Positions 1-61,868 of a stretch of 61,868 bases of DNA are shown piece by piece; position 1 is the stretch's first letter; every line of letters starts with the position of its first letter. The stretch lies in contig JBGAVT010000004.1 of assembly GCA_044227985.1 (NCBI GenBank), positions 1-61,868 of the forward strand, in the 5' to 3' direction. The notes under the pieces are model-generated. The model worked only from the letters and a program-made list of their open reading frames with translations, did not search any database and was not told where the DNA came from. The position numbers were made by a program, and so were the translations under genes. This DNA comes from Candidatus Saccharimonadales bacterium. GTDB taxonomy: Bacteria > Patescibacteriota > Saccharimonadia > Saccharimonadales > JAGPDM01.

Positions 1-455
1 GTTCCTTTATCGTCGTGTTCTTCTAGCACTACGCCGACTCCCTGACGCCATCCTTCAGCGATACGCTCGACATAAAGAGCGCTAATACTCACCCCAATTG
101 CATAACGTAGGTACGTGCTTTCTTCATTTGAGCATTGTTCGAACCATCCGTTGATGATTTCTTTAGCCTTGAGTTGCGTTTCCTGCTTTTCTTCATCTGT
201 ATCACCTGCAGGGTTAAGCAAACCGTAGTCAACGATCCCGTGTACCGGAGCCACCATCTTCAGCCATAATTTATCATAGGGCGGATGATTTTCGAATTGT
301 TCTATGATTTGTCGCTGATGATCTGCAAAACGTTTCTGGCACAGTAGATCGTTTAAAAAAGTTGAAGACTCATCCGTTAGAGCGTCTAAAAACGCTTGCT
401 CTCGGGGTGCTTCTTGATCACTCGGCAATCTCTCGGAATTATGGGAGGTATCCAT
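1..455 (-). CDS. hypothetical protein, 3' end cut by window edge
   Basis: Hand-read minus-strand frame from ATG at 455 (MDTSHNSERLPSDQEAPREQAFLDALTDESS...) stays open to position 1. It is absent from the ORF track because there is no stop in the window. No family recognised. Confidence 0.4.
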   Translation of the reverse strand, partial: MDTSHNSERLPSDQEAPREQAFLDALTDESSTFLNDLLCQKRFADHQRQIIEQFENHPPYDKLWLKMVAPVHGIVDYGLLNPAGDTDEEKQETQLKAKEIINGWFEQCSNEESTYLRYAIGVSISALYVERIAEGWRQGVGVVLEEHDDKG

Positions 456-574
456 TATTGTATTATAACAACTTTTATGTAAAAATACAAGTATAAGCTA
501 TACTGTATAGACAATTTATTTTTTAGTTCTGTGCTCGTTTTATACGTAGACCATAAAGCACTTTAATTAACATT

Positions 575-1870
575 CTATTTTTTCAGTTTTCTTAGTTCTT
601 CGCGGACAACTTTGCGTTCGTCCCATTTGATTTTTCCACCCGCCATTTGCCGATAAGGCTGACATCCGAGGCCAGTTATGACGACTACATCGCCTTTTTT
701 ACCGTACCGTAGCGCTTCATGGATCGCCTCGCGGCGATTAAGGATGACTTTATGAAGCACGCCAGGCTTCACTTTCTCAACTTTTTTAACACCGATTAGG
801 ATCTGTTCACGGATTTCATCAGGATCATCATCGTATGGCTCTTGGTCACATACAACCACGAGTTCACTAAGTTCTGCTGTAACTACACCAAGTGGCGTAC
901 GTTTGCCTGCGTCTCGTTGCCCGTCGCCACCAAGAACAGTGATTAAACGACCCTGTAGAGTTGTACGAATTGTCTGGAGTACATTACGTAGACTTTCTTC
1001 AGTGTGAGCGAAATCTACAATCACGGTCGCGTCCTGTCCTTCGTCGATAACCTCCATACGCCCTGGAACAGCTTTAACAGCCTCTATGCCGGCTTTTATG
1101 TGTTCCAGGCTTACTCCCATTCCGTAGGCGGTTGTGGCGGCTGCTAGCGCGTTTATAACATTAAATTTACCTGGCAGATTAAGCTTCACATCTAGCTCAT
1201 GTTCGGCGATACGTAACGTCACAGCACTACCGCTAGCACCAAGCTTAGCTTTAACGATTGTCGAATCTCTACCAGGTTCTACGCCGAAGAATAGTTGCGC
1301 TTCGGCTCGCTTCGAAGAAAAATAGTCAACCCAAGAGTCATCGGCATTCATTACGGCAAGTTGTGGATTTTTAGAAAAAAGTTTGGCTTTAGCTTTGGCA
1401 TAATTCTCCATTGTATGGTGGTAGTCGAGGTGATCTCGCTGAAGATTCGTCCAAACTACAGTATCAAATCGCAAACCAAGCACTCGGTGCTGGACCAAGG
1501 CATGACTACTAACCTCCATAACCACGATGTCGCAGTGACTTCGTTTCATTCTAGCTAGTAATTTTTGTAACTTGAAGGCATTGGCAGTAGTTAAGCCGAG
1601 GTCATTTTCCCAAACCTCATCATCAACCCGTAAAACTGCTGTCGAATTCAAGCCCACCCTATGGCCTGCCTTAACCAGAATTTCTGAAAGCATATTAGCA
1701 GTGGTCGTTTTTCCTTTAGTTCCGGTAATACCTATAAATTCAAGATTTCGTGCTGGATAACCATAGACAATCGTTGCAACTATTGCCTCAAGCAAGTGAA
1801 AAGGATTGACCAGGAGCTGGATGAGCGATCTTGGTAGTACTTTTTTTAAGTTTTTCTTCAGACTTTCCAT
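575..1870 (-). CDS. murE: Mur ligase family protein, MurE-like (UDP-MurNAc-dipeptide:diamino acid ligase)
   Basis: 431 aa. Has the P-loop GITGTKGKTTT, MNADD, VDFAHT and a C-terminal CDQEPYDDDPDEI stretch where MurE enzymes carry DNPR-E-DP. Lies directly downstream of a FemAB gene. Confidence 0.75.
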   Translation of the reverse strand: MESLKKNLKKVLPRSLIQLLVNPFHLLEAIVATIVYGYPARNLEFIGITGTKGKTTTANMLSEILVKAGHRVGLNSTAVLRVDDEVWENDLGLTTANAFKLQKLLARMKRSHCDIVVMEVSSHALVQHRVLGLRFDTVVWTNLQRDHLDYHHTMENYAKAKAKLFSKNPQLAVMNADDSWVDYFSSKRAEAQLFFGVEPGRDSTIVKAKLGASGSAVTLRIAEHELDVKLNLPGKFNVINALAAATTAYGMGVSLEHIKAGIEAVKAVPGRMEVIDEGQDATVIVDFAHTEESLRNVLQTIRTTLQGRLITVLGGDGQRDAGKRTPLGVVTAELSELVVVCDQEPYDDDPDEIREQILIGVKKVEKVKPGVLHKVILNRREAIHEALRYGKKGDVVVITGLGCQPYRQMAGGKIKWDERKVVREELRKLKK

Positions 1871-1872
1871 AG

Positions 1873-2895
1873 TTACAGTATACGCTTTGCAGCCCAGTAC
1901 AGCTTAGTTTTAGCTTTGCTTAGTATGATATCTTTGCCTGCTTGATACTTGACTCGCCGACCACCAAACATCATTTTAAAGTGACCAATGCCAGCATATT
2001 TATGATTTGGCTCATTCTCCGGCGCAATGCCAAATAGGTCATAGTCTGTGCAATTCTTCATTTTTGCGTGTCGTATCATTTCGGCTTGAAGTAAATAATT
2101 CGGCATAATCTTACGATGTTCAGGCTTATCAGACGAAGCTGCAAAATAGTAGATTGCAGTATCACCGAAAGTCGTTAAGATGCTAGCTGCAATTGGCTGA
2201 TCATCAAGTGATGCGATAAATAGCTGCGCATTAGCGCCAAGTGAGCTCATAAAATTAGCATAATAACTTTTACTGTGTGAAGTGAAATTATCACGATCAG
2301 CAGTTCTGGTTAGTAGCTTATAGAAACTATCAATTTGTTTTGGCTGAGCGCTTTCACCATCGTAGCTTTTTACCGTGACTCCGTGTTTTTCTGACATGCG
2401 AATGTTGTACCTGGTTCTTTTCTTCATGCTTGCAAAGATCTCGTTTGTTGGTGGTGAAATATCGAGCAGTAAGCTGTCGAGTGGGTGAAAGTTTTGTTTG
2501 TCAGCAATCTGGGTTTTACTGGTCTTGTAATCAAACTCGTCATCGCTCAGAACATAGGGGTCATAGCGCAGGAACGCTCCTCTCTTTTGAGCTACAGTTT
2601 TTTCAAGTGCTGCTAAAATCTCACTACCTTCATCTGTACTGGTATAGACTGGCCCACGCGCACAGTAGTACCAATATAGGTTAGGCAGCCGCGTTTGCAT
2701 CCGAACCGCCAATGCTGTTGCGACTACTTTGTCATTTTTTAATAAGCCAACCCCAATAACTTCGCCGCGGTTTTTTAAAGTTTTTTGAAAGTCTGCCCAC
2801 ATAGTTGTCTGGTGAATTGAGCCGTTATCCGTAGATGCGACAAACTGATTCCAATCTTCCTTACCGATTTGATCAATTGTCTGTGTCGAGCTCAT
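1873..2895 (-). CDS. FemAB family peptidoglycan interpeptide-bridge aminoacyltransferase
   Basis: ORF 1873-2919 has overall FemAB-like length and composition and sits beside a second FemAB and a Mur ligase. The longest ORF starts at GTG 2919. ATG 2895 (MSSTQTIDQ...) is preferred because TGgCATACT-N7 precedes it. Confidence 0.75.
   Translation of the reverse strand: MSSTQTIDQIGKEDWNQFVASTDNGSIHQTTMWADFQKTLKNRGEVIGVGLLKNDKVVATALAVRMQTRLPNLYWYYCARGPVYTSTDEGSEILAALEKTVAQKRGAFLRYDPYVLSDDEFDYKTSKTQIADKQNFHPLDSLLLDISPPTNEIFASMKKRTRYNIRMSEKHGVTVKSYDGESAQPKQIDSFYKLLTRTADRDNFTSHSKSYYANFMSSLGANAQLFIASLDDQPIAASILTTFGDTAIYYFAASSDKPEHRKIMPNYLLQAEMIRHAKMKNCTDYDLFGIAPENEPNHKYAGIGHFKMMFGGRRVKYQAGKDIILSKAKTKLYWAAKRIL
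1877..1882 (-). promoter_or_regulatory. -10 box (TATACT) of putative leaderless promoter for murE-like gene
   Basis: Minus strand reads TATACT, then 6 nt (gtaact), then ATG at 1870. No SD. Confidence 0.35.
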
Positions 2896-2902
2896 GCGCT
2901 TT

Positions 2903-2911
2903 AGTATGCCA
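2903..2911 (-). promoter_or_regulatory. extended -10 (TGgCATACT) of putative leaderless promoter for FemAB-1
   Basis: Minus strand reads TGGCATACT, then 7 nt (aaagcgc), then ATG 2895. No SD. Confidence 0.4.
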
Positions 2912-2946
2912 TAAATCACTGCTGACTATCAGTAGCATGGTTTTTT

Positions 2947-2955
2947 TGCTAGTAT
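2947..2955 (+). promoter_or_regulatory. extended -10 (TGcTAGTAT) of putative leaderless promoter for FemAB-2
   Basis: TGCTAGTAT, then 7 nt (tcattcg), then ATG 2963. No SD. Confidence 0.4.
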
Positions 2956-2962
2956 TCATTCG

Positions 2963-3979
2963 ATGTATTATCTCGATGAAATTACAAACGAACAGGACTA
3001 TCGACCTCTTGAAATTTATGATCGCACTATGTTTACCCAGGCCTGGTTTTATGGGCAGTGGCAGTCGTATAAATCTGAAGTTCATCGGTTTGTTTTCCGT
3101 GAAGATGATGAGGTCTTGAGTTGTTTTCAAGCAATATCTCACCCTCTGCCAGCTAGACGAAGCTACCTTTATATTCCTTTCGGTCCAGTTTTTAAACAAG
3201 CTCCAAATAGACAGCAACAAAATTTTATCAGTAAAAAACTGAAAGAATTTTACGCAAAGAACAGTCAAAGAAAAGTTGTTTTTTCACGCCTAGACGTTGA
3301 TGGCGATTTCTCAATGATGAGTGATGGTGGTTGGCGCGATGTACCAAAGTTTGTAACATCCGAAGCTTCTTTTCGACCGCGTGGTGAGATGATCGTTCCT
3401 TTGAGCAATGAAGATGAGGTGTTTGCACGTTTTGATAAAAACACCCGCTATTCAGTTCGTTACGGCGCAAAAAAAGGCGTTGAAGTTAGCATCCAGCCAG
3501 ATATAAAATCCGGCTTGGATGATTTTTTTCGGTTACTCGAATTTACCGCACAGAAACAAGGTTTTGCGATTTTTAAAAAGGATTATTATCAGAATTTGTT
3601 CGATATTTCAGATAAGCTCAAGCATGCCTATCTTGTCGAAGCTCGCAAAGAGGATAAGGTAATCAGTAGTAAGTTAATTGTTAGTTACGGCCCAATCGCC
3701 CACTCCCTCCTCTCAGGAACAGACGACGAAGGTCGTAAGCTCCGAGTGCCAAGCTTTGTACAGTGGGAGTCAATGAGAGAGGCCATGCGCAGGGACCTTA
3801 AATATTACAGTATTGGCGGCGCTAGTTCATCAGATGATGATTACCCAACTATTAAAAAAGTTACCAAGTATAAGCAAGGCTTCGGCGGTGAGATTAAAGT
3901 GCATAATCCTATGCTAGATATGGTTTTTGACAGACCATCGTATTCGGTCTTTAATTTCTATAAGAGGCTTCGGCGCTAA
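2963..3979 (+). CDS. FemAB family peptidoglycan interpeptide-bridge aminoacyltransferase (second paralog)
   Basis: 338 aa with the same domain-scale architecture as 1873-2895 (two acyltransferase-like halves). Divergently transcribed from it. Confidence 0.75.
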   Translation: MYYLDEITNEQDYRPLEIYDRTMFTQAWFYGQWQSYKSEVHRFVFREDDEVLSCFQAISHPLPARRSYLYIPFGPVFKQAPNRQQQNFISKKLKEFYAKNSQRKVVFSRLDVDGDFSMMSDGGWRDVPKFVTSEASFRPRGEMIVPLSNEDEVFARFDKNTRYSVRYGAKKGVEVSIQPDIKSGLDDFFRLLEFTAQKQGFAIFKKDYYQNLFDISDKLKHAYLVEARKEDKVISSKLIVSYGPIAHSLLSGTDDEGRKLRVPSFVQWESMREAMRRDLKYYSIGGASSSDDDYPTIKKVTKYKQGFGGEIKVHNPMLDMVFDRPSYSVFNFYKRLRR

Positions 3980-4293
3980 CGGATTTTAGAGTAGACATTG
4001 TTGATTTGCTTCTCGATATTTCGAAGCATTGTCTCGAAACGTTCGATGCGGTCGATTTGTCCATCAGTTTCACGGAGTTTAACTTCGACATTTCGAATGC
4101 CAGTTCCAAGTTGGTTGACTTCGCTACTCACCCGAGAAAGGTCAGCCCGGATCTGATCAATCTCACTATCGACCTTGCCCCAGATTGCTGTAGATATTTG
4201 TTTGAGCTGTGCCAACTCACTTATAATCAATCCTAGTTGTTGGCTCTGCACTTGCTCTGCTGAAAGTTGTGGCTGTTGTTGAGATGGATCCAT
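3976..4293 (-). CDS. small coiled-coil protein, hypothetical
   Basis: 105 aa with a heptad-like Q/E/I/L-rich sequence. SD AAGGAAAAA lies upstream of ATG 4293. Confidence 0.5.
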   Translation of the reverse strand: MDPSQQQPQLSAEQVQSQQLGLIISELAQLKQISTAIWGKVDSEIDQIRADLSRVSSEVNQLGTGIRNVEVKLRETDGQIDRIERFETMLRNIEKQINNVYSKIR

Positions 4294-4322
4294 AGTTTTT
4301 CCTTGTTTAATCTTCCATCGGT

Positions 4323-4328
4323 TATACT
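4323..4328 (+). promoter_or_regulatory. -10 box (TATACT) of putative leaderless promoter for tsaD
   Basis: TATACT, then 7 nt (atcatca), then ATG 4336. Confidence 0.4.
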
Positions 4329-4335
4329 ATCATCA

Positions 4336-5418
4336 ATGACGATTTTAGGTATAGAGACTAGTTGTGACGATACTGCTGCAGCGGTTGTACGTGATGATTC
4401 GCTGCCAACAGTGCTTAGCTCGGCTGTTTCGAGTCAGATAGATATTCAGAAACAGTATGGTGGTGTTGTTCCAGAGATAGCTTCCCGTTCCCACCTTGAA
4501 GCAATTTTACCCACAATTGCCGAGAGTCTACACAAAGCCTTTCCAGATGAACCAACAAATAAATCCCTTCTCGAGTTGCTTGACTCTCAGCACCCTGTTT
4601 GGCGGAAAATCGACGCAATTGCGGTTACAAAAGGACCTGGTTTGTCTGGTAGCTTGTTGATGGGTACACTGAGCGCCAGAACGCTGGCCACGGTAATCGA
4701 TAAGCCTATCATTCCGGTTCATCATATTATCGGTCACGCCTCAGCGCAGTGGCTGAAGGAAGGAAAACCACCAGAGTTTCCTTGTTTGGCACTCGTTGTT
4801 AGTGGTGGCCATAGCAATATTATGTTGTTTCAGTCGGTAGATAATTTTAAGCTACTGGGACAAACCCGAGATGATGCTGTTGGTGAGGCTTTTGATAAAG
4901 TTGCCAAGATGCTAGGGCTTGCTTATCCGGGCGGTCCTTCAATAACAAAAGCCGCAGAGCACGGTAATTCTGACACTTTCAAGTTGCCAATTCCAAAAGT
5001 TGATACTCCATATGACTTTAGCTTTTCTGGATTAAAAACTGCCGTTCTGCGACTACTACAAAAAGCCATCGGGGAAGATTATACATTTCCAAGCTACCAG
5101 TTAGCGACAAGACTTAACCAACAACAAATTAACGATATGGCTGCTAGCTTTCAAATGACAGCCATTAAAATATTGATCAGAAAAATGCAAAAAGCAGAAA
5201 AGGAATTTAAACCAAAGAGCGTAATTATCGGTGGTGGTGTTGCTGCAAATAAGCTACTGAGAGAAGAAATGATGCGAAATATTTCCACCAGCGTACAGTT
5301 CATCGATCCTCATTATTGCACTGACAACGCGGCTATGATCGCCGCCGCTGCTTTATCGTTAAATATTTCACCCACCTCAGAGGATTCGATAATTATTAAA
5401 CCAAATTGGGCATTATAA
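4336..5418 (+). CDS. tsaD: tRNA N6-adenosine threonylcarbamoyltransferase
   Basis: MTILGIETSCDDTAAAV N-terminus, HHIIGH metal motif and GGGVAANKLLRE are all typical of TsaD/Kae1. The ORF-track start at 4267 overlaps the divergent gene and the -10 box, so ATG 4336 is used. Confidence 0.9.
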   Translation: MTILGIETSCDDTAAAVVRDDSLPTVLSSAVSSQIDIQKQYGGVVPEIASRSHLEAILPTIAESLHKAFPDEPTNKSLLELLDSQHPVWRKIDAIAVTKGPGLSGSLLMGTLSARTLATVIDKPIIPVHHIIGHASAQWLKEGKPPEFPCLALVVSGGHSNIMLFQSVDNFKLLGQTRDDAVGEAFDKVAKMLGLAYPGGPSITKAAEHGNSDTFKLPIPKVDTPYDFSFSGLKTAVLRLLQKAIGEDYTFPSYQLATRLNQQQINDMAASFQMTAIKILIRKMQKAEKEFKPKSVIIGGGVAANKLLREEMMRNISTSVQFIDPHYCTDNAAMIAAAALSLNISPTSEDSIIIKPNWAL

Positions 5419-5643
5419 ACACCTGAGTAGGCTCCGAACACGTTTCTGGTAATTTAGTGAATCGTCGGGTATAATTGCACATGAAAACAAAAATGTTAGA
5501 AACTATTTGTTCAAGTTTTGTTCAAATAAATAACAGTTGTGGGATGCAAGAATCACGGAAAAATCAATTCACGTGAAGTTTTTTGATTTATAATTTCTTT
5601 TAATATAATTATGTCAGTTTGACAAGTCTGAGGTCTAATAATC

Positions 5644-8283
5644 ATGAATTTACCAAAAACCTATAATCCTGCCCAGTATGAAGAAGATATTTACCGCCGC
5701 TGGGAAGAATCTGGTGCCTTTCAACCTGGAGATGGTGCCGAGACCTTCTATATCCCGCTTCCACCACCCAATGCTACCGGCGTGCTACACGTTGGCCATA
5801 GTATCGGTGCTGCTGTTCAAGACGCATTCACCCGCTATGCCCGGATGAATGGCAAGGCAGCACTCTGGCTACCAGGTACCGATCACGCCGCTATTGCTAC
5901 TGAAAGTGTGGTTATTAAGAAACTGATCGAGGAGCGAGGTATTGTAAACCCGCGCGAGCAGCTCGGCCGTGAAAAACTTCTCGAGGAAATTCAAAGCTTC
6001 GTCGAGTCAAGTCGTGACCAAATTCGTAACCAATTTAGAGCTATGGGTTCTTCAGTTGATTGGAGCCGTGAGCGCTACACTATGGAACCGGAGATGAATC
6101 GTGTGGTAAACGATGTGTTTGTAAATATGTTCAACGATGGTCTAATTTATCGTGGGAATCGGATTGTTAACTGGGATCCCAATCTTCAAACAACCGTATC
6201 CGATGATGAAGTTGAAAGACGAGAAGAAACAACTAATTTCTACACTCTCCAATACGGCCCATTCCAGATAGGTACCGCTCGGCCAGAGACTAAATTTGGC
6301 GATAAATACGTAGTAGTTCATCCTGGTGATGAGCGTTACAAGCAGTTTAAGCATGGAGATACTTTTGAATTAGATTGGCTGAACGGTCCAATTACTGGAA
6401 CTGTGATAAAAGACGAGGCAGCTGACCCCGAGTTCGGCACTGGCGCTATGACTATAACGCCATGGCATGACGTGACAGACTTTGAAATTGCCGAGAGACA
6501 TAATCTCGATAAACAGCAAATTATCGACGAAACTGGCAAGCTTTTACCAATAGCTAAAGAATTTGCAGGCATGCGCATCGAAGAAGCACGGCCACAAATC
6601 GTTCAAAAACTCAGTGATATGGGATTATTACTTGAAACTAAAAGCGACTATGTCCATAACCTTAGTCTGAATGAACGTGGCAAAGGTATTATCGAGCCAC
6701 AGATCATGAACCAGTGGTGGGTCGATGTCAATAAAGAGGTCGTCAAATGGAATGACAAGTTGATGAGCTTGAAACAAGTCATGAAAGCTGTAGTTGCAGA
6801 AAAAGAAATTGCTCTATTGCCTGAGCGGATGGATAAAACGTATTACAACTGGATTGATAACCTGCACGACTGGTGCATTAGTCGCCAGATTTGGTGGGGC
6901 CACAGAATTCCTGTGTGGTACAAGGGCGGCGAGACGCATGTTTCAGTTAGCGGTCCGGACGACCCTGAGAATTGGCATCAAGACGAGGATACTCTCGATA
7001 CGTGGTTCAGTTCAGGGCTATGGACGTTTGCAACCTTGCTTGACAAAGATCTAGCTCGCAACCCAGACGTTAGCTTGCAAGAATTACTCGAGAAAAGCCC
7101 CGACTACCAGCGGTTTCACCCAGCGACTTTGCTTGAAACTGGCTACGACATTATCTTTTTCTGGGTCGCTAGGATGATATTGATGACAACCTATGCTACA
7201 GGCCAAGTACCGTTCAAAACAGTTTACTTCCATGGCTTAGTGCGTAGTCGCGATGGCAAGAAAATGAGTAAAAGTAACCCCAAGGGCACGATTGACCCGA
7301 TTGAGATGATTGATAAGTTTGGTGCTGATGCGCTTCGTCTTTCGATGTTAATTGGGCAAACACCTGGCAATGACAGTCGCCTTTACGAAGAGAAGATAGC
7401 TGGCTATCGTAATTTTTGTAATAAACTTTGGAATGTAGGGCGTTACATCGCAAGTAAGGCTGAGCGTGCGGACTACCAAGCTGCTGCTACGGCTCAAACT
7501 TCGGCAGATCACTGGATCCTACATAAGCTAGCAGCTGCGACGGAGCTTGTAACCGCATCGTTTGAGAATCATCGACTGAGCGATGCTGGTGCAGAATTGT
7601 ATAGATTTTTGTGGGATGATTTAGCAGATTGGTACGTTGAAACCAGCAAAATCCAACCAAACTCACCTCTGTTAATTGCTGTTTTCCGCCAAGTGCTACA
7701 ACTTGCGCACCCACTAGCTCCTTTTGTAACAGAGACACTTTGGGGTTACCTCAACCAAGCACAGGCTGATCGTTTACTCATCTCTAGCCAGTGGCCGGTC
7801 GCACCGGTTAATTTTGACCGACAGGCTGCTAATGGTTTTGAACAGATTATAAATATTGTTTCCGAGATTCGTAATTTGCGCAGCGAGCTTCAGCTTGAGG
7901 ATAATACGCTATATCATAAGGGTAGCCCATTCCTTGACGAGTATAAAAACGTTGTCATAGGTATGACTTCTGTATCTGATGTTGTCGAGGTGCGTGATGG
8001 CCATGGGCTTCACCTAGTTTCAACTGATATCAACTGTTGGTTAGACGTTGCGACCGGTGTGACGAAACAATATTTGTTTGGTCTTATCACGAAAAAATCG
8101 GCGCTTAGTAAACAACACGAGAATATCGCTAACAGGCTTGAGAATGAGAAATACATTGAAAAAGCACCCCCGCAACTAGTAGAAGAAAGCCGAGCGCAGT
8201 TAGCAGATTTAGCAGTTCAGGTTGAACGCCTTTCTAAACAAATTGAATCAATCGAAGGAAGCTTAATAAAGATTGAAGAGTAA
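5644..8283 (+). CDS. valS: valine--tRNA ligase
   Basis: 879 aa. HIGH-type motif (PPPNATGVLHVGH), KMSKS, and a C-terminal coiled coil typical of ValRS. SD GAGG lies 9 nt upstream. Confidence 0.95.
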   Translation: MNLPKTYNPAQYEEDIYRRWEESGAFQPGDGAETFYIPLPPPNATGVLHVGHSIGAAVQDAFTRYARMNGKAALWLPGTDHAAIATESVVIKKLIEERGIVNPREQLGREKLLEEIQSFVESSRDQIRNQFRAMGSSVDWSRERYTMEPEMNRVVNDVFVNMFNDGLIYRGNRIVNWDPNLQTTVSDDEVERREETTNFYTLQYGPFQIGTARPETKFGDKYVVVHPGDERYKQFKHGDTFELDWLNGPITGTVIKDEAADPEFGTGAMTITPWHDVTDFEIAERHNLDKQQIIDETGKLLPIAKEFAGMRIEEARPQIVQKLSDMGLLLETKSDYVHNLSLNERGKGIIEPQIMNQWWVDVNKEVVKWNDKLMSLKQVMKAVVAEKEIALLPERMDKTYYNWIDNLHDWCISRQIWWGHRIPVWYKGGETHVSVSGPDDPENWHQDEDTLDTWFSSGLWTFATLLDKDLARNPDVSLQELLEKSPDYQRFHPATLLETGYDIIFFWVARMILMTTYATGQVPFKTVYFHGLVRSRDGKKMSKSNPKGTIDPIEMIDKFGADALRLSMLIGQTPGNDSRLYEEKIAGYRNFCNKLWNVGRYIASKAERADYQAAATAQTSADHWILHKLAAATELVTASFENHRLSDAGAELYRFLWDDLADWYVETSKIQPNSPLLIAVFRQVLQLAHPLAPFVTETLWGYLNQAQADRLLISSQWPVAPVNFDRQAANGFEQIINIVSEIRNLRSELQLEDNTLYHKGSPFLDEYKNVVIGMTSVSDVVEVRDGHGLHLVSTDINCWLDVATGVTKQYLFGLITKKSALSKQHENIANRLENEKYIEKAPPQLVEESRAQLADLAVQVERLSKQIESIEGSLIKIEE

Positions 8284-8402
8284 TCTTTATTTGTACGCAA
8301 TCTAGTTAACTACTTTTAAAAAAGCATATTTGATATTTAAATTCTGGTCATTTGTTGGGTCTGCTATAGGGGTTGAGGTTAAATAATCATATTAAAAAAT
8401 TA

Positions 8403-8798
8403 CTATCCTGAAATAGATGTAATCTTTTCGAGTGTAGCTGATAAATCATCAGCCTTTGCTGGTTTGCCTTTATTCTCAAGCAGCATTTCCTTGCCTGTGT
8501 ATAGTGGGATTAAATGAATGTGCACATGTGGAACGTCGATTCCAGAAACCAAACGCCCAATTCGTTGCGGCGAGAGTTTGCTTCGTAAGATATGAGAAAT
8601 TTTTTGGGTTACGTACATTAAATTCTGATACTCGCTTTCAGATAAATCATCAATTTGGTCGACTACTATTTTTGGAACAATCAGCGTGTGACCACGACTT
8701 ACCGGTGCTATGTCCAGAAATGCTATTGTCCTTTCATCTTCATAAACAATTTGTGCTGGGATTTCTCGCGAAATTATTTTTTCAAAAATCGTTGCCAT
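8403..8798 (-). CDS. HIT family (histidine triad) nucleotide hydrolase
   Basis: 131 aa with the histidine triad HVHIHLIP. Confidence 0.9.
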   Translation of the reverse strand: MATIFEKIISREIPAQIVYEDERTIAFLDIAPVSRGHTLIVPKIVVDQIDDLSESEYQNLMYVTQKISHILRSKLSPQRIGRLVSGIDVPHVHIHLIPLYTGKEMLLENKGKPAKADDLSATLEKITSISG

Positions 8799-8832
8799 AT
8801 AACTTATAGATTAACCATTCTCTTAGCTAACT

Positions 8833-9492
8833 TCAATAGTTTATCTTGCTCTGACTCGCTCGACGTAATGCTTCAAAAGCTTTATCTACCTCTGTTTGAT
8901 CAACAATCAGTACCACGTCTTCTTCGATGTAAAGCATTTCAACAATTGAAATTCCTCGCCACGCTAGTAGTTGCACCATAAATTGAAAAATCCCTGGCGT
9001 CCTATGGTGTTTGCCGATTAGACGAATCATCAAAGCTCCTAGGCCTTCGATAAAGTGCGTGTCTTCAATGCTTGAAATTTGTTTATCGATCATTGTGCGC
9101 ATCATTGGATCTGTGATAATCGTCGTTTCTCGAACACCTTTAACTAAAGACAAGTATGCACCAATATCTTGAGCTTCTTGCATGATGTTCGCAGAAATAT
9201 TTAAACCTTGCTTACTATTTGGGAATTTCGCTACAGTAACAAGGCTTTTGATTGTCATATCACCGATATAATCTCGAACATCTACAATCTTGAAATCTTT
9301 GTGTTTTTTCTCTAACCGATTCAGTGCCATTACAACACTGGCAATGCTAACTGGTTTTTGGAGACGAGCAACTAGCTCAGGTTGCATTTTTCGTGCCAAA
9401 GCTGTCACGTTGAGGATGCCACCCACCAGTGAGCCTTTCAGGTTGGGCGAACGTTCGAGCACGTCTTCTAGGGCTTGAGAAACGCTTATCAT
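8833..9492 (-). CDS. hypothetical protein
   Basis: ORF 8833-9510. ATG 9492 (MISVSQALEDV...) is preferred over the TTG at 9510 because TATATT-N6 precedes it. No motif recognised. Confidence 0.5.
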   Translation of the reverse strand: MISVSQALEDVLERSPNLKGSLVGGILNVTALARKMQPELVARLQKPVSIASVVMALNRLEKKHKDFKIVDVRDYIGDMTIKSLVTVAKFPNSKQGLNISANIMQEAQDIGAYLSLVKGVRETTIITDPMMRTMIDKQISSIEDTHFIEGLGALMIRLIGKHHRTPGIFQFMVQLLAWRGISIVEMLYIEEDVVLIVDQTEVDKAFEALRRASQSKINY

Positions 9493-9498
9493 GTTATA

Positions 9499-9504
9499 AA
9501 TATA
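9499..9504 (-). promoter_or_regulatory. -10 box (TATATT) of putative leaderless promoter
   Basis: Minus strand reads TATATT, then 6 nt (tataac), then ATG 9492. Confidence 0.35.
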
Positions 9505-9600
9505 ACACAAAGTATATAAATATGACTTTTTATTATAGATTTTTCATTTTTGTATTCTTCTACGATATAGTACCAGAACTAGTTAAGTAAGGAGAATCAA

Positions 9601-9840
9601 ATGCCTGCAATGGCTTTTATCAATACAATTGAAAATGACACCAAAGGTGTAATCAAGCAATTAAAAGAGCAAGGTTGTGTCTGTATTGAGTCGATGTATG
9701 GTGTGAGCAGCGAGGAGTGTCAAAAATCACCTCGTGTTCGACGGTTACTCCAAATGAACCCTCAACGATATTTTATCGGACCAAGCCTGTGCGCAGGGAA
9801 AAGCTTTGGGGTCGGTCTCTGGCGTCGCCCAATTGTCTAA
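9601..9840 (+). CDS. small hypothetical protein (79 aa), doubtful
   Basis: A strong SD (AAGGAG) lies 6 nt before ATG 9601. The C-terminal half (RRLLQMNPQRYFIGPSLCAGKSFGVGLWRRPIV) looks non-protein-like, so this could be a non-coding leader instead. Confidence 0.3.
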   Translation: MPAMAFINTIENDTKGVIKQLKEQGCVCIESMYGVSSEECQKSPRVRRLLQMNPQRYFIGPSLCAGKSFGVGLWRRPIV

Positions 9841-9861
9841 CCTCATGGTACGATTTTAATC

Positions 9862-9870
9862 TGGTATACT
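9862..9870 (+). promoter_or_regulatory. extended -10 (TGgTATACT) of putative leaderless promoter for PurM-like gene
   Basis: TGGTATACT, then 8 nt (agattgaa), then ATG 9879. No SD. Confidence 0.4.
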
Positions 9871-9878
9871 AGATTGAA

Positions 9879-10976
9879 ATGGCAAAGCATGATTATCACA
9901 AAGCAGTAAATTACGACGCGGCTGATCCGGTAAAGATTTTGGCACAGAAAGCAGCTGCCGCAACTTCCGGACAGCTTGAGAAGCATGGTTGGAGTGCAAT
10001 GGCAGCTAGCCGAGGCGAGAGTGCTTTTCTAGCTGAAACCGCAACAGGATATATAGCCCTGACACAGGAGGGTCTAGGAACAAAAAGTCTAATTACTCAG
10101 GCCGTCTACGAGCAGACAGGAGAGTCTTTTTTCCGTGAGACAGCAATTGATACTGTTTCGACGATTGCGAATGACCTGGTGACCGTGGGTGCACTACCAA
10201 CGATAATTAATGCTTATTGGTCAAGTAGTAGCTACGATTGGTTGGAAGATAATAAATTAGCTAGTGACCTCATTTATGGTTGGCAAGAAGCCTGCGAGCT
10301 GGTTGGTGCTACTTGGGGAGGCGGCGAAACTCAGAGTCTGAAAGATATGGTTGTCGATGGTGCACTCGAGCTGGCTGGCTCTGGTGTCGGTTTGATCGAA
10401 CCAAAATCGCGGTTAGTTTTGGGCGATGATCTTAAGGCGGGGGACAGAATTGTTTTCTTAGAATCTACCGGTATTCAGACCAATGGAATCTCATTGGCGC
10501 GCGAAATTGCTGCGGGGTTGCCTGATGGTTATCAGACCAAATTGCCAAGCGGGCAGACTTTTGGACAAGGCTTGTTGGCGGCATCTCATCTCTATCCAAG
10601 TGTAATAGCCGATCTTTTTAAGCAAGAAATTCCAATCCATTATATGGCACATATTACTGGACACGGTTGGCGGAAGATCATGCGTCACACCAAAGATTTA
10701 TGCTATGTTATCGAAAATGTTCCGCCTGTACCTGAGGTTTTGACCTTTTTGGTTGAACAAAATGAATTTAGCGCTGAAGAAGCCTACGGTACGTTCAATA
10801 TGGGCGCAGGTTTTGCGATTTATGTACCGGCTGAGCATGTCGAAACAGTTATCGATACTAGTCAAAAACACGGTATCAAAGCCTACGATGCCGGCTATGT
10901 GACTGAGGGTGAAAGAGCCGTCGAGATAAAGCCGCTCAATTTAACTTTTTCCACAGAAACTCTTCAGCTTAGATGA
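9879..10976 (+). CDS. AIR synthase-related (PurM-like) protein
   Basis: 365 aa. GLGTK (compare PurM DGVGTK), ITGHGW and FNMGAGFAIYV segments resemble the PurM/ThiL/HypE superfamily. The N-terminus is divergent. Confidence 0.65.
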   Translation: MAKHDYHKAVNYDAADPVKILAQKAAAATSGQLEKHGWSAMAASRGESAFLAETATGYIALTQEGLGTKSLITQAVYEQTGESFFRETAIDTVSTIANDLVTVGALPTIINAYWSSSSYDWLEDNKLASDLIYGWQEACELVGATWGGGETQSLKDMVVDGALELAGSGVGLIEPKSRLVLGDDLKAGDRIVFLESTGIQTNGISLAREIAAGLPDGYQTKLPSGQTFGQGLLAASHLYPSVIADLFKQEIPIHYMAHITGHGWRKIMRHTKDLCYVIENVPPVPEVLTFLVEQNEFSAEEAYGTFNMGAGFAIYVPAEHVETVIDTSQKHGIKAYDAGYVTEGERAVEIKPLNLTFSTETLQLR

Positions 10977-10998
10977 GAATCCTTTAACCGTTTTAGTT

Positions 10999-11388
10999 TT
11001 AGAGCAGTGTGACTAATGTGAAGCTGATAGCTCCAGTGAGGATGCCAATGACTGCGGCTTGAAGATACATTTTGTTGGCTTTGGCTTTATCAAGAGCTCG
11101 GTCTTTACCGCTTTTTATACCCTTAGCCTCTTTTCCGCCTTCGGTGGCATTTTGTTTTCCGCTACCTGCATATGCAACACAGAATTTATTTCGAGCTTGT
11201 AGGAAACTGATAGCGGTAATTGAGGCAAAAATGGCCACAGTTCCAGCGATAATAGTATTTTTTAACAAAATTGCAATTACAAAAATTATAATAGTAATTC
11301 CAAGGCTTACATAACCAGCTTTACGTCGATAGGTGATTTCATCGCTGTTAATATTGCAGACACCTGCTTGATAGGATTGTTCAATCAT
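10999..11388 (-). CDS. small membrane protein, hypothetical
   Basis: ORF 10999-11469 has hydrophobic spans (GITIIIFVIAILL, AVIGILTGAISFTLVTLL). The internal ATG 11388 (MIEQSYQ...) avoids overlapping the divergent gene. Confidence 0.45.
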   Translation of the reverse strand: MIEQSYQAGVCNINSDEITYRRKAGYVSLGITIIIFVIAILLKNTIIAGTVAIFASITAISFLQARNKFCVAYAGSGKQNATEGGKEAKGIKSGKDRALDKAKANKMYLQAAVIGILTGAISFTLVTLL

Positions 11389-11421
11389 GGCTTTAGTGTA
11401 ACAGGCCGGTGAAAATAGCGT

Positions 11422-12426
11422 ATGATAAATGTTGTGCCATATGTAAAAAAACCAAAGTTTAATCGTCAACTCTTTACACGAGGCGCGAGCATTGCTCTGC
11501 TGTTCTTTGGAGTTTTAACAATCAGCTATCAGGCTTGGTTTTTCTCAAATAATCGTGAAGTTTTGGCCAGTATTCGTCTAGATTTTCTTTTCGCGGCGAT
11601 TTTGAGTGAACTCCTCGCAATCTCGACACTTATACTGCCATATCAGAAGTATTTTAAGCGCCAGGGCATAACTATGAGCTTCTGGCAGTCACTTGTTGAG
11701 TCGTTGGCTGGGTTAGGCGTTGGAAAAATTGTTATTCTTGGGGATCTACTAGTTTGGCGGCGTGTAATGCGACAGGAAAAACGTTCAGTCATGTTGGCTG
11801 GTAAGTTTATGATTGTACTCTATTCTTTGGCAATCGGAACCTTAGCAGCTATGTTTTTGATCGCTGTGGTGATTAGTACAGTATTTTATGGGTTACCTGG
11901 AGATAACCCTGTCAGCAAAATGATTGGTCTAGTTCCCATCGTTTTTGCGGTAGTGATCATAGGCATTTTCTTATCTCGTAACTCAAAATTCGTGCATAAT
12001 AAAATGGAAAAATTTTCTGAGCGCTTCGTAGGCGAAACTAGTCTAGCACCTTGGCAGCTAGTGAAGAAGGCTGGTTATTTGCGACGAGACATATTTCAAT
12101 TCGCCTTTTCACTATCTGCTTCATGGTTTTTTGAAGGAGTTGCACTCTGGTTTATTTTACAAGCATTCGATCTTAAGGTTAGTTTCTTGGTCGGTATCTA
12201 CGGCTACCTGTTCTCACGTCTTGCGGTTTTCTTGCCAATTATTCCTGGTGGAGTCGGCGAGAGCGAGACGATTACAGCCTCATTTTTCGTCAGTTACGGG
12301 CACCCATTGTCAACGATACTAGCTGCTGTGCTAGCTTTTCGGATTTTGTCGTTTTGGTTCCCAGCAATCATTGGCCTCGGCATGAGTGCAAAATTATTTT
12401 TACCTCATCGACATAAGAAAAAGTAG
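11422..12426 (+). CDS. multi-pass membrane protein, flippase-like / LPG-synthase transmembrane-domain family
   Basis: 334 aa with about 8 hydrophobic spans. Has the IPGGVGESE motif characteristic of that family. Confidence 0.6.
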   Translation: MINVVPYVKKPKFNRQLFTRGASIALLFFGVLTISYQAWFFSNNREVLASIRLDFLFAAILSELLAISTLILPYQKYFKRQGITMSFWQSLVESLAGLGVGKIVILGDLLVWRRVMRQEKRSVMLAGKFMIVLYSLAIGTLAAMFLIAVVISTVFYGLPGDNPVSKMIGLVPIVFAVVIIGIFLSRNSKFVHNKMEKFSERFVGETSLAPWQLVKKAGYLRRDIFQFAFSLSASWFFEGVALWFILQAFDLKVSFLVGIYGYLFSRLAVFLPIIPGGVGESETITASFFVSYGHPLSTILAAVLAFRILSFWFPAIIGLGMSAKLFLPHRHKKK

Positions 12427-12492
12427 ACTTCTTTATAAATAGACTCTATGTTAGCCGTGAAGATATTAGGCTGATATAATTTGAAAAGCTTT

Positions 12493-12586
12493 GGAGAGAT
12501 GGCCGAGCCTGGTTGAAGGCGCACGACTCGAAATCGTGTAAGGTGAGTAATCATCTTCGAGGGTTCGAATCCCTCTCTCTCCGCCA
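12493..12586 (+). tRNA. tRNA-Ser (anticodon CGA), CCA encoded
   Basis: Cloverleaf read by hand. Acceptor stem is GGAGAGA/TCTCTCC. Anticodon stem CACGA/TCGTG has loop CT-CGA-AA. It has a long variable arm, T arm GAGGG-TTCGAAT-CCCTC, discriminator G and CCA. Confidence 0.9.
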
Positions 12587-12595
12587 ATGTAAGAA

Positions 12596-12616
12596 CCCAC
12601 CGAATGGTGGGCTTTT
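12596..12616 (+). terminator. rho-independent terminator after tRNA-Ser
   Basis: CCCACC-gaat-GGTGGG hairpin followed by CTTTT. Confidence 0.6.
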
Positions 12617-12903
12617 ACATTGTTCAGAGATCGTTCAGAATACAAACCCTACAGATGCCTCAGCCGAGGTTAAATCTATTTGAATTTGAGCAGTATAACG
12701 AACATGTTGGAATATGGCGGTGAGCCATAGTCTAACAATACAGCCTTAATCTCTCTCCGTCCTCAATGTGAAAATCCGTAATCTGCGGAGTGTCAGAATG
12801 TTTAGACGTGAAGGGTATGTATGAATAATTCATAGTATGGTCCAGGCTAGTTTGGGCCTAATTATTTCTAAAAAAGAATTTTGTAATGTGGTGAGTATAG
12901 GTT

Positions 12904-12909
12904 TAGTAT
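12904..12909 (+). promoter_or_regulatory. -10 box (TAGTAT) of putative leaderless promoter for small ORF
   Basis: TAGTAT, then 7 nt (aagcaat), then ATG 12917. Confidence 0.35.
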
Positions 12910-12916
12910 AAGCAAT

Positions 12917-13078
12917 ATGGGTAATAAACCAGTTTTATTAACTTCAATAGCAGGCACATATATTGGTGGCTATATTCCAACCCTTTTCGGATCAGCCAGT
13001 ATGTCTGGTTGGACAGTAATCGGTGGTTTTATCGGTGGGATTATTGGGATCTGGATCGGCTTAAAGCTACGAAATTAG
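12917..13078 (+). CDS. 53-aa glycine-zipper small membrane protein
   Basis: Hand-translated as MGNKPVLLTSIAGTYIGGYIPTLFGSASMSGWTVIGGFIGGIIGIWIGLKLRN*. It is below the ORF-track length cutoff. It shows the same -10-N7-ATG architecture as other genes here. Confidence 0.45.
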   Translation: MGNKPVLLTSIAGTYIGGYIPTLFGSASMSGWTVIGGFIGGIIGIWIGLKLRN

Positions 13079-13222
13079 TTTTTACTTCAAGTGGTTAAGT
13101 TTAACTACCACACTCTGTGTGTACTTGCTGAGTGCACGCGCTTGAAATTATTTTTAATTGAGGTTTGGAGCATGTTCAGAACATTAGTTAAGATAAAAAA
13201 TAATTATGCTCATGTTTTTTTG

Positions 13223-13231
13223 TGATATAAT
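13223..13231 (+). promoter_or_regulatory. extended -10 promoter (TGaTATAAT) upstream of NHL-repeat gene
   Basis: TGATATAAT lies about 64 nt upstream of ATG 13295. Confidence 0.35.
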
Positions 13232-13294
13232 GTAGTTACCAAACAAAAAAACGAATCTAACAAAGTCAATAACAGCCCAGAAAGCCGAGTAATT

Positions 13295-15886
13295 ATGAAT
13301 TTTAAGTCCCTACTAAATAACTATAGAATTGCGTTTTTCAGTGTCATACTTCTAGTAGCTGTTATAGTGGTGTCAATTAACTCATCATCAGCTAACGCGT
13401 CTTTGGCTATGCCAAAGTTCGATAGTGTCGTCGGAAAGAGTGGTGTTACTGAAAATGGTAAATTCGACAAACCAATGGCAACCACTGTCTCTCCTGATGG
13501 ATCTAAGTTGTATGTATTAGACACTGGTAATAACCAAATTCAAATGTTTAAAACATCGGATAATTCATATATCGGAAAATTCGGAACTTCAGGTAGCGGA
13601 AGCGGCCAGTTTACTAATCCAAGTGACTTGGCTTTTAATAATGACGGCTCAAAGCTCTACGTGGCTGATACTGGCAACAGCCGAGTTCAGATTTTTAATG
13701 GAACAGATAATTCTTATATTGGACAGTTTGGCGAGCGTAGCTGTAAGTCTGAGGAGACTATAACAGACGGTAACTTTTGTTTTCCAACTGCCATAACCGT
13801 TGATAAAGATAATAATATTCTTGTAGGTGATAATTCAAATTATCGCGTACAAAAGTTTAGTAGTAGTAATATGTTTATTCTAAAATTCGGTGAAAAAGGC
13901 AACACAAGCAGTGTGACCCCGCCTGGGACATTCTACGATATTAAAGGCATAGCGAGCGATAGTAATAATAATATTTATGTTGTCAATAGTACCAACCATC
14001 ACGTTGCAAAATATGATACTTTTGGAACCTTCCTCCAAGAGGTTGGCAGCTGGGGTTCTGGCGTCAACCAGCTCCGCTACCCTACGGATATAGAGATAGA
14101 CTCCAACGATAATCTTTACATAATGGATGTTCGACCAGGCAGCAATAATTCTACGGTTAAAAGATTTAACGTTACTGGTGTAGGGCAGCCACCTTCAATC
14201 GGTCAATATGGAACAGGTGATGGGCAGTTTAAAGACCCCCAAGGTATTGCGGTGAGTCCTGACGGTAGTAAATTATACGTTGCGGATACCTATAATAACC
14301 GCATCCAAATATTCAACACCAACGACAACAGCTTCCAGGGTAAATTTGGTAGCTCCAGCCAACAATCTGGAGGGTTTTTAAATCCTTACCAAACTGCACT
14401 GAGTAAAGACAATACTAAACTATATGTTGCAGATTCTGCAAATCACCGCATCCAAATATTCAACACTAGCGACAACAGCTATGTTGGTGAGTTTGGCTCA
14501 CTCGGTAGCGCTACTGGGCAATTCAGTACTCCCTACGCTCTAACAGTCTCGCCAGATGGTACTAAACTATATGTTGCAGATTCTGCAAATCACCGCATCC
14601 AAATATTCAACACTAGCGACAATAGTTTTGTTAGTTCCTTAGGCGTGACTGGTAGTGGCAACGGTCAGTTCAGCAATCCCTACGGTGTTACGTTTTCGGA
14701 AGATGGGTCGAAATTCTACGTTGTCGATTTATCCAACAACCGCATCCAAATATTCAACACTAGCGACAATAGCTATGTTGGTAAATTTGGCTCAGCAGGT
14801 GCTGGCGATGGCCAGCTAAGTACTCCGCGAGCAATTCTGATATCAGGTGGAAAAATATTTGTGTCAGATACTGGCAATAATCGTGTGCAGGTTTTTGATG
14901 CTGCGGATAATACTTATCTCGGTCAATTTGGTGGGATTGGTAGCGCCAATGGTCAACTTAGCAACCCGCGTGGTCTCGCGACGAGTCCCGATGGTTCGAC
15001 AATCTATGTTACTGAAAGGGATAACAATCGTATTCAGGCATTCAATACGAGCGATTACAGCTATGCTGGTAAATTCGGTCGACTCGGCTCAAAGAACGGA
15101 GAGTTTAACGTTCCGGTGTCCATCACAATCAATAATGACGGCTCAAAATTATATGTAACTGATCAGGCTAACAATCGTATTCAAGTTTTCTCGTATGCAA
15201 ATGTTGACACTGATGGCGATGGTATAGTAAGCGGAGTTGAAGACGCTGCGCCTAATGCTGGAGACGGTAATGATGACGGTATTAAAGATTCAACTCAAAG
15301 CAATGTTACTAGCTTTGTTAATACGCAGACAAATAAGTATGTCACACTGGTTTCTCCTGCCGGAACGACGATCACTTCAACTTCAGTTGCAGCGGCAATT
15401 GTTGAAGATGCTGGAAAGGATTATCCTTTCGGTCTACTTAGTTTTACAGTCGAGGGAGTCACTCCAGGTGATACGATTGAAATGGAAGTATTCTTTTTCA
15501 CTGATGTAGTAAAAGACGGCTTCATTGCTCGTAAATTTAACAGTAGTACCGAGCTATATTCTGACTTATTAGGTTCAGAAATATCTGAGTCATTGGTTAA
15601 TGGTAATCCATCACTAGCGTTAAATTATCAAATTGAGGATGGTGGAGAGTCTGATGAGGATGGGGTAACCAACGGGACAATAGTTGACCCAGTTGGGCTT
15701 GCGCTTAACAGGCAAGCAACTGGAAGTAATCCTGCCAGTGCGAACAATGTTACTAATGCTACCAATTCTGCAGGCAAACTCGCGAAAACTGGGCAAAGCG
15801 AAATTCAGATTATGTTACTTGCAGCTACTTTGTTTTCTGTCGGTGTTGGTGTGTTATATAGGATTAGAGAGAGAAATACTTATTAG
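13295..15886 (+). CDS. NHL-repeat (12-blade) cell-surface protein with LPXTG-like sorting signal
   Basis: 863 aa with an N-terminal signal/anchor. Twelve repeats match the pattern G.G.GQF..P..(A/V)...DGSKLYV.D..N.R(I/V)Q.F. An Asp-rich DTDGDG segment follows. The C-terminus is LAKTG (15779-15793), a hydrophobic span, then RIRERNTY. Confidence 0.85.
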   Translation: MNFKSLLNNYRIAFFSVILLVAVIVVSINSSSANASLAMPKFDSVVGKSGVTENGKFDKPMATTVSPDGSKLYVLDTGNNQIQMFKTSDNSYIGKFGTSGSGSGQFTNPSDLAFNNDGSKLYVADTGNSRVQIFNGTDNSYIGQFGERSCKSEETITDGNFCFPTAITVDKDNNILVGDNSNYRVQKFSSSNMFILKFGEKGNTSSVTPPGTFYDIKGIASDSNNNIYVVNSTNHHVAKYDTFGTFLQEVGSWGSGVNQLRYPTDIEIDSNDNLYIMDVRPGSNNSTVKRFNVTGVGQPPSIGQYGTGDGQFKDPQGIAVSPDGSKLYVADTYNNRIQIFNTNDNSFQGKFGSSSQQSGGFLNPYQTALSKDNTKLYVADSANHRIQIFNTSDNSYVGEFGSLGSATGQFSTPYALTVSPDGTKLYVADSANHRIQIFNTSDNSFVSSLGVTGSGNGQFSNPYGVTFSEDGSKFYVVDLSNNRIQIFNTSDNSYVGKFGSAGAGDGQLSTPRAILISGGKIFVSDTGNNRVQVFDAADNTYLGQFGGIGSANGQLSNPRGLATSPDGSTIYVTERDNNRIQAFNTSDYSYAGKFGRLGSKNGEFNVPVSITINNDGSKLYVTDQANNRIQVFSYANVDTDGDGIVSGVEDAAPNAGDGNDDGIKDSTQSNVTSFVNTQTNKYVTLVSPAGTTITSTSVAAAIVEDAGKDYPFGLLSFTVEGVTPGDTIEMEVFFFTDVVKDGFIARKFNSSTELYSDLLGSEISESLVNGNPSLALNYQIEDGGESDEDGVTNGTIVDPVGLALNRQATGSNPASANNVTNATNSAGKLAKTGQSEIQIMLLAATLFSVGVGVLYRIRERNTY
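13460..15190 (+). repeat. tandem coding repeat array (NHL units, about 147 nt period)
   Basis: Two 62-nt stretches are identical (14414-14475 and 14561-14622). Partial copies containing ccgcatccaaatattcaacac lie near 14296 and 14740. Confidence 0.8.
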
Positions 15887-16042
15887 CTTACACGGTAATT
15901 GTAGAAATCAGCTCTTGGTGTGCTGAGGCTCATATAGCTTAACGCTCGCGTTTTGAATTAATAAAAATAAAAATTTTTTTGTTAAATTTTGTGGATAATT
16001 ATCAGAATTGTTATAGTTACACCATTAATAATGGAGTTCCTT

Positions 16043-17731
16043 ATGAAAAAGTTTTTTAGTTTTTTTGGTGTAGTAGCAGTTGTATTTTCTCTATTTGTAA
16101 TTACGCAACTACCGCAGTCAGCAGAGGCATCATCGATCTATCAAAATAGAGCACACGCGATGGTGGTTGATTATCCTAATAATCAAACTAAAATATTTTT
16201 GCTGAACACTACTACTGGAGAATTGACCCTTAAGAAGACAATCAATAACTTTATTGGTGATGCAATGAGAAACGACTCAAAAGAATATGCGACTGAAGGT
16301 GGTCACTATTCTTTAGCTGTATTAGGCAGGGACCAAACTGATAAAAAACTATATTTGAAAAGTCTCGATGCGGATCTTTACTATGCTGAAAATAACAGCG
16401 TCAAATTACCAGAAGAATTTCAGAATCTTTCGATAAAAGGAAATACAGGATCCTACTCATTTCTAGCAGAAAATCCAGCTGAGAGTAATCAGCAGTATTC
16501 ATTAAATGTATCTGTGTTTTTAAACAATCAAGGTCAACCAACAGCATCAACATATAAAACTAAATTAGTGGGTCAAAAAGTACCTTCGGGGCTTAGTGAG
16601 GCTAACCAGTATGTATATGACAACAACGGTAAGCGTATGAAGTTTCTGAAGTTTGATTATGGTAACTATACAGATAATCAAGAGGTAAGTGTTTCCTTAG
16701 AGAATAGTTCAATTGTTACCGGGCTTGAAAACAAAAGCTGTGTCGCCCAGTTCAGCAATCAAGGGCCTACATTCTGTAGTGTGTGGTCTTCGGGCTGGTT
16801 TGACTCAAGTTTTGGAAGTGATTTATACAATCTAAATAGTCAGGGTGATATGAACAGCTCTACTGCCTCAAGAGTTAGGTCTTATAGCAATAGCTCGTGG
16901 GCAGGGACAAAATATATAGCTGGTTTCGCTTCCGAAAGCTCCACATCCATGGATGCTATAGTCAAGGACAGCAATGCACAGAAACATGGCTTGTTTAGCC
17001 CAGAGGTGGGGCACGCTATTTCTACTAGTCAGACATACCCAAGTTCTGTGTCGCAAAATGGTTACGGTTACATGCCCTACTCTCCAAATTTACAGAATGA
17101 TGCATTTCTTGGAGTCGCGCAATATAAGTATGTTGAGGAGCTCCAAGCATTTGGTGGTCAGGTCTTTGTAGCTAAAGATAAGGCCAGCGGTCAGCACTAT
17201 CTGTACCCAAGTAAGCATGTCGGTCCAGCCTACAGATATAATTTACAGGCGCCGTTCACAACACTGGATGACATTGCTTACAGTAAACAGCAGGAAGCTT
17301 TGATTTTCGCAGGACGATTCTGGGGCTCCGACAAAACCTATATCAGTAAAATTAATCTTAATCATGAGAACAAAACTGCTACCTACACATCCCTCGGTGA
17401 AGTTAATGCGAATATAAATGCAGGTTTAGCACAGCGTGCTAACGGCGACATAGAAGTTTATAAGGATGGAAAAATTTATCGACTTGATTTGCCGAAAAAT
17501 GGCTCGCCGAGCTTGGTTAAGTTACATGATGTTCCAACTATCGCAAGTGATGGAAAGCAGGTAAAATCATGCTCGACATTCACCGCATATAATAACTGGT
17601 ACTATTGTTCGGTAAACAGTAACCGAACGTATGGCAATGCCGCAACCGATGATTACTACCGAATGTCACCGTTAAATAATTACCAACCTGATTACCTAGG
17701 AACCGATAAGTCTCTCTACGACGTATATTAA
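16043..17731 (+). CDS. secreted hypothetical protein
   Basis: The signal peptide MKKFFSFFGVVAVVFSLFVITQLPQSAEA follows SD GGAG at 16033. The ORF-track start at 15989 precedes the SD. No domain recognised. Confidence 0.6.
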   Translation: MKKFFSFFGVVAVVFSLFVITQLPQSAEASSIYQNRAHAMVVDYPNNQTKIFLLNTTTGELTLKKTINNFIGDAMRNDSKEYATEGGHYSLAVLGRDQTDKKLYLKSLDADLYYAENNSVKLPEEFQNLSIKGNTGSYSFLAENPAESNQQYSLNVSVFLNNQGQPTASTYKTKLVGQKVPSGLSEANQYVYDNNGKRMKFLKFDYGNYTDNQEVSVSLENSSIVTGLENKSCVAQFSNQGPTFCSVWSSGWFDSSFGSDLYNLNSQGDMNSSTASRVRSYSNSSWAGTKYIAGFASESSTSMDAIVKDSNAQKHGLFSPEVGHAISTSQTYPSSVSQNGYGYMPYSPNLQNDAFLGVAQYKYVEELQAFGGQVFVAKDKASGQHYLYPSKHVGPAYRYNLQAPFTTLDDIAYSKQQEALIFAGRFWGSDKTYISKINLNHENKTATYTSLGEVNANINAGLAQRANGDIEVYKDGKIYRLDLPKNGSPSLVKLHDVPTIASDGKQVKSCSTFTAYNNWYYCSVNSNRTYGNAATDDYYRMSPLNNYQPDYLGTDKSLYDVY

Positions 17732-17798
17732 GTATCTTATTTGTCAGAAGTAAGCATGGTGCGTTATTATGTAGTCAAGAATAACGGAGTACCAAAAA

Positions 17799-18455
17799 AT
17801 GAATAGCAAAGATCTTAAAGCAGTAATTGCAGAGTTTATTGGTACGTTTGCGTTAGCGGCCGTGGTTGTCTTGACGCTGTCTAGTCAAGTATTTCCAGTA
17901 GCTACACCCTTGATGGCCGGAATTGTCCTCATGGTCATGGTCTACGCTCTTGGACCTATATCTGGTTCACACCTAAACCCTGCGATTACCGCCGGTCTAT
18001 TTGTAGCTAGAAAAATAGATCTAAAAAAAGCTGTACTCTATGTAATCGCTCAAATGCTTGGTGGAGTTGTTGCACTTGCGGTTGCAAACTACCTCCTTGT
18101 TAACCCGACTGTTGATCTTCCGTTAACGACACAGTGGCCGGTAATTATCAGCGAAATTCTTGGAACCGGTGTTCTTGCTTTTGCAGTTGGCTCTGTTGTG
18201 TTTGAAACAGTTCGTTCAGAGTTGTCGGGTGTAGTAATCGGTTTTGGACTGCTAGTTGGGCTGAGTATGGCGGCAGCTTCGAATGGAATACTTAATCCAG
18301 CCGTTGCATATGCAGCTAACAGTTTTTCGGTTGTTTATATCTTGAGTCCACTAATCGGTGGAATTGTCGGTGTTGCATTGGCACAATATCTTGCACCTGC
18401 CGCTATTTCTCAGAAAACCAAGCAAATAAAAAAGATTAAAAAGAACAATAAATAG
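17799..18455 (+). CDS. MIP family channel (aquaporin/glycerol facilitator-like)
   Basis: 218 aa with six hydrophobic spans and two NPA boxes (SGSHLNPAIT, ILNPAVAYA). Confidence 0.9.
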   Translation: MNSKDLKAVIAEFIGTFALAAVVVLTLSSQVFPVATPLMAGIVLMVMVYALGPISGSHLNPAITAGLFVARKIDLKKAVLYVIAQMLGGVVALAVANYLLVNPTVDLPLTTQWPVIISEILGTGVLAFAVGSVVFETVRSELSGVVIGFGLLVGLSMAAASNGILNPAVAYAANSFSVVYILSPLIGGIVGVALAQYLAPAAISQKTKQIKKIKKNNK

Positions 18456-18515
18456 TATTTTTAATTTTTTTTAGCGTAGCCTCTCGCGTACAATCGCTAA
18501 TCCTTTTATTATATT

Positions 18516-18544
18516 TTGCATAAAATACTTTATTGTGATACAAT
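18516..18544 (+). promoter_or_regulatory. sigma70-like promoter upstream of ABC exporter pair
   Basis: TTGCAT-N17-TACAAT, with TG 1 nt upstream of the -10. Confidence 0.4.
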
Positions 18545-18704
18545 ATCAAGATAATGATTAAAATAATAGCCTAGCTAACCAGAGGAGACACTCTCTCTGC
18601 GCTAACGAGCACAAAATACACTTGTTTAATTACAATACCTAACTATTTTATATAACGGAGACAAAATAAAATCGGAATAAATAGTTCGATAAAAAGAAGG
18701 AATC

Positions 18705-20486
18705 ATGAAAGAAACAACAAACCGACAAATTACTGCCGCAACAATGCGGTATTATCTTCGTGCTATACGGAAATACAAATATGCATTTTATATTTCTACC
18801 GGATTAATGGTGATAACGGTCTTAATCCAGGGAGTTTTACTGCCTTTCCTCTATAGCCAAGTTTTCGATAAAATATCGCAGCTTAACGCTAACCCAAGCT
18901 TGGCAGATGATTTATGGCAGTTATTAGTTTATATCGGGATTTCATTGTTTGCGCTATTTTCTTTCTGGCGAGTTATTACCTACACATATGTTACAAACCA
19001 GGGGAAAGCTATGCGAGATCTTGAACAATCAACTTTTTCAGACCTACAAAAGCGTTCTTACTCATTCTTTTCTGACCGTTTTGGTGGTGCACTAGTGACA
19101 CAAACTAATCGCTTCGTTAATGGCCTTGAGGCTGTCCAGGACGCATTCTTCTGGGACTTAGCTCCCATGGCGATACGAAGTATAAGTTTTATTATTATTC
19201 TACTATTCGTATTTCCTGTGATTGGATTCGCATTACTGATCTGGCTAATATTCTTCGTAAGCGCTGTTCTTGGTCTGAGCGCATACAAAAGTAAGTTCAC
19301 TCGAGCTGCAGCCATAGCCGATAGCTCTGTTACGGCCGAGCTAGCTGATGCAATCACCAATACGGCCAATATTAAGATTTTCGGCCGTCGTAAGTTCGAG
19401 CAGAATCGTTATAACTCAGTAAGTTATGATAGATATAAAAAACGCGTAAAAAGCTGGGTGTGGAGCGAGCATATCATCGCGGTGCAGAGTATCTTGATGA
19501 TTTCACTAGAATTTTTTGTAATATATTGGTCAATTAAATCAGCGATTGATGGCACAGTTAGTATTGGTATATTACTGCTCACTACCTATTATTTATTCCG
19601 ACTTTTTAGTGATTTTTGGGAGCTTGGAAGTATCACCAGGCGCTTGGAGAAATCAATCGGTGATGGTGTTGAGATGACAAAGATACTACAAACCCCGCCA
19701 GATCTAGAGGACAAAATAGAAGCAATATCACCAAATTTCACAAGAGGTAAGATTGAATTTAAAGACGTCTCATTTCAGTATGATGAAGGTAACGTAAATT
19801 TATTTTCTAACCTAAATATTACTATCGCACCCGGTGAAAAGGTTGGGCTTGTAGGTCCTAGTGGCGGTGGAAAAACAACTATTACTAAATTGCTACTGCG
19901 ATTCATGGATCTTAGTTCTGGCAAGATTATGATTGATAATCAAGATATCTCCGAACTTATCCAGGATGAGCTACGCAGGAATATTGCTTTTGTAGCTCAG
20001 GAGCCAATTTTGTTTCATCGTAGTGTTCGTGAAAATATTGCTTATGGAAATCCTGGTGCAAGTGATGGTGATATCGAGCGAGTAGCAAAACTTGCTCACG
20101 CTGCTGAGTTTATCGACAAACTACCTGATGGTTACGATACGCTCGTCGGTGAACGGGGAATGAAGTTAAGTGGTGGTCAGAAACAGCGAGTAGCAATAGC
20201 TCGTGCCATGTTGGTTGAGGCTCCAATCTTGCTTTTGGATGAAGCGACTTCGGCGCTTGATAGTGAGAGTGAGTCCTTGATTGCTGATGCGCTCGATACT
20301 TTGATGCAGAAGCGAACCACTATTGTTATTGCCCATCGTCTGAGTACAATTCGTAAACTCGATAGAATTATCGTTATGAATAACGGTGAGATTGTCGAAC
20401 AAGGTAGTCACGATAATCTCATTATCGGAAAAGGTCTCTATGCCAAGCTGTGGAGTCATCAGTCAGGAGATTTCTTGGATGAGTGA
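18705..20486 (+). CDS. ABC exporter, fused permease/ATPase (type I exporter half-transporter)
   Basis: 593 aa. N-terminal 6-TM domain, Walker A GPSGGGKTT, signature LSGGQKQR and Walker B LLLDEATSALD. Confidence 0.9.
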   Translation: MKETTNRQITAATMRYYLRAIRKYKYAFYISTGLMVITVLIQGVLLPFLYSQVFDKISQLNANPSLADDLWQLLVYIGISLFALFSFWRVITYTYVTNQGKAMRDLEQSTFSDLQKRSYSFFSDRFGGALVTQTNRFVNGLEAVQDAFFWDLAPMAIRSISFIIILLFVFPVIGFALLIWLIFFVSAVLGLSAYKSKFTRAAAIADSSVTAELADAITNTANIKIFGRRKFEQNRYNSVSYDRYKKRVKSWVWSEHIIAVQSILMISLEFFVIYWSIKSAIDGTVSIGILLLTTYYLFRLFSDFWELGSITRRLEKSIGDGVEMTKILQTPPDLEDKIEAISPNFTRGKIEFKDVSFQYDEGNVNLFSNLNITIAPGEKVGLVGPSGGGKTTITKLLLRFMDLSSGKIMIDNQDISELIQDELRRNIAFVAQEPILFHRSVRENIAYGNPGASDGDIERVAKLAHAAEFIDKLPDGYDTLVGERGMKLSGGQKQRVAIARAMLVEAPILLLDEATSALDSESESLIADALDTLMQKRTTIVIAHRLSTIRKLDRIIVMNNGEIVEQGSHDNLIIGKGLYAKLWSHQSGDFLDE

Positions 20487-22269
20487 GCGAGAGACAACAA
20501 AAGCGGGTAAAGACACATTCCGTAAGACAATGGGTTTTTATCTGGATATAGCCAAACTATATAAGGGGCTGTTTTCGTCACAGTTTGTTGTCATTTTTTT
20601 GGCTGTCTTGGCTGGTGGTGCGGCGTTCAGATACTATTTAGCACAGTTGTTTCAAGCACTAGCCGATTTTACACCCGGACAAGATTCTTCTGCTCTCTAC
20701 AAACTAGCTTTGTTTGTCGTGAGTCTTACTGTTTTTGAGATGATAATGTGGCGGATTAATGATTTTACATTTATCTTTCGATCTCGTGAGAGTCTAAAAG
20801 AACTAGAGCGCAGGACTTTTGATCGTTTGATTGGTCATAGTTACGAATTTTTTAGTAACAGTTTTTCGGGATCAATTGTTACACAGTTCAATCGATTTTT
20901 ACGAAGCTACCAAGAGCTCGAGAAAGTTATTTTGTTTGAAACATATACACTAGTTATTAATATTCTAAGCTCGATTATTGTTCTATTATTTATAGCACCA
21001 GAATTAGCGTATTATCTTATTGTTTGGGTCATAATTTTCTTAACGAGTGTTATCTATTTAACACGTAAAAAATCTAAATATACACGGATTGAAGCCGAAG
21101 CAGATTCTAACGTTACCGGACGTGTGGCAGATGTTTTAGCTAATATCATGACCGTGAAAACTTTTGGGCGTAGTGATTTCGAGAAAAATGAATTCAAGAA
21201 AATCAGTCAAGAACGATCAGATAAACGTCGCAAAGCCTGGATTTTTGGTGCACATATTCGAAGCTTTCGTTGGGTAATGGTAGTTTTGTTTGTGGCATCG
21301 TATGTTTTTATGTCAGTTTATTTGATTGTTAACGGTTTGGTTGGTGTTGGAGTAGTCTTGGCTGCACAGCTATATATGATTTCTATCTATCAGAATTTAT
21401 TCAATTTTAACCAAACTGTAGAGAGAGCTGAGATATTAGTATCTGAAGCCGCAGAGATGACGGAAATTCTTGCTCAAGACTATGGTGTTTCAGATATAGA
21501 CAGCCCAGAGGAGATCATATTTTCAGAAGGAAGCATTTTGTTTAATGATGTTACTTTTTCATATGATGATACGGATGAAGCAGTTTTTTCAAAGTTCAAT
21601 TTAGATATAAAAGCTGGTGAAAAAGTGGGTTTGGTTGGACCTAGTGGTGGTGGTAAAACAACATTAACGCGACTTCTCCTTCGTTTTGCAGACATTAGAA
21701 GTGGAGTAATCTCTATCGATGGACAGGATATCTCCAAAGTTTCTCAAGAACAATTGCGTAGTCAGATAGCCTACGTCTCTCAAGAACCGATTTTATTTCA
21801 CAGAACACTAGAAGATAATATTCGTTATGGTAATCCCTCGGCCAGTGATGATGAGATGAAACGCGCTGCAAAACTGGCTCATGCTGCCGAGTTTATTGAT
21901 AATCTTCCGGAAGGTTACAAAACGTTAGTGGGCGAGCGGGGGATTAAGCTTTCCGGTGGACAGAAGCAACGAGTGGCAATAGCGAGAGCAATGCTTGTTG
22001 AGGCGCCAGTTTTGTTATTGGATGAAGCGACTTCGGCGCTTGATAGTAAAAGTGAAAAGCTAATTATCGAGGCACTTGATAACCTTATGCGTGAGCGGAC
22101 TACTATCGTGATTGCACATCGTTTGAGTACGATCCGTAAACTTGATCGCATTGTTGTTGTTGATGGAGGTAAGATTGTCGAGCAAGGGACGCATGATGAG
22201 TTAATTGATGAGAATGGTTTGTACCAAGAGCTTTGGAAACACCAATCTGGTGATTTCCTCGAAGACTAG
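20479..22269 (+). CDS. ABC exporter, fused permease/ATPase (partner half-transporter)
   Basis: Same motifs as its neighbour. ATG 20479 overlaps the upstream stop by 8 nt (ATGAGTGA), implying a heterodimeric pair. The ORF-track start at 20386 lies inside the upstream gene. Confidence 0.9.
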   Translation: MSERETTKAGKDTFRKTMGFYLDIAKLYKGLFSSQFVVIFLAVLAGGAAFRYYLAQLFQALADFTPGQDSSALYKLALFVVSLTVFEMIMWRINDFTFIFRSRESLKELERRTFDRLIGHSYEFFSNSFSGSIVTQFNRFLRSYQELEKVILFETYTLVINILSSIIVLLFIAPELAYYLIVWVIIFLTSVIYLTRKKSKYTRIEAEADSNVTGRVADVLANIMTVKTFGRSDFEKNEFKKISQERSDKRRKAWIFGAHIRSFRWVMVVLFVASYVFMSVYLIVNGLVGVGVVLAAQLYMISIYQNLFNFNQTVERAEILVSEAAEMTEILAQDYGVSDIDSPEEIIFSEGSILFNDVTFSYDDTDEAVFSKFNLDIKAGEKVGLVGPSGGGKTTLTRLLLRFADIRSGVISIDGQDISKVSQEQLRSQIAYVSQEPILFHRTLEDNIRYGNPSASDDEMKRAAKLAHAAEFIDNLPEGYKTLVGERGIKLSGGQKQRVAIARAMLVEAPVLLLDEATSALDSKSEKLIIEALDNLMRERTTIVIAHRLSTIRKLDRIVVVDGGKIVEQGTHDELIDENGLYQELWKHQSGDFLED

Positions 22270-22322
22270 TTTTTTAACTGTTGTTTTGGATTAAAATACA
22301 GCTCCAGTTGATTGTTCTTTTA

Positions 22323-22331
22323 TGCTATCGT
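22323..22331 (+). promoter_or_regulatory. extended -10 (TGcTATCGT) of putative leaderless promoter for nnrD-like gene
   Basis: TGCTATCGT, then 8 nt, then ATG 22340. No SD. Confidence 0.3.
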
Positions 22332-22339
22332 AATCATAT

Positions 22340-23104
22340 ATGAATGACTTGCAAAATGTACATAAATATCAGCGTGGTGGAGTGTTGATCTGCGCTAACC
22401 CCAGCCAGTCAAAGATCGGGCTGGGCGCTTCATTACTTGCGGCACGTGCTAGCTTCCGAGTTGGTGCAGGAATTGTGATGTTAGCACTTGAGAACGACTC
22501 GTTAATCCCGGCACAAGTTTCATTTCCGGAAGTCGTTGTTCTCAAGCTAGATGACATAGGAGACTTTCTTAGTAAAACTAGTTCTATTGTCTGCGGACCT
22601 GGCTGGCTGGTTGAAGGTCAGACTGAGCAGTCTACGAAGCTACTTCGAAAATTACTTAATTTAAAAAAACCAATCGTAATTGACGCTGGTGCGATTGATG
22701 TTGTTGCAGCTAACGATGATTTATGGAATGAGCTACACGAAAAATGCATTCTGACGCCACATGAAGGTGAGGTAAGTAGATTGCTAAAAATCCGTAAAAA
22801 GACATCTCTCTTGGAGCTAGCAAAAACTACCAAAGTAACTATTATTGAAAAAGGAAGCCGCACAGTGGTTTTGCAGAACGATTTATCATGGACACTTGAT
22901 AAGCCAAACAGAAAGTTAGCTGTTGCTGGCAGTGGCGATGTCCTTGCTGGAGCAGTTGCTGGGCTCTGGGCCCAAAGGCCAGAAGATTCCGCTTTCAGTA
23001 TTGCTAAGCTTGCCGTTCAGCTTCACTCAAAGGCTGGCAAAAAGATTCATAACGGTGCAATTGCCCATGAACTTGCTGATGAATTATCTAATATAGAAAC
23101 TTAA
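22340..23104 (+). CDS. nnrD: ADP-dependent NAD(P)H-hydrate dehydratase (YjeF C-terminal domain family)
   Basis: 254 aa with GPGW, TPHEGE and AGSGDVLAG motifs. Confidence 0.8.
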   Translation: MNDLQNVHKYQRGGVLICANPSQSKIGLGASLLAARASFRVGAGIVMLALENDSLIPAQVSFPEVVVLKLDDIGDFLSKTSSIVCGPGWLVEGQTEQSTKLLRKLLNLKKPIVIDAGAIDVVAANDDLWNELHEKCILTPHEGEVSRLLKIRKKTSLLELAKTTKVTIIEKGSRTVVLQNDLSWTLDKPNRKLAVAGSGDVLAGAVAGLWAQRPEDSAFSIAKLAVQLHSKAGKKIHNGAIAHELADELSNIET

Positions 23105-23148
23105 ATAAACTAGAGAACAAACTGCTTATGATATACTAAACTTTAACG

Positions 23149-24405
23149 ATGGATGATCAAAATCAACAGAGTGGTGGGGAGCTTAACAATGATGGTTCAG
23201 TGCCTGTCCAGGTTAATGTTGGTCCACCAGCTAATTTGCAGCCAGTTCCGTCTACGCCGCAACAGTTCACAGCAATAGACAGCGTTAATAATCAATTCAA
23301 TCAAACTATATCTCAGACAGCTCGGCCGGTACAAACAGCCTACGAGACTAACCGACCTCAAATACAACCACAACAAGATTCGGTTCAGCCACAGCCAAAT
23401 ATACCCAATAGCATGACACAAAACGTATTCATTCCGGAGGGGCTTGATAATCTGACCGTGAATAACACTGTTTTGCAGCAACAACGCAAGAGTTGGTTCG
23501 ATAAGTTACTCGAAAAGAAGTGGTTTGTAATTGTTGCAGGACTTGGAATCTTTGCTGTGGTTGGTCTGAGTGGTTATCTGTACTCGACTTATTTTAAGGA
23601 CAAGAAACCCCAAGTGTTACAATCGGCCAGTCATTCATCCTCGAGTATAAATGACGTAACTGATTTGATGATATATGGGCATCTAAGCGATAGCGTCATT
23701 TATACCGGCGGCGGAGAGGAGCTAATCGAGCCAAGTGCTAGTATAAACGAAGATATTACGTCTGCGCTCCAGCGTGCTGGTAAGAATTATCAAGAGTTTC
23801 ATAAACTTGCTAAGCCGTATGCCGCTGTTCACAATGATGAGTTTGGTAAAAATATCGCTGCGTTTGACGCCACACAGAGCCAGTGTATTGGTAAGCTCAC
23901 GGTTGCACAGGCTGATCTTGCTTTATTAGGTGATGTAACTAGGCCACACTCAAAAACAATGACAAAAATTTATAATGATCGTAAAAATGCCGATTATGAG
24001 GTTGCTTCAAATATTGTAGCTGGAAAACAATACATTAGTGAATTAACAAAGTTCAAAGATGATTTAAGCAAACTGTCACTAAAAGACACTGACCTCGTGG
24101 AACTGCGTCAATTCTATGTAGATAGATTTACTGCAGATATAGCGTCGATACAAGCTGCTATAGATGGTGCCGACTCTAACGGTACGAATTATAGTACAGC
24201 TAACTCAAAGCTAGGAGACGTACTGTTCGATTCTGGTTCGTATTTCAAACAGAGTGATGTCGAAAAGACGAAGTCTTTCTACAACAATATAAATAAAATT
24301 TGCTATGATAGCCCAGCTCAAAAAGCAGTTTTTGATGAATATAAAAAATTTGATTTTGATAGTGCAGAAAAGTCAATTTTTGATAAGTTAAAGATCTTTA
24401 ATTAG
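23149..24405 (+). CDS. membrane-anchored hypothetical protein with Q/P-rich N-terminus
   Basis: 418 aa. Low-complexity Q/P/N head, a single hydrophobic span (WFVIVAGLGIFAVVGLSGYLY), then a helical ectodomain. Confidence 0.55.
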   Translation: MDDQNQQSGGELNNDGSVPVQVNVGPPANLQPVPSTPQQFTAIDSVNNQFNQTISQTARPVQTAYETNRPQIQPQQDSVQPQPNIPNSMTQNVFIPEGLDNLTVNNTVLQQQRKSWFDKLLEKKWFVIVAGLGIFAVVGLSGYLYSTYFKDKKPQVLQSASHSSSSINDVTDLMIYGHLSDSVIYTGGGEELIEPSASINEDITSALQRAGKNYQEFHKLAKPYAAVHNDEFGKNIAAFDATQSQCIGKLTVAQADLALLGDVTRPHSKTMTKIYNDRKNADYEVASNIVAGKQYISELTKFKDDLSKLSLKDTDLVELRQFYVDRFTADIASIQAAIDGADSNGTNYSTANSKLGDVLFDSGSYFKQSDVEKTKSFYNNINKICYDSPAQKAVFDEYKKFDFDSAEKSIFDKLKIFN

Positions 24406-24407
24406 TC

Positions 24408-25256
24408 ATGCAGCCACAAGTCCAAGTGGGTGAGCAGCAAAATCTTCAGCAGTATTTTTCGCAGTCAATTACCATTGCTAAGAAGTCAGTAGACACTACT
24501 GTTCTACTTATGACCATCTTCGCGCTTGGGCTATTCATGCTCACGGTGATACTGCTAACTGACATTCGTGCCTTGGCAGTATTTGTTGGATTGATTATTT
24601 TTGGCTTTATTAAAATTAAAATGCAGCAGCGTCGAGTCGTAGCTAATGGTATTTCAATTATGGCAACGAGACACTATAATGTTCAAAGTCTATTACAGGA
24701 AATCTCGAAAAATTTACAGTCACCCCCGATAGAGTTGTACGTTACCGACGATATGGACACAAGGCGCATAGAAACCCTGGGCAGTGGAAAAAGATTTTTA
24801 ATACTACTTGATGATAGCTTGTTGTCAGATATGAATGACGCTGAACTGCGAATCCTACTTACTCGTGAGGTAGCTATGATAGTTTTTGGATCTGCGCCAT
24901 TACTTTCGTTCGTTCGCCGTTTCTCGGAGGCATTTTCGTTTTTCGGAATCGGAAGTTTTATTGAATCCATGTTTGGCTTTTGGTCGCGTCGAGCTATCAC
25001 GTCGGCTGATCGCTTAGCGGTACTGTACACCCGGGACCCAGTTGGTGTCATGAAAGCTTTGATAAAACTTGATATTGGTGCAACCATAGCCGAGACAGTT
25101 TCTGTCAGTGCAGTCCTACAGCAGAAACAACTACAGTCTGGATTTTCTCGGTGGCTAGTACAGCTAAGCTCTGAGCAGCCGCTGTTAACAGAGAGATTGC
25201 ACGCAGCGTTACTGTTCGCCAATGAGGCGCAGGTGCCGTTTCGTCTCGATCAATAG
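24408..25256 (+). CDS. M48 (HtpX/Ste24-like) fold membrane protein lacking the HExxH motif
   Basis: 282 aa. AELRILLTREVAMIVFG sits where M48 enzymes have ..ELxAVLAHELGH. WSRRAITSADRLAV...PVGVMKALIKL resembles the distal E..AD...L.KL region. Starts 3 nt after the upstream stop. Confidence 0.5.
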   Translation: MQPQVQVGEQQNLQQYFSQSITIAKKSVDTTVLLMTIFALGLFMLTVILLTDIRALAVFVGLIIFGFIKIKMQQRRVVANGISIMATRHYNVQSLLQEISKNLQSPPIELYVTDDMDTRRIETLGSGKRFLILLDDSLLSDMNDAELRILLTREVAMIVFGSAPLLSFVRRFSEAFSFFGIGSFIESMFGFWSRRAITSADRLAVLYTRDPVGVMKALIKLDIGATIAETVSVSAVLQQKQLQSGFSRWLVQLSSEQPLLTERLHAALLFANEAQVPFRLDQ

Positions 25257-25354
25257 TAAAAACTTCAAACATTGTAATATCATATTATTGTGCGACGTTG
25301 GCTAATTTAGTTAGTTTAGATGTAAACCCATAAGAAACAGAAGTCACTCATAGA

Positions 25355-26146
25355 TTATTTTTCAGAAATTATTTTAACAATTTTTCTTGTCAAAGCTCTT
25401 GTCATAAAACGACGAGCGATATGGGTAATAAATTTGTTTTGCAGTCCGAATACTGCGACGATTTTACCTTGTTTTAGCTTGTTATATCCGTAACTAGCAA
25501 CTTCAGCAGCATTCGGAAGCTTTTTATTGCTGTCGAAAATTGATTGGCCTCTCATATTTGCATTTGACTCAAAACCAGTCCGTGTAGCGCCAGGGCAGAG
25601 AGCTGAGATCTTAATCTCAGAAATATTATTTTCAGCGGCAATAGCTTCAGTCAGAGATAAAACGTAATTTTTTGTAGCATAGTAGACTGCCATACCAGGA
25701 CCTGGGAAAAAACCCGCAATCGATGCAACGTTCATCAAATAACCAGCTTTTTTTTGAGTGAAATCATTTAGTGCCAATTGTGATAGCTCGGTCAGCGTTG
25801 AGATATTGAGTTCAATCATTTGATGATTTCGTTGAGCATCAGTATTGATAAAGTCACCATTATCGCCAAACCCAGCGTTGTTTATGACCATATCAAAACC
25901 ATTTTTTGGTCGGTGCTTTTCGTAGAAACTAGCAATTTTATTACTTTGACTGAGGTCAAACTCAGCAACAATAACTTCTATATTGTGCAATCTTTTGATT
26001 TCTTTTGATAATTTTTCTAGCTTATCGCCGCTACGTGCCACAATCACAAGGTTGTAGCCATCGGCTGCAGCAAGCTTCGCAAATTCAACACCAAAACCGC
26101 TCGATGCCCCAGTTATTAAAGCCCATAGTTTAGTTGAATTGCTCAT
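25355..26146 (-). CDS. short-chain dehydrogenase/reductase (SDR)
   Basis: 263 aa with the TGASSGFG cofactor motif, NNAG and YYATK (YxxxK). Confidence 0.9.
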   Translation of the reverse strand: MSNSTKLWALITGASSGFGVEFAKLAAADGYNLVIVARSGDKLEKLSKEIKRLHNIEVIVAEFDLSQSNKIASFYEKHRPKNGFDMVINNAGFGDNGDFINTDAQRNHQMIELNISTLTELSQLALNDFTQKKAGYLMNVASIAGFFPGPGMAVYYATKNYVLSLTEAIAAENNISEIKISALCPGATRTGFESNANMRGQSIFDSNKKLPNAAEVASYGYNKLKQGKIVAVFGLQNKFITHIARRFMTRALTRKIVKIISEK

Positions 26147-27051
26147 GAGCTAGCAGAGAGTGGAGCTAACCCTAGTAAGATAATAGGGATGATTGCTATA
26201 ACGATTACTAGCAGTATTAAGATAAAGAACAAAGAAATACCGACCGCTAGCCAGTTTGACCAGTGTAGCTGTGGCTTCTGTATGTTGTTATCGTCGCGGT
26301 ATGTAAAGTCAGCTAGAATACTCGAGTACATAGCAGTCTTTGCTACGAGGCTAGTAACTCCACCCGTGAAAGAGCCTATCATCCCAGCAAAAAAAGCAAT
26401 TGCGTACAGTTCAACAAAACGTGTTTTGCCAATTCGCAGTGCTTGGCCGATAGCTTCGATTGGACCAATTTTTTTGTATACCATTAATGGAATGCCAAGG
26501 CTGAACACTACAGCCAAAAAGATACCTGGGATAATAAAAAATAAAAAACCAAAAAAGATCATAAAACCAGTTAGAATTGTATATCCGAGTGCAGGGAGGA
26601 AGAGTTTGAGTGCTTCTTTGCCGGCATCGCCTGGTAGAATGGTTGTGTTCTCCAGTGTTTTTACTGCGGTTACATATGCCATCAAATCAATAAAGAAGTA
26701 TATTAGCCCTAAGATTAGGCTGATACTAAAGATTAACACAACAACTATGGCACCAATCGCAGTCTCACTGCTTGAGTTATCACCAAGTATCGTCGAGACA
26801 AATGATGGACCAATGTTTTGAAAAAAACCAAAGATGAGCGAAATACCACCAGCTACCAGCAATATTACAGACATTTTTTGGTTAAGACGAAAAAGCTCTT
26901 TGAAACCAAACTCTAATCTGACAAAAACATTTGTGTCATAATTCTCAGCGTTTGTGGTAGCACTGAATCCAGCCTGTGGTAACGGCGTAACAGCTGGTTG
27001 TTTTCGCTCACCAAATCCCTCATATACTTCTTGGTCATTTTTGTTGCTCAT
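26143..27051 (-). CDS. multi-pass membrane protein, hypothetical
   Basis: 302 aa with about 6 hydrophobic spans. SD AAGGAG precedes ATG 27051. A 4-nt overlap links it to the SDR gene. Confidence 0.6.
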   Translation of the reverse strand: MSNKNDQEVYEGFGERKQPAVTPLPQAGFSATTNAENYDTNVFVRLEFGFKELFRLNQKMSVILLVAGGISLIFGFFQNIGPSFVSTILGDNSSSETAIGAIVVVLIFSISLILGLIYFFIDLMAYVTAVKTLENTTILPGDAGKEALKLFLPALGYTILTGFMIFFGFLFFIIPGIFLAVVFSLGIPLMVYKKIGPIEAIGQALRIGKTRFVELYAIAFFAGMIGSFTGGVTSLVAKTAMYSSILADFTYRDDNNIQKPQLHWSNWLAVGISLFFILILLVIVIAIIPIILLGLAPLSASS

Positions 27052-27197
27052 CTATGCTCCTTATCTGTAGTCAGTATAACGCATCTCCTAGGTCGCTGCA
27101 CTCGACTAAACAACAGTATTTTGTCCTTGACTTGAAAAAACGTTCATGGTTATATAAAGACGTAACTATACTGATAAAAAAAGGAAGCAGAACAGAT

Positions 27198-29804
27198 ATG
27201 ATTTCAAAAAGTGCCAGCTCATATTTTCAACATCTAATACAAGTCAGATCGATATTCCTCGGTTTGATTGGTCTCGCATTGCTCGGATTTGCAATCGTAC
27301 CGATTAATAGTACCAACGCATCTTACCCAGGTGGTGATTGGGACAGTAACGCTATCATCCGTGGCGGTGTTGGGTCTTGCGGTGAATTAGCCAGTAAGAT
27401 CAACGAGAGCGATGCAGAGGCTCGTCAAACTTTCCAAATAACTGGCGTATCAGCGAATCAAGCTTGTTCGGCTGTTAGCGGAACTGTTACACGCGACAAC
27501 AAAGTTATCGTTGACGGTAAGGTTGTTGCACAAAATGTTTATACATTCGGTCGCGAAGATATTCCAGGATCTCAGGCATTAAGTGGTGGTGCATGGCAGC
27601 GACATCCTAGTGTTTCATTCAGAAGTGCTTCGATTCCAGCTTATGTTTACATGGTCAATGGTCAGTTTAAGTGGGCAGTTATTAAAACTTGTGGTAATCC
27701 AGTGATAGGCACCCCTACCTACATACCAAAAATACCAAACCCTCGTTACGATATTACTAAGAAGGTGAATCTTGATCTTAACGCCAATACTGATACTGCT
27801 TTTTTCTTGGGATCAAAAAGTGTTCAGGCAAAACAAGGCCAAAAGGTTCGTTTCATTTCTCAGTCATCTAACCTGGGCAATGTTAAGCTCAATGGCGCAA
27901 TAACAGATACATTACCAAGTGGCACTACTTTTGTAAGCGGTAGTTGGCAGGTTAAGCGTGGTGGTAAAATTGTTGGTAAGGGAGAAGTTGGTCGTGTTGG
28001 AAATGGTTATGCGGCTTGGTATAGTCTTGATCCGGGTGATGAGATAAAGATAAATATTGTTGCAACATATAATACTAATGTACGAGTGAGGAATGTTGCC
28101 TGTACAAAAGCCCAAGAAATAGCTCAAACACTCTGCGATGATGCATTTGTAACTCCAACACCTACACCTGTTGTCAAAATACCTGGTTTCAAGATTAGTA
28201 AAAAAGTTACTACAGATCTAAAAGCAAGTACAGACTCCGCTTATTTTTATGGTAAAGAAGGCGTTCAAGCTAGCAAGGGTCAGCAAGTTCGTTTTCTCAC
28301 TATGGCAGAGAATACTGGTGATTTAGATTTGAATGCGAGTGTACTCGATAAACTTCCAGCTGGTACTACGTATGTATCTGGTAAATTCCAGCTCAAAAAG
28401 AACCTTAAGACTATTGCTACTGGAAACTTAACAAAATATGGATCCGAATATGGTTGGAAGGGCAATTTACCAGTTGGTGGTGAGGTAAAGCTCGATATCC
28501 TGGTTGTCTATAATACTGAAGAAACTGTAAAAAATATTGCTTGTATCACAGCACCAGAAATTCCAGGTAAAGAAGATTGTGACGACGCATATATCATTCC
28601 TAAAAAGGATGCTGAATGTGTTAGCTTGAAGGCAGAAAAAATTGGCACAAATCAGTATAAATTCAAAGTTGCTGGTCGAACTAGCGGCGGTGCAACGATT
28701 AATAGCTTTAAGATGGACTACGGTGATGGCCAGACTCAAACACTTAATAAGTCAGGCAGCGGCTCAGTCACTACGGAATCGACCCACAAGTACGCTGATG
28801 CTAATGCTTCACCAACTGTTATCGCCACAGCAGTTACCTCGCTCGGGGATAAGACTAGTCCAGGTTGTCAAACTATCGTGAAGATTACGCTACCAGAAGC
28901 TGCTTGTGTCAGCTTATCGGCTAATACAGTCGATAGAGCAACTCGAGAATTTACCGTTCAAGCTACAGCTCAGAACGGCGCGGTGATCAACCAGTATGTG
29001 TTTGATTTCGGTGATGAGCAAGTTATCTCGAGCAAAGTTCCAAAGACTAAAATTACATTTAAAGACCCAGGTCAATATACCGTAACCGCTAAGCTTAAAA
29101 CTAATATAGGCGATAAAACTAGCGAAGCCTGTAAAGTAACTGTTAATATCTCAGAAGAAGACCAACCAGCGCTTGATGTCGAAAAGAGGGTTACTACTAA
29201 TGTAAATGCATCGATTGACGAAGCCGGTTTTGCAGCTGCTCAAGAACTTGTTGAGATAAAGCCGAAGGCTGAAGTCCGATTCCTTATCAAAGCCACCAAC
29301 ACTGGAAATATTGCACTGAAGAATGTGAAATTGCGTGATGTTCTACCGGAAGGCCTTACGCTTGCTAGCGGTGAACAGAACCCGACTATAGATAATCTCG
29401 AACCAGGAGCTAGCGTTTACTTTGCTGTTAATGCAATTGCTAGTGACAGTATTGGAGCAGCTACAGTCACTAACGTTGTCTGTATTGCACATGACACCAA
29501 CGAAGACGGTAAGACAGATCTAAATTGTAATGCAAATAAATGTCCGAAAAATCCTGACATTGCTAAGGGTGAAGATCTCGTTGACTGTGATGACGCCCGA
29601 GTTAAAATTGTACCTGACATCACTGTGACACCCGGCCCTGAAACACCAGGATCAATTCCGAAGACTGGGCCAATCACTAGTGCTATCGCTGGAATCGTTT
29701 TTATTGGCTTAAGTGTTCGCACCTGGATAACTTCAAGAAGAAAGCTACTGAGTGCTCAGCTTAAGCCAGTAGCGAATCAGACTAATCATCAGGTGAATAA
29801 ATAA
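27198..29804 (+). CDS. large surface protein: 3 DUF11-type repeats plus 2 PKD-like domains, LPXTG-like sorting signal
   Basis: Start is ATG 27198 after SD AAAGGAAG (MISKSASSYF..., signal/anchor). Three units of about 130 aa end in C..A......CDDA. Two units carry (M/F)D(Y/F)GD(G/E)Q. The C-terminus is IPKTG (29655-29669), a hydrophobic span, then SRRK. Confidence 0.8.
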   Translation: MISKSASSYFQHLIQVRSIFLGLIGLALLGFAIVPINSTNASYPGGDWDSNAIIRGGVGSCGELASKINESDAEARQTFQITGVSANQACSAVSGTVTRDNKVIVDGKVVAQNVYTFGREDIPGSQALSGGAWQRHPSVSFRSASIPAYVYMVNGQFKWAVIKTCGNPVIGTPTYIPKIPNPRYDITKKVNLDLNANTDTAFFLGSKSVQAKQGQKVRFISQSSNLGNVKLNGAITDTLPSGTTFVSGSWQVKRGGKIVGKGEVGRVGNGYAAWYSLDPGDEIKINIVATYNTNVRVRNVACTKAQEIAQTLCDDAFVTPTPTPVVKIPGFKISKKVTTDLKASTDSAYFYGKEGVQASKGQQVRFLTMAENTGDLDLNASVLDKLPAGTTYVSGKFQLKKNLKTIATGNLTKYGSEYGWKGNLPVGGEVKLDILVVYNTEETVKNIACITAPEIPGKEDCDDAYIIPKKDAECVSLKAEKIGTNQYKFKVAGRTSGGATINSFKMDYGDGQTQTLNKSGSGSVTTESTHKYADANASPTVIATAVTSLGDKTSPGCQTIVKITLPEAACVSLSANTVDRATREFTVQATAQNGAVINQYVFDFGDEQVISSKVPKTKITFKDPGQYTVTAKLKTNIGDKTSEACKVTVNISEEDQPALDVEKRVTTNVNASIDEAGFAAAQELVEIKPKAEVRFLIKATNTGNIALKNVKLRDVLPEGLTLASGEQNPTIDNLEPGASVYFAVNAIASDSIGAATVTNVVCIAHDTNEDGKTDLNCNANKCPKNPDIAKGEDLVDCDDARVKIVPDITVTPGPETPGSIPKTGPITSAIAGIVFIGLSVRTWITSRRKLLSAQLKPVANQTNHQVNK

Positions 29805-29832
29805 CAACGAAAAAAGAAAGAGTGGGTGAGAT

Positions 29833-30333
29833 ATGAAGGATAAACTACCGATATTTATCATCGTGGCAGTGGCACTAGTTGGCGCTATGGGGGCACTTAT
29901 ATGGTTTTCTCAAATAAAGCGATTTGATGCCGAAAATGCAACGATTACCTATGTTGAGAGTAAAGCCGATAATCAGCAAGTTGAAATAGCCTTTACACAG
30001 GGACAGGCTGGCTTATCTGTTAATCGTGGTGATAGTATCACGACTCTTGGCCTAACTACTGATCAGCAAGACAAGATTATCGATCTCGTTAACAAAACTA
30101 CTAGACTAGGTGAGGCACCAGTTAGCAATGAAGCTTGTGATGACAATCTGCCTGAGGCCGATAGTTGGCTCGAAATCTCTGATAGTGAAAATAGCGGCAT
30201 TACCTATTTCTGTTCTGGAATAGGTGTTGATGAAAATGGAAATCTCAAAGGACCAATTCAGGATATTTTACGCGAGATTAATGTTATCGAAGATAACTTC
30301 AAGCCAGCAAGTACTGAGCCAGAACAAGGATAA
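29833..30333 (+). CDS. N-terminally anchored hypothetical protein
   Basis: 166 aa with a single N-terminal hydrophobic span. Confidence 0.5.
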   Translation: MKDKLPIFIIVAVALVGAMGALIWFSQIKRFDAENATITYVESKADNQQVEIAFTQGQAGLSVNRGDSITTLGLTTDQQDKIIDLVNKTTRLGEAPVSNEACDDNLPEADSWLEISDSENSGITYFCSGIGVDENGNLKGPIQDILREINVIEDNFKPASTEPEQG

Positions 30334-30337
30334 TATA

Positions 30338-30793
30338 TTGATCGACAAAGCCCCCGATTTTTCTTTGCTCGATCAAGTCGGAAATCGACATAGCCTTGAG
30401 GATTATAGAGGTGGCTGGTTAGTTATCTACTTCTACCCAAAAGATGATACGCCTGGTTGTACTACTGAGGCTTGCAGCATTCGTGATGTACGTACTGAGT
30501 TAGAGGAAGTTGGCGCGAAGGTTGTTGGCATCAGTCGTGATGATCAAGGAAGCCACCAACAGTTTACCGAAAAATATAATCTAAATTTTACAATTCTGAG
30601 TGATACTAATACCGAAGTTACAAAGAAGTATGGTGCATGGGGGCAAAACCAGAAGGGAAGTGACGGGGTTTTAAGAAAAACTTTTATTATCAACCCAAGT
30701 GGTGAGATAGCTAAGACTTATATCGATGTAATTCCGGAGGGGCACGGAGAAGAGATTGTTGTTGATCTCGTAGAGCTTCAGAATCATAGTTAG
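30338..30793 (+). CDS. bcp: thioredoxin-dependent peroxiredoxin Bcp
   Basis: FYPKDDTPGCTTEAC is the peroxidatic Cys motif. TTG 30338 follows AAGGA (30326-30330) by 7 nt and gives a typical length of about 151 aa. The ORF-track ATG 30224 would overlap the upstream gene by 110 nt. Confidence 0.85.
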   Translation: MIDKAPDFSLLDQVGNRHSLEDYRGGWLVIYFYPKDDTPGCTTEACSIRDVRTELEEVGAKVVGISRDDQGSHQQFTEKYNLNFTILSDTNTEVTKKYGAWGQNQKGSDGVLRKTFIINPSGEIAKTYIDVIPEGHGEEIVVDLVELQNHS

Positions 30794-30796
30794 AAA

Positions 30797-31582
30797 GTGA
30801 ATAGTATATTCGTCTTACGAATAGCGTTATCATTTCTCGTAGGTGGTAGTTTTGTTGTAATTTTAATCAGAGCCTCGAAACTCTTTAGCTATCGTATAGC
30901 TGCAGCTGTTATGTCAACGCCGACCACAGTATTTGTCGGTTTGATATTTCTAACTTGGCAGGAGGGCGTTCAAGCCACAAGAGATGTTCTGCCACAATTG
31001 ATTATCTTTATTTTATGCAGTGTACTGTTTGCATATTTGTTTTCGATTGGTGGGAAGAGACGTACTTACTCTAGTAGGTTGGTTTCTGGTTTAATTGGGT
31101 GGTTAGTAGCTGCCTTATTGACTGCAGTTTCGACTCGAGGTATTACTATTATTAACGCAGTAGTCCTAGGCTCGTTATTTCTAGCCGCTTTTCATATCTT
31201 GTTCACAATTACTTTTCATACCAAAAAAATTAAAACTAAAGGAGCACCCGAACACTTGCTGTATCGATTCTTTGCATCAGGTATATTGATGTCGATAGCC
31301 GTTATTTCAGCAAAGTTACTAGGTCCATTTTTTGGTTTTATAACCTCGACACTTCCAGTGATGTACTCATTAAGCCTCAGCTTTATATTGAAGGATCAAG
31401 GTATAGTATATTTACATAATCTCGTACGCACGATTCCTAAGATGGTCGTTAGCATACTTTTATTCCAAGTTGCCCTCTGGTCCTTACTAGCTATCTATAA
31501 TCCGTATATCGCATTTCTTGGAGCCTGGGTATTGTCACTTTGTTATGCAGTTATTATCTCTCGTACTCTTGATAAGATGTAG
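30797..31582 (+). CDS. multi-pass membrane protein, hypothetical (GTG start)
   Basis: 261 aa with about 7 hydrophobic spans. Confidence 0.5.
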   Translation: MNSIFVLRIALSFLVGGSFVVILIRASKLFSYRIAAAVMSTPTTVFVGLIFLTWQEGVQATRDVLPQLIIFILCSVLFAYLFSIGGKRRTYSSRLVSGLIGWLVAALLTAVSTRGITIINAVVLGSLFLAAFHILFTITFHTKKIKTKGAPEHLLYRFFASGILMSIAVISAKLLGPFFGFITSTLPVMYSLSLSFILKDQGIVYLHNLVRTIPKMVVSILLFQVALWSLLAIYNPYIAFLGAWVLSLCYAVIISRTLDKM

Positions 31583-31639
31583 TAGCAGGCGTATAGTTTA
31601 AGTGTTCAATTAAACATTTAAACAAATTTGGAGAAAATT

Positions 31640-32224
31640 ATGAAAATTGTACTTGTGTCTGGTAGTAGTCGAAAGGATAGTCAATCGATCAAAGTCGCCA
31701 ACTGGCTCAGTGAGCAACTGGAGAAGCTTGAGGTAGAAACAGAGATTGTAGACTTATATAAACATGAGCTACCAACCAACCACGAAGATATTTGGTCTGA
31801 TGTCATGGGAGAGCCTGCGATGAGCTTACAGAGAATTATCGAACCAGCAGATGGTTACGTAGTTATATCAGCAGAGTGGAATGGAATGGCACCTCCAGCC
31901 TTAAAAAATTTCTTCTGTTACGTTGGGAAATCTATGGCTGACAAGCCATCATTAATAGCTGCTGTTTCCTCAACGGCTCATGGCGGCGCCTATCCGATAT
32001 CTGAACTTCGGATGAGTAGCTACAAAAATGCGCGTATTCTTTATTTGCCAGAACATATTCGGATTATGAATGTTAATCAAGTCATGAATGGCGATACAGA
32101 TAACGGTGATATCGAAATCAGAGCTGCCTATTCTCTGAAAGTTCTAGTAGAGTACGCTAGAGCACTCAAGTCAGTTCGTAAGTCTGGTGTAACTGATTAT
32201 GAAACCTACCAAAATGGTATGTAA
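31640..32224 (+). CDS. NAD(P)H-dependent FMN reductase / flavodoxin-like fold protein
   Basis: MKIVLVSGSSRKDSQS is a typical N-terminus, and SAEWNGMAPPALKNF is also present. ATG 31640 follows SD GGAG. Confidence 0.7.
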   Translation: MKIVLVSGSSRKDSQSIKVANWLSEQLEKLEVETEIVDLYKHELPTNHEDIWSDVMGEPAMSLQRIIEPADGYVVISAEWNGMAPPALKNFFCYVGKSMADKPSLIAAVSSTAHGGAYPISELRMSSYKNARILYLPEHIRIMNVNQVMNGDTDNGDIEIRAAYSLKVLVEYARALKSVRKSGVTDYETYQNGM

Positions 32225-32297
32225 CAGATGAGATTTTGCTTTAGTTGCCAACGACATCTATACTAGAGGCTACGTACCATAAAGAGAGGAAAAGCTT

Positions 32298-33953
32298 ATG
32301 AAGGTGAGTGATATTTTTGTGAAGGCACTTGAAGCCGAAGGTGTTAAATATGTTTTCGGTGTTCCAGGGGAAGAAAATCAGGATTTACTATTTAGTATGG
32401 TGGAGAGCTCAATTACTTTTGTTCCAACTCGACATGAGAACGGTGCTGCATTCATTGCTGATGTCTGGGGGCGTCTCAGTGGTGAAGCCGGTGTCTGTCT
32501 AGGTACGCTCGGCCCTGGGGCAACCAATCTTCTCACTGGGGTAGCAGACGCTTACAGCGACAAAGCACCACTAGTTGTCATTACTGGACAGGGTGGCATT
32601 GAACGTATGCACCATGAGAGTCATCAGTACATTGATGTTATGGCTATGTATAAACCCATAACTAAATATTCAGCAACTATCCGAAGCCCTTCAATCGTAA
32701 CGGAGGTTATCCGTAAGGCCTTTAAAGAAGCAGAGTTCGAGAAACCAGGTGCGACTCATATCGAACTACCAGAGGACATCGCCAAGCTAGATGAAGCAGT
32801 TAAAACTGAACCACTACTACCAAAAAGAGTGCGTCGTGCAGCCGCAGATTACAAAGCCATTAGTCAAACCTTCGAACTAATTAAAAATGCAAAAAAACCA
32901 CTTATTTTAGCTGGTAATGGCGCTGTGCGAAAACTTGCTAGCAAGCATTTGACTGATTTGGCAGAAACTCACAAAATCCCAGTCGTCGGTACGTTCATGG
33001 GCAAAGGGTCTCTAAGCGACAAAAGTGAACAGAGCTTGATGGCAGTTGGGCTCGGCTTTAAGGATTTCGCTCTTGAAGCTTTCGAAGAAGCTGATCTGAT
33101 TATTAGTGTTGGTTATGATATTGGTGAGTATGCTCCACACAAGTGGAATCCAAATGGCGATAAGAAAATCGTCCATATCGATTTTGTGCCAGCTGAAGTT
33201 TATAGTCACTACCAGCCTGAAGTTGAAGTAATTTGTGATATCTCTGACGCACTTTGGCAGCTCAATCAACTGTTGATTGAGAAGAAGCCATCTTTCATTA
33301 AGGATTGGCACAAAGATATCCGCACTAGGCTTTATAATGATATAGCTAGCTACAAGCTTGAAGACGACGATCCTCTAACAACACCAGGTTGTCTCGATAT
33401 TATCCGTGAAGTTATGGACGATGATGGACTGCTGTTGAGTGATGTCGGATCACATAAGATGTGGATTGCTCGTAATTTTCCAACCTATGTACCGAACGGT
33501 ACGATTATCGGAAATGGTTTTGCTAGTATGGGCATCAGTCTCCCTGGTGGTATTGCTGCTAAGCTACTCGATCCGACACGACAAGTTGTGGCGGCACAAG
33601 GCGATGGTGGCTTTATGATGAACTCCCAAGAACTCGAAACTGCTCAGCGTATTGGTGTTGGTTTCACCAACGTTGTGCTCAACGACAATGACTACGGACT
33701 AATCAGCTGGAAGCAGCGAATGAACACTGGTGGAAAAGAAACTAGCACTAAACTAACGAATCCTGATTTCAAGAAGTATGCTGAGAGTTTTGGTATCAAT
33801 GGCTACAATCCGAAAACAGCCGGTGAGTTCCGTGAAACACTAAAGAAAACCCTCGCAAGCGGCGAGCTCTGTGTTATTGAAGCAGTGATTGACCCGAGCG
33901 TTAACCAAGCTCTCTTCGATAAAATGAAGAAATACTTCGCCGAAAAGAAATAG
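32298..33953 (+). CDS. thiamine-diphosphate enzyme, catabolic acetolactate synthase (AlsS)-like
   Basis: 551 aa. Has GVPGEEN, TLGPGATNL and the TPP motif GDGGFMMNSQELET...NDNDYG. No small-subunit gene is adjacent. Confidence 0.8.
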   Translation: MKVSDIFVKALEAEGVKYVFGVPGEENQDLLFSMVESSITFVPTRHENGAAFIADVWGRLSGEAGVCLGTLGPGATNLLTGVADAYSDKAPLVVITGQGGIERMHHESHQYIDVMAMYKPITKYSATIRSPSIVTEVIRKAFKEAEFEKPGATHIELPEDIAKLDEAVKTEPLLPKRVRRAAADYKAISQTFELIKNAKKPLILAGNGAVRKLASKHLTDLAETHKIPVVGTFMGKGSLSDKSEQSLMAVGLGFKDFALEAFEEADLIISVGYDIGEYAPHKWNPNGDKKIVHIDFVPAEVYSHYQPEVEVICDISDALWQLNQLLIEKKPSFIKDWHKDIRTRLYNDIASYKLEDDDPLTTPGCLDIIREVMDDDGLLLSDVGSHKMWIARNFPTYVPNGTIIGNGFASMGISLPGGIAAKLLDPTRQVVAAQGDGGFMMNSQELETAQRIGVGFTNVVLNDNDYGLISWKQRMNTGGKETSTKLTNPDFKKYAESFGINGYNPKTAGEFRETLKKTLASGELCVIEAVIDPSVNQALFDKMKKYFAEKK

Positions 33954-34003
33954 GCTTACTTGCTTCGGGTGTATAATTAACCATAGCTAATCAAGGAGGC
34001 GAT

Positions 34004-35365
34004 ATGAAATCAATAAATCCGGTGACTGAAGAGTTAATTAAAGAGTATAACGACCACAGTGGAGTCGAGGTAGACACTATTTTGAAATCTATGCAGCAAG
34101 ACTGGCTGTCATGGCGACAAACTGAATTTTCTGAGCGCTCGGAATATATGATTAGGATGGCTGAGATTCTTGAGGATAATACCGAAAAATACTCTAAACT
34201 AATGACTGATGAAATGGGCAAGACTGTTATTGATGGCATCAGCGAGATTAAAAAGTGTGCTTGGGCTTGTCGCTACTACGCCGCCAATGCAGAAGAATTT
34301 TTGACAGATGAACTTATTGAAACAGATCGAAAAAGGAGCTATATAAGTTATCAGCCAATTGGAATCGTCTTAGCTATCATGCCCTGGAACTTTCCATTTT
34401 GGCAGGTCATTCGTCAGATTGCACCATCCTTGATGGCGGGAAATGGCTTAGCGCTCAAGCATGCCAGTAACGTTCCAGGCTGTGCTTTGGCGATTGAAGC
34501 TTTGGTGCGTGAAGCCGGTTTTCCAGAAAACATAATGCGTACACTGCTAGTCCCAGGCCGAGAAACCGAACCAGTAATTAATCATCCGTTGATAAAAGCA
34601 GTTTCGATAACTGGTTCAACGCCAGCCGGACGCCAAGTAGCATCAACTGCGGGACATGCTCTCAAGAGAACAGTGCTTGAACTAGGTGGATCTGATCCGT
34701 ATATCGTTTTAGCAGACGCTGATCTTGAATTTGCCGCTAAAACTTGTGCTGCAAGCAGACTGATCAATGCCGGCCAGAGTTGCGTCGCTGCCAAACGATT
34801 TATAGTAGAGGATAGTGTTTATGAGGAATTCTCAAAACTGTTTGTAGATGCTATGCGCTCAGCTGAATGGGGTGACCCAAACAAGTCAACAACCAAAGTT
34901 GGCCCTATGGCCCGACGTGACCTACGCGACGAGCTACACGAGCAAGTCGTCCGCACCATCAGTGCAGGCGCTCAATTGCTTCTTGGTGGCGAAAAGCCAA
35001 CCGGACGCGGTGCCTATTATCCTCCAACCGTTCTTGGTGGAGTACGAAAAGGTATGCCTGCGTATAGTGAAGAACTTTTCGGACCAGTTGCTACCTTGAT
35101 TCGAGCTAGCAATGAAATTGATGCTATCCAAATCGCCAACGACACTGTATTCGGTCTTGGTGGCGCCATTTTTACTAAGGATGTTGAAAAAGGTGAGCGC
35201 TACGCTCGAAACGAGATTCAATCTGGTGTAGTTGCCGTGAATAATATGGTTATGAGTGATCCGCGTCTGCCGTTTGGTGGTATCAAAGAGTCAGGATATG
35301 GTCGTGAGCTTAGCAGTGTCGGTATCCATGAATTCGTCAATATCAAGACTGTCACCGTCGACTAG
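34004..35365 (+). CDS. NAD(P)-dependent aldehyde dehydrogenase (succinate-semialdehyde dehydrogenase-like)
   Basis: 453 aa with LELGGSDP, catalytic Cys context GQSCVAAKR and EELFGPV. Confidence 0.85.
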   Translation: MKSINPVTEELIKEYNDHSGVEVDTILKSMQQDWLSWRQTEFSERSEYMIRMAEILEDNTEKYSKLMTDEMGKTVIDGISEIKKCAWACRYYAANAEEFLTDELIETDRKRSYISYQPIGIVLAIMPWNFPFWQVIRQIAPSLMAGNGLALKHASNVPGCALAIEALVREAGFPENIMRTLLVPGRETEPVINHPLIKAVSITGSTPAGRQVASTAGHALKRTVLELGGSDPYIVLADADLEFAAKTCAASRLINAGQSCVAAKRFIVEDSVYEEFSKLFVDAMRSAEWGDPNKSTTKVGPMARRDLRDELHEQVVRTISAGAQLLLGGEKPTGRGAYYPPTVLGGVRKGMPAYSEELFGPVATLIRASNEIDAIQIANDTVFGLGGAIFTKDVEKGERYARNEIQSGVVAVNNMVMSDPRLPFGGIKESGYGRELSSVGIHEFVNIKTVTVD

Positions 35366-35370
35366 TTTTT

Positions 35371-35523
35371 ATGGTTGAAGATTTGCCGTGTCACGAAAAA
35401 CTCGCTTTTGATACTAAACACGATGCTGAAGCGTCGGCGGTTTATGTCAAGCACCGGCATGGTACGAAGCTAAAAGCATATACGTGTAAATATTGCCAGC
35501 TTTGGCACCTCTCGACCCATTGA
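35371..35523 (+). CDS. 50-aa Cys/His small protein, doubtful
   Basis: Hand-translated as MVEDLPCHEKLAFDTKHDAEASAVYVKHRHGTKLKAYTCKYCQLWHLSTH*. Has C-H ... CxxC..H spacing. Confidence 0.3.
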   Translation: MVEDLPCHEKLAFDTKHDAEASAVYVKHRHGTKLKAYTCKYCQLWHLSTH

Positions 35524-35727
35524 ATACAAATATATGAATTTAAAATAAAGACCGTTAATTTTGATAGAATATGTCGGTCTTTATACTGTCGCGTCTATAT
35601 TTGCTGATTATCAAGACTATCGATTAATTAATTGTATTCAGATAGCGCTTTAAGACAGTATTTTAATCGAGTTAATTATAGGGTATCTCGATAAATATAT
35701 TTTTGGGAAAAAAATTTAAAAACTAAA

Positions 35728-38169
35728 TTAATTTTTCTTGCTTCTCCTCACATATGTAATTAATACAGCAGCTACAGCAAAGCCGGATAATATCCCTAAT
35801 GTTAATATCATTTTATTTGTGTGATACATCTCTCCAGATTTATTTTCATTCTTATCACCTAACACATTACCAGGAATTTCAGCTTCTTTTCTATTATTGT
35901 TTTCTGGATTTATTACAAACGAATCATCATCTGTGATTTTATAACTAGGCTCGTTTGGACTTCCAACTTCAACGGGTTGGTCACTATTTTCATTTGTGTG
36001 GAGCTGAGAGTTGTCACGAGAACTAATTAACAATTCAACTTTTTTTGGATCTGCTTTCTTTTCTGCTTTGGTCTTTTCGGAAGCTGTTATTGTATGATAG
36101 CTGATTGGGCTACCACCAAAGTCATTGTGTGCAGCAATACCAATTCGACTGTTTGTGACTATTATCTCCGATGGAATTTCGACAGGAAAATCTTCGACAG
36201 AAATAAGTCGTAGTAATCTTCCATCTTGATCGTGCAGTGAGTAAACAGATATTTTCTCGCTACCTTGGTCTTCTGATTGCGCGCTGACTGTTTGTGTGGA
36301 CAATACATTACTTACAAATGTGAATATTCTATGCAGTGGACCATGGTCTTTGTTCTCACGGCCAACAGGATCACTAATTTCATTTGTATTCTCTAGGTTG
36401 AAGAATTTGGAACTATCTAACGGCGGCGGACTCTTTGGTAAAGATGTACGGAATGTTTCTGAAACTACAACCGTGAAATTACTTTGGCGATATGAACCCG
36501 TGTCCGCGTTGACCGTAACTTTTCCAGAGTAGCTACCTTCTGTGTCGTATGAATAGCTAGCGATTGGCGTCGTTGTAGTAGTATCGATAGTGCCATTACC
36601 ATCGAAGTCCCATTTATAGGACGCTATACTAGTACCTGGCTGTGGAGCTGAATTTGCGACACTGAAATAAACCGTTTCGTTTAGTGGGGTTGCATACGAC
36701 CCAGCATTCATGGTTACAGCAGGAGCAGTTCTTATATTATTGAGTATTTCGATTACCCCTTGAGTTGAAGAATCATATTCCGAAAATATGTAGTAGCCAT
36801 CTTCGGTCACTATTTCTTTATTCTTTTCTGGATTCTGGTATTCCATTAGATAAGGTTCAACCATTTCAGCGGTTACTACTGAAACTTCAATATTTTTTTG
36901 TTTTATATATGAGATAACCTCGTGGATATCTCTACCGTCAGATGAAACATCAGTCGTATCTTCATCTGTTATCACGATGATGTGTCTCGCTACATCATTC
37001 CGCCACGTCATCTGGTCAGTTGCTACAAGTATCCCGTCTAGTAGAGGAGCCGTATAGTTGAATAGACTTGCAGTAGGTCCAATGTATGTTTTCATCGATT
37101 CCAGTTCCTCTGGGTTGTAGCTTAGGTTCATCCTTATATCTGCATGAGTATTATACTCATTGCCTGCGAGGTCTCTCAACAGGATAAGACCCGAGTTCGT
37201 GCCAGAGGACCGTATCAAAGGATTACTAATTATTGCTTCAGGGTTAAGGTAATGTAGATAGTTAGAATATTTATAGCCTGATAGCTGGCCATTTCTATCG
37301 ACTATAAAGACAATATCTGTTGGTTTTGTAACAATGCTGTTGAGAGTATTAATTGCTTCAGGTTGGAGCTGTTGTTCTGGCTCAGATGACTCTGATGAGC
37401 GTTTTAGTAACGATTGTGCAACTCTACCGGCCGCTTCTTTTGCTGCGGTGGGCACATATTCCGCCGGGTACTCACCATGTTTTCCGTGTTTAATCTTGCT
37501 GTATCTGTTCTCACAGATCCCATCATCGTGTAAGCAAAAGCTATTAATCTTGCCACGATAACTCTCGGCAAACTCATCTCTAACTTCTAATATTCCACCA
37601 GAACGTCCAAAATATTCTTTTTTCTTAAAATTCCCACGGGCAGCGTACGAGTCAGGGTTAAACCGAGGATCACCGAAAAGCCCAATGTAGTCGATCTGAT
37701 TTTGAATATTTTCAGGTATGTCTTTTAGGGCATCGCCAATAGCATGTGATCCCTGAGAGTAGCCCGAGACAACTATTCGTTGATTGGGGCAAGCCGCGTG
37801 TGCGATTTCCAGTCTGTCTTTTAGCATAGTTGTACCCGTGTTTTTACTCATAAAGTAACCATCGTTATTTTTGTTACCTGGATCAAATTCTGCCCACATA
37901 AATTGCATATTTGTTTTCCACGCAGGGTAATTCATTGATTCAGTTCTTATCGATATATCTTGACCCATTTTATTTTTTAATTCATTAAAAAAAGTAATTG
38001 CTTCAGGTTGACTATTCGATACATCAATATTATCGTTCTGGCCGGATCCTCTGAGGTGAATAGATAGCACGTCATCACAATCAGCCGCATTTACAAAAAC
38101 CGACGAAGATGCGTAGATTACCAGAATTCCAATAACTGTTAATACAAAACCATATTTAATGGTTCTCAA
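35728..38169 (-). CDS. cutinase-like serine esterase plus PKD domain, C-terminally membrane-anchored surface protein
   Basis: GYSQGS nucleophile elbow in an N-terminal domain, a PKD-like YKWDFDGNGTID motif, and a C-terminal hydrophobic span followed by RRSKKN. The longest ORF reaches 38211. TTG 38169 is preceded by GGAG plus 7 nt and removes most of the overlap with the upstream gene. Confidence 0.75.
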   Translation of the reverse strand: MRTIKYGFVLTVIGILVIYASSSVFVNAADCDDVLSIHLRGSGQNDNIDVSNSQPEAITFFNELKNKMGQDISIRTESMNYPAWKTNMQFMWAEFDPGNKNNDGYFMSKNTGTTMLKDRLEIAHAACPNQRIVVSGYSQGSHAIGDALKDIPENIQNQIDYIGLFGDPRFNPDSYAARGNFKKKEYFGRSGGILEVRDEFAESYRGKINSFCLHDDGICENRYSKIKHGKHGEYPAEYVPTAAKEAAGRVAQSLLKRSSESSEPEQQLQPEAINTLNSIVTKPTDIVFIVDRNGQLSGYKYSNYLHYLNPEAIISNPLIRSSGTNSGLILLRDLAGNEYNTHADIRMNLSYNPEELESMKTYIGPTASLFNYTAPLLDGILVATDQMTWRNDVARHIIVITDEDTTDVSSDGRDIHEVISYIKQKNIEVSVVTAEMVEPYLMEYQNPEKNKEIVTEDGYYIFSEYDSSTQGVIEILNNIRTAPAVTMNAGSYATPLNETVYFSVANSAPQPGTSIASYKWDFDGNGTIDTTTTTPIASYSYDTEGSYSGKVTVNADTGSYRQSNFTVVVSETFRTSLPKSPPPLDSSKFFNLENTNEISDPVGRENKDHGPLHRIFTFVSNVLSTQTVSAQSEDQGSEKISVYSLHDQDGRLLRLISVEDFPVEIPSEIIVTNSRIGIAAHNDFGGSPISYHTITASEKTKAEKKADPKKVELLISSRDNSQLHTNENSDQPVEVGSPNEPSYKITDDDSFVINPENNNRKEAEIPGNVLGDKNENKSGEMYHTNKMILTLGILSGFAVAAVLITYVRRSKKN

Positions 38170-38650
38170 TTTTTTTCTCCATCGCAGTAAGCTGAATATT
38201 GAGACTATCATCGAGTTCTACAACATACACTGAAATTATTATTTTCAGTTTCGTGTTTAGATGGCTGATGGTGCAATAATTGATATTTTTGTTGGAGGAG
38301 CTTTTGCCACATGATAATTGTTCTTCCTTTGAGTAGTTTGAATCTAATCGCCTGATAATATCATTAGTAAATGATTTGATATCTTCGGCACGATTATTTT
38401 TCTTAGCACTATAAGTAGCCTTGTAGTTTGCGCATGTATCAATACATAAATTCATTCCATCAAATTCTGCATTTTCTAGAACCCATGATGAGTCAGTAAT
38501 TTTATTGACTTCATCTCGAAGTTTTTTCTCTTGTAAAATGTTGTCTAAATAGACATAAGAAAGACAAAGCAAGAAAATGGCTGATACAACAAAGAGAGTT
38601 TTTCTAAATACACTCCACTCTACCCACTTTTGAGTTTTTTTAACCCTCAT
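38156..38650 (-). CDS. N-terminally anchored hypothetical protein
   Basis: ORF 38156-38686. ATG 38650 (MRVKKTQKW...) is preceded by TATGAT-N6. Has a single hydrophobic span. Confidence 0.5.
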   Translation of the reverse strand: MRVKKTQKWVEWSVFRKTLFVVSAIFLLCLSYVYLDNILQEKKLRDEVNKITDSSWVLENAEFDGMNLCIDTCANYKATYSAKKNNRAEDIKSFTNDIIRRLDSNYSKEEQLSCGKSSSNKNINYCTISHLNTKLKIIISVYVVELDDSLNIQLTAMEKKIENH

Positions 38651-38656
38651 AATTAA

Positions 38657-38662
38657 ATCATA
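38657..38662 (-). promoter_or_regulatory. -10 box (TATGAT) of putative leaderless promoter
   Basis: Minus strand reads TATGAT, then 6 nt (ttaatt), then ATG 38650. Confidence 0.35.
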
Positions 38663-38725
38663 GCGAAACTGGGTATAAAAAAACAAGTAAGTATAAGTTT
38701 GCTGACGAAAACAATGTAACTGTCG

Positions 38726-38734
38726 TGGTATAAT
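38726..38734 (+). promoter_or_regulatory. extended -10 (TGgTATAAT) upstream of pheS
   Basis: TGGTATAAT, then 7 nt, then GTG 38742. No SD. Confidence 0.4.
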
Positions 38735-38741
38735 TTCATGA

Positions 38742-39764
38742 GTGGAACAGATAGAAACAACAAAGCAGTTATTGCATAAGAGGTTAGAAACGCTAGATGA
38801 GCCGAGACAGATTTTGCGTGCTCCGGAACTTCGCCAACTATATGCTCAAATCAAGTCAATTCCGGATAGTGAAAAAGCTAGTTTTGGGCAGGCGATTAAT
38901 GGCCTGAAACAAGAGCTTGAAGCTATTGTGGAAGAACGAGAGAATCAGAAGGACGATACACGAACTCCAATTGATGTTACGGCACCCTTTGAGATCAATA
39001 GTGAATTACCCTCATTATTACCAACTGAAAATGGAACAATTCATCCGATAAAGGCTGAGATGGAAAAAATCAGCAACATTTACGGTCGCATGGGTTTTGA
39101 AGTTGTTGAATCACGAGAAATTGATGATGAATTCCATATGTTTAGTAGTTTGAATTTTCCGGAAGGTCATCCAGCCCGTGATGACTATGACACGTTCATT
39201 ACTGAGGAAGGTTTAATCGCACCAGCTCATACGAGCACGATGCAAAACCGAGTTCTGAAAGGAAGAAAAGACTTACTAGAAGCCGGGCAACCGATTGCTG
39301 TAATTGCCATGGATCGTGTGTTCCGTAACGAAGATCTTGATGCGCGTCATGAGCATACTTTTGTTCAGAACGAAGGTATTTTTGTTGGTGAAAATATTAC
39401 CGTTGGTAATTTAGTAGCTACATTAAAGCAGTTTTTTGCTAGTTATTTTGAACGCGAACTAGAGGTAAAAATAACTCCATTCTATTTCCCATTTACTGAG
39501 CCAAGTTTCGAACTCTCCCTAGCTTGTCCATTCTGCGAAGAAGGTGACTACTGCAAGGTTTGCAGTAGTGAGCGTTGGATTGAAATGCTCGGTTGTGGGA
39601 TGATTCATCCAAATGTACTACAGATGGCTGATATTGATCCAGAAAAATACACAGGATTTGCGTGGGGTGGTGGTGTTGAAAGATTAGTAATGATCAAGCA
39701 TGGTATCGAAGATGTTCGTTACTTTAATTCTGCTAAATTAGCATTTCTGAGACAGTTCAAGTGA
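38742..39764 (+). CDS. pheS: phenylalanine--tRNA ligase alpha subunit
   Basis: 340 aa. Class II motifs are FPEGHPARD, AMDRVFRNE and GFAWGGGVERL. Confidence 0.9.
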   Translation: MEQIETTKQLLHKRLETLDEPRQILRAPELRQLYAQIKSIPDSEKASFGQAINGLKQELEAIVEERENQKDDTRTPIDVTAPFEINSELPSLLPTENGTIHPIKAEMEKISNIYGRMGFEVVESREIDDEFHMFSSLNFPEGHPARDDYDTFITEEGLIAPAHTSTMQNRVLKGRKDLLEAGQPIAVIAMDRVFRNEDLDARHEHTFVQNEGIFVGENITVGNLVATLKQFFASYFERELEVKITPFYFPFTEPSFELSLACPFCEEGDYCKVCSSERWIEMLGCGMIHPNVLQMADIDPEKYTGFAWGGGVERLVMIKHGIEDVRYFNSAKLAFLRQFK

Positions 39765-40327
39765 GAAAAACAATTTTAATTCATGGTAAAACCCGTAAAA
39801 ATGATTTCTATGATCCGGATAGTGAAACACCGAGTAATGCTCTGTGGTTTCCGTGGTTATCTCGGCAGCTTTTAGCAAAAGATATACTTCCAATTGCACC
39901 GGAAATACCAAATAGTTGGCAGCCACGCTATCACCTATGGAAAGCGGAAATTGAGCGTTTTGAAATTGACGAAGAAACTGATTTAGTAGGGCACAGTTGT
40001 GGTGGAGGGTTTTTAGTTCGTTGGCTCAGTGAGAATCAAAATATTCGCTGTCGAAAAGTTATTCTGGTTGCACCTTGGATCGATCCGGAACGAGAATTTG
40101 ATACGACAGACTTTTTCGATTTTGAAATTGATCCGAAGATAGCTGTACGAGTGAAAAAATTTGTAGTCTACAGCTCTACCAACGATGATAATCGTATACA
40201 GGCTTCGATTAAAATAATCCGAAAAGAAATCCCAGATCATACCTATCGTGAGTTTGAAAATGTCGGACATTTCGCTAGCTTCAAAAACCATGAATTCCCA
40301 GAACTACTCGAGGAGTTAGCCGGATGA
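39761..40327 (+). CDS. alpha/beta serine hydrolase, YdeN/RBBP9-like
   Basis: 188 aa with the LVGHSCGG nucleophile elbow, and later D (NDDNR) and H (VGHFAS). GTG start overlaps the pheS stop (GTGA). Confidence 0.65.
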   Translation: MRKTILIHGKTRKNDFYDPDSETPSNALWFPWLSRQLLAKDILPIAPEIPNSWQPRYHLWKAEIERFEIDEETDLVGHSCGGGFLVRWLSENQNIRCRKVILVAPWIDPEREFDTTDFFDFEIDPKIAVRVKKFVVYSSTNDDNRIQASIKIIRKEIPDHTYREFENVGHFASFKNHEFPELLEELAG

Positions 40328-41064
40328 TAAAACACCCTATTACGCACTACTCTCAACCAACCAACTACTCATGTTCGCCTACATCGTTGGCTATGCTTTT
40401 ATCATTTTTTGGTAAAGCTTACACACCTGAAAATATTATCGAAAATATTCCGATAGAAACCGATAATGAAGGTAAAGAATTGGGTACAATCACTCAGCAT
40501 TTAGCAACGTGGTGTATCGCCAAGGGCTTTGAGGTAACTATGTATAGTGCCGACTTTCAAATCATCGATTTGTCATGGATTAGCACTGAGAAAGAACAGC
40601 TTTTGGGAAATCTACTATCTGTTCTTGAACACCGTAATATACCTAGCCTTGGTAAAGATCATTCGAGAGCTTACGTGCAGAGCTACATTAGTTTTTTAGA
40701 AAATGGCGGTAAGTTAGAAATTATTCCATATATGACAACCAAACTAATCGATTCAATACTTACTGATTCCCCACTTTTTTTAACGCTAAATGAGGCCATA
40801 CTCAATAAGGAAGGTCGTAAAATAGATACAGGGTTACGACAAAGTAGACACGATGATAAAGATGGGATTTTAGTCAATCATAGTGTCGTGTTGTTTGGTA
40901 AAAACGATAATGAAAACTACCTACTAGCTGATCCATGGAGAGAGTCTGAAAATGGGTTTCGAGAAATTGAACCAGAACATTTACTGGCAGCTATGGCTGG
41001 TGCTCAGATGGAATGTGACAATTTATTATTTCAGCTCAAGCCAAAAGAGGAGAAAACTATATGA
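40324..41064 (+). CDS. papain-fold cysteine peptidase, C39-like
   Basis: 246 aa. HYSQPTNYSCSPTSLAMLL gives the Q...C catalytic context, and VNHSVVLFG a candidate His. ATGA overlaps occur at both ends. Confidence 0.55.
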   Translation: MIKHPITHYSQPTNYSCSPTSLAMLLSFFGKAYTPENIIENIPIETDNEGKELGTITQHLATWCIAKGFEVTMYSADFQIIDLSWISTEKEQLLGNLLSVLEHRNIPSLGKDHSRAYVQSYISFLENGGKLEIIPYMTTKLIDSILTDSPLFLTLNEAILNKEGRKIDTGLRQSRHDDKDGILVNHSVVLFGKNDNENYLLADPWRESENGFREIEPEHLLAAMAGAQMECDNLLFQLKPKEEKTI

Positions 41065-43550
41065 AACTTAGCTTAGCCTGGGCACAAAAACTAGCAGATG
41101 CTGACATTGCTTCATTACCGATGGATGAGATCATTACATTGGCTACTGAGAGACTTGGCGGTATCGAAAGTTACGAAGATTATGGTAGCCGTTTCAATGG
41201 CGTTCTTATTGCTAGGGTTGAATCGTGTGTAAAACACCCAAATGCCGATAAACTCAGTCTTTGCAAGGTTGATGATGGTGGGGTTAGAAAAGATGTCGAG
41301 CGTGATGGCGACGGAAATATCCAGGTAATTTGTGGTGCACCAAATGTTCGTAAAGGCTTACTGGTAGCCTGGATTCCACCGAAAGTCGCTGTTCCGAGCA
41401 CATTTGATGATGCTGAGCCATTCGTGCTCGAAGCTCGTAAGCTTCGTGGTGAGATTAGCAACGGCATGATTGCTAGCCCAAAAGAACTTGGAATCAGTAA
41501 TGAGCACGCAGGGATTTTAGAAGTTGAAGAGGATGCACACACAGGTCAAGCGCTTAAAGAACTTTATTTGCTCGACGATGTGATTATTGAGATTGAAAAT
41601 AAGATGTTTACTCATCGGCCGGATTGTTTTGGACAACTCGGCTTGGCTCGTGAGTTGTCAGGGATCCAAGCAAAACCATTCCATTCTCCCGACTGGTATA
41701 AGGTTGAACCAAAAGCCCTACAGAATAGTACTAATTCAGAAATAAAAGGCCTCAGCGTATCGATTGAAACTGACTTCTGTCCACGTTATAGCGCTGTTAT
41801 TATCGATAATATTAAAGTTGGTCCGAGTCCAATTTGGTTGCAGAGTTTACTCAATCGTGTCGGTCTTCGACCAATAAACAATGTCGTCGACATCACTAAC
41901 TACATGATGATGCTCAGCGCACAGCCGCTACATGCTTTTGACTTTGATAAAATATCACAAAATGGCAAAGCGGAGATAATCATTCGAACAGCCAAAGTAG
42001 GCGAGAGCATGGTATTACTAGACGGAAAAAGTATTAAACTACGTCAAGATGATGTGCTGATAACTAGTTCTGGTCGTCCAATAGCGCTCGGTGGTGTAAT
42101 GGGTGGTGGAAATTCTGAAGTTGATGAAAATACTACGACCATAGTTCTGGAATCAGCGACTTTTGATATGTATAATCTACGAAAAACCAGCATGCATCAC
42201 GGCTTATTTACCGACGCGGTTACAAGATTTAACAAAGGTCAGTCACCATTACAGACTAAAGCTGTATTATTTGAGGCTGTTTCGATGTTTGAAAAAATCG
42301 TTGGTGCAGAAGTTATAGGTGAAGCTGTAGATAACTTACCTGAAGTAATAGAGAAATCCCCAGTAAAGGTTTCCTCGACTTTTATTAGCGCTCGTCTCGG
42401 TAAAGTGTTTCCGGCTAATGAAATTAAGAAAAGCCTAGAAAATGTTGAATTTTTGGTTGAAGTAGATGAGAGCATATTGAAAATTACACCACCATTTTGG
42501 CGAACTGATATTGAGATTGCCGAAGACATCGTCGAAGAGATCGGTCGGATGTATGGTTTTAACCGTCTTCCATCCGAATTACCAAAACGTTCAACGATAC
42601 CACCACCGCTTGATCATAAGTTACAGCTTAAAGAAAAAATCCGTCAGACATTAGCTAGGGCAGGCGCTAATGAAGTTTTAACTTACAGCTTTGTGCACGG
42701 CGATTTGCTAAAAAGGGTCGGCCAGAAAATTGAAGATTCTTATGCTATTCGTAATGCGCTCAGTCCAGATTTGCAGTACTATCGTCAGAGTTTGACACCG
42801 AGTTTGCTTGATAATGTTCACAGTAACATAAAAGCGGGTTATGATGAATTTGCATTGTTTGAACTAAATAAGACACATAATAAAGTCCATAAAACTGACG
42901 ATGACGGCTTGCCGGGTGAGTTGCATATGGTGACGCTTTGTTTCGCTAGCAAAAACCAGAAAATGATAGGTTATTATTCTGCACGACGTTATCTTGATTT
43001 TTTAGCGGAGATTCTTGGGCTTGAGTTGGAGTATAAACCAATCGAGCAGAAACCTGGGTTTCCTGTGACAGCTGCTTTTGAATATAGTCGCTCGGCGTTA
43101 GTAAGTGATAAAAAATCCGGAATATTTATCGGTATCATTGGTGAATATACCCAGTTAGTAATGAAAAATCTGAAATTACCAAAAGCTAGTGCTGGTTTTG
43201 AGCTTGGTCTTGAAGGCTTGCTTGAAGCGATTGAGAAAAATAACGCTTCGCACTACCAGCCAATATCAAAATTTCCTTCAACTACAAAAGATATTACGCT
43301 TCAAGTTGATTCATCGATTGTATTTAGTCGCTTGGAAGATGTAATCGACACTATTCTTAGTAACAGCAAGTATATCTATACTATTAGACCTCTTGGAATT
43401 TATCAGGATGAAGACAAGACTGCTAAGAATGTCAGCTTCCGAATTACGTTGTCACATCATGATCATACATTGACGAACGATGAAGCTAATATTGTCGTTG
43501 CCGATATCGCAAAAATGGCCTTCTCTGAGCTTGGTGCAAAAGTAATTTAA
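41061..43550 (+). CDS. pheT: phenylalanine--tRNA ligase beta subunit
   Basis: 829 aa. Has an N-terminal tRNA-binding (EMAP-like) domain (KHPNADKLSLCKVDDG), B3/4 and B5 regions, and a C-terminal FDX-ACB-like region. Confidence 0.9.
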   Translation: MKLSLAWAQKLADADIASLPMDEIITLATERLGGIESYEDYGSRFNGVLIARVESCVKHPNADKLSLCKVDDGGVRKDVERDGDGNIQVICGAPNVRKGLLVAWIPPKVAVPSTFDDAEPFVLEARKLRGEISNGMIASPKELGISNEHAGILEVEEDAHTGQALKELYLLDDVIIEIENKMFTHRPDCFGQLGLARELSGIQAKPFHSPDWYKVEPKALQNSTNSEIKGLSVSIETDFCPRYSAVIIDNIKVGPSPIWLQSLLNRVGLRPINNVVDITNYMMMLSAQPLHAFDFDKISQNGKAEIIIRTAKVGESMVLLDGKSIKLRQDDVLITSSGRPIALGGVMGGGNSEVDENTTTIVLESATFDMYNLRKTSMHHGLFTDAVTRFNKGQSPLQTKAVLFEAVSMFEKIVGAEVIGEAVDNLPEVIEKSPVKVSSTFISARLGKVFPANEIKKSLENVEFLVEVDESILKITPPFWRTDIEIAEDIVEEIGRMYGFNRLPSELPKRSTIPPPLDHKLQLKEKIRQTLARAGANEVLTYSFVHGDLLKRVGQKIEDSYAIRNALSPDLQYYRQSLTPSLLDNVHSNIKAGYDEFALFELNKTHNKVHKTDDDGLPGELHMVTLCFASKNQKMIGYYSARRYLDFLAEILGLELEYKPIEQKPGFPVTAAFEYSRSALVSDKKSGIFIGIIGEYTQLVMKNLKLPKASAGFELGLEGLLEAIEKNNASHYQPISKFPSTTKDITLQVDSSIVFSRLEDVIDTILSNSKYIYTIRPLGIYQDEDKTAKNVSFRITLSHHDHTLTNDEANIVVADIAKMAFSELGAKVI

Positions 43551-43596
43551 CCACAACCAATATATGATATTATGAGTCTAAACATAAGGAGAATAC

Positions 43597-44037
43597 ATGG
43601 AAGATTTAGCACGGGCAATTGGTGATAGTTTCGGCAATATTAGTTGGTTTGGCGTCGTTATGGCTGCGGTTGCAACTTTCGCAATTAGTGCAATCTGGTA
43701 TCATGAAAAAGTTTTTGGCAAACCATGGATGAAAGCAGTCGGTCTACACATTCGAGACGTTGAGGATGCCAGCATGACCAAAATTTTTAGCGGTAGCTTC
43801 ATGGTTATGGTTCTAACAGCAGTAGCAATGGATGTTTTAGCGCAGTTGCTACAAGTAAATTCTTGGCGCGAAGGTGCGCTTCTTGGTGGTCTAGTCGGAT
43901 TATTTTTTGTTTCGACTGCCATGGTTAACACATACTTGTTTGCACAGCGTAACGCAAACCTAGTAGCAATTGATACTTTTTATCAAATTGTTAACTTTAT
44001 TACGATTGGCCTAATTATTGGCCTTTGGCGTGCTTAA
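43597..44037 (+). CDS. small membrane protein, DUF1761-like
   Basis: 146 aa with 4 hydrophobic spans and an IWYHEKVFGKPWMKAVG motif reminiscent of that family. SD AAGGAG. Confidence 0.5.
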   Translation: MEDLARAIGDSFGNISWFGVVMAAVATFAISAIWYHEKVFGKPWMKAVGLHIRDVEDASMTKIFSGSFMVMVLTAVAMDVLAQLLQVNSWREGALLGGLVGLFFVSTAMVNTYLFAQRNANLVAIDTFYQIVNFITIGLIIGLWRA

Positions 44038-44062
44038 GTAACTATTTTTGATAGATTTTTTC

Positions 44063-44091
44063 TTGCCTAAAACTTAGTAATAGGGTAGTGT
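44063..44091 (+). promoter_or_regulatory. promoter TTGCCT-N17-TAGTGT, putative leaderless ilvB transcript
   Basis: The -10 ends 7 nt before ATG 44099. No SD. Confidence 0.4.
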
Positions 44092-44098
44092 AACCTCT

Positions 44099-45820
44099 AT
44101 GGATACTGAAATAGATGGTGCTCAAGCATTAGTTAAAACTCTCGAAAATCTAGGTGTTGAGTTTATCTTCGGCTACTCCGGTGGCGCTGCTATTCCGATC
44201 TTCGATGCGTTAGTAACAGCTACCGATAAAATAAAGTTGATTATGTCACGCCATGAACAAGGTGCAGCTCATATGGCTGATGGCTATGCTCGCGCTACCG
44301 GAAAGCCAGGAGTAGTGTTGGTAACAAGCGGGCCTGGAGCGGCAAATACTATAACTGGTCTGATGACAGCTCACATGGATAGCGTGCCTATTATTGTTTT
44401 GACCGGTCAACAAATCCGTCCAATGCTTGGTAAGGATGCCTTTCAAGAGGCAGATATCTTTAATATGACGATGCCGGTGACAAAGCACAGCTATCTTGTC
44501 ATGGAAACTAATGATATTCCACGGATTACTCGTGAAGCTTTTCACATTGCCAGTACTGGTCGACAGGGCCCAGTTTTAATCGATCTTCCAAAAGATGTAA
44601 CCTCAGGTGCTTTTAACGGTAGTTTTGACGAACCGATAAAGCTCGGTGGCTACAAGCAAATACTACCACCTACCAAAGAAGACGTAATACCAATGCTCGA
44701 AGCACTTAAGAACGCTAAACGACCGGTGATTTTGGCTGGTCACGGAGCACTTTTATCTGGGGCTGCTAAAAATCTGCGTCAGTTGGCGGAAGAACTCGAC
44801 ATCCCAGTGACTACAACCCTACTCGGAAAAGGTGTTTTCCCAGAAACGCATCATCTTAGCCTAGGCATGATTGGCATGCACGGCACGGCCTATGCTAACA
44901 AAGCTATCGTCGATGCTGATTTGATATTTTCGGTTGGTTCACGTTTTGATGATCGTATCATTGGCAAAGCATCTGAATTTGGTAAAAATGCCAAGATACT
45001 TCATCTAGATATTGACGTTTCTGAGTTTGGAAAAATGATAAAACCTGATTTAAAGCTTGCGGCCGATGCAGATTCAGCACTTCAAATCATGGCTGATTTA
45101 GCGGAGCCACAGAAAAGAGCTGAATGGAATTCAAAGCTTGACGGCTACCGAAAAGATTTCCCGCTTTCATACAAAAAGACCGGTGAACTAACCATGCAAC
45201 AAGTAATCGATGAAGTGTACGATCAAACCGAAGGCAAGGCAATTGTCAGTACCGACGTTGGTCAGCACCAGATGTGGGCAGCTCAGTTTTATAAAACCGA
45301 TCATGGTGATAACTGGTTAAGTTCAGGTGGTGCCGGAACTATGGGTTTTGGTTTTCCAGCTGGCATTGGAGCTCAGGTTGGTCGTCCGGATGACACCGTA
45401 GTTGTTTTCGCTGGTGATGGTGGGTTCCAGATGACGATGCCAGAGCTTGCAACTGCAGCTGTTAATAAGTTGCCGATTAAAATCGTCGTCCTCGATAATA
45501 AATATCTCGGTATGGTTCGCCAATGGCAGGAATTATTTTATGAAAATCGCGAAAGCGGCGTTGATCTTGAAGGTAATCCCAATTTTGTAAAATTAGCTGA
45601 GAGCTATGATGGCATCAAGGGTTTCCATGTCGATAGACCAGAAGATGTCACCAGTGCTGTTGCTCAAATGCTAGCCTACAATGATGGGCCTGCACTTTTG
45701 CATGCTGAGGTCACTAAGAATGAAAACGTATTTCCGATGATTCCAGCCGGTGCACCACTCGAAGATATGATAACCGAGCCACCACAGCATAAAATGGAAA
45801 AACCAACGGGGAGTACCTAG
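44099..45820 (+). CDS. ilvB: acetolactate synthase large subunit (biosynthetic type)
   Basis: 573 aa. Has [29 protein letters not shown] and the TPP motif GDGGFQMT...[10 protein letters not shown] small-subunit gene follows. Confidence 0.9.
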
Positions 45821-45821
45821 A

Positions 45822-46073
45822 ATGCCACAAAAGAAAACGCATTACATCTACTTACGGGTAATCGATGAGCCTGGTGTATTAGTTCGCGTGGCGCAAGTTT
45901 TTACTCGACGTAGTTTCAACATTGATTCAGTTGAAGTTAAAGAAGTAAAAGATGAGCCAAATCAAGCTGATATTGTCATCAAAGCTCGAGGAAATGCTGA
46001 TTTAATCCATCAGACAAAAGCGCAGTTACAGAAACTGATAAACGTTTTGACGGTCACTGATCAGACTAAATAA
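45822..46073 (+). CDS. ilvN: acetolactate synthase small subunit, ACT domain only (83 aa)
   Basis: LRVIDEPGVLVRVAQVFTRRSFNIDS is a typical IlvN ACT core. It lacks the C-terminal domain of long IlvH-type subunits. Confidence 0.7.
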   Translation: MPQKKTHYIYLRVIDEPGVLVRVAQVFTRRSFNIDSVEVKEVKDEPNQADIVIKARGNADLIHQTKAQLQKLINVLTVTDQTK

Positions 46074-46501
46074 TGAAATATATTCCGACCGAGGATCAGT
46101 TCATTTGTGTATTGAATAAGAAAATTGAAGTTGGACGAGCGCTTAATGCACTTGGACATATGACAGCTGGACTTATGTCACAACACGAAGACACTAGACG
46201 ATTTCGTTTTCAGCCATACTTTGATAATGATGGCGGTGAACACCCAAACCTTTCTGATAATGGATTTATTGTTTTACGGGCGAAGAATGGTAACCAGATT
46301 CGAAATTTACGAAATAATTTGATTGAAAATAAGATTATCTTTTCTGATTTCACGGATATGATGGTCGAAGGTACTTATTTTGACCAGCATGAGAGGATGA
46401 AATCGACGCCTGAAGCTGATCTCGAGTACTATGGCATTTGTTTTTTCATGAATGCTAAAGAGTCTCGAGAGTTAACTAAAAAATTCTCGCTTTATAGTTA
46501 G
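46073..46501 (+). CDS. DUF2000-like protein
   Basis: 142 aa. GRALNALGHMTAGL resembles the family core as I remember it. The TAATG overlap with ilvN implies co-translation. Confidence 0.45.
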   Translation: MKYIPTEDQFICVLNKKIEVGRALNALGHMTAGLMSQHEDTRRFRFQPYFDNDGGEHPNLSDNGFIVLRAKNGNQIRNLRNNLIENKIIFSDFTDMMVEGTYFDQHERMKSTPEADLEYYGICFFMNAKESRELTKKFSLYS

Positions 46502-46925
46502 TTTTTACCTCATCACTTTGCACCGGCAAAGTAACACAAAACTCTCTCACGCCTTCAAAACATGATGAAATGAACTTCATTTCACTCTCTGGCTCCTGCG
46601 GGACTCCTTTTAGTCGCCTTCGCTACACTCAGGTGGTCCTCGTCACGCAGCGAGCAAAACACAGCTCATTTCTCAGTTTTGGCGGATGCTCGATCTAGGC
46701 CGAAGACCACTGCCGATTTTGGCTTCGGGTCTAGGTATAAAAGAACCAAAGCCAGAATGTGAATGTAATAATACACAATAGTGACACAAATAGTGTTTGA
46801 GTAGCGAAGCTATGAGTTCTGTTTGTGATTGTTTATTTTACGATGAACATATCTAGCAACGTGACAGCCCAGTGGTTTTGTTACTTTTGACACTAAAAGT
46901 AGATGAATGAGAAATAATCACTGTA

Positions 46926-46945
46926 ATTGTGTTAGGTCACACAAT
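46926..46945. promoter_or_regulatory. perfect 7-6-7 palindrome ATTGTGT-N6-ACACAAT, candidate operator
   Basis: It lies 31-50 nt upstream of the TACAAT -10 of the CN-hydrolase gene, so it covers the -35 region. Confidence 0.35.
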
Positions 46946-46975
46946 CTGAATACTAAGTATTATGATTAGATAATG

Positions 46976-46981
46976 TACAAT
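46976..46981 (+). promoter_or_regulatory. -10 box (TACAAT) of putative leaderless promoter for CN-hydrolase
   Basis: TACAAT, then 6 nt (taggct), then ATG 46988. Confidence 0.4.
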
Positions 46982-46987
46982 TAGGCT

Positions 46988-47782
46988 ATGAATGTAGTGA
47001 CGGTTGCTTCGGATACGGTGTGGCGGAATACAGATGCTAACTTAAAAATGCATGCCGAGCATGTAGAAAAGGTTATGAAAAAATGGCCAAAAACTGATGT
47101 TATTCTCTTCCCAGAGATGAGCCTATCGGGTTTCGTTGTTGATGAATCAAATCTTGAAATTGCCGAGGTGCTCGAAGATAAAGTATTGTCTGGAATCGGT
47201 TTAATTGACAAAAAATATAATGTAAATATCATTGCTGGTTTGGCGGAAAAGAATCCTAGTGGAGGCCGTCCTTTTAATACTGCTTTTGTTGTCAATCGAG
47301 CAGGAGAGCTCGTTACTAAATATCACAAGAATCATCTCTTTACCGAGTCTGATGAAGTCAGCACTATTTGTGCTGGTGACAATCTGGCCGTTTTTGACCT
47401 TGAAGGTTGGAAATGTGGTCTAAGTATTTGTTTTGACATCCGTTTCCCCGAGCTGTTTCGAACCTACAAAAAAGCTGGAGTCGAGATTATGTTTTCACTA
47501 TTTAATTGGGTAGAGGGCAGAAATAAGCCAGCTATAATGGAAAATCTAATCAAATCACGTGCTACCGAAAATCAGTTTTTCTTTGCTGCGGTCGACCGAA
47601 CTGGCAGCGACCCAAATACTAGCTACTACGGAACTAGCGTCATCAGTAATCCCTATTGTGAGGATAACTCTGAACGTGACGGAATCTATGCTTATGCTGA
47701 GCTAGATAAAAACGATATTAAAACTATCTCAAGTATTTTACCTCTTGAAGGTAGTTATAAGTCTGACTATAAGCTTGGCTGA
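46988..47782 (+). CDS. carbon-nitrogen hydrolase (nitrilase superfamily)
   Basis: 264 aa. E (FPEMS), K (YHKNHLF) and C (LSICFDIRFPE) match the catalytic triad contexts. Confidence 0.85.
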   Translation: MNVVTVASDTVWRNTDANLKMHAEHVEKVMKKWPKTDVILFPEMSLSGFVVDESNLEIAEVLEDKVLSGIGLIDKKYNVNIIAGLAEKNPSGGRPFNTAFVVNRAGELVTKYHKNHLFTESDEVSTICAGDNLAVFDLEGWKCGLSICFDIRFPELFRTYKKAGVEIMFSLFNWVEGRNKPAIMENLIKSRATENQFFFAAVDRTGSDPNTSYYGTSVISNPYCEDNSERDGIYAYAELDKNDIKTISSILPLEGSYKSDYKLG

Positions 47783-47791
47783 TGGTATACT
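47783..47791 (+). promoter_or_regulatory. extended -10 (TGgTATACT) of putative leaderless promoter for FKBP gene
   Basis: TGGTATACT, then 7 nt, then ATG 47799. It lies across the 3' end and stop codon of the preceding gene. Confidence 0.4.
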
Positions 47792-47798
47792 TGAAGGC

Positions 47799-48191
47799 AT
47801 GAGCAAAAAACGATTATTTCCAAAACTAGAAGGCACGAAACTAGAAGACTTTGAACCAACTGATGAGATTGCTGAGCTGTCTTTTAAAGACACCAAAGTA
47901 GGTGAGGGCGAAGAAGTCCCCGAAGACGCTCGGGTAAAAGTAAACTACACCGGTGCGCTCGCTAAAGATGGCACAATTTTTCAGAGCTCACATGATATGA
48001 ACCGAGCAATTAGCTTTGGTCTTTACGAAGTTATTAAAGGCTGGCAAGAGGGCGTTCCCGGTATGAAAGTCGGTGGTACCCGTCGAATTTTCATCCCGAG
48101 TGAAATGGCCTACGGTTCGTCATCACCAGCCAAAAATATCCCAAAAAACTCCGACCTCGTTTTCGACATCGAACTCCTCGAAATTCTTTAA
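47799..48191 (+). CDS. FKBP-type peptidyl-prolyl cis-trans isomerase
   Basis: VNYTGAL.DGT.F.SS and VIKGWQEGVPGMKVGGTRRIFIPSEMAYG are classic FKBP motifs. ATG 47799 is used rather than the ORF-track start at 47745. Confidence 0.9.
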   Translation: MSKKRLFPKLEGTKLEDFEPTDEIAELSFKDTKVGEGEEVPEDARVKVNYTGALAKDGTIFQSSHDMNRAISFGLYEVIKGWQEGVPGMKVGGTRRIFIPSEMAYGSSSPAKNIPKNSDLVFDIELLEIL

Positions 48192-48347
48192 CGTACATAA
48201 TTAGTTTAATAACAATTTTTGATAATTTTAGTTTAAGATCTCTCTAGTCCGCTACGTCAACAGGTTTTGAGGACCATCAAATTCAATTAATCTACTCATA
48301 ATTATCTTTTAGGGTGGAGCACTTGTGATTTAAAGTAAAATACTTTA

Positions 48348-48376
48348 TTGACAAATATTATACTTAGTGCTATATT
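48348..48376 (+). promoter_or_regulatory. promoter cassette copy 1: TTGACA-N17-TATATT
   Basis: aTTGACAAATAT-tatacttag-TGCTATATT has a consensus -35, a 17-nt spacer and an extended -10. It shares the 12-mer and spacing with the copies at 49540 and 53970. Confidence 0.65.
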
Positions 48377-48420
48377 ACAAACTGTTAGATAAAAACAAAA
48401 AAATAAAAAGGTTATCAAAT

Positions 48421-49527
48421 ATGATTGCAACTGTAACTCCAATTCGACCAGATATACATGTTCCAGGTGAACATGATCCAACACAGCAGCTTGGAACATT
48501 GCTCGACCCAGAAGCATCAGGGTTTGATACTTCAGATGATCTTGGTAGTGAAGTTTCAGCAGGAAAGAACCCTGACTGGTTAGAAAGAGGGACTTTCGAT
48601 ACCGAAGAGAGCCAGATTGATGCGGCGACTTCTGCGGCTGCCTTTTCTTATGAGATTTTACAGTCGTTCATTGAACAAGTAGTTACAGTTCAAACCTTAT
48701 TAGATGCTTTTACTGATAAAATGGCCGAAATTAGCGATACCGATGTAGCCTTACCTTTACAGAGAGAATTCCGTCGAGCGTTGAGCAATGGTGGAAATAA
48801 GACTGTCGATGCCAGTGATGGAACTATAATGGATATCTTCGGACAAACTGTTGCTGCGAAAATTAGGGCTAATAGAGATGGAACCGAGCTGGATCTAGAT
48901 ATTCCTACGGTCGATCCAGCACTTTTGGTAGACTTGAGACCCTTGCGTGCTACTGAGCAAGAACTACGTCAAACAGAGACAGTGCCAGAGGTTCCGCCTA
49001 TCGATACGGATTTTACTGCGTACACAACTCGAGAGAATACTGATGTAGTTGATCAAATAAGCCGCCCTGCACCTGCAGGTAGTTTAGACGTGCCCGAATT
49101 TGAAGAAGGACCAAAAAGGCGTGGCCGGTTATCAGGAGTACTTGGTTCACTTGCTGGCAGTGTAGGTGAAACAACTGGCGCATTTCGTAAAGCCTACGAT
49201 GAAGCAGTCGAGCGAGCACAAGAACCTAGAACTCCTCAAGAACAAGCTGTTGAAACAAATACTGAGCCAAATGAACCTGAAGCGGGCAAGAACACTTTAG
49301 GTACTACTACAGCAACAGTTGCTCCAGATATCGAGACTAGAGCTCAAGATCCGCAGGCTGATGTAGATGTGGTAGATAGTCAACCGACAGATGAATCACA
49401 AACCAGCAGCCATAGTATTGGAGGAGCTTTCAGGGCTCGTCGACAAGCGAATAAACAAAGAATACAAGATGAACGAGATGCGCTAGAAGCTGCTTCCAGG
49501 GCATCAGTATTAGCTGAGAGAAGATAA
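48421..49527 (+). CDS. acidic hypothetical protein (368 aa), orphan-locus gene 1
   Basis: ATG 48421 (MIATVTPIRPD...) lies downstream of promoter copy 1. The ORF-track GTG 48367 overlaps the -10. The protein is D/E/T-rich with no hydrophobic span and no motif recognised. Confidence 0.6.
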   Translation: MIATVTPIRPDIHVPGEHDPTQQLGTLLDPEASGFDTSDDLGSEVSAGKNPDWLERGTFDTEESQIDAATSAAAFSYEILQSFIEQVVTVQTLLDAFTDKMAEISDTDVALPLQREFRRALSNGGNKTVDASDGTIMDIFGQTVAAKIRANRDGTELDLDIPTVDPALLVDLRPLRATEQELRQTETVPEVPPIDTDFTAYTTRENTDVVDQISRPAPAGSLDVPEFEEGPKRRGRLSGVLGSLAGSVGETTGAFRKAYDEAVERAQEPRTPQEQAVETNTEPNEPEAGKNTLGTTTATVAPDIETRAQDPQADVDVVDSQPTDESQTSSHSIGGAFRARRQANKQRIQDERDALEAASRASVLAERR

Positions 49528-49539
49528 GAAATAATGATA

Positions 49540-49568
49540 TTGACAAATATGACATATTTTGCTATTAT
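49540..49568 (+). promoter_or_regulatory. promoter cassette copy 2: TTGACA-N17-TATTAT
   Basis: aTTGACAAATAT-gacatattt-TGCTATTAT. Confidence 0.65.
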
Positions 49569-49617
49569 AATACCAGTGAAATTTAAGCACTAGAACTAAC
49601 CACTAAGGAAAACCACT

Positions 49618-51183
49618 ATGGACGCACTAAACCCAAACTCTAGCCCAGATCAAGACCCTAACCTTGTTAGTCCTGAAGTTGGTGTTTCACCAGAAGTTCT
49701 GGCTGATCTTAAATCATGGGAAGCAATTGTAGAACAGACTAAAATCTTACTAGAGGCTTCAAATCGCCCGAATGTACACAATGATCCTAATTTTAGGCAT
49801 TCAAAGTCAATAGTAACTTTGAATGATGGTACTAATCTATCTACGATAGGATTATATAGTAACTTGAGGGGTGGCCGTCTTGCGCCAGGAGATATTTCTC
49901 TGTCAATAGAACAAAAGGTAGATGGAAACAATCTTCCGATTGGTCAAAGAGTCACTCGAGTGGAGGGTCATGGTTCCCAAATAGGCTTGTTTGGAAAGAT
50001 AGAAGAAACAGACGGAACTACAAAGATAACATTGGAGAGAGATGACGTAAATCTCACACACCGAGAAAATATTGAAGTTACTATCACTCCGAATGATGAC
50101 GGCTCTGAGCGTGTTGAGTTGATTAGCGAACTGGACGATGAAAATTCTTATATAGTTAATCCAGATTATGACCCGTGGGTAGGCAATGAGAAATACTTAA
50201 AAATCGAAAAGCCAGTTTCAGTTGCCGATAGAATTGCAAAGAAAATGGATGTAAAGAATAGTAGATTGTGGAAGGCTATTTCTACTAGATTCGATAAACG
50301 TCAAGCTAGAAACAATGGTGACAACCAACCACAAGATGGCTCAGTTGAGCCTGACTCAGAGCTAATGAGAAACATAAAAGGGTCAATCGCAACAGTCCCA
50401 GCTGCATTAGTTGCGGGTGTTGGAATGGTTGTGCTTGGTAAATTCGGATACGGGCTTGTGAGTAATCCAGAAAAAGCAGTTAACTTAGCTAACAATGGCG
50501 TGATAGAAAGAGGCAAGGAACTACTTGGTGATCCTTGGAGCATTGTCGTAGGTCTTGGCCGATCAGCAACAACTGGTGCGTTTTTCGCAGGTGCAACAAC
50601 TGGTCTTTTGGGTGATGCTCAGCTAGTAGATAACCCTTTTTCCAAGGATCGAGATCCACGAGGACTTGCATCATATATGCCAGCAAAGGCTATGACTTGG
50701 ATTGAACGCGGTGAACAAACCAAGAGAAGTGAAGCAGCTGCAAAAAGGCGAGTAACTTGGGCGCTCGGTGCGGCAGCTAATTTTGCTCTTCTCGGGAATG
50801 GCCTTCCTGGTGTAGCGTACGGATTCGGAGCGCTTAGTGGCCGAATTGCAGGTCGGACATTGCAAAGATTTGGTCCTGGAGCATACGAATCCCTTATAAA
50901 TAAGATAAAAGGTGAAGGTGAAGATGAAGAGCAGACCCCAGACGATCAAACTGGTCCAACGCCTAATCAACCTCAGTCGCCACCACCTCCAGCAGCAAAT
51001 GATCCATCTCCTCCTAGCCCAGATGCCGGAACCCCACCACCATATGACCCACCTCGAGGTCGCCGCCCTGGTGGTCGACTGATAGGAGAACCTGCACCTG
51101 CTACCGGTGTTCCTGCACCCAACGTTGTTCCTGCAGTCGACCCAAGAGATCCACGTAATGGCCGTAATTCGAGCGTAATGTAG
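49618..51183 (+). CDS. hypothetical membrane-associated protein with Gly/Ala-rich hydrophobic segments and Pro-rich tail, orphan-locus gene 2
   Basis: 521 aa after SD AAGGA. Hydrophobic segments are IATVPAALVAGVGMVVLGKFGYGLV, IVVGLGRSATTGAFFAGATTGLLG and WALGAAANFALLGNGLPGVAYGFGAL. The tail reads PPPPAANDPSPPSPDAGTPPPYDPP. Confidence 0.65.
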   Translation: MDALNPNSSPDQDPNLVSPEVGVSPEVLADLKSWEAIVEQTKILLEASNRPNVHNDPNFRHSKSIVTLNDGTNLSTIGLYSNLRGGRLAPGDISLSIEQKVDGNNLPIGQRVTRVEGHGSQIGLFGKIEETDGTTKITLERDDVNLTHRENIEVTITPNDDGSERVELISELDDENSYIVNPDYDPWVGNEKYLKIEKPVSVADRIAKKMDVKNSRLWKAISTRFDKRQARNNGDNQPQDGSVEPDSELMRNIKGSIATVPAALVAGVGMVVLGKFGYGLVSNPEKAVNLANNGVIERGKELLGDPWSIVVGLGRSATTGAFFAGATTGLLGDAQLVDNPFSKDRDPRGLASYMPAKAMTWIERGEQTKRSEAAAKRRVTWALGAAANFALLGNGLPGVAYGFGALSGRIAGRTLQRFGPGAYESLINKIKGEGEDEEQTPDDQTGPTPNQPQSPPPPAANDPSPPSPDAGTPPPYDPPRGRRPGGRLIGEPAPATGVPAPNVVPAVDPRDPRNGRNSSVM

Positions 51184-51199
51184 GGTATAGGAGAATATC

Positions 51200-53551
51200 A
51201 TGCCAATGCCAATGCCCGATCATGACCCAGCTACTTTGCCAACAGAGCGAGAGTGGCTAATTGCCCATAGTGATCAAGATATAATAAACGGTTTAGTCGA
51301 GGGTTATACCCGATTAGATGAGTTCGATAATGTTTGGCATGACCCTGCTACTGGCGAAACAGAGAAGGTTAGTGGAAATGCACAAGCGATACAGGAGAAA
51401 CTTTTACACGACGGTGAGACCCCAGATGGCATCATTGGACAAAGTGATCTTGAAGCTATCAGTCTTAAAACAGTCGGAGAGTATTTAAAACTTTTAAATT
51501 CGGCTACGTATAGTACTGGAGCAAGCCGCTTCGTTCATGAAAAACAAACAATCGACAAGAAGGTCAGAAAACAAAAGAATCTAGATACGGCCAGTCCTGA
51601 GGATGTCGCTGCATTTGATAACTTACTTCACAGAGTCACTGTCAGAACAACGCTTGATCACTTGAGCCTTGATTCACAAGGTGACCCAAGAGTTTATACA
51701 AGTTCTGATGAATATAACCAAGCTCGTGATCGAGTCACGGCAGTGGTAAATGAAGCACAGAACGCACCGTTCTATCAAAACATGTCACCAAATGAAAAGT
51801 TAAATTGGCGCAATAACATCATTAATACTTTCGAAAGTACTGCTGTGGATGAAGAGGCAAACACTGCAGCCACTGAAGCTGCAGCTGAGGCAGCCCGAGC
51901 AGCAACACTGAGTACCGCGGAACTAGATCTCGCGACCCAGCGAAGGTTGCTAGCAAGCGATGCGGTTAAGACGAGCCGAACATTCGGTAGCCTGCGAATT
52001 TTAAAAAGACGTGGTGAGCGTAGAAGATCTAAAGAGCGATATCTCGGAGCTGCTGAAACAGTTCGCCAAACACAGATTGAGAACGAGATTGCTAATGGAG
52101 ATATCCCGAATACACCCGAAGCAATTATAATCCGAAACTCACAACTAGAGGCAAAAGAAGATGCTCTTCGTATCGCCGAAGTTGGTGTGTCAATGCAAAA
52201 TGACGGATTGAAGCAACAGGCTGATGGTAGTACCAACGACATAAATGCCGGTTCACGATACTATCGGATGGTGCTACGTGCCGCAAAAGGTTGGAGAAAT
52301 CTTCCTTGGTGGGGAAAAAGTCTTTCGACTGCTGCGATCGGTGTTGCTGGTGCTGGCGCCGCTCTTCTTGGCGGTCCGGTTTTGGTTATCGCTCCAGTGG
52401 TTACGGCCCTACGATCTGCTCCAGCAATTAACGCACTCCGCACTAAAGAGGAAAGCATGTCAGAGCATAAGCGATGGAATAAATTAGGCCACCGTACCGA
52501 GAAGCTTGGTAAACGTATCGTGAAAGCTGTACGGGGAACCACACCAGAAGAAGTTGTTAAATCATCAAGACGTGCGACTGAAAAGGAAATCAATGCCGAC
52601 TTTAGAGGCGAGAGGATACGAACTACAAGAAAACTAATCGGAAGAGTATTAGTAACTGCAGTTCTTGGTAAAGGCGCTGCTTACGCTGGAGAGTATATCT
52701 CCGACCATGCAGAAGGAATTAGGGACGGATTGGGCGATATCGGGAGCTGGTTTGGTGATGCGGCTGATAAAGTCCATGAATGGTTACCAGGAGACTACCT
52801 TGCCAAGAAAGATATCGACTTACAGTCACTTCTTTCTGGCGGTAAGATTCGCCCTGATACTCCAGAGTGGGATGCTGCCGTACATATGCTACAGAGTCAT
52901 CAGGCTAGCGGCAGAAACGCTGATCATTTAGCCAGATTACTACCAGGTTTTGACGATCCTAAATTAGTCGATAATATGTCTGATGTTAAAGAACAGATGC
53001 GAGCTGTCTATGAGTCATGGAGCCCTGAGAAACGTTTCGCATGGGGTCACTTTATAGAGTCAAATGCTGGAGAAAAATGGCAGCAAATGGCCGACCTACG
53101 TGGACCTGGAGTAGTTCGTGATGCGATTGGCCGAGTTGTTGAAGCCCAATCACAGGATCCACTTCACATCCAACAAATGGATGCCGTTACTCAGTTAGCA
53201 CGTAATTTCCCTAACTCGCCTAATATAACCTATGAACTTGGTAGATTACAGAGCGTACTCCCAAGTAGAAACGATATCTTTGATAATGGTGGTATATTTA
53301 GTACACCTGAGTACATTGCTAGCAATAGTCCAAATGTAGCAGAACAGATGAACGGATTCCTCGGACATCTTCAATCGATTATTGGTGGAGGAAATCAAGC
53401 AGCAATTGATCAGGTAGTAAATAATCCTGATACATACCTAAATACTGGTCACGATGGTTTCCTTGCGTCACAATTAGGTGAGCTAAAAGGCAAAACTGGA
53501 GGCGATCTAGTCGCTGCTATCAGTAGCCTGAAAACTAGATATGGCTTTTAA
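51200..53551 (+). CDS. large hypothetical protein with central hydrophobic hairpin, orphan-locus gene 3
   Basis: 783 aa after SD AGGAG. Contains WWGKSLSTAAIGVAGAGAALLGGPVLVIAPVVTAL. No motif recognised. Confidence 0.65.
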   Translation: MPMPMPDHDPATLPTEREWLIAHSDQDIINGLVEGYTRLDEFDNVWHDPATGETEKVSGNAQAIQEKLLHDGETPDGIIGQSDLEAISLKTVGEYLKLLNSATYSTGASRFVHEKQTIDKKVRKQKNLDTASPEDVAAFDNLLHRVTVRTTLDHLSLDSQGDPRVYTSSDEYNQARDRVTAVVNEAQNAPFYQNMSPNEKLNWRNNIINTFESTAVDEEANTAATEAAAEAARAATLSTAELDLATQRRLLASDAVKTSRTFGSLRILKRRGERRRSKERYLGAAETVRQTQIENEIANGDIPNTPEAIIIRNSQLEAKEDALRIAEVGVSMQNDGLKQQADGSTNDINAGSRYYRMVLRAAKGWRNLPWWGKSLSTAAIGVAGAGAALLGGPVLVIAPVVTALRSAPAINALRTKEESMSEHKRWNKLGHRTEKLGKRIVKAVRGTTPEEVVKSSRRATEKEINADFRGERIRTTRKLIGRVLVTAVLGKGAAYAGEYISDHAEGIRDGLGDIGSWFGDAADKVHEWLPGDYLAKKDIDLQSLLSGGKIRPDTPEWDAAVHMLQSHQASGRNADHLARLLPGFDDPKLVDNMSDVKEQMRAVYESWSPEKRFAWGHFIESNAGEKWQQMADLRGPGVVRDAIGRVVEAQSQDPLHIQQMDAVTQLARNFPNSPNITYELGRLQSVLPSRNDIFDNGGIFSTPEYIASNSPNVAEQMNGFLGHLQSIIGGGNQAAIDQVVNNPDTYLNTGHDGFLASQLGELKGKTGGDLVAAISSLKTRYGF

Positions 53552-53567
53552 CACATAAGGAGAAACA

Positions 53568-53915
53568 ATGAACGAAAACAAAAATCAATTAGTCGAAGAA
53601 AAATTAGCAGAAATATTAAAATCTTTAGGGTATGAAAATGCCAGTACTGAACAAACTGCCGAGTTTGCCACGGATTTCATGACAGTTGTTCAAAGCAGGG
53701 CTTTCCTTCGGCTTGAAGAATACCTGAAAACCGAAGAAAACCTGGCAAAGATGGATGCTCTACAGACGCAATATGGTGATATGGCACCGGAAGTTGTTCA
53801 ATTTCTATCTTCCATCGGCTACGATTATTTTGATGTCTTTTTGCTGGAGATGGACATCTACGCTGGTGAGCTAAGGGAGAGCAACGATGAAATGCTCGCT
53901 CACTTTGCAGAGTAG
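53568..53915 (+). CDS. small acidic protein (115 aa), orphan-locus gene 4, paralog of 55696-56025
   Basis: SD AAGGAG. Shares LKSLG near the N-terminus and GEL(R/A)E near the C-terminus with the 109-aa protein. Confidence 0.6.
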   Translation: MNENKNQLVEEKLAEILKSLGYENASTEQTAEFATDFMTVVQSRAFLRLEEYLKTEENLAKMDALQTQYGDMAPEVVQFLSSIGYDYFDVFLLEMDIYAGELRESNDEMLAHFAE

Positions 53916-53969
53916 ACTATATTTAATCTCAACCATTTATCGAAATACTATAAAGTATGATTTAATATA

Positions 53970-53998
53970 TTGACAAATATGCAATGATTTGCTATTGT
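53970..53998 (+). promoter_or_regulatory. promoter cassette copy 3: TTGACA-N17-TATTGT
   Basis: aTTGACAAATAT-gcaatgatt-TGCTATTGT. Confidence 0.6.
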
Positions 53999-54051
53999 AT
54001 ACTTACGTTATAAATAAAAAACAAAAATCGTAAAACAAAAAAAGGAAAAAC

Positions 54052-55665
54052 ATGTACAAAGATGGACCAGAATTCGGTGGAGGGTCAGACCCAGCGATGG
54101 GTGAACTCGACCCTTCAGTAGTAACTTTAGTTGGCGATCAACAGCCAGATGCTCAAGAAGCCTCACCAGAGACAGGTGATCAAATACCTGCATACACGGC
54201 AGCCGAGCAACTTTCTTCGCCAGAAGACGGTGAACAATCAAGAGATCGCGCTTCAGCTAGATTGTTAGGTCGCGTAGCTAATATAGCTGGAAGATTAGCT
54301 GAAGGAATTAACAACCGACGAACACTATCGGAAGTTGCTTCTGATACTAAAGAAGCTTTTGGAGCTCGCGTTAACGGCGCAAGTGATCGAATAAAATCAA
54401 TTGCACAAACTAGTTTAGATGTAACTAAAGATATTGCTATAGGCGTCGGCGTTGAGGCGGTTTATTTAGTGACAGAGCCAGTAAAAGTTCTTGGAAAATC
54501 TGTAATAAGAGCCGGTATAGGAGTAGGAAGACAAGCAGCTAAAGCTGCAGATTCAATGTACTCAGGTCTCGATAAAATGGGCAGTTCTATTGATGCAAAA
54601 ATGTTTGCGACCGAAGAAGCTATGAAGAATGGTGTTGAATCAACTCGGACCTTTTTCAAAGACAAAGCCGAAGCAGCTAAGACTCGCAAGGAAGAACGCT
54701 CAGATCGCGTAGCGCTCAAGCGCATAGCTCGCGGTGAAAAGATCAGTGAAAATATCGCCGCTCTGAAATATCAAGTAAATGAAACGATTAGTGCTAGACA
54801 AGACGCTCGTACAGAAAAAGCCGAAGCATCAGCAGCGAAATGGCGAGCTAGGGGTGAAAAAGTTGGTGCTGCAAGAGACCAAATCAAGACTAACTTTGAA
54901 GATGGGAAGGCAGAACGCGCAGCAAACCAAGAATTACTTGAAGCCCATCGAGTTAAGCGAAGAGCCGAAGCCGACGGTTTACGGGATGCTCGATTGAAAG
55001 TCGCTGAAAAAGCGACCGAAGAACGCTCAGATCGTATCGCAAACAAACGCTATGCTCGAAAAGATAAGATCGATGCAATCAAAGATAGTGTAGCAGGCAA
55101 GCTCGATGAACGACGAAATGCTCGTACTGAAGCACAGGCAGAACGCGCTGCCAACCAAGCAGAATCAGAAGCAAATCGAACTGCACGAAGAGCCGAAGCC
55201 GACGGTTTACGGGATGCTCGATTGAAAGTCGCTGAAAAAGCGACCGAAGAACACTCAGATCGTATCGCGCTCAAGCGCATAGCTCGCGGTGAAAAGATCA
55301 GTGAAAATATAGCCGCTCTGAAATACCAAGTAAATGAAACGATTAGTGCTAGACAAGACGCTCGTACAGAATCAGACAGAGAGCAGGATTTGAGAAAAGC
55401 AGGTTTGCAAGTTTCGGAGACAGATCAACAGCAAGAAGCTAGCGATGGTCAAAGCGAACAAACCGAGTCTGTTGTCCCAGAAGGTGATGTGGCGAGCCTA
55501 GCTAACCAATCTGTCGGAGAAGTTCAAGAAGAGACGCCAATTGGAAGACAAACGCGTGAAGCGCTTAAGGCTCGAGCTGAAGCAGCACGTAGGTCACGAG
55601 AAGCTAGTGCTGAAGGTGGTACTACTACAACAGAAGCACCTGAAGAATTAGCTCTAGCTGCATAG
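54052..55665 (+). CDS. charged helical-repeat hypothetical protein, orphan-locus gene 5
   Basis: 537 aa after SD AAGGA. Acidic head, one amphipathic/hydrophobic stretch (IAIGVGVEAVYLV), then long K/R/E/A-rich repeats with duplicated blocks. Confidence 0.65.
   Translation: MYKDGPEFGGGSDPAMGELDPSVVTLVGDQQPDAQEASPETGDQIPAYTAAEQLSSPEDGEQSRDRASARLLGRVANIAGRLAEGINNRRTLSEVASDTKEAFGARVNGASDRIKSIAQTSLDVTKDIAIGVGVEAVYLVTEPVKVLGKSVIRAGIGVGRQAAKAADSMYSGLDKMGSSIDAKMFATEEAMKNGVESTRTFFKDKAEAAKTRKEERSDRVALKRIARGEKISENIAALKYQVNETISARQDARTEKAEASAAKWRARGEKVGAARDQIKTNFEDGKAERAANQELLEAHRVKRRAEADGLRDARLKVAEKATEERSDRIANKRYARKDKIDAIKDSVAGKLDERRNARTEAQAERAANQAESEANRTARRAEADGLRDARLKVAEKATEEHSDRIALKRIARGEKISENIAALKYQVNETISARQDARTESDREQDLRKAGLQVSETDQQQEASDGQSEQTESVVPEGDVASLANQSVGEVQEETPIGRQTREALKARAEAARRSREASAEGGTTTTEAPEELALAA
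54691..55371 (+). repeat. intragenic dispersed direct repeats
   Basis: 54691-54816 versus 55246-55371 (126 nt, 6 mismatches by hand alignment). 54958-55040 versus 55186-55268 (83 nt, 1 mismatch). Confidence 0.85.
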
Positions 55666-55695
55666 TAAATACAAAAACATAAAAGGAGAAAAGAA

Positions 55696-56025
55696 ATGAT
55701 AGAAATTAATGAAAAACTACTAAAGTCACTAGGTATTGAATTAAATGGAGATGAGACAGCAGAAATGCTGAAACACATCACCGATACGCTGAATGAGAGA
55801 GTTGGTCTTGAGATTGCAGAAGAATTAACAGATGAAGAACTAGCTGAGCTGATGGCTATAGAATCTGACGAGGATAAGGCAGCTTGGTTGCAAGAAAACC
55901 TACCTGAATACATCGACATCATCGAAGATGAAGCTGATATATTACTTGGTGAGTTGGCGGAGGGTTCAATAGAATTAGCTGAAACAAGCCAAGAAGAATC
56001 TGACGTTGAAGAAGATCATAACTAA
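55696..56025 (+). CDS. small acidic protein (109 aa), orphan-locus gene 6, paralog of 53568-53915
   Basis: SD AAGGAG. Very acidic C-terminus. Confidence 0.6.
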   Translation: MIEINEKLLKSLGIELNGDETAEMLKHITDTLNERVGLEIAEELTDEELAELMAIESDEDKAAWLQENLPEYIDIIEDEADILLGELAEGSIELAETSQEESDVEEDHN

Positions 56026-56034
56026 TAGATAGTG

Positions 56035-57498
56035 CTAGACGACGCTAATGTCGACTGAAGGTCGAAGCTTTGAAGCAGTCTTCATAGCAGCATGAACATC
56101 ATGGTTTTCGAATCGTTCGAATGGAGAATTATCTTCGTCACGAACACCATCGAGAACCGTGATGGCTTGCTGTTCTAGGCGGTAATCAAATTGTGGAGCC
56201 CACTTACGGCTACCGAGCTTGGCAGTCATTGAACAATTATCAACCATATAGGCAACACCTTGGGCGTGCATATATGGATTGAGAGAATCAACGGCTTCGA
56301 TGATAGATTCGTTAACAACCTCACTCCATTCATGGCCTTTGCTCTTGAGTAGATCAACTTGAGCAACCATACAAGCAAGGTAGAACCCTGCTGTGGTCGG
56401 ATCAACGGCTTGATTCTCATCACGATTTTTACGCACGTGTTCGCCGACACGCCAGACTTCAGTGTTACTGATGTTGCTGAGTGGAAATTTCTCAAGTCGC
56501 TTAACAGTATCGATGACACTGCCAAATTCGCGGCCACTGTGAACTTCGGTGTAGATCTCATCGAGAATTGCAGCAAATGGTTCATAAGAAGCATTATACG
56601 CACGACGAAGTTCGGTTTGTTGATCATCATTTAGATCATCATAAACAGCTTTTAGCCCATCGTGAGAAATTGTTTGGCTGAGCGGTCCGGTGATAACTTC
56701 TGCAGTGTCACGAAAAGCCTGTTCGGCAGATCGACCCTCGCGAACAAAATAACGGTTCAAAACTTCGATCATGGCATGAACACCACCAAGTAAAATTCCT
56801 CGTTCACCAAAGATATCAGAGCGATACTCCATCTCTAGTGTAGTCTGGAAGACAAATGGTGCACCCAAGCCCACTGCCCATGCGAGCGCAACTTCGTTAG
56901 AGTTTCCAGAGATATCTTGTTCAACCGCGAAACTACAGTTAATTCCAGCACCTTCAGTTTCTTTGCCTTGTTCATATAGGCGTCGAACTGACGGTCCCAT
57001 TCCCTTTGGACATACACCGATGATGTTAATGTCATCACGAATTGATTGACCGATGCTTTTTACGTAGCCGAGAAGGAAACCGTGGCTCAAACCAAGTGTG
57101 CTGCCAGGTTTCATAGCTTCGGTAATTTTCTGCCAGTTTTCTGCCTGTGCAGCATCAGAAATTAGCAGGATAGTCATGTCAGATTTTGAAATCATGTCAT
57201 ACATTTCACCAAGCGTTTCATTATCACGACTAAACCCAGCAGTTTCTGCCTTGGCAAAACTGCTCGAACCTTCACGTAGACCAACACCAACGGTGATATC
57301 AGTTCCATCGAGTGAGTCACGTAAATTTTGAGCTTGAGCAGGGCCTTGTGAACTCCAACCAATGACAGAAATTTTCTTGATATCGCCAAAACCTTGAGCT
57401 AGTTTATCGAATAGATTACGCCCACCGCGGACGATAGTTTCCTGTTCGCCAGCAAAGTCGACAGTTTCAGTAGTAAAAACATTTGATGTAAAGGCCAT
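56035..57498 (-). CDS. ilvC: ketol-acid reductoisomerase, class II (long form)
   Basis: ATG 57498 (MAFTSNV...) follows SD AAGGAGG, giving 487 aa. Has GWSSQGPAQAQNLRDS, CPKGMGPSVRRLY, SDIFGERGILLG and LGSRKWAPQFDY. Confidence 0.9.
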   Translation of the reverse strand: MAFTSNVFTTETVDFAGEQETIVRGGRNLFDKLAQGFGDIKKISVIGWSSQGPAQAQNLRDSLDGTDITVGVGLREGSSSFAKAETAGFSRDNETLGEMYDMISKSDMTILLISDAAQAENWQKITEAMKPGSTLGLSHGFLLGYVKSIGQSIRDDINIIGVCPKGMGPSVRRLYEQGKETEGAGINCSFAVEQDISGNSNEVALAWAVGLGAPFVFQTTLEMEYRSDIFGERGILLGGVHAMIEVLNRYFVREGRSAEQAFRDTAEVITGPLSQTISHDGLKAVYDDLNDDQQTELRRAYNASYEPFAAILDEIYTEVHSGREFGSVIDTVKRLEKFPLSNISNTEVWRVGEHVRKNRDENQAVDPTTAGFYLACMVAQVDLLKSKGHEWSEVVNESIIEAVDSLNPYMHAQGVAYMVDNCSMTAKLGSRKWAPQFDYRLEQQAITVLDGVRDEDNSPFERFENHDVHAAMKTASKLRPSVDISVV

Positions 57499-57559
57499 CA
57501 AAACCTCCTTCTTTTTCAGTATTTTTAAGTATACGCTACTAGAGGTAAACATCAAAATT

Positions 57560-57568
57560 TGCTATAAT
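57560..57568 (+). promoter_or_regulatory. extended -10 (TGcTATAAT) of putative leaderless promoter for msrB
   Basis: TGCTATAAT, then 6 nt (aattgc), then ATG 57575. No SD. Confidence 0.45.
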
Positions 57569-57574
57569 AATTGC

Positions 57575-57949
57575 ATGAACCAAATAAACAAAAATCTCAC
57601 CAGTGAACAAAAAAAAGTTTTGTTTGAGAAGGCAACTGAAGCACCATTTTCTGGAAGCTTGCTTGATAAAAAAGATGATGGAACTTTTGTCTGCGCTAAT
57701 TGTAATCAAGCATTATTCAGTAGTACAACAAAGTTCGACAGTGATTGTGGTTGGCCGAGTTTCGATCAAGCCATCGAAGGTAGTGTCGAGTATAATTCCG
57801 ATAATTCTCATTTTATGAAGCGTGTTGAAGTTGTTTGTAGTAATTGCGGTGGTCACCTTGGGCATGTATTTGACGACGGTCCGAAAGAAACAACTGGCAA
57901 GCGATTTTGTATCAACTCACTTAGTCTTGATTTTACTGATAAAAAATAG
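57575..57949 (+). CDS. msrB: peptide-methionine (R)-S-oxide reductase
   Basis: 124 aa. Two CxxC zinc pairs (CANC, CSNC), GWPSF, GHLGHVFDDGP and RFCINS. Confidence 0.9.
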   Translation: MNQINKNLTSEQKKVLFEKATEAPFSGSLLDKKDDGTFVCANCNQALFSSTTKFDSDCGWPSFDQAIEGSVEYNSDNSHFMKRVEVVCSNCGGHLGHVFDDGPKETTGKRFCINSLSLDFTDKK

Positions 57950-58011
57950 TTCATATCATCTGTAGGATAGTGCTACACTAGTTGCTAGACGCTAAACAAG
58001 GATTACGAAAA

Positions 58012-58953
58012 ATGGATTCCAAAAAGATAATGTTATTTTCGGGAAACTCCAACCTATCACTAGCAAAAGAAATCACAGAAAATCTTGGTATAGAATTAGG
58101 CAACGCTCAGATTGATAGTTTTAGCGATGGTGAAACAAGAGTTAAGATTAATCAACCAGTTCGTGGCGATGACGTTTTTATTTTGCAGAGTACCAGCTTT
58201 CCACCTAATCAGAATTATATGGAGTTATTTATTACGCTCGATGCGTTACGTCGTGCATCAGCTGGACGGATCACAGTTGTTCTTCCGTATTTTGGTTACG
58301 CCCGCCAAGATCGTAAAGACCGTCCGAGAGTGCCGATTACCGCTAAATTAATTGCTAATCTTCTGACAGCCGCCGGTGCTGATCGTGTAGTCACTGTTGA
58401 TTTACATGCTCACCAAATACAGGGTTTTTTCGATATTCCGCTTGATCATATTTACGCTGTTAATCTTTTTGTTGAGCGACTCAAGCAGGTTACTGATAAT
58501 CCGGTTGTTATCAGTCCAGATGCTGGTGCCGTTAAAATGGCACTCGGTTTCGCGAAACGATTAAATTGTGAAATTGGTATCGTCGATAAGCGTCGTATGA
58601 GTGATCGGGAGACACTTGCAGCCTATGTGCTCGGAGACATCGAAGGAAAAGATGCAATTTTGACTGATGATATTGTCGCCACAGCTGGCTCATTAGTCTC
58701 TGCTGCTGAAGCTTTAAAAAAAGCAGGCGCCAAGCGAGTATTCGCGGTTGCTACCCATGGTGTTTTATCCGGGCCAGCGCTTCAGCGACTCGAAACCAGT
58801 GGAATTGAAACTTTATTTACAACCAACACCATTGAGCAGCCACCAGAGAAAATAAATCATCCAAAAATTGAGGTTCTCAGTATAGCTAATCTGCTTTCTG
58901 AGGCAATCCGTCGTATTCATAATGCTGATTCTATCAGCAGCTTATTTGACTAG
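58012..58953 (+). CDS. prs: ribose-phosphate pyrophosphokinase
   Basis: ATG 58012 (MDSKKIMLFSG...) follows AAGGA. Has YFGYARQDRK and the PRPP loop DDIVATAGS. Confidence 0.9.
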   Translation: MDSKKIMLFSGNSNLSLAKEITENLGIELGNAQIDSFSDGETRVKINQPVRGDDVFILQSTSFPPNQNYMELFITLDALRRASAGRITVVLPYFGYARQDRKDRPRVPITAKLIANLLTAAGADRVVTVDLHAHQIQGFFDIPLDHIYAVNLFVERLKQVTDNPVVISPDAGAVKMALGFAKRLNCEIGIVDKRRMSDRETLAAYVLGDIEGKDAILTDDIVATAGSLVSAAEALKKAGAKRVFAVATHGVLSGPALQRLETSGIETLFTTNTIEQPPEKINHPKIEVLSIANLLSEAIRRIHNADSISSLFD

Positions 58954-58993
58954 TATGCTTTGTACAAAGTGTCTATCTTCTTACTGCTAATCT

Positions 58994-59002
58994 TGCTATA
59001 AT
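58994..59002 (+). promoter_or_regulatory. extended -10 (TGcTATAAT) upstream of purF (SD-led transcript)
   Basis: TGCTATAAT ends 25 nt upstream of ATG 59028. SD AAGGAG lies between them. Confidence 0.4.
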
Positions 59003-59027
59003 TATCTACCTATAAGGAGAGCAGCAC

Positions 59028-60533
59028 ATGTGTGCAATTGTCGGTATCATCGATTCCTCACCCGTCAACCAGACGCTGTACGACGCCATGATAATGCTCC
59101 AACACCGCGGACAAGATGCAGCTGGGATCATGACAAGCGACCCTGATGCAACGATTCATAGCTACAAGAATAATGGCTTAGTCCAAGACATCTTTAAAGC
59201 TAAGCAAATGCAGGACCTTACTGGAATGATTGGTATTGGGCATTGTCGCTACCCAACAGCTGGATGTGACTCAGCCTCAGAAGCTCAGCCATTTTTTGTT
59301 AGCAGTCCTTTCGGTATTGGCTTGGCACATAACGGCAACATAACTAATGCAGTTCAGCTTAAGAAAGAGCTGTTCGAGAAGAAGCACCGTCATGTTAGTA
59401 CAACCTCTGATTCTGAAGTTTTGCTGAATGTTTTGGCTGATAATCTTGAAGTAGTTGACTCGGTAAAGATGACGCCAGATGATTTATTCAATGCTGTCGC
59501 CCGATTGCACGATATTGTCCGAGGTGCTTATGCATTTGTGGCTATGATTGCTGGTTATGGAGTGCTCGGTGTGCGTGACCCATATGGCATTCGCCCGCTC
59601 GTGATTGGTCAAAGAGAAACTCCTGATAAAACTGATTATATGATTGCATCCGAATCGGTAGCACTAGAGGCTTTAGGCTTTAAATTTATGCGTGATGTTG
59701 AACCAGGTGAGGCGGTATTTATTGATAAGTATGGTGATTTTAGCGCCAAGCAATGTGCTAAAAATCCTCGTCTCGTACCGTGCGCATTTGAATATGTTTA
59801 CTTTGCTAGACCTGATTCAGTCATGAATGGTATTTCTGTTTATGATTCCCGCGTTTTGATGGGCAACAAGCTGGCTGAGAATATCAAGAAAAATTATCAA
59901 GACATTCTCAAGCAGATCGATGTGGTCATGCCAGTTCCCGACAGTGGTAGAACTGCTGCCTTACAATTATCAAAAAACCTCAATCTTGAGTATAGTGGTG
60001 GCCTGGTTAAGAACCGTTACATTGGTCGAACGTTTATTATGAGCAGTCAAGCAGAACGCCGTAACTCTGTTCGAAAGAAATTGAACACGATTAATTCTCA
60101 GTTTAAAGGTAGAAATGTTCTTTTGGTTGATGACTCACTCGTACGAGGTAATACATCAAAGAAGTTGATTGAAATGGCGCGGGCTGCTGGTGCGAATAAA
60201 GTATTTTTCGCTACTGCTGCACCACCAATTATTTCACCGAACGTGTATGGTATCGATATGCCAACACGAGATGAGATGGTAGCGCATAATCGTACTGAAA
60301 AACAGGTAGCTGAGCACATTGGTGCAGATGCCATGATTTATCAAAAGGTTGATGATCTACGCGATAGCATTATCGATTTAAACCCAAAAATTAAACAACT
60401 AGACATGTCGTGTTTCACCGGTGAGTATGTGACAGGTGATATCGATGATACTTATCTTGAGCACCTTAACCAAATTCGTATTGAGTTGGCAGCCAGAAAG
60501 AAACTGAGTGAAAAACTAATAGTAAATGGATAG
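59028..60533 (+). CDS. purF: amidophosphoribosyltransferase
   Basis: 501 aa. MCAIVGI gives the N-terminal nucleophile Cys, HRGQDAAG is present, and the PRTase loop is VDDSLVRGNTS. Confidence 0.95.
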   Translation: MCAIVGIIDSSPVNQTLYDAMIMLQHRGQDAAGIMTSDPDATIHSYKNNGLVQDIFKAKQMQDLTGMIGIGHCRYPTAGCDSASEAQPFFVSSPFGIGLAHNGNITNAVQLKKELFEKKHRHVSTTSDSEVLLNVLADNLEVVDSVKMTPDDLFNAVARLHDIVRGAYAFVAMIAGYGVLGVRDPYGIRPLVIGQRETPDKTDYMIASESVALEALGFKFMRDVEPGEAVFIDKYGDFSAKQCAKNPRLVPCAFEYVYFARPDSVMNGISVYDSRVLMGNKLAENIKKNYQDILKQIDVVMPVPDSGRTAALQLSKNLNLEYSGGLVKNRYIGRTFIMSSQAERRNSVRKKLNTINSQFKGRNVLLVDDSLVRGNTSKKLIEMARAAGANKVFFATAAPPIISPNVYGIDMPTRDEMVAHNRTEKQVAEHIGADAMIYQKVDDLRDSIIDLNPKIKQLDMSCFTGEYVTGDIDDTYLEHLNQIRIELAARKKLSEKLIVNG

Positions 60534-61218
60534 TCAGAAAACAACAAACCAACGTCTTTCATTTCGAGAGAGAACATTAGATGACAAAATTCAAATCGTC
60601 ATTATCTGGATACTACGAGTCATCGCATTAATAGTCAGCATCTTCAGCCTAGTTAGTCATGGTAATATCGAGCTAATTCTAATCTGTATAATTGGGCTAC
60701 TACTGCTATTTTTGCCTGATATAATTGAATATCGCTACAGCGTAAGTCTACCGATGGAATACAGTTTTCTAATTGTTGCTTTTATGTTTAGCTCGATATT
60801 TCTTGGTGAGCTAGGTGATTACTACGAAAAATTTTGGTGGTGGGACGATGTACTACACTTAAGTGCCGGTGTCATGACGGGCTTTGCCGGCTTCTTGCTC
60901 CTGTATACGTTGGTAGTGTCTAAGCGCCTACAAGCTAACTTATTTATTGTTAGTTTTCTGGCGTTTGGTATTGCTGCATTATTCGGTGTTCTATGGGAAA
61001 TAGTAGAGTTCAGTTTTGATCATACAATTGGCACGAATATGCAAAATGGCAGTTTGTCGGATACGATGTTTGATTTGATTATTGATCTTGTAGGAGCTTC
61101 GATTAGTATTACAGCTGGCTATTTTTTCATGAGGAGTCAAAGACACACTGGACTATTTTCACAATTTATTAATAATTTTATACAGTCAAATCCACACTTA
61201 AAAAGCAGAAAGAATTAA
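60526..61218 (+). CDS. multi-pass membrane protein, hypothetical
   Basis: 230 aa with about 6 hydrophobic spans. Overlaps purF by 8 nt. Confidence 0.5.
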   Translation: MDSQKTTNQRLSFRERTLDDKIQIVIIWILRVIALIVSIFSLVSHGNIELILICIIGLLLLFLPDIIEYRYSVSLPMEYSFLIVAFMFSSIFLGELGDYYEKFWWWDDVLHLSAGVMTGFAGFLLLYTLVVSKRLQANLFIVSFLAFGIAALFGVLWEIVEFSFDHTIGTNMQNGSLSDTMFDLIIDLVGASISITAGYFFMRSQRHTGLFSQFINNFIQSNPHLKSRKN

Positions 61219-61868
61219 TGCCCCGAATCAAATTTCCTCGACGTTTGAAGCCAGGATCAGTAGTTCGGGTTGTAGCACCAAGCGATCCATTGACGAAGCT
61301 TAGCAAACTAGAAATATCGACAAGTGAGCAATATTTGTGTTCACTTGGTCTCGAGGTGGAGTATGGCAATTCGGCGAAAATAGGTGATCAGTCAATTGCC
61401 GGTCGTTGTCGTGATTTATACGAAGCATTTGCAGATCCAAAGGTGGGATTAGTCTTGGCTGCTGCTGGTGGGTATATTGAAAGTGAATTAGTGGCAGCTT
61501 TAAAATTTAAGAAGCTTCGAGGTGATAAAAAGTTTTTTTGTGGCTATTCAGATAATACGGTTTTAGTTGCGACAATACATAAAGCGCTTAACATCTCAAC
61601 ATTGTACGGCCCTAATTTTTCTAGTTTCTCCCAAGCCGAAGGAAGTGATTATACGCGCAAGTATTTCGAAAAAATTATTTTCTCCACGCACTCTTTTTCT
61701 ATCGATCCTTCACTTATATGGTTTGATAAAACATATAAGGACAACGACGTGAGTGTTACTAGTCATAAAAATCTAGGTTGGAAAAGTCTAGGTGCCGAGG
61801 CTACAGTTGAAGGTCAGTTAGTCATTGGTCATTTTGGTTCATTGTTAAATTTGGCAGCGGTTAACGTC
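61218..61868 (+). CDS. LD-carboxypeptidase (peptidase S66, LdcA/MccF-like), 3' end cut by window edge
   Basis: Hand-read from ATG 61218 (TAATG overlap): MPRIKFPRRLKPGSVVRVVAPSD... Has GYSDNT, the nucleophile Ser context. The frame stays open to the window end. Confidence 0.7.
   Translation, partial: MPRIKFPRRLKPGSVVRVVAPSDPLTKLSKLEISTSEQYLCSLGLEVEYGNSAKIGDQSIAGRCRDLYEAFADPKVGLVLAAAGGYIESELVAALKFKKLRGDKKFFCGYSDNTVLVATIHKALNISTLYGPNFSSFSQAEGSDYTRKYFEKIIFSTHSFSIDPSLIWFDKTYKDNDVSVTSHKNLGWKSLGAEATVEGQLVIGHFGSLLNLAAVNV

Follow-up and report, generated by a model that had tools for sequence, protein, structure and literature searches.

Genes and proteins of the locus

The locus lies in a 61,868-nt stretch of DNA (the window) from an uncultivated wastewater Saccharibacterium, a tiny and probably host-dependent bacterium. 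Six same-strand open reading frames, g1 to g6, were found behind three promoters, P1 to P3, with the sizes given in the first-pass annotation (Table 1). They lie between ilvN and ilvC and interrupt the ilvBN ... ilvC neighbourhood, and the stop codon of g6 is 9 nt from that of the convergent ilvC. The units are operon-like, as had been proposed, with gaps of 16–30 nt and no terminators; g4 starts 16 nt downstream of g3, and P2 begins 12 nt past the g1 stop codon. The six genes are real; the dN/dS values of g3, g4 and g6 (0.05–0.08) are on par with those of ilvC and FKBP. Together they make up three transcription units that are native and lineage-restricted.

Table 1. Promoters and genes of the locus, in window coordinates.
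Feature	Position	Strand	Description
P1	48347..48376	+	-35 TTGACA at 48348-48353, 17-nt spacer, TG-extended -10 TATATT at 48371-48376; estimated leader ~37 nt to the g1 ATG
g1	48421..49527	+	368 aa, pI 4.35; no Cys, no hydrophobic segment
P2	49539..49568	+	TTGACA, 17-nt spacer, TG-extended -10 TATTAT; estimated leader ~42 nt
g2	49618..51183	+	521 aa; variable N-terminal domain, Gly-rich hydrophobic region, Pro-rich tail
g3	51200..53551	+	783 aa; predicted all-alpha; central Gly/Ala hydrophobic hairpin
g4	53568..53915	+	115 aa, pI 4.17; divergent DUF5663-like small acidic helical protein
P3	53969..53998	+	TTGACA, 17-nt spacer, TG-extended -10 TATTGT; estimated leader ~46 nt
g5	54052..55665	+	537 aa; rich in Ala, Glu, Arg and Lys
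g6	55696..56025	+	109 aa, pI 4.05; Pfam DUF5663

No cysteine was found in the 2433 residues of the six proteins, against 17.6 expected, and cysteine is also absent from the proteins of the corresponding locus in L016, the distant relative. When the six proteins were compared with one another, similarity was detected only between g4 and g6.

The g1 protein is largely disorder-like, showed in-frame indels and a dN/dS of about 1.0 against a related metagenome-assembled genome (MAG), and found no family match in profile searches; it may contribute nothing to the system. In g2, a variable region (aa 1–150, 50% identity, dN/dS 0.85) precedes a conserved Gly-rich hydrophobic region (aa 253–412) with GxxxG motifs and a GNGLP turn, and the Pro-rich tail covers about aa 431–521. 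The sole relative of this hydrophobic region is b270/P0008 in L016, and GxxxG(xxxG) motifs were present in the hydrophobic segments of both proteins. For g3, one distant relative (P0007) was found among 1.84 billion representative proteins. Its structure model was unusable (pLDDT 41.5), and g3 is therefore without fold-level support.

The g5 protein combines a conserved N-terminal module that includes one amphipathic or hydrophobic stretch (aa 126–144), a hypervariable central region of charged repeats whose sequence is almost unconstrained, and an acidic tail. Its residues include 16.6% A, 11.4% E, 10.1% R and 6.9% K, repeated charged helices are present, and DNA repeats were found in the central region at 54691-54816/55246-55371 (95%) and 54908-55078/55136-55306 (82%). 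Its amino-acid identity to the orthologue is 44% (tblastn), against 95–100% for neighbouring genes.

The small acidic proteins g4 and g6 are paralogues, as had been noted (32% identity, E 1e-7; hhalign 92.6%, E 4.6e-7). The first-pass annotation had called all six genes orphans. The large proteins indeed match no known family, structure, phage, plasmid or defence model, but g6 belongs to Pfam PF18908 (DUF5663; 33.5 bits, gathering cut-off 23.7) and shares 43–48% identity with members from other Saccharibacteria. g4 and its L016 counterpart e117 are divergent and fall under that cut-off. A helical hairpin and a long C-terminal helix are predicted for g6 (pLDDT 76.8), with no WXG motif and no match in the PDB and viral fold search; no solved structure or known function was found for DUF5663.

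Promoters and leaders

The exact 12-mer ATTGACAAATAT was found at 48347, 49539 and 53969 (+) and nowhere else in the window, where about 0.02 (0.024) exact matches are expected from base composition; at up to one mismatch the sole additional match is at 19523 (-). The longer pattern ATTGACAAATAT-N9-TGCTAT has exactly three occurrences in the window, which head the six genes and give the near-consensus elements listed in Table 1. Only P1, P2 and P3 came within two mismatches of TTGACA-N14-TGNTATAAT; no other site in the window matches the consensus as well. The counterpart of P1 in the related MAG retains both hexamers and the TG, with a changed spacer. P2 falls in repeat family D3.

The uniqueness claimed for the 12-mer stands for the window, but not for the genome. 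A fourth genomic copy of the cassette lies upstream of the gene for a 1267-aa orphan unrelated to the locus, in a promoter that shares the 17-mer ATATTGACAAATATGCA with P3, and a variant heads the gene for a 448-aa orphan, about 14 kb past the left end of the window. A divergent relative also has the cassette, similar promoters precede other genes in contigs L009, L013 and L016, and at least 120 unrelated metagenome contigs contain it (18 specified bases), mostly upstream of ORFs. Given these copies, the cassette is not a locus-specific regulatory element. It is a generic strong near-consensus sigma-70 promoter with an extended -10, and because it is common before unrelated genes, the alternative named in advance, a common strong promoter, partly applies.

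The three promoters share the TTGACA -35, the 17-nt spacer, the TG at -15/-14 and the TAnnnT -10 with the TG-extended sigma-70 promoters of Firmicutes and many other bacteria. They differ from these in that identity runs past the hexamers (ATATTGACAAATATG; 17 nt shared by P3 and the 1267-aa orphan promoter). In the approximately 82 kb of window and flanks, this extended-identity form precedes only Pfam-less orphans, and a shared operator or promoter copying may lie behind it.

SD-like motifs precede all six genes of the locus, compared with 12 of 45 other ORFs, and most housekeeping genes here have none. The A-rich leaders were estimated at about 37–47 nt (about 40–55 nt in the first-pass annotation). 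About one third of the first-in-unit housekeeping genes do look leaderless, because their -10 is only 4–13 nt upstream of the start codon. The six genes are probably highly expressed and their layout suggests high, largely constitutive expression, as judged from promoter quality alone.

Conservation and origin

The two GC-rich rows counted by hand in the first-pass annotation were exact (36/60 and 38/60 G+C); they encode the Pro-rich tail and the Gly/Ala membrane hairpin. GC3 of the locus (0.27–0.42) is not above the window norm (0.30–0.43), so that nothing in the composition points to foreign DNA. In a distant relative, whose g3 homologue is 23–26% identical, the core genes occupy the same ilvN/ilvC slot. 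A recent insertion of foreign DNA is not supported by GC3 or by this position of the unit-2 core, and the locus is native.

Large helical proteins with repeats and a broken ilvBN ... ilvC neighbourhood might also be expected of a prophage or mobile-element remnant encoding tape-measure-like or structural proteins, but this origin is largely refuted and highly improbable: the core sits in the same slot of a relative at about 25% protein identity, GC3 is native, and g3, g4 and g6 are under strong purifying selection (dN/dS 0.08, 0.08 and 0.05; ilvC 0.04). PHROG gave no significant match (best E 0.04–0.09), tblastn found none in 50,697 phage and 72,556 plasmid records, and neither an integrase gene nor a tRNA was found near the locus, which has housekeeping flanks.

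In L016, we found counterparts of g2 (b270, E 4e-9), g3 (c663, E 5e-14) and g4 (e117, E 8e-5) and none of g1 or g5-g6. The proposal of one six-gene module therefore goes too far: the whole gene order is kept in a related species, but g2-g3-g4 alone is conserved in the distant L016, and co-function of all six is unsupported because units 1 and 3 are missing there. The operon g2-g3-g4 is the conserved core, with g1 and g5-g6 as younger, fast-evolving additions; the fast-evolving parts are g1, the g2 N-terminus and g5.

It may even be that the locus is not one system, unit 2 being a conserved operon and g1 and g5-g6 unrelated lineage-specific neighbours that share a generic strong promoter type. 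The restriction of L016 counterparts to g2, g3 and g4, the wide occurrence of the cassette (the two orphans, the three other contigs and the metagenome matches), the dN/dS near 1 of g1 and the limitation of inter-protein similarity to g4-g6 are all consistent with such a composition of the locus. We nevertheless consider it rather unlikely, as the paralogues g4 and g6 are equally placed after a large helical protein and link units 2 and 3, all six genes have an SD site, encode cysteine-free proteins and are tightly packed on one strand with no terminators between them, and their order is intact in the related species. A shared regulator binding ATATTGACAAATAT would also count against unrelated units.

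Membrane association and possible function

The hydrophobic Gly/Ala-rich segments of g2 and g3 are strong (Kyte-Doolittle maxima 2.0–2.3) and a signal-peptide-like N-terminus is absent, both in agreement with the first-pass annotation. The g3 hairpin of 37 aa (aa 374–410, nt 52319-52429) joins two large domains and has Lys/Arg on either side, and the c663 hairpin is likewise flanked on both sides. With the positive-inside rule applied by hand, this charge pattern suggests that the large domains are oriented toward the cytoplasm. Of the membrane or envelope complex proposed before, membrane association is plausible, but the pattern would suit a scaffold on the inner face better than a complex exposed at the envelope.

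A small acidic paralogous protein directly follows each of g3 and g5, as had been observed, and similar pairs were found elsewhere. In two other Saccharibacteria lineages, a DUF5663 gene abuts the gene for a 432- or 575-aa charged helical protein, with TTGACT-N17-TGnATAAT promoters and A-rich leaders at the partner genes; in L016, the DUF5663-like gene comes after the gene for a 173-aa protein. g6 thus follows a long charged helical protein as other family members do, but the present case differs in that the locus has two copies and one of these follows a protein with a membrane hairpin. Because g5 showed no homology to the partners in other lineages, its pairing with g6 corresponds to theirs in position only. 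An FHA domain, which is typical of cytoplasmic phospho-signalling, is present in one partner elsewhere, and the gene of this partner has mur and fem genes around it. A HopA1 effector-family domain (E 1.4e-7) was found in the protein encoded next to the DUF5663 gene of another Saccharibacterium.

This last neighbour would fit exported or host-directed effectors or pore-formers, which would leave the cell independently of a signal peptide and insert into a host or target membrane by Gly-zipper helices, with g4 and g6 as dedicated small acidic chaperones keeping them secretion-competent. Saccharibacteria are typically epibionts and must manipulate their host. The lack of signal peptides and cysteine, the GxxxG(xxxG) motifs of g2 and b270 and the low orthologue identity of g5 and the g2 N-terminus would also fit. 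The small partners (pI 4.1–4.2) directly 3' of large proteins recall class I T3SS chaperones, FliS-flagellin and T7SS Lap/LXG helpers, in which a 100–115-aa protein of pI about 4 lies beside a large helical client without signal peptide. However, no secretion ATPase or channel gene was found in the approximately 82 kb of window and flanks. Moreover, class I T3SS chaperones have an alpha/beta fold, whereas g6 is predicted all-helical; it also lacks the WXG motif and any PDB or viral fold match, and showed no sequence or fold similarity to solved chaperones. The positive charge on either side of the g3 hairpin favours a resident N-in/C-in protein, g3 matches housekeeping genes in its degree of conservation, and the FHA domain points to cytoplasmic signalling. 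We therefore regard export as doubtful.

Stress- or membrane-protective proteins were also considered, in which g2 and g3, as anchors, and the amphipathic Ala/Glu/Arg/Lys-rich repeats of g5 would cover and stabilise the membrane like PspA/IM30, LEA or apolipoprotein-type proteins. The composition of g5, the strong promoters and the membrane-embedded anchors agree with this, but the likeness is one of composition only, the repeat region is nearly free of sequence constraint, and PspA_IM30, LEA, apolipoprotein and other Pfam/NCBIfam models were unmatched even at E 1, which makes a protective coat improbable.

Among CPR-specific surface systems, the Pam pili of the wastewater Saccharibacterium Ca. 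Mycosynbacter amalyticus consist of pilins with Ig-like folds, assembled by donor-strand exchange with dedicated small chaperones (bioRxiv 10.64898/2026.03.03.709456). Like these, the locus would be a clade-restricted, formerly unannotated structural system with small chaperones of its own, from the same phylum and habitat. The locus proteins are predicted all-alpha with internal hydrophobic hairpins, and the two systems are unrelated.

Our preferred reading, put forward tentatively, is an abundant scaffold on the cytoplasmic membrane face with DUF5663 adaptors. It would share long charged helical proteins tethered to this face with monoderm coiled-coil scaffolds such as EzrA, DivIVA/Wag31 with partners and the FhaA-type FHA adaptors. 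A central hairpin takes the place of an N-terminal helix or amphipathic motif as the anchor here, and no sequence similarity to these families was detected with Pfam and NCBIfam, so that the comparison is of architecture only. Against a scaffold, the rapid divergence of g1, g5 and the g2 N-terminus is more usual for host- or phage-facing proteins than for internal scaffolds, and proteins exported by monoderm bacteria typically lack cysteine as well.

As a scaffold, the products would be abundant, mostly alpha-helical structural proteins, with g3 tethered by its Gly/Ala-rich helical hairpin, both large domains inside, and g2 by Gly-zipper-like helices. Each DUF5663-type protein would bind the long helical protein whose gene immediately precedes its own, g4 with g3 and g6 with g5, and may act as an adaptor, cap or chaperone controlling the self-association of its partner. 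The assembly would then be a clade-specific membrane scaffold, which may serve envelope organisation, division or budding, or a contact site.

Gene content and chromosomal setting of the locus

The six open reading frames described in the first-pass annotation were recovered with the same lengths, on one strand and in three units (g1; g2-g3-g4; g5-g6), each headed by its own promoter (P1, P2 and P3; see the table). The packing is operon-like: gaps within the units were 16-30 nt, and no convincing intrinsic terminator was present. Shine-Dalgarno (SD)-like motifs preceded all six locus genes, as had been claimed, versus 12 of 45 other ORFs. Eight of the 23 first-in-unit genes elsewhere had no SD motif and a -10 element separated from the start codon by just 4-13 nt, and therefore look leaderless, which agrees with the earlier description of leaderless neighbours.

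Features of the locus, its surroundings and related contigs (positions in the window unless a contig is named; identity and dN/dS are against the related MAG)
Feature	Position	Strand	Description	Amino-acid identity	dN/dS
P1	48347	+	promoter of unit 1, -10 TATATT
P2	49539	+	promoter of unit 2, -10 TATTAT
P3	53969	+	promoter of unit 3, -10 TATTGT
g1	48421-49527	+	368 aa	83-86%	1.0
g2, whole	49618-51183	+	521 aa	76%	0.55
g2, N-terminus			aa 1-150	50%	0.85
g3	51200-53551	+	783 aa	94%	0.08
g4	53568-53915	+	115 aa, pI 4.17, 16 nt after g3	96%	0.08
g5	54052-55665	+	537 aa	44% (tblastn) to 55% (global alignment)	0.4-0.7 by region
g5 repeat	54691-54816 / 55246-55371		126 nt, 95% identical
g6	55696-56025	+	109 aa, pI 4.05, 30 nt after g5	98%	0.05
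NHL-repeat protein	13295-15886		863 aa, beta-propeller
Region with about 1 kb lacking a called gene	18456-20385
One-mismatch motif	19523	-
PKD/DUF11 protein	27054-29804		916 aa, 16 cysteines
Cutinase-PKD protein	35728-38211	-	827 aa
ilvB, ilvN	44099-46073
ilvC	56035-57555		long class II form
g6-ilvC junction	56025-56035		stop codons 9 nt apart
prs, purF	57982-60533
purF	59028-60533		compared with L007:7003-8505
purD	L137:14980-16251
Fourth cassette	L137:16263-16292	+	heads the 1267-aa orphan
1267-aa orphan	L137:16320-20123		acidic
Variant cassette	L137:14924	-	heads the 448-aa orphan
448-aa orphan	L137:13365-14711	-	acidic
575-aa DUF5663 partner	L013:5284-7011		directly upstream of DUF5663 gene
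552-aa protein (gene after a DUF5663 gene)	L009:10416-12074
Convergent junction in distant relative	L016:12897-12919		21-nt gap

The locus was slightly richer in G+C overall (0.38-0.47), and its GC3 of 0.27-0.42 was equal to or lower than the 0.30-0.43 found elsewhere. Two GC-rich rows counted by hand proved exact on recount; because GC3 is not raised, they reflect Ala, Gly, Pro and Arg codons and not foreign DNA, and GC3 speaks against a foreign origin judged from GC content. The surroundings are ordinary chromosome, with valS, Mur ligase and FemAB genes, pheT, ilvB, ilvN, a CN-hydrolase gene and FKBP on the left, and convergent ilvC, msrB, prs and purF, then dnaG and rpoD, on the right. An Rfam scan of the window revealed a tRNA and nothing more.

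The genome has genes of branched-chain amino-acid and purine biosynthesis (ilvB, ilvN, ilvC, prs, purF and purD), an uncommon trait among Saccharibacteria and CPR, whose metabolism is reduced. Genes g6 and ilvC converge with no terminator-like hairpin in the 9-nt gap, so that transcription from the strong P3 should run antisense into ilvC; the convergent layout is kept in a divergent relative.

Identical copies of the locus were found on contigs of several JGI and SRA samples; the contig is present in JGI 3300056850, 3300056759 and 3300027924 and in SRR26424858. A copy about 90% identical in DNA is carried by a MAG of an uncultured Candidatus Saccharibacteria bacterium (study SRP286056), here called the related MAG, a nearer relative with the whole six-gene order. 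The accession SRP286056 is cited in an article on municipal wastewater and river water (PMC9405806).

Promoters within and beyond the locus

Scanning of the window located the exact 12-mer ATTGACAAATAT at P1, P2 and P3, all on the forward strand, where about 0.024 exact matches would be expected from base composition; TGCTAT lies nine bases after each copy, and the three promoter copies stand as proposed. Each has a perfect -35 hexamer (TTGACA, 6/6 bases), a 17-nt spacer and TGC running into the -10, and only these three sites in 61.9 kb lie within two mismatches of TTGACA-N14-TGNTATAAT. They fit the sigma-70 extended -10 class (TTGACA, 16-18 nt spacer, TG and TAnnnT), a known kind of promoter. 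The hexamers and TG of P1 were kept in the related MAG and the spacer was changed, which is the pattern expected of a working promoter. A larger DNA duplication behind the three copies was ruled out, as their similarity stops within about 33 nt. The short inverted repeat ATATT-GACA-AATAT may constitute an overlapping operator.

The sole further window site within one mismatch of the 12-mer falls on the reverse strand inside a region in which crude ORF calling assigned no gene to about 1 kb. The sequence immediately before 20386 resembles the C-terminus of an ABC transporter ATPase, and this region may contain a frameshift or a second, tandem gene for an ABC transporter.

That the 12-mer occurs nowhere else is correct for exact copies in the window but not for the genome. 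A fourth exact ATTGACAAATAT was found about 14 kb past the left end of the window, on L137, a contig of the same genome; its 17-mer ATATTGACAAATATGCA is identical to that of P3, with the -10 TATTGT 17 nt further on, and it heads an acidic orphan without Pfam match. On the same contig, a variant with one insertion, AATTGACAAAATAT-N9-TGCTAATAT, heads another acidic orphan. In L016, a contig of a distant relative with a syntenic locus, ATATTGACAAATAT lies ahead of a gene adjoining that locus, and in other Saccharibacteria the genes paired with DUF5663 genes have TTGACT-N17-TGnATAAT promoters and A-rich leaders.

The full cassette was also revealed in at least 120 contigs of public metagenomes, with GC contents from 0.27 to 0.68. 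Among the matches listed, most sites were followed by a TATAAT-like -10, 96 of 121 had an ORF within 300 nt, and none belonged to relatives of this genome. With matches from unrelated organisms, this metagenome-wide scan marks the motif as generic and does not delimit a regulon. The idea of a locus-specific cassette has to be abandoned: the cassette is a strong promoter of a generic type, not to be taken as the signature of a regulon. Across about 82 kb (window and flanks), this cassette form precedes only proteins without Pfam match and never housekeeping genes; near-consensus promoters, leaders and SD motifs are together found before lineage-specific orphans only, and many housekeeping genes look leaderless.

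Conservation and properties of the large proteins

The gene order of L016 is the same as in the window: pheS, pheT, ilvB, ilvN, five unannotated genes, convergent ilvC, msrB, prs and purF. Three of the five unannotated genes match window proteins, namely b270 with the hydrophobic region of g2 (E 4e-9), c663 with g3 (E 5e-14) and e117 with g4 (E 8e-5), and no counterparts of g1, g5 or g6 were found in the L016 locus, so the ancestral core is the operon g2-g3-g4. This core has stayed at a single chromosomal position even as sequence identity fell to about 25%. The proposed six-gene module accordingly holds for g2-g3-g4 and does not extend to g1, g5 and g6 in L016. Alternatively, g2-g3-g4 would be a conserved operon beside which g1 and g5-g6 are unrelated orphans with the same type of strong promoter. 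This would agree with the generic promoter and with the three genes lacking counterparts, but we consider it unlikely.

Compared with the related MAG, housekeeping neighbours had 95-100% protein identity and the locus was uneven (see the table). Protein g5 has kept its N-terminal module and a C-terminal motif, with the central repeat region replaced. From these substitution patterns, the locus genes are real and some of them are under purifying selection. The purF gene was 100% identical between the two genomes (dS 0), whereas dS ran from 0.15 to 1.4 in its neighbours and their DNA was about 91-95% identical, which indicates recent recombination between populations or a chimeric MAG.

Scans of the six proteins with Pfam, NCBIfam, PHROGs and PADLOC stayed at chance level apart from g6, and PDB sequence searches with g1, g2, g3 and g5 gave nothing significant; these four proteins fit no known family. 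For g3, a word-indexed search of 5.8 billion proteins returned one 94% orthologue, and exhaustive HMMER over 1.84 billion representatives returned, besides a fragment of g3, a single distant relative (P0007, which lies in L016; 26% identity, E 5e-7). A profile of the g2 hydrophobic region matched a single protein, b270. The phylogenetic distribution is thus very narrow.

A phage tape-measure or structural protein, or a mobile element, was rejected on the best PHROG E-values of 0.04-0.09 and on synteny across divergent genomes. No match was obtained by tblastn of g3 and g6 against phage records or of g2 against plasmid records, and a mobile-element remnant is highly improbable. Known anti-phage defence systems were likewise dismissed, as PADLOC matches were at chance level (E 0.03-0.04). 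Among characterised families, phage structural proteins included, no match was found; DUF5663 was the only family revealed.

A hydrophobic Gly/Ala stretch of 37 residues in protein g3 has GGP at its centre and Lys/Arg on both flanks, a pattern shared by its distant homologue; from these charges we read it as a putative N-in/C-in hairpin. The AlphaFold2 model of g3, built on a three-sequence alignment, was judged unusable (pLDDT 41.5), and the all-alpha fold is predicted from this poor model. In protein g2, the hydrophobic helices are rich in Gly and carry GxxxG motifs, with a conserved GNGLP turn; a Pro-rich tail comes after them. Gly-zipper membrane proteins or pore-formers have GxxxGxxxG repeats in hydrophobic helices; motifs of this type were GALSGRIAG and several GxxxG in g2, and GFVAGFTTGLTGG and GFMSGHFVG in b270; Gly-zipper Pfam models did not match. 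Protein g1 is acidic and disorder-like. Protein g5, rich in Ala, Glu, Arg and Lys, contains recent internal duplications of 126 nt (95%) and 171 nt (82%). Two independent SRA assemblies of the locus (L004 and L005) break 690 nt into g5, inside the 126-nt repeat, which makes this region an assembly hazard whose copy number in MAGs may be unreliable. The locus products might also be amphipathic proteins that protect the membrane, which we regard as quite improbable.

No cysteine occurs in the 2433 residues of the six proteins, versus about 17.6 expected at the window rate, and the six L016 locus proteins likewise have none. Three large proteins of the window with surface or secreted-type domains (NHL-repeat, PKD/DUF11 and cutinase-PKD) contrast with the cysteine-free locus proteins.

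DUF5663 proteins and possible roles of the locus

Described before as an orphan, g6 is a member of a catalogued, uncharacterised family, Pfam PF18908 (DUF5663), with 33.5 bits against a gathering cut-off of 23.7 (E 6.2e-8, profile positions 2-79 of 84). For g4 we found no Pfam match at an E of 1 or better, and e117 matches DUF5663 weakly (E 3.4e-3). The suggested paralogy of g4 and g6 was borne out by BLASTP (E 1e-7) and by an hhalign comparison between the g4 and DUF5663 groups (92.6% probability, E 4.6e-7), and g4 appears to be a divergent paralogue. The predicted g6 model (pLDDT 76.8) consists of a helical hairpin and, after it, one long helix. Neither fold searches of the DUF5663 model against PDB and BFVD nor the profile against PDB sequences gave a significant match, and the literature searched contained no mention of DUF5663.

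Homologues of g6 elsewhere in Saccharibacteria (43-48% identity) adjoin charged helical proteins of 432 or 575 aa, so that long helical proteins are repeatedly paired with DUF5663 in several lineages. These pairs sit among mur and fem cell-wall genes; the 575-aa partner, which bears a phosphothreonine-binding FHA domain at its N-terminus, is encoded amid Mur ligase and FemAB genes. On L009, another Saccharibacteria contig, the gene after that of DUF5663 encodes a protein of 552 aa whose C-terminal domain belongs to the HopA1 effector family (E 1.4e-7, a match above the Pfam cut-off). By hhalign, g5 had no detectable homology to the DUF5663 partners of other lineages, and the pairing is therefore positional.

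The adjacency of a small acidic protein to a would-be client (g4 after g3, g6 after g5) is like that of class I chaperone/effector pairs of T3SS, and this and the HopA1 domain could be taken to indicate secreted or host-directed effectors with chaperones. However, class I chaperones have a mixed alpha/beta fold and the g6 model is all-helical, with no significant match in a PDB fold search; no secretion genes were found across about 82 kb (window and flanks), and such effectors are not a likely explanation. WXG100-type substrates and helpers of T7SS are helical hairpins of roughly 100 aa that carry a WXG turn motif, and an EssC/EccC ATPase is encoded close to them; W-x-G was absent from g4, g6 and e117, and no FtsK-like ATPase was found in the window or flanks. 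The pilins of the CPR Pam pilus are Ig-like (bioRxiv 10.64898/2026.03.03.709456) and unrelated to the locus proteins.

Our tentative preference is for an abundant scaffold at the cytoplasmic side of the membrane, in which DUF5663 proteins would serve as adaptors. The locus genes would then be highly expressed, the large domains would face the cytoplasm, g4 would bind g3 and g6 would bind g5, and the role of the proteins would be structural. It is possible, if somewhat doubtful, that g2-g3-g4 and g5-g6 form an undescribed Saccharibacteria-specific membrane machine, in which hairpin-anchored helical proteins would make up a structure of the envelope or for contact with the host, or else be delivered into the host's membrane. 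DUF5663 would then define a new class of small acidic proteins that partner long helical ones, as chaperone or adaptor, throughout the phylum; jointly with this, ATATTGACAAATAT would mark a set of lineage-specific genes with strong expression, which one regulator might control.

Saccharibacteria, like other CPR bacteria, are very small; most are uncultivated, a life attached to host bacteria is common among them, and orphan genes are abundant in CPR genomes. To our knowledge, few of the proteins that build the CPR envelope and host interface have been identified. The locus offers a testable handle in its conserved g2-g3-g4 core, which is under purifying selection. If the DUF5663 pairing is a real partnership, an entire Pfam DUF would gain a role, and abundant structural proteins specific to the clade would be indicated.
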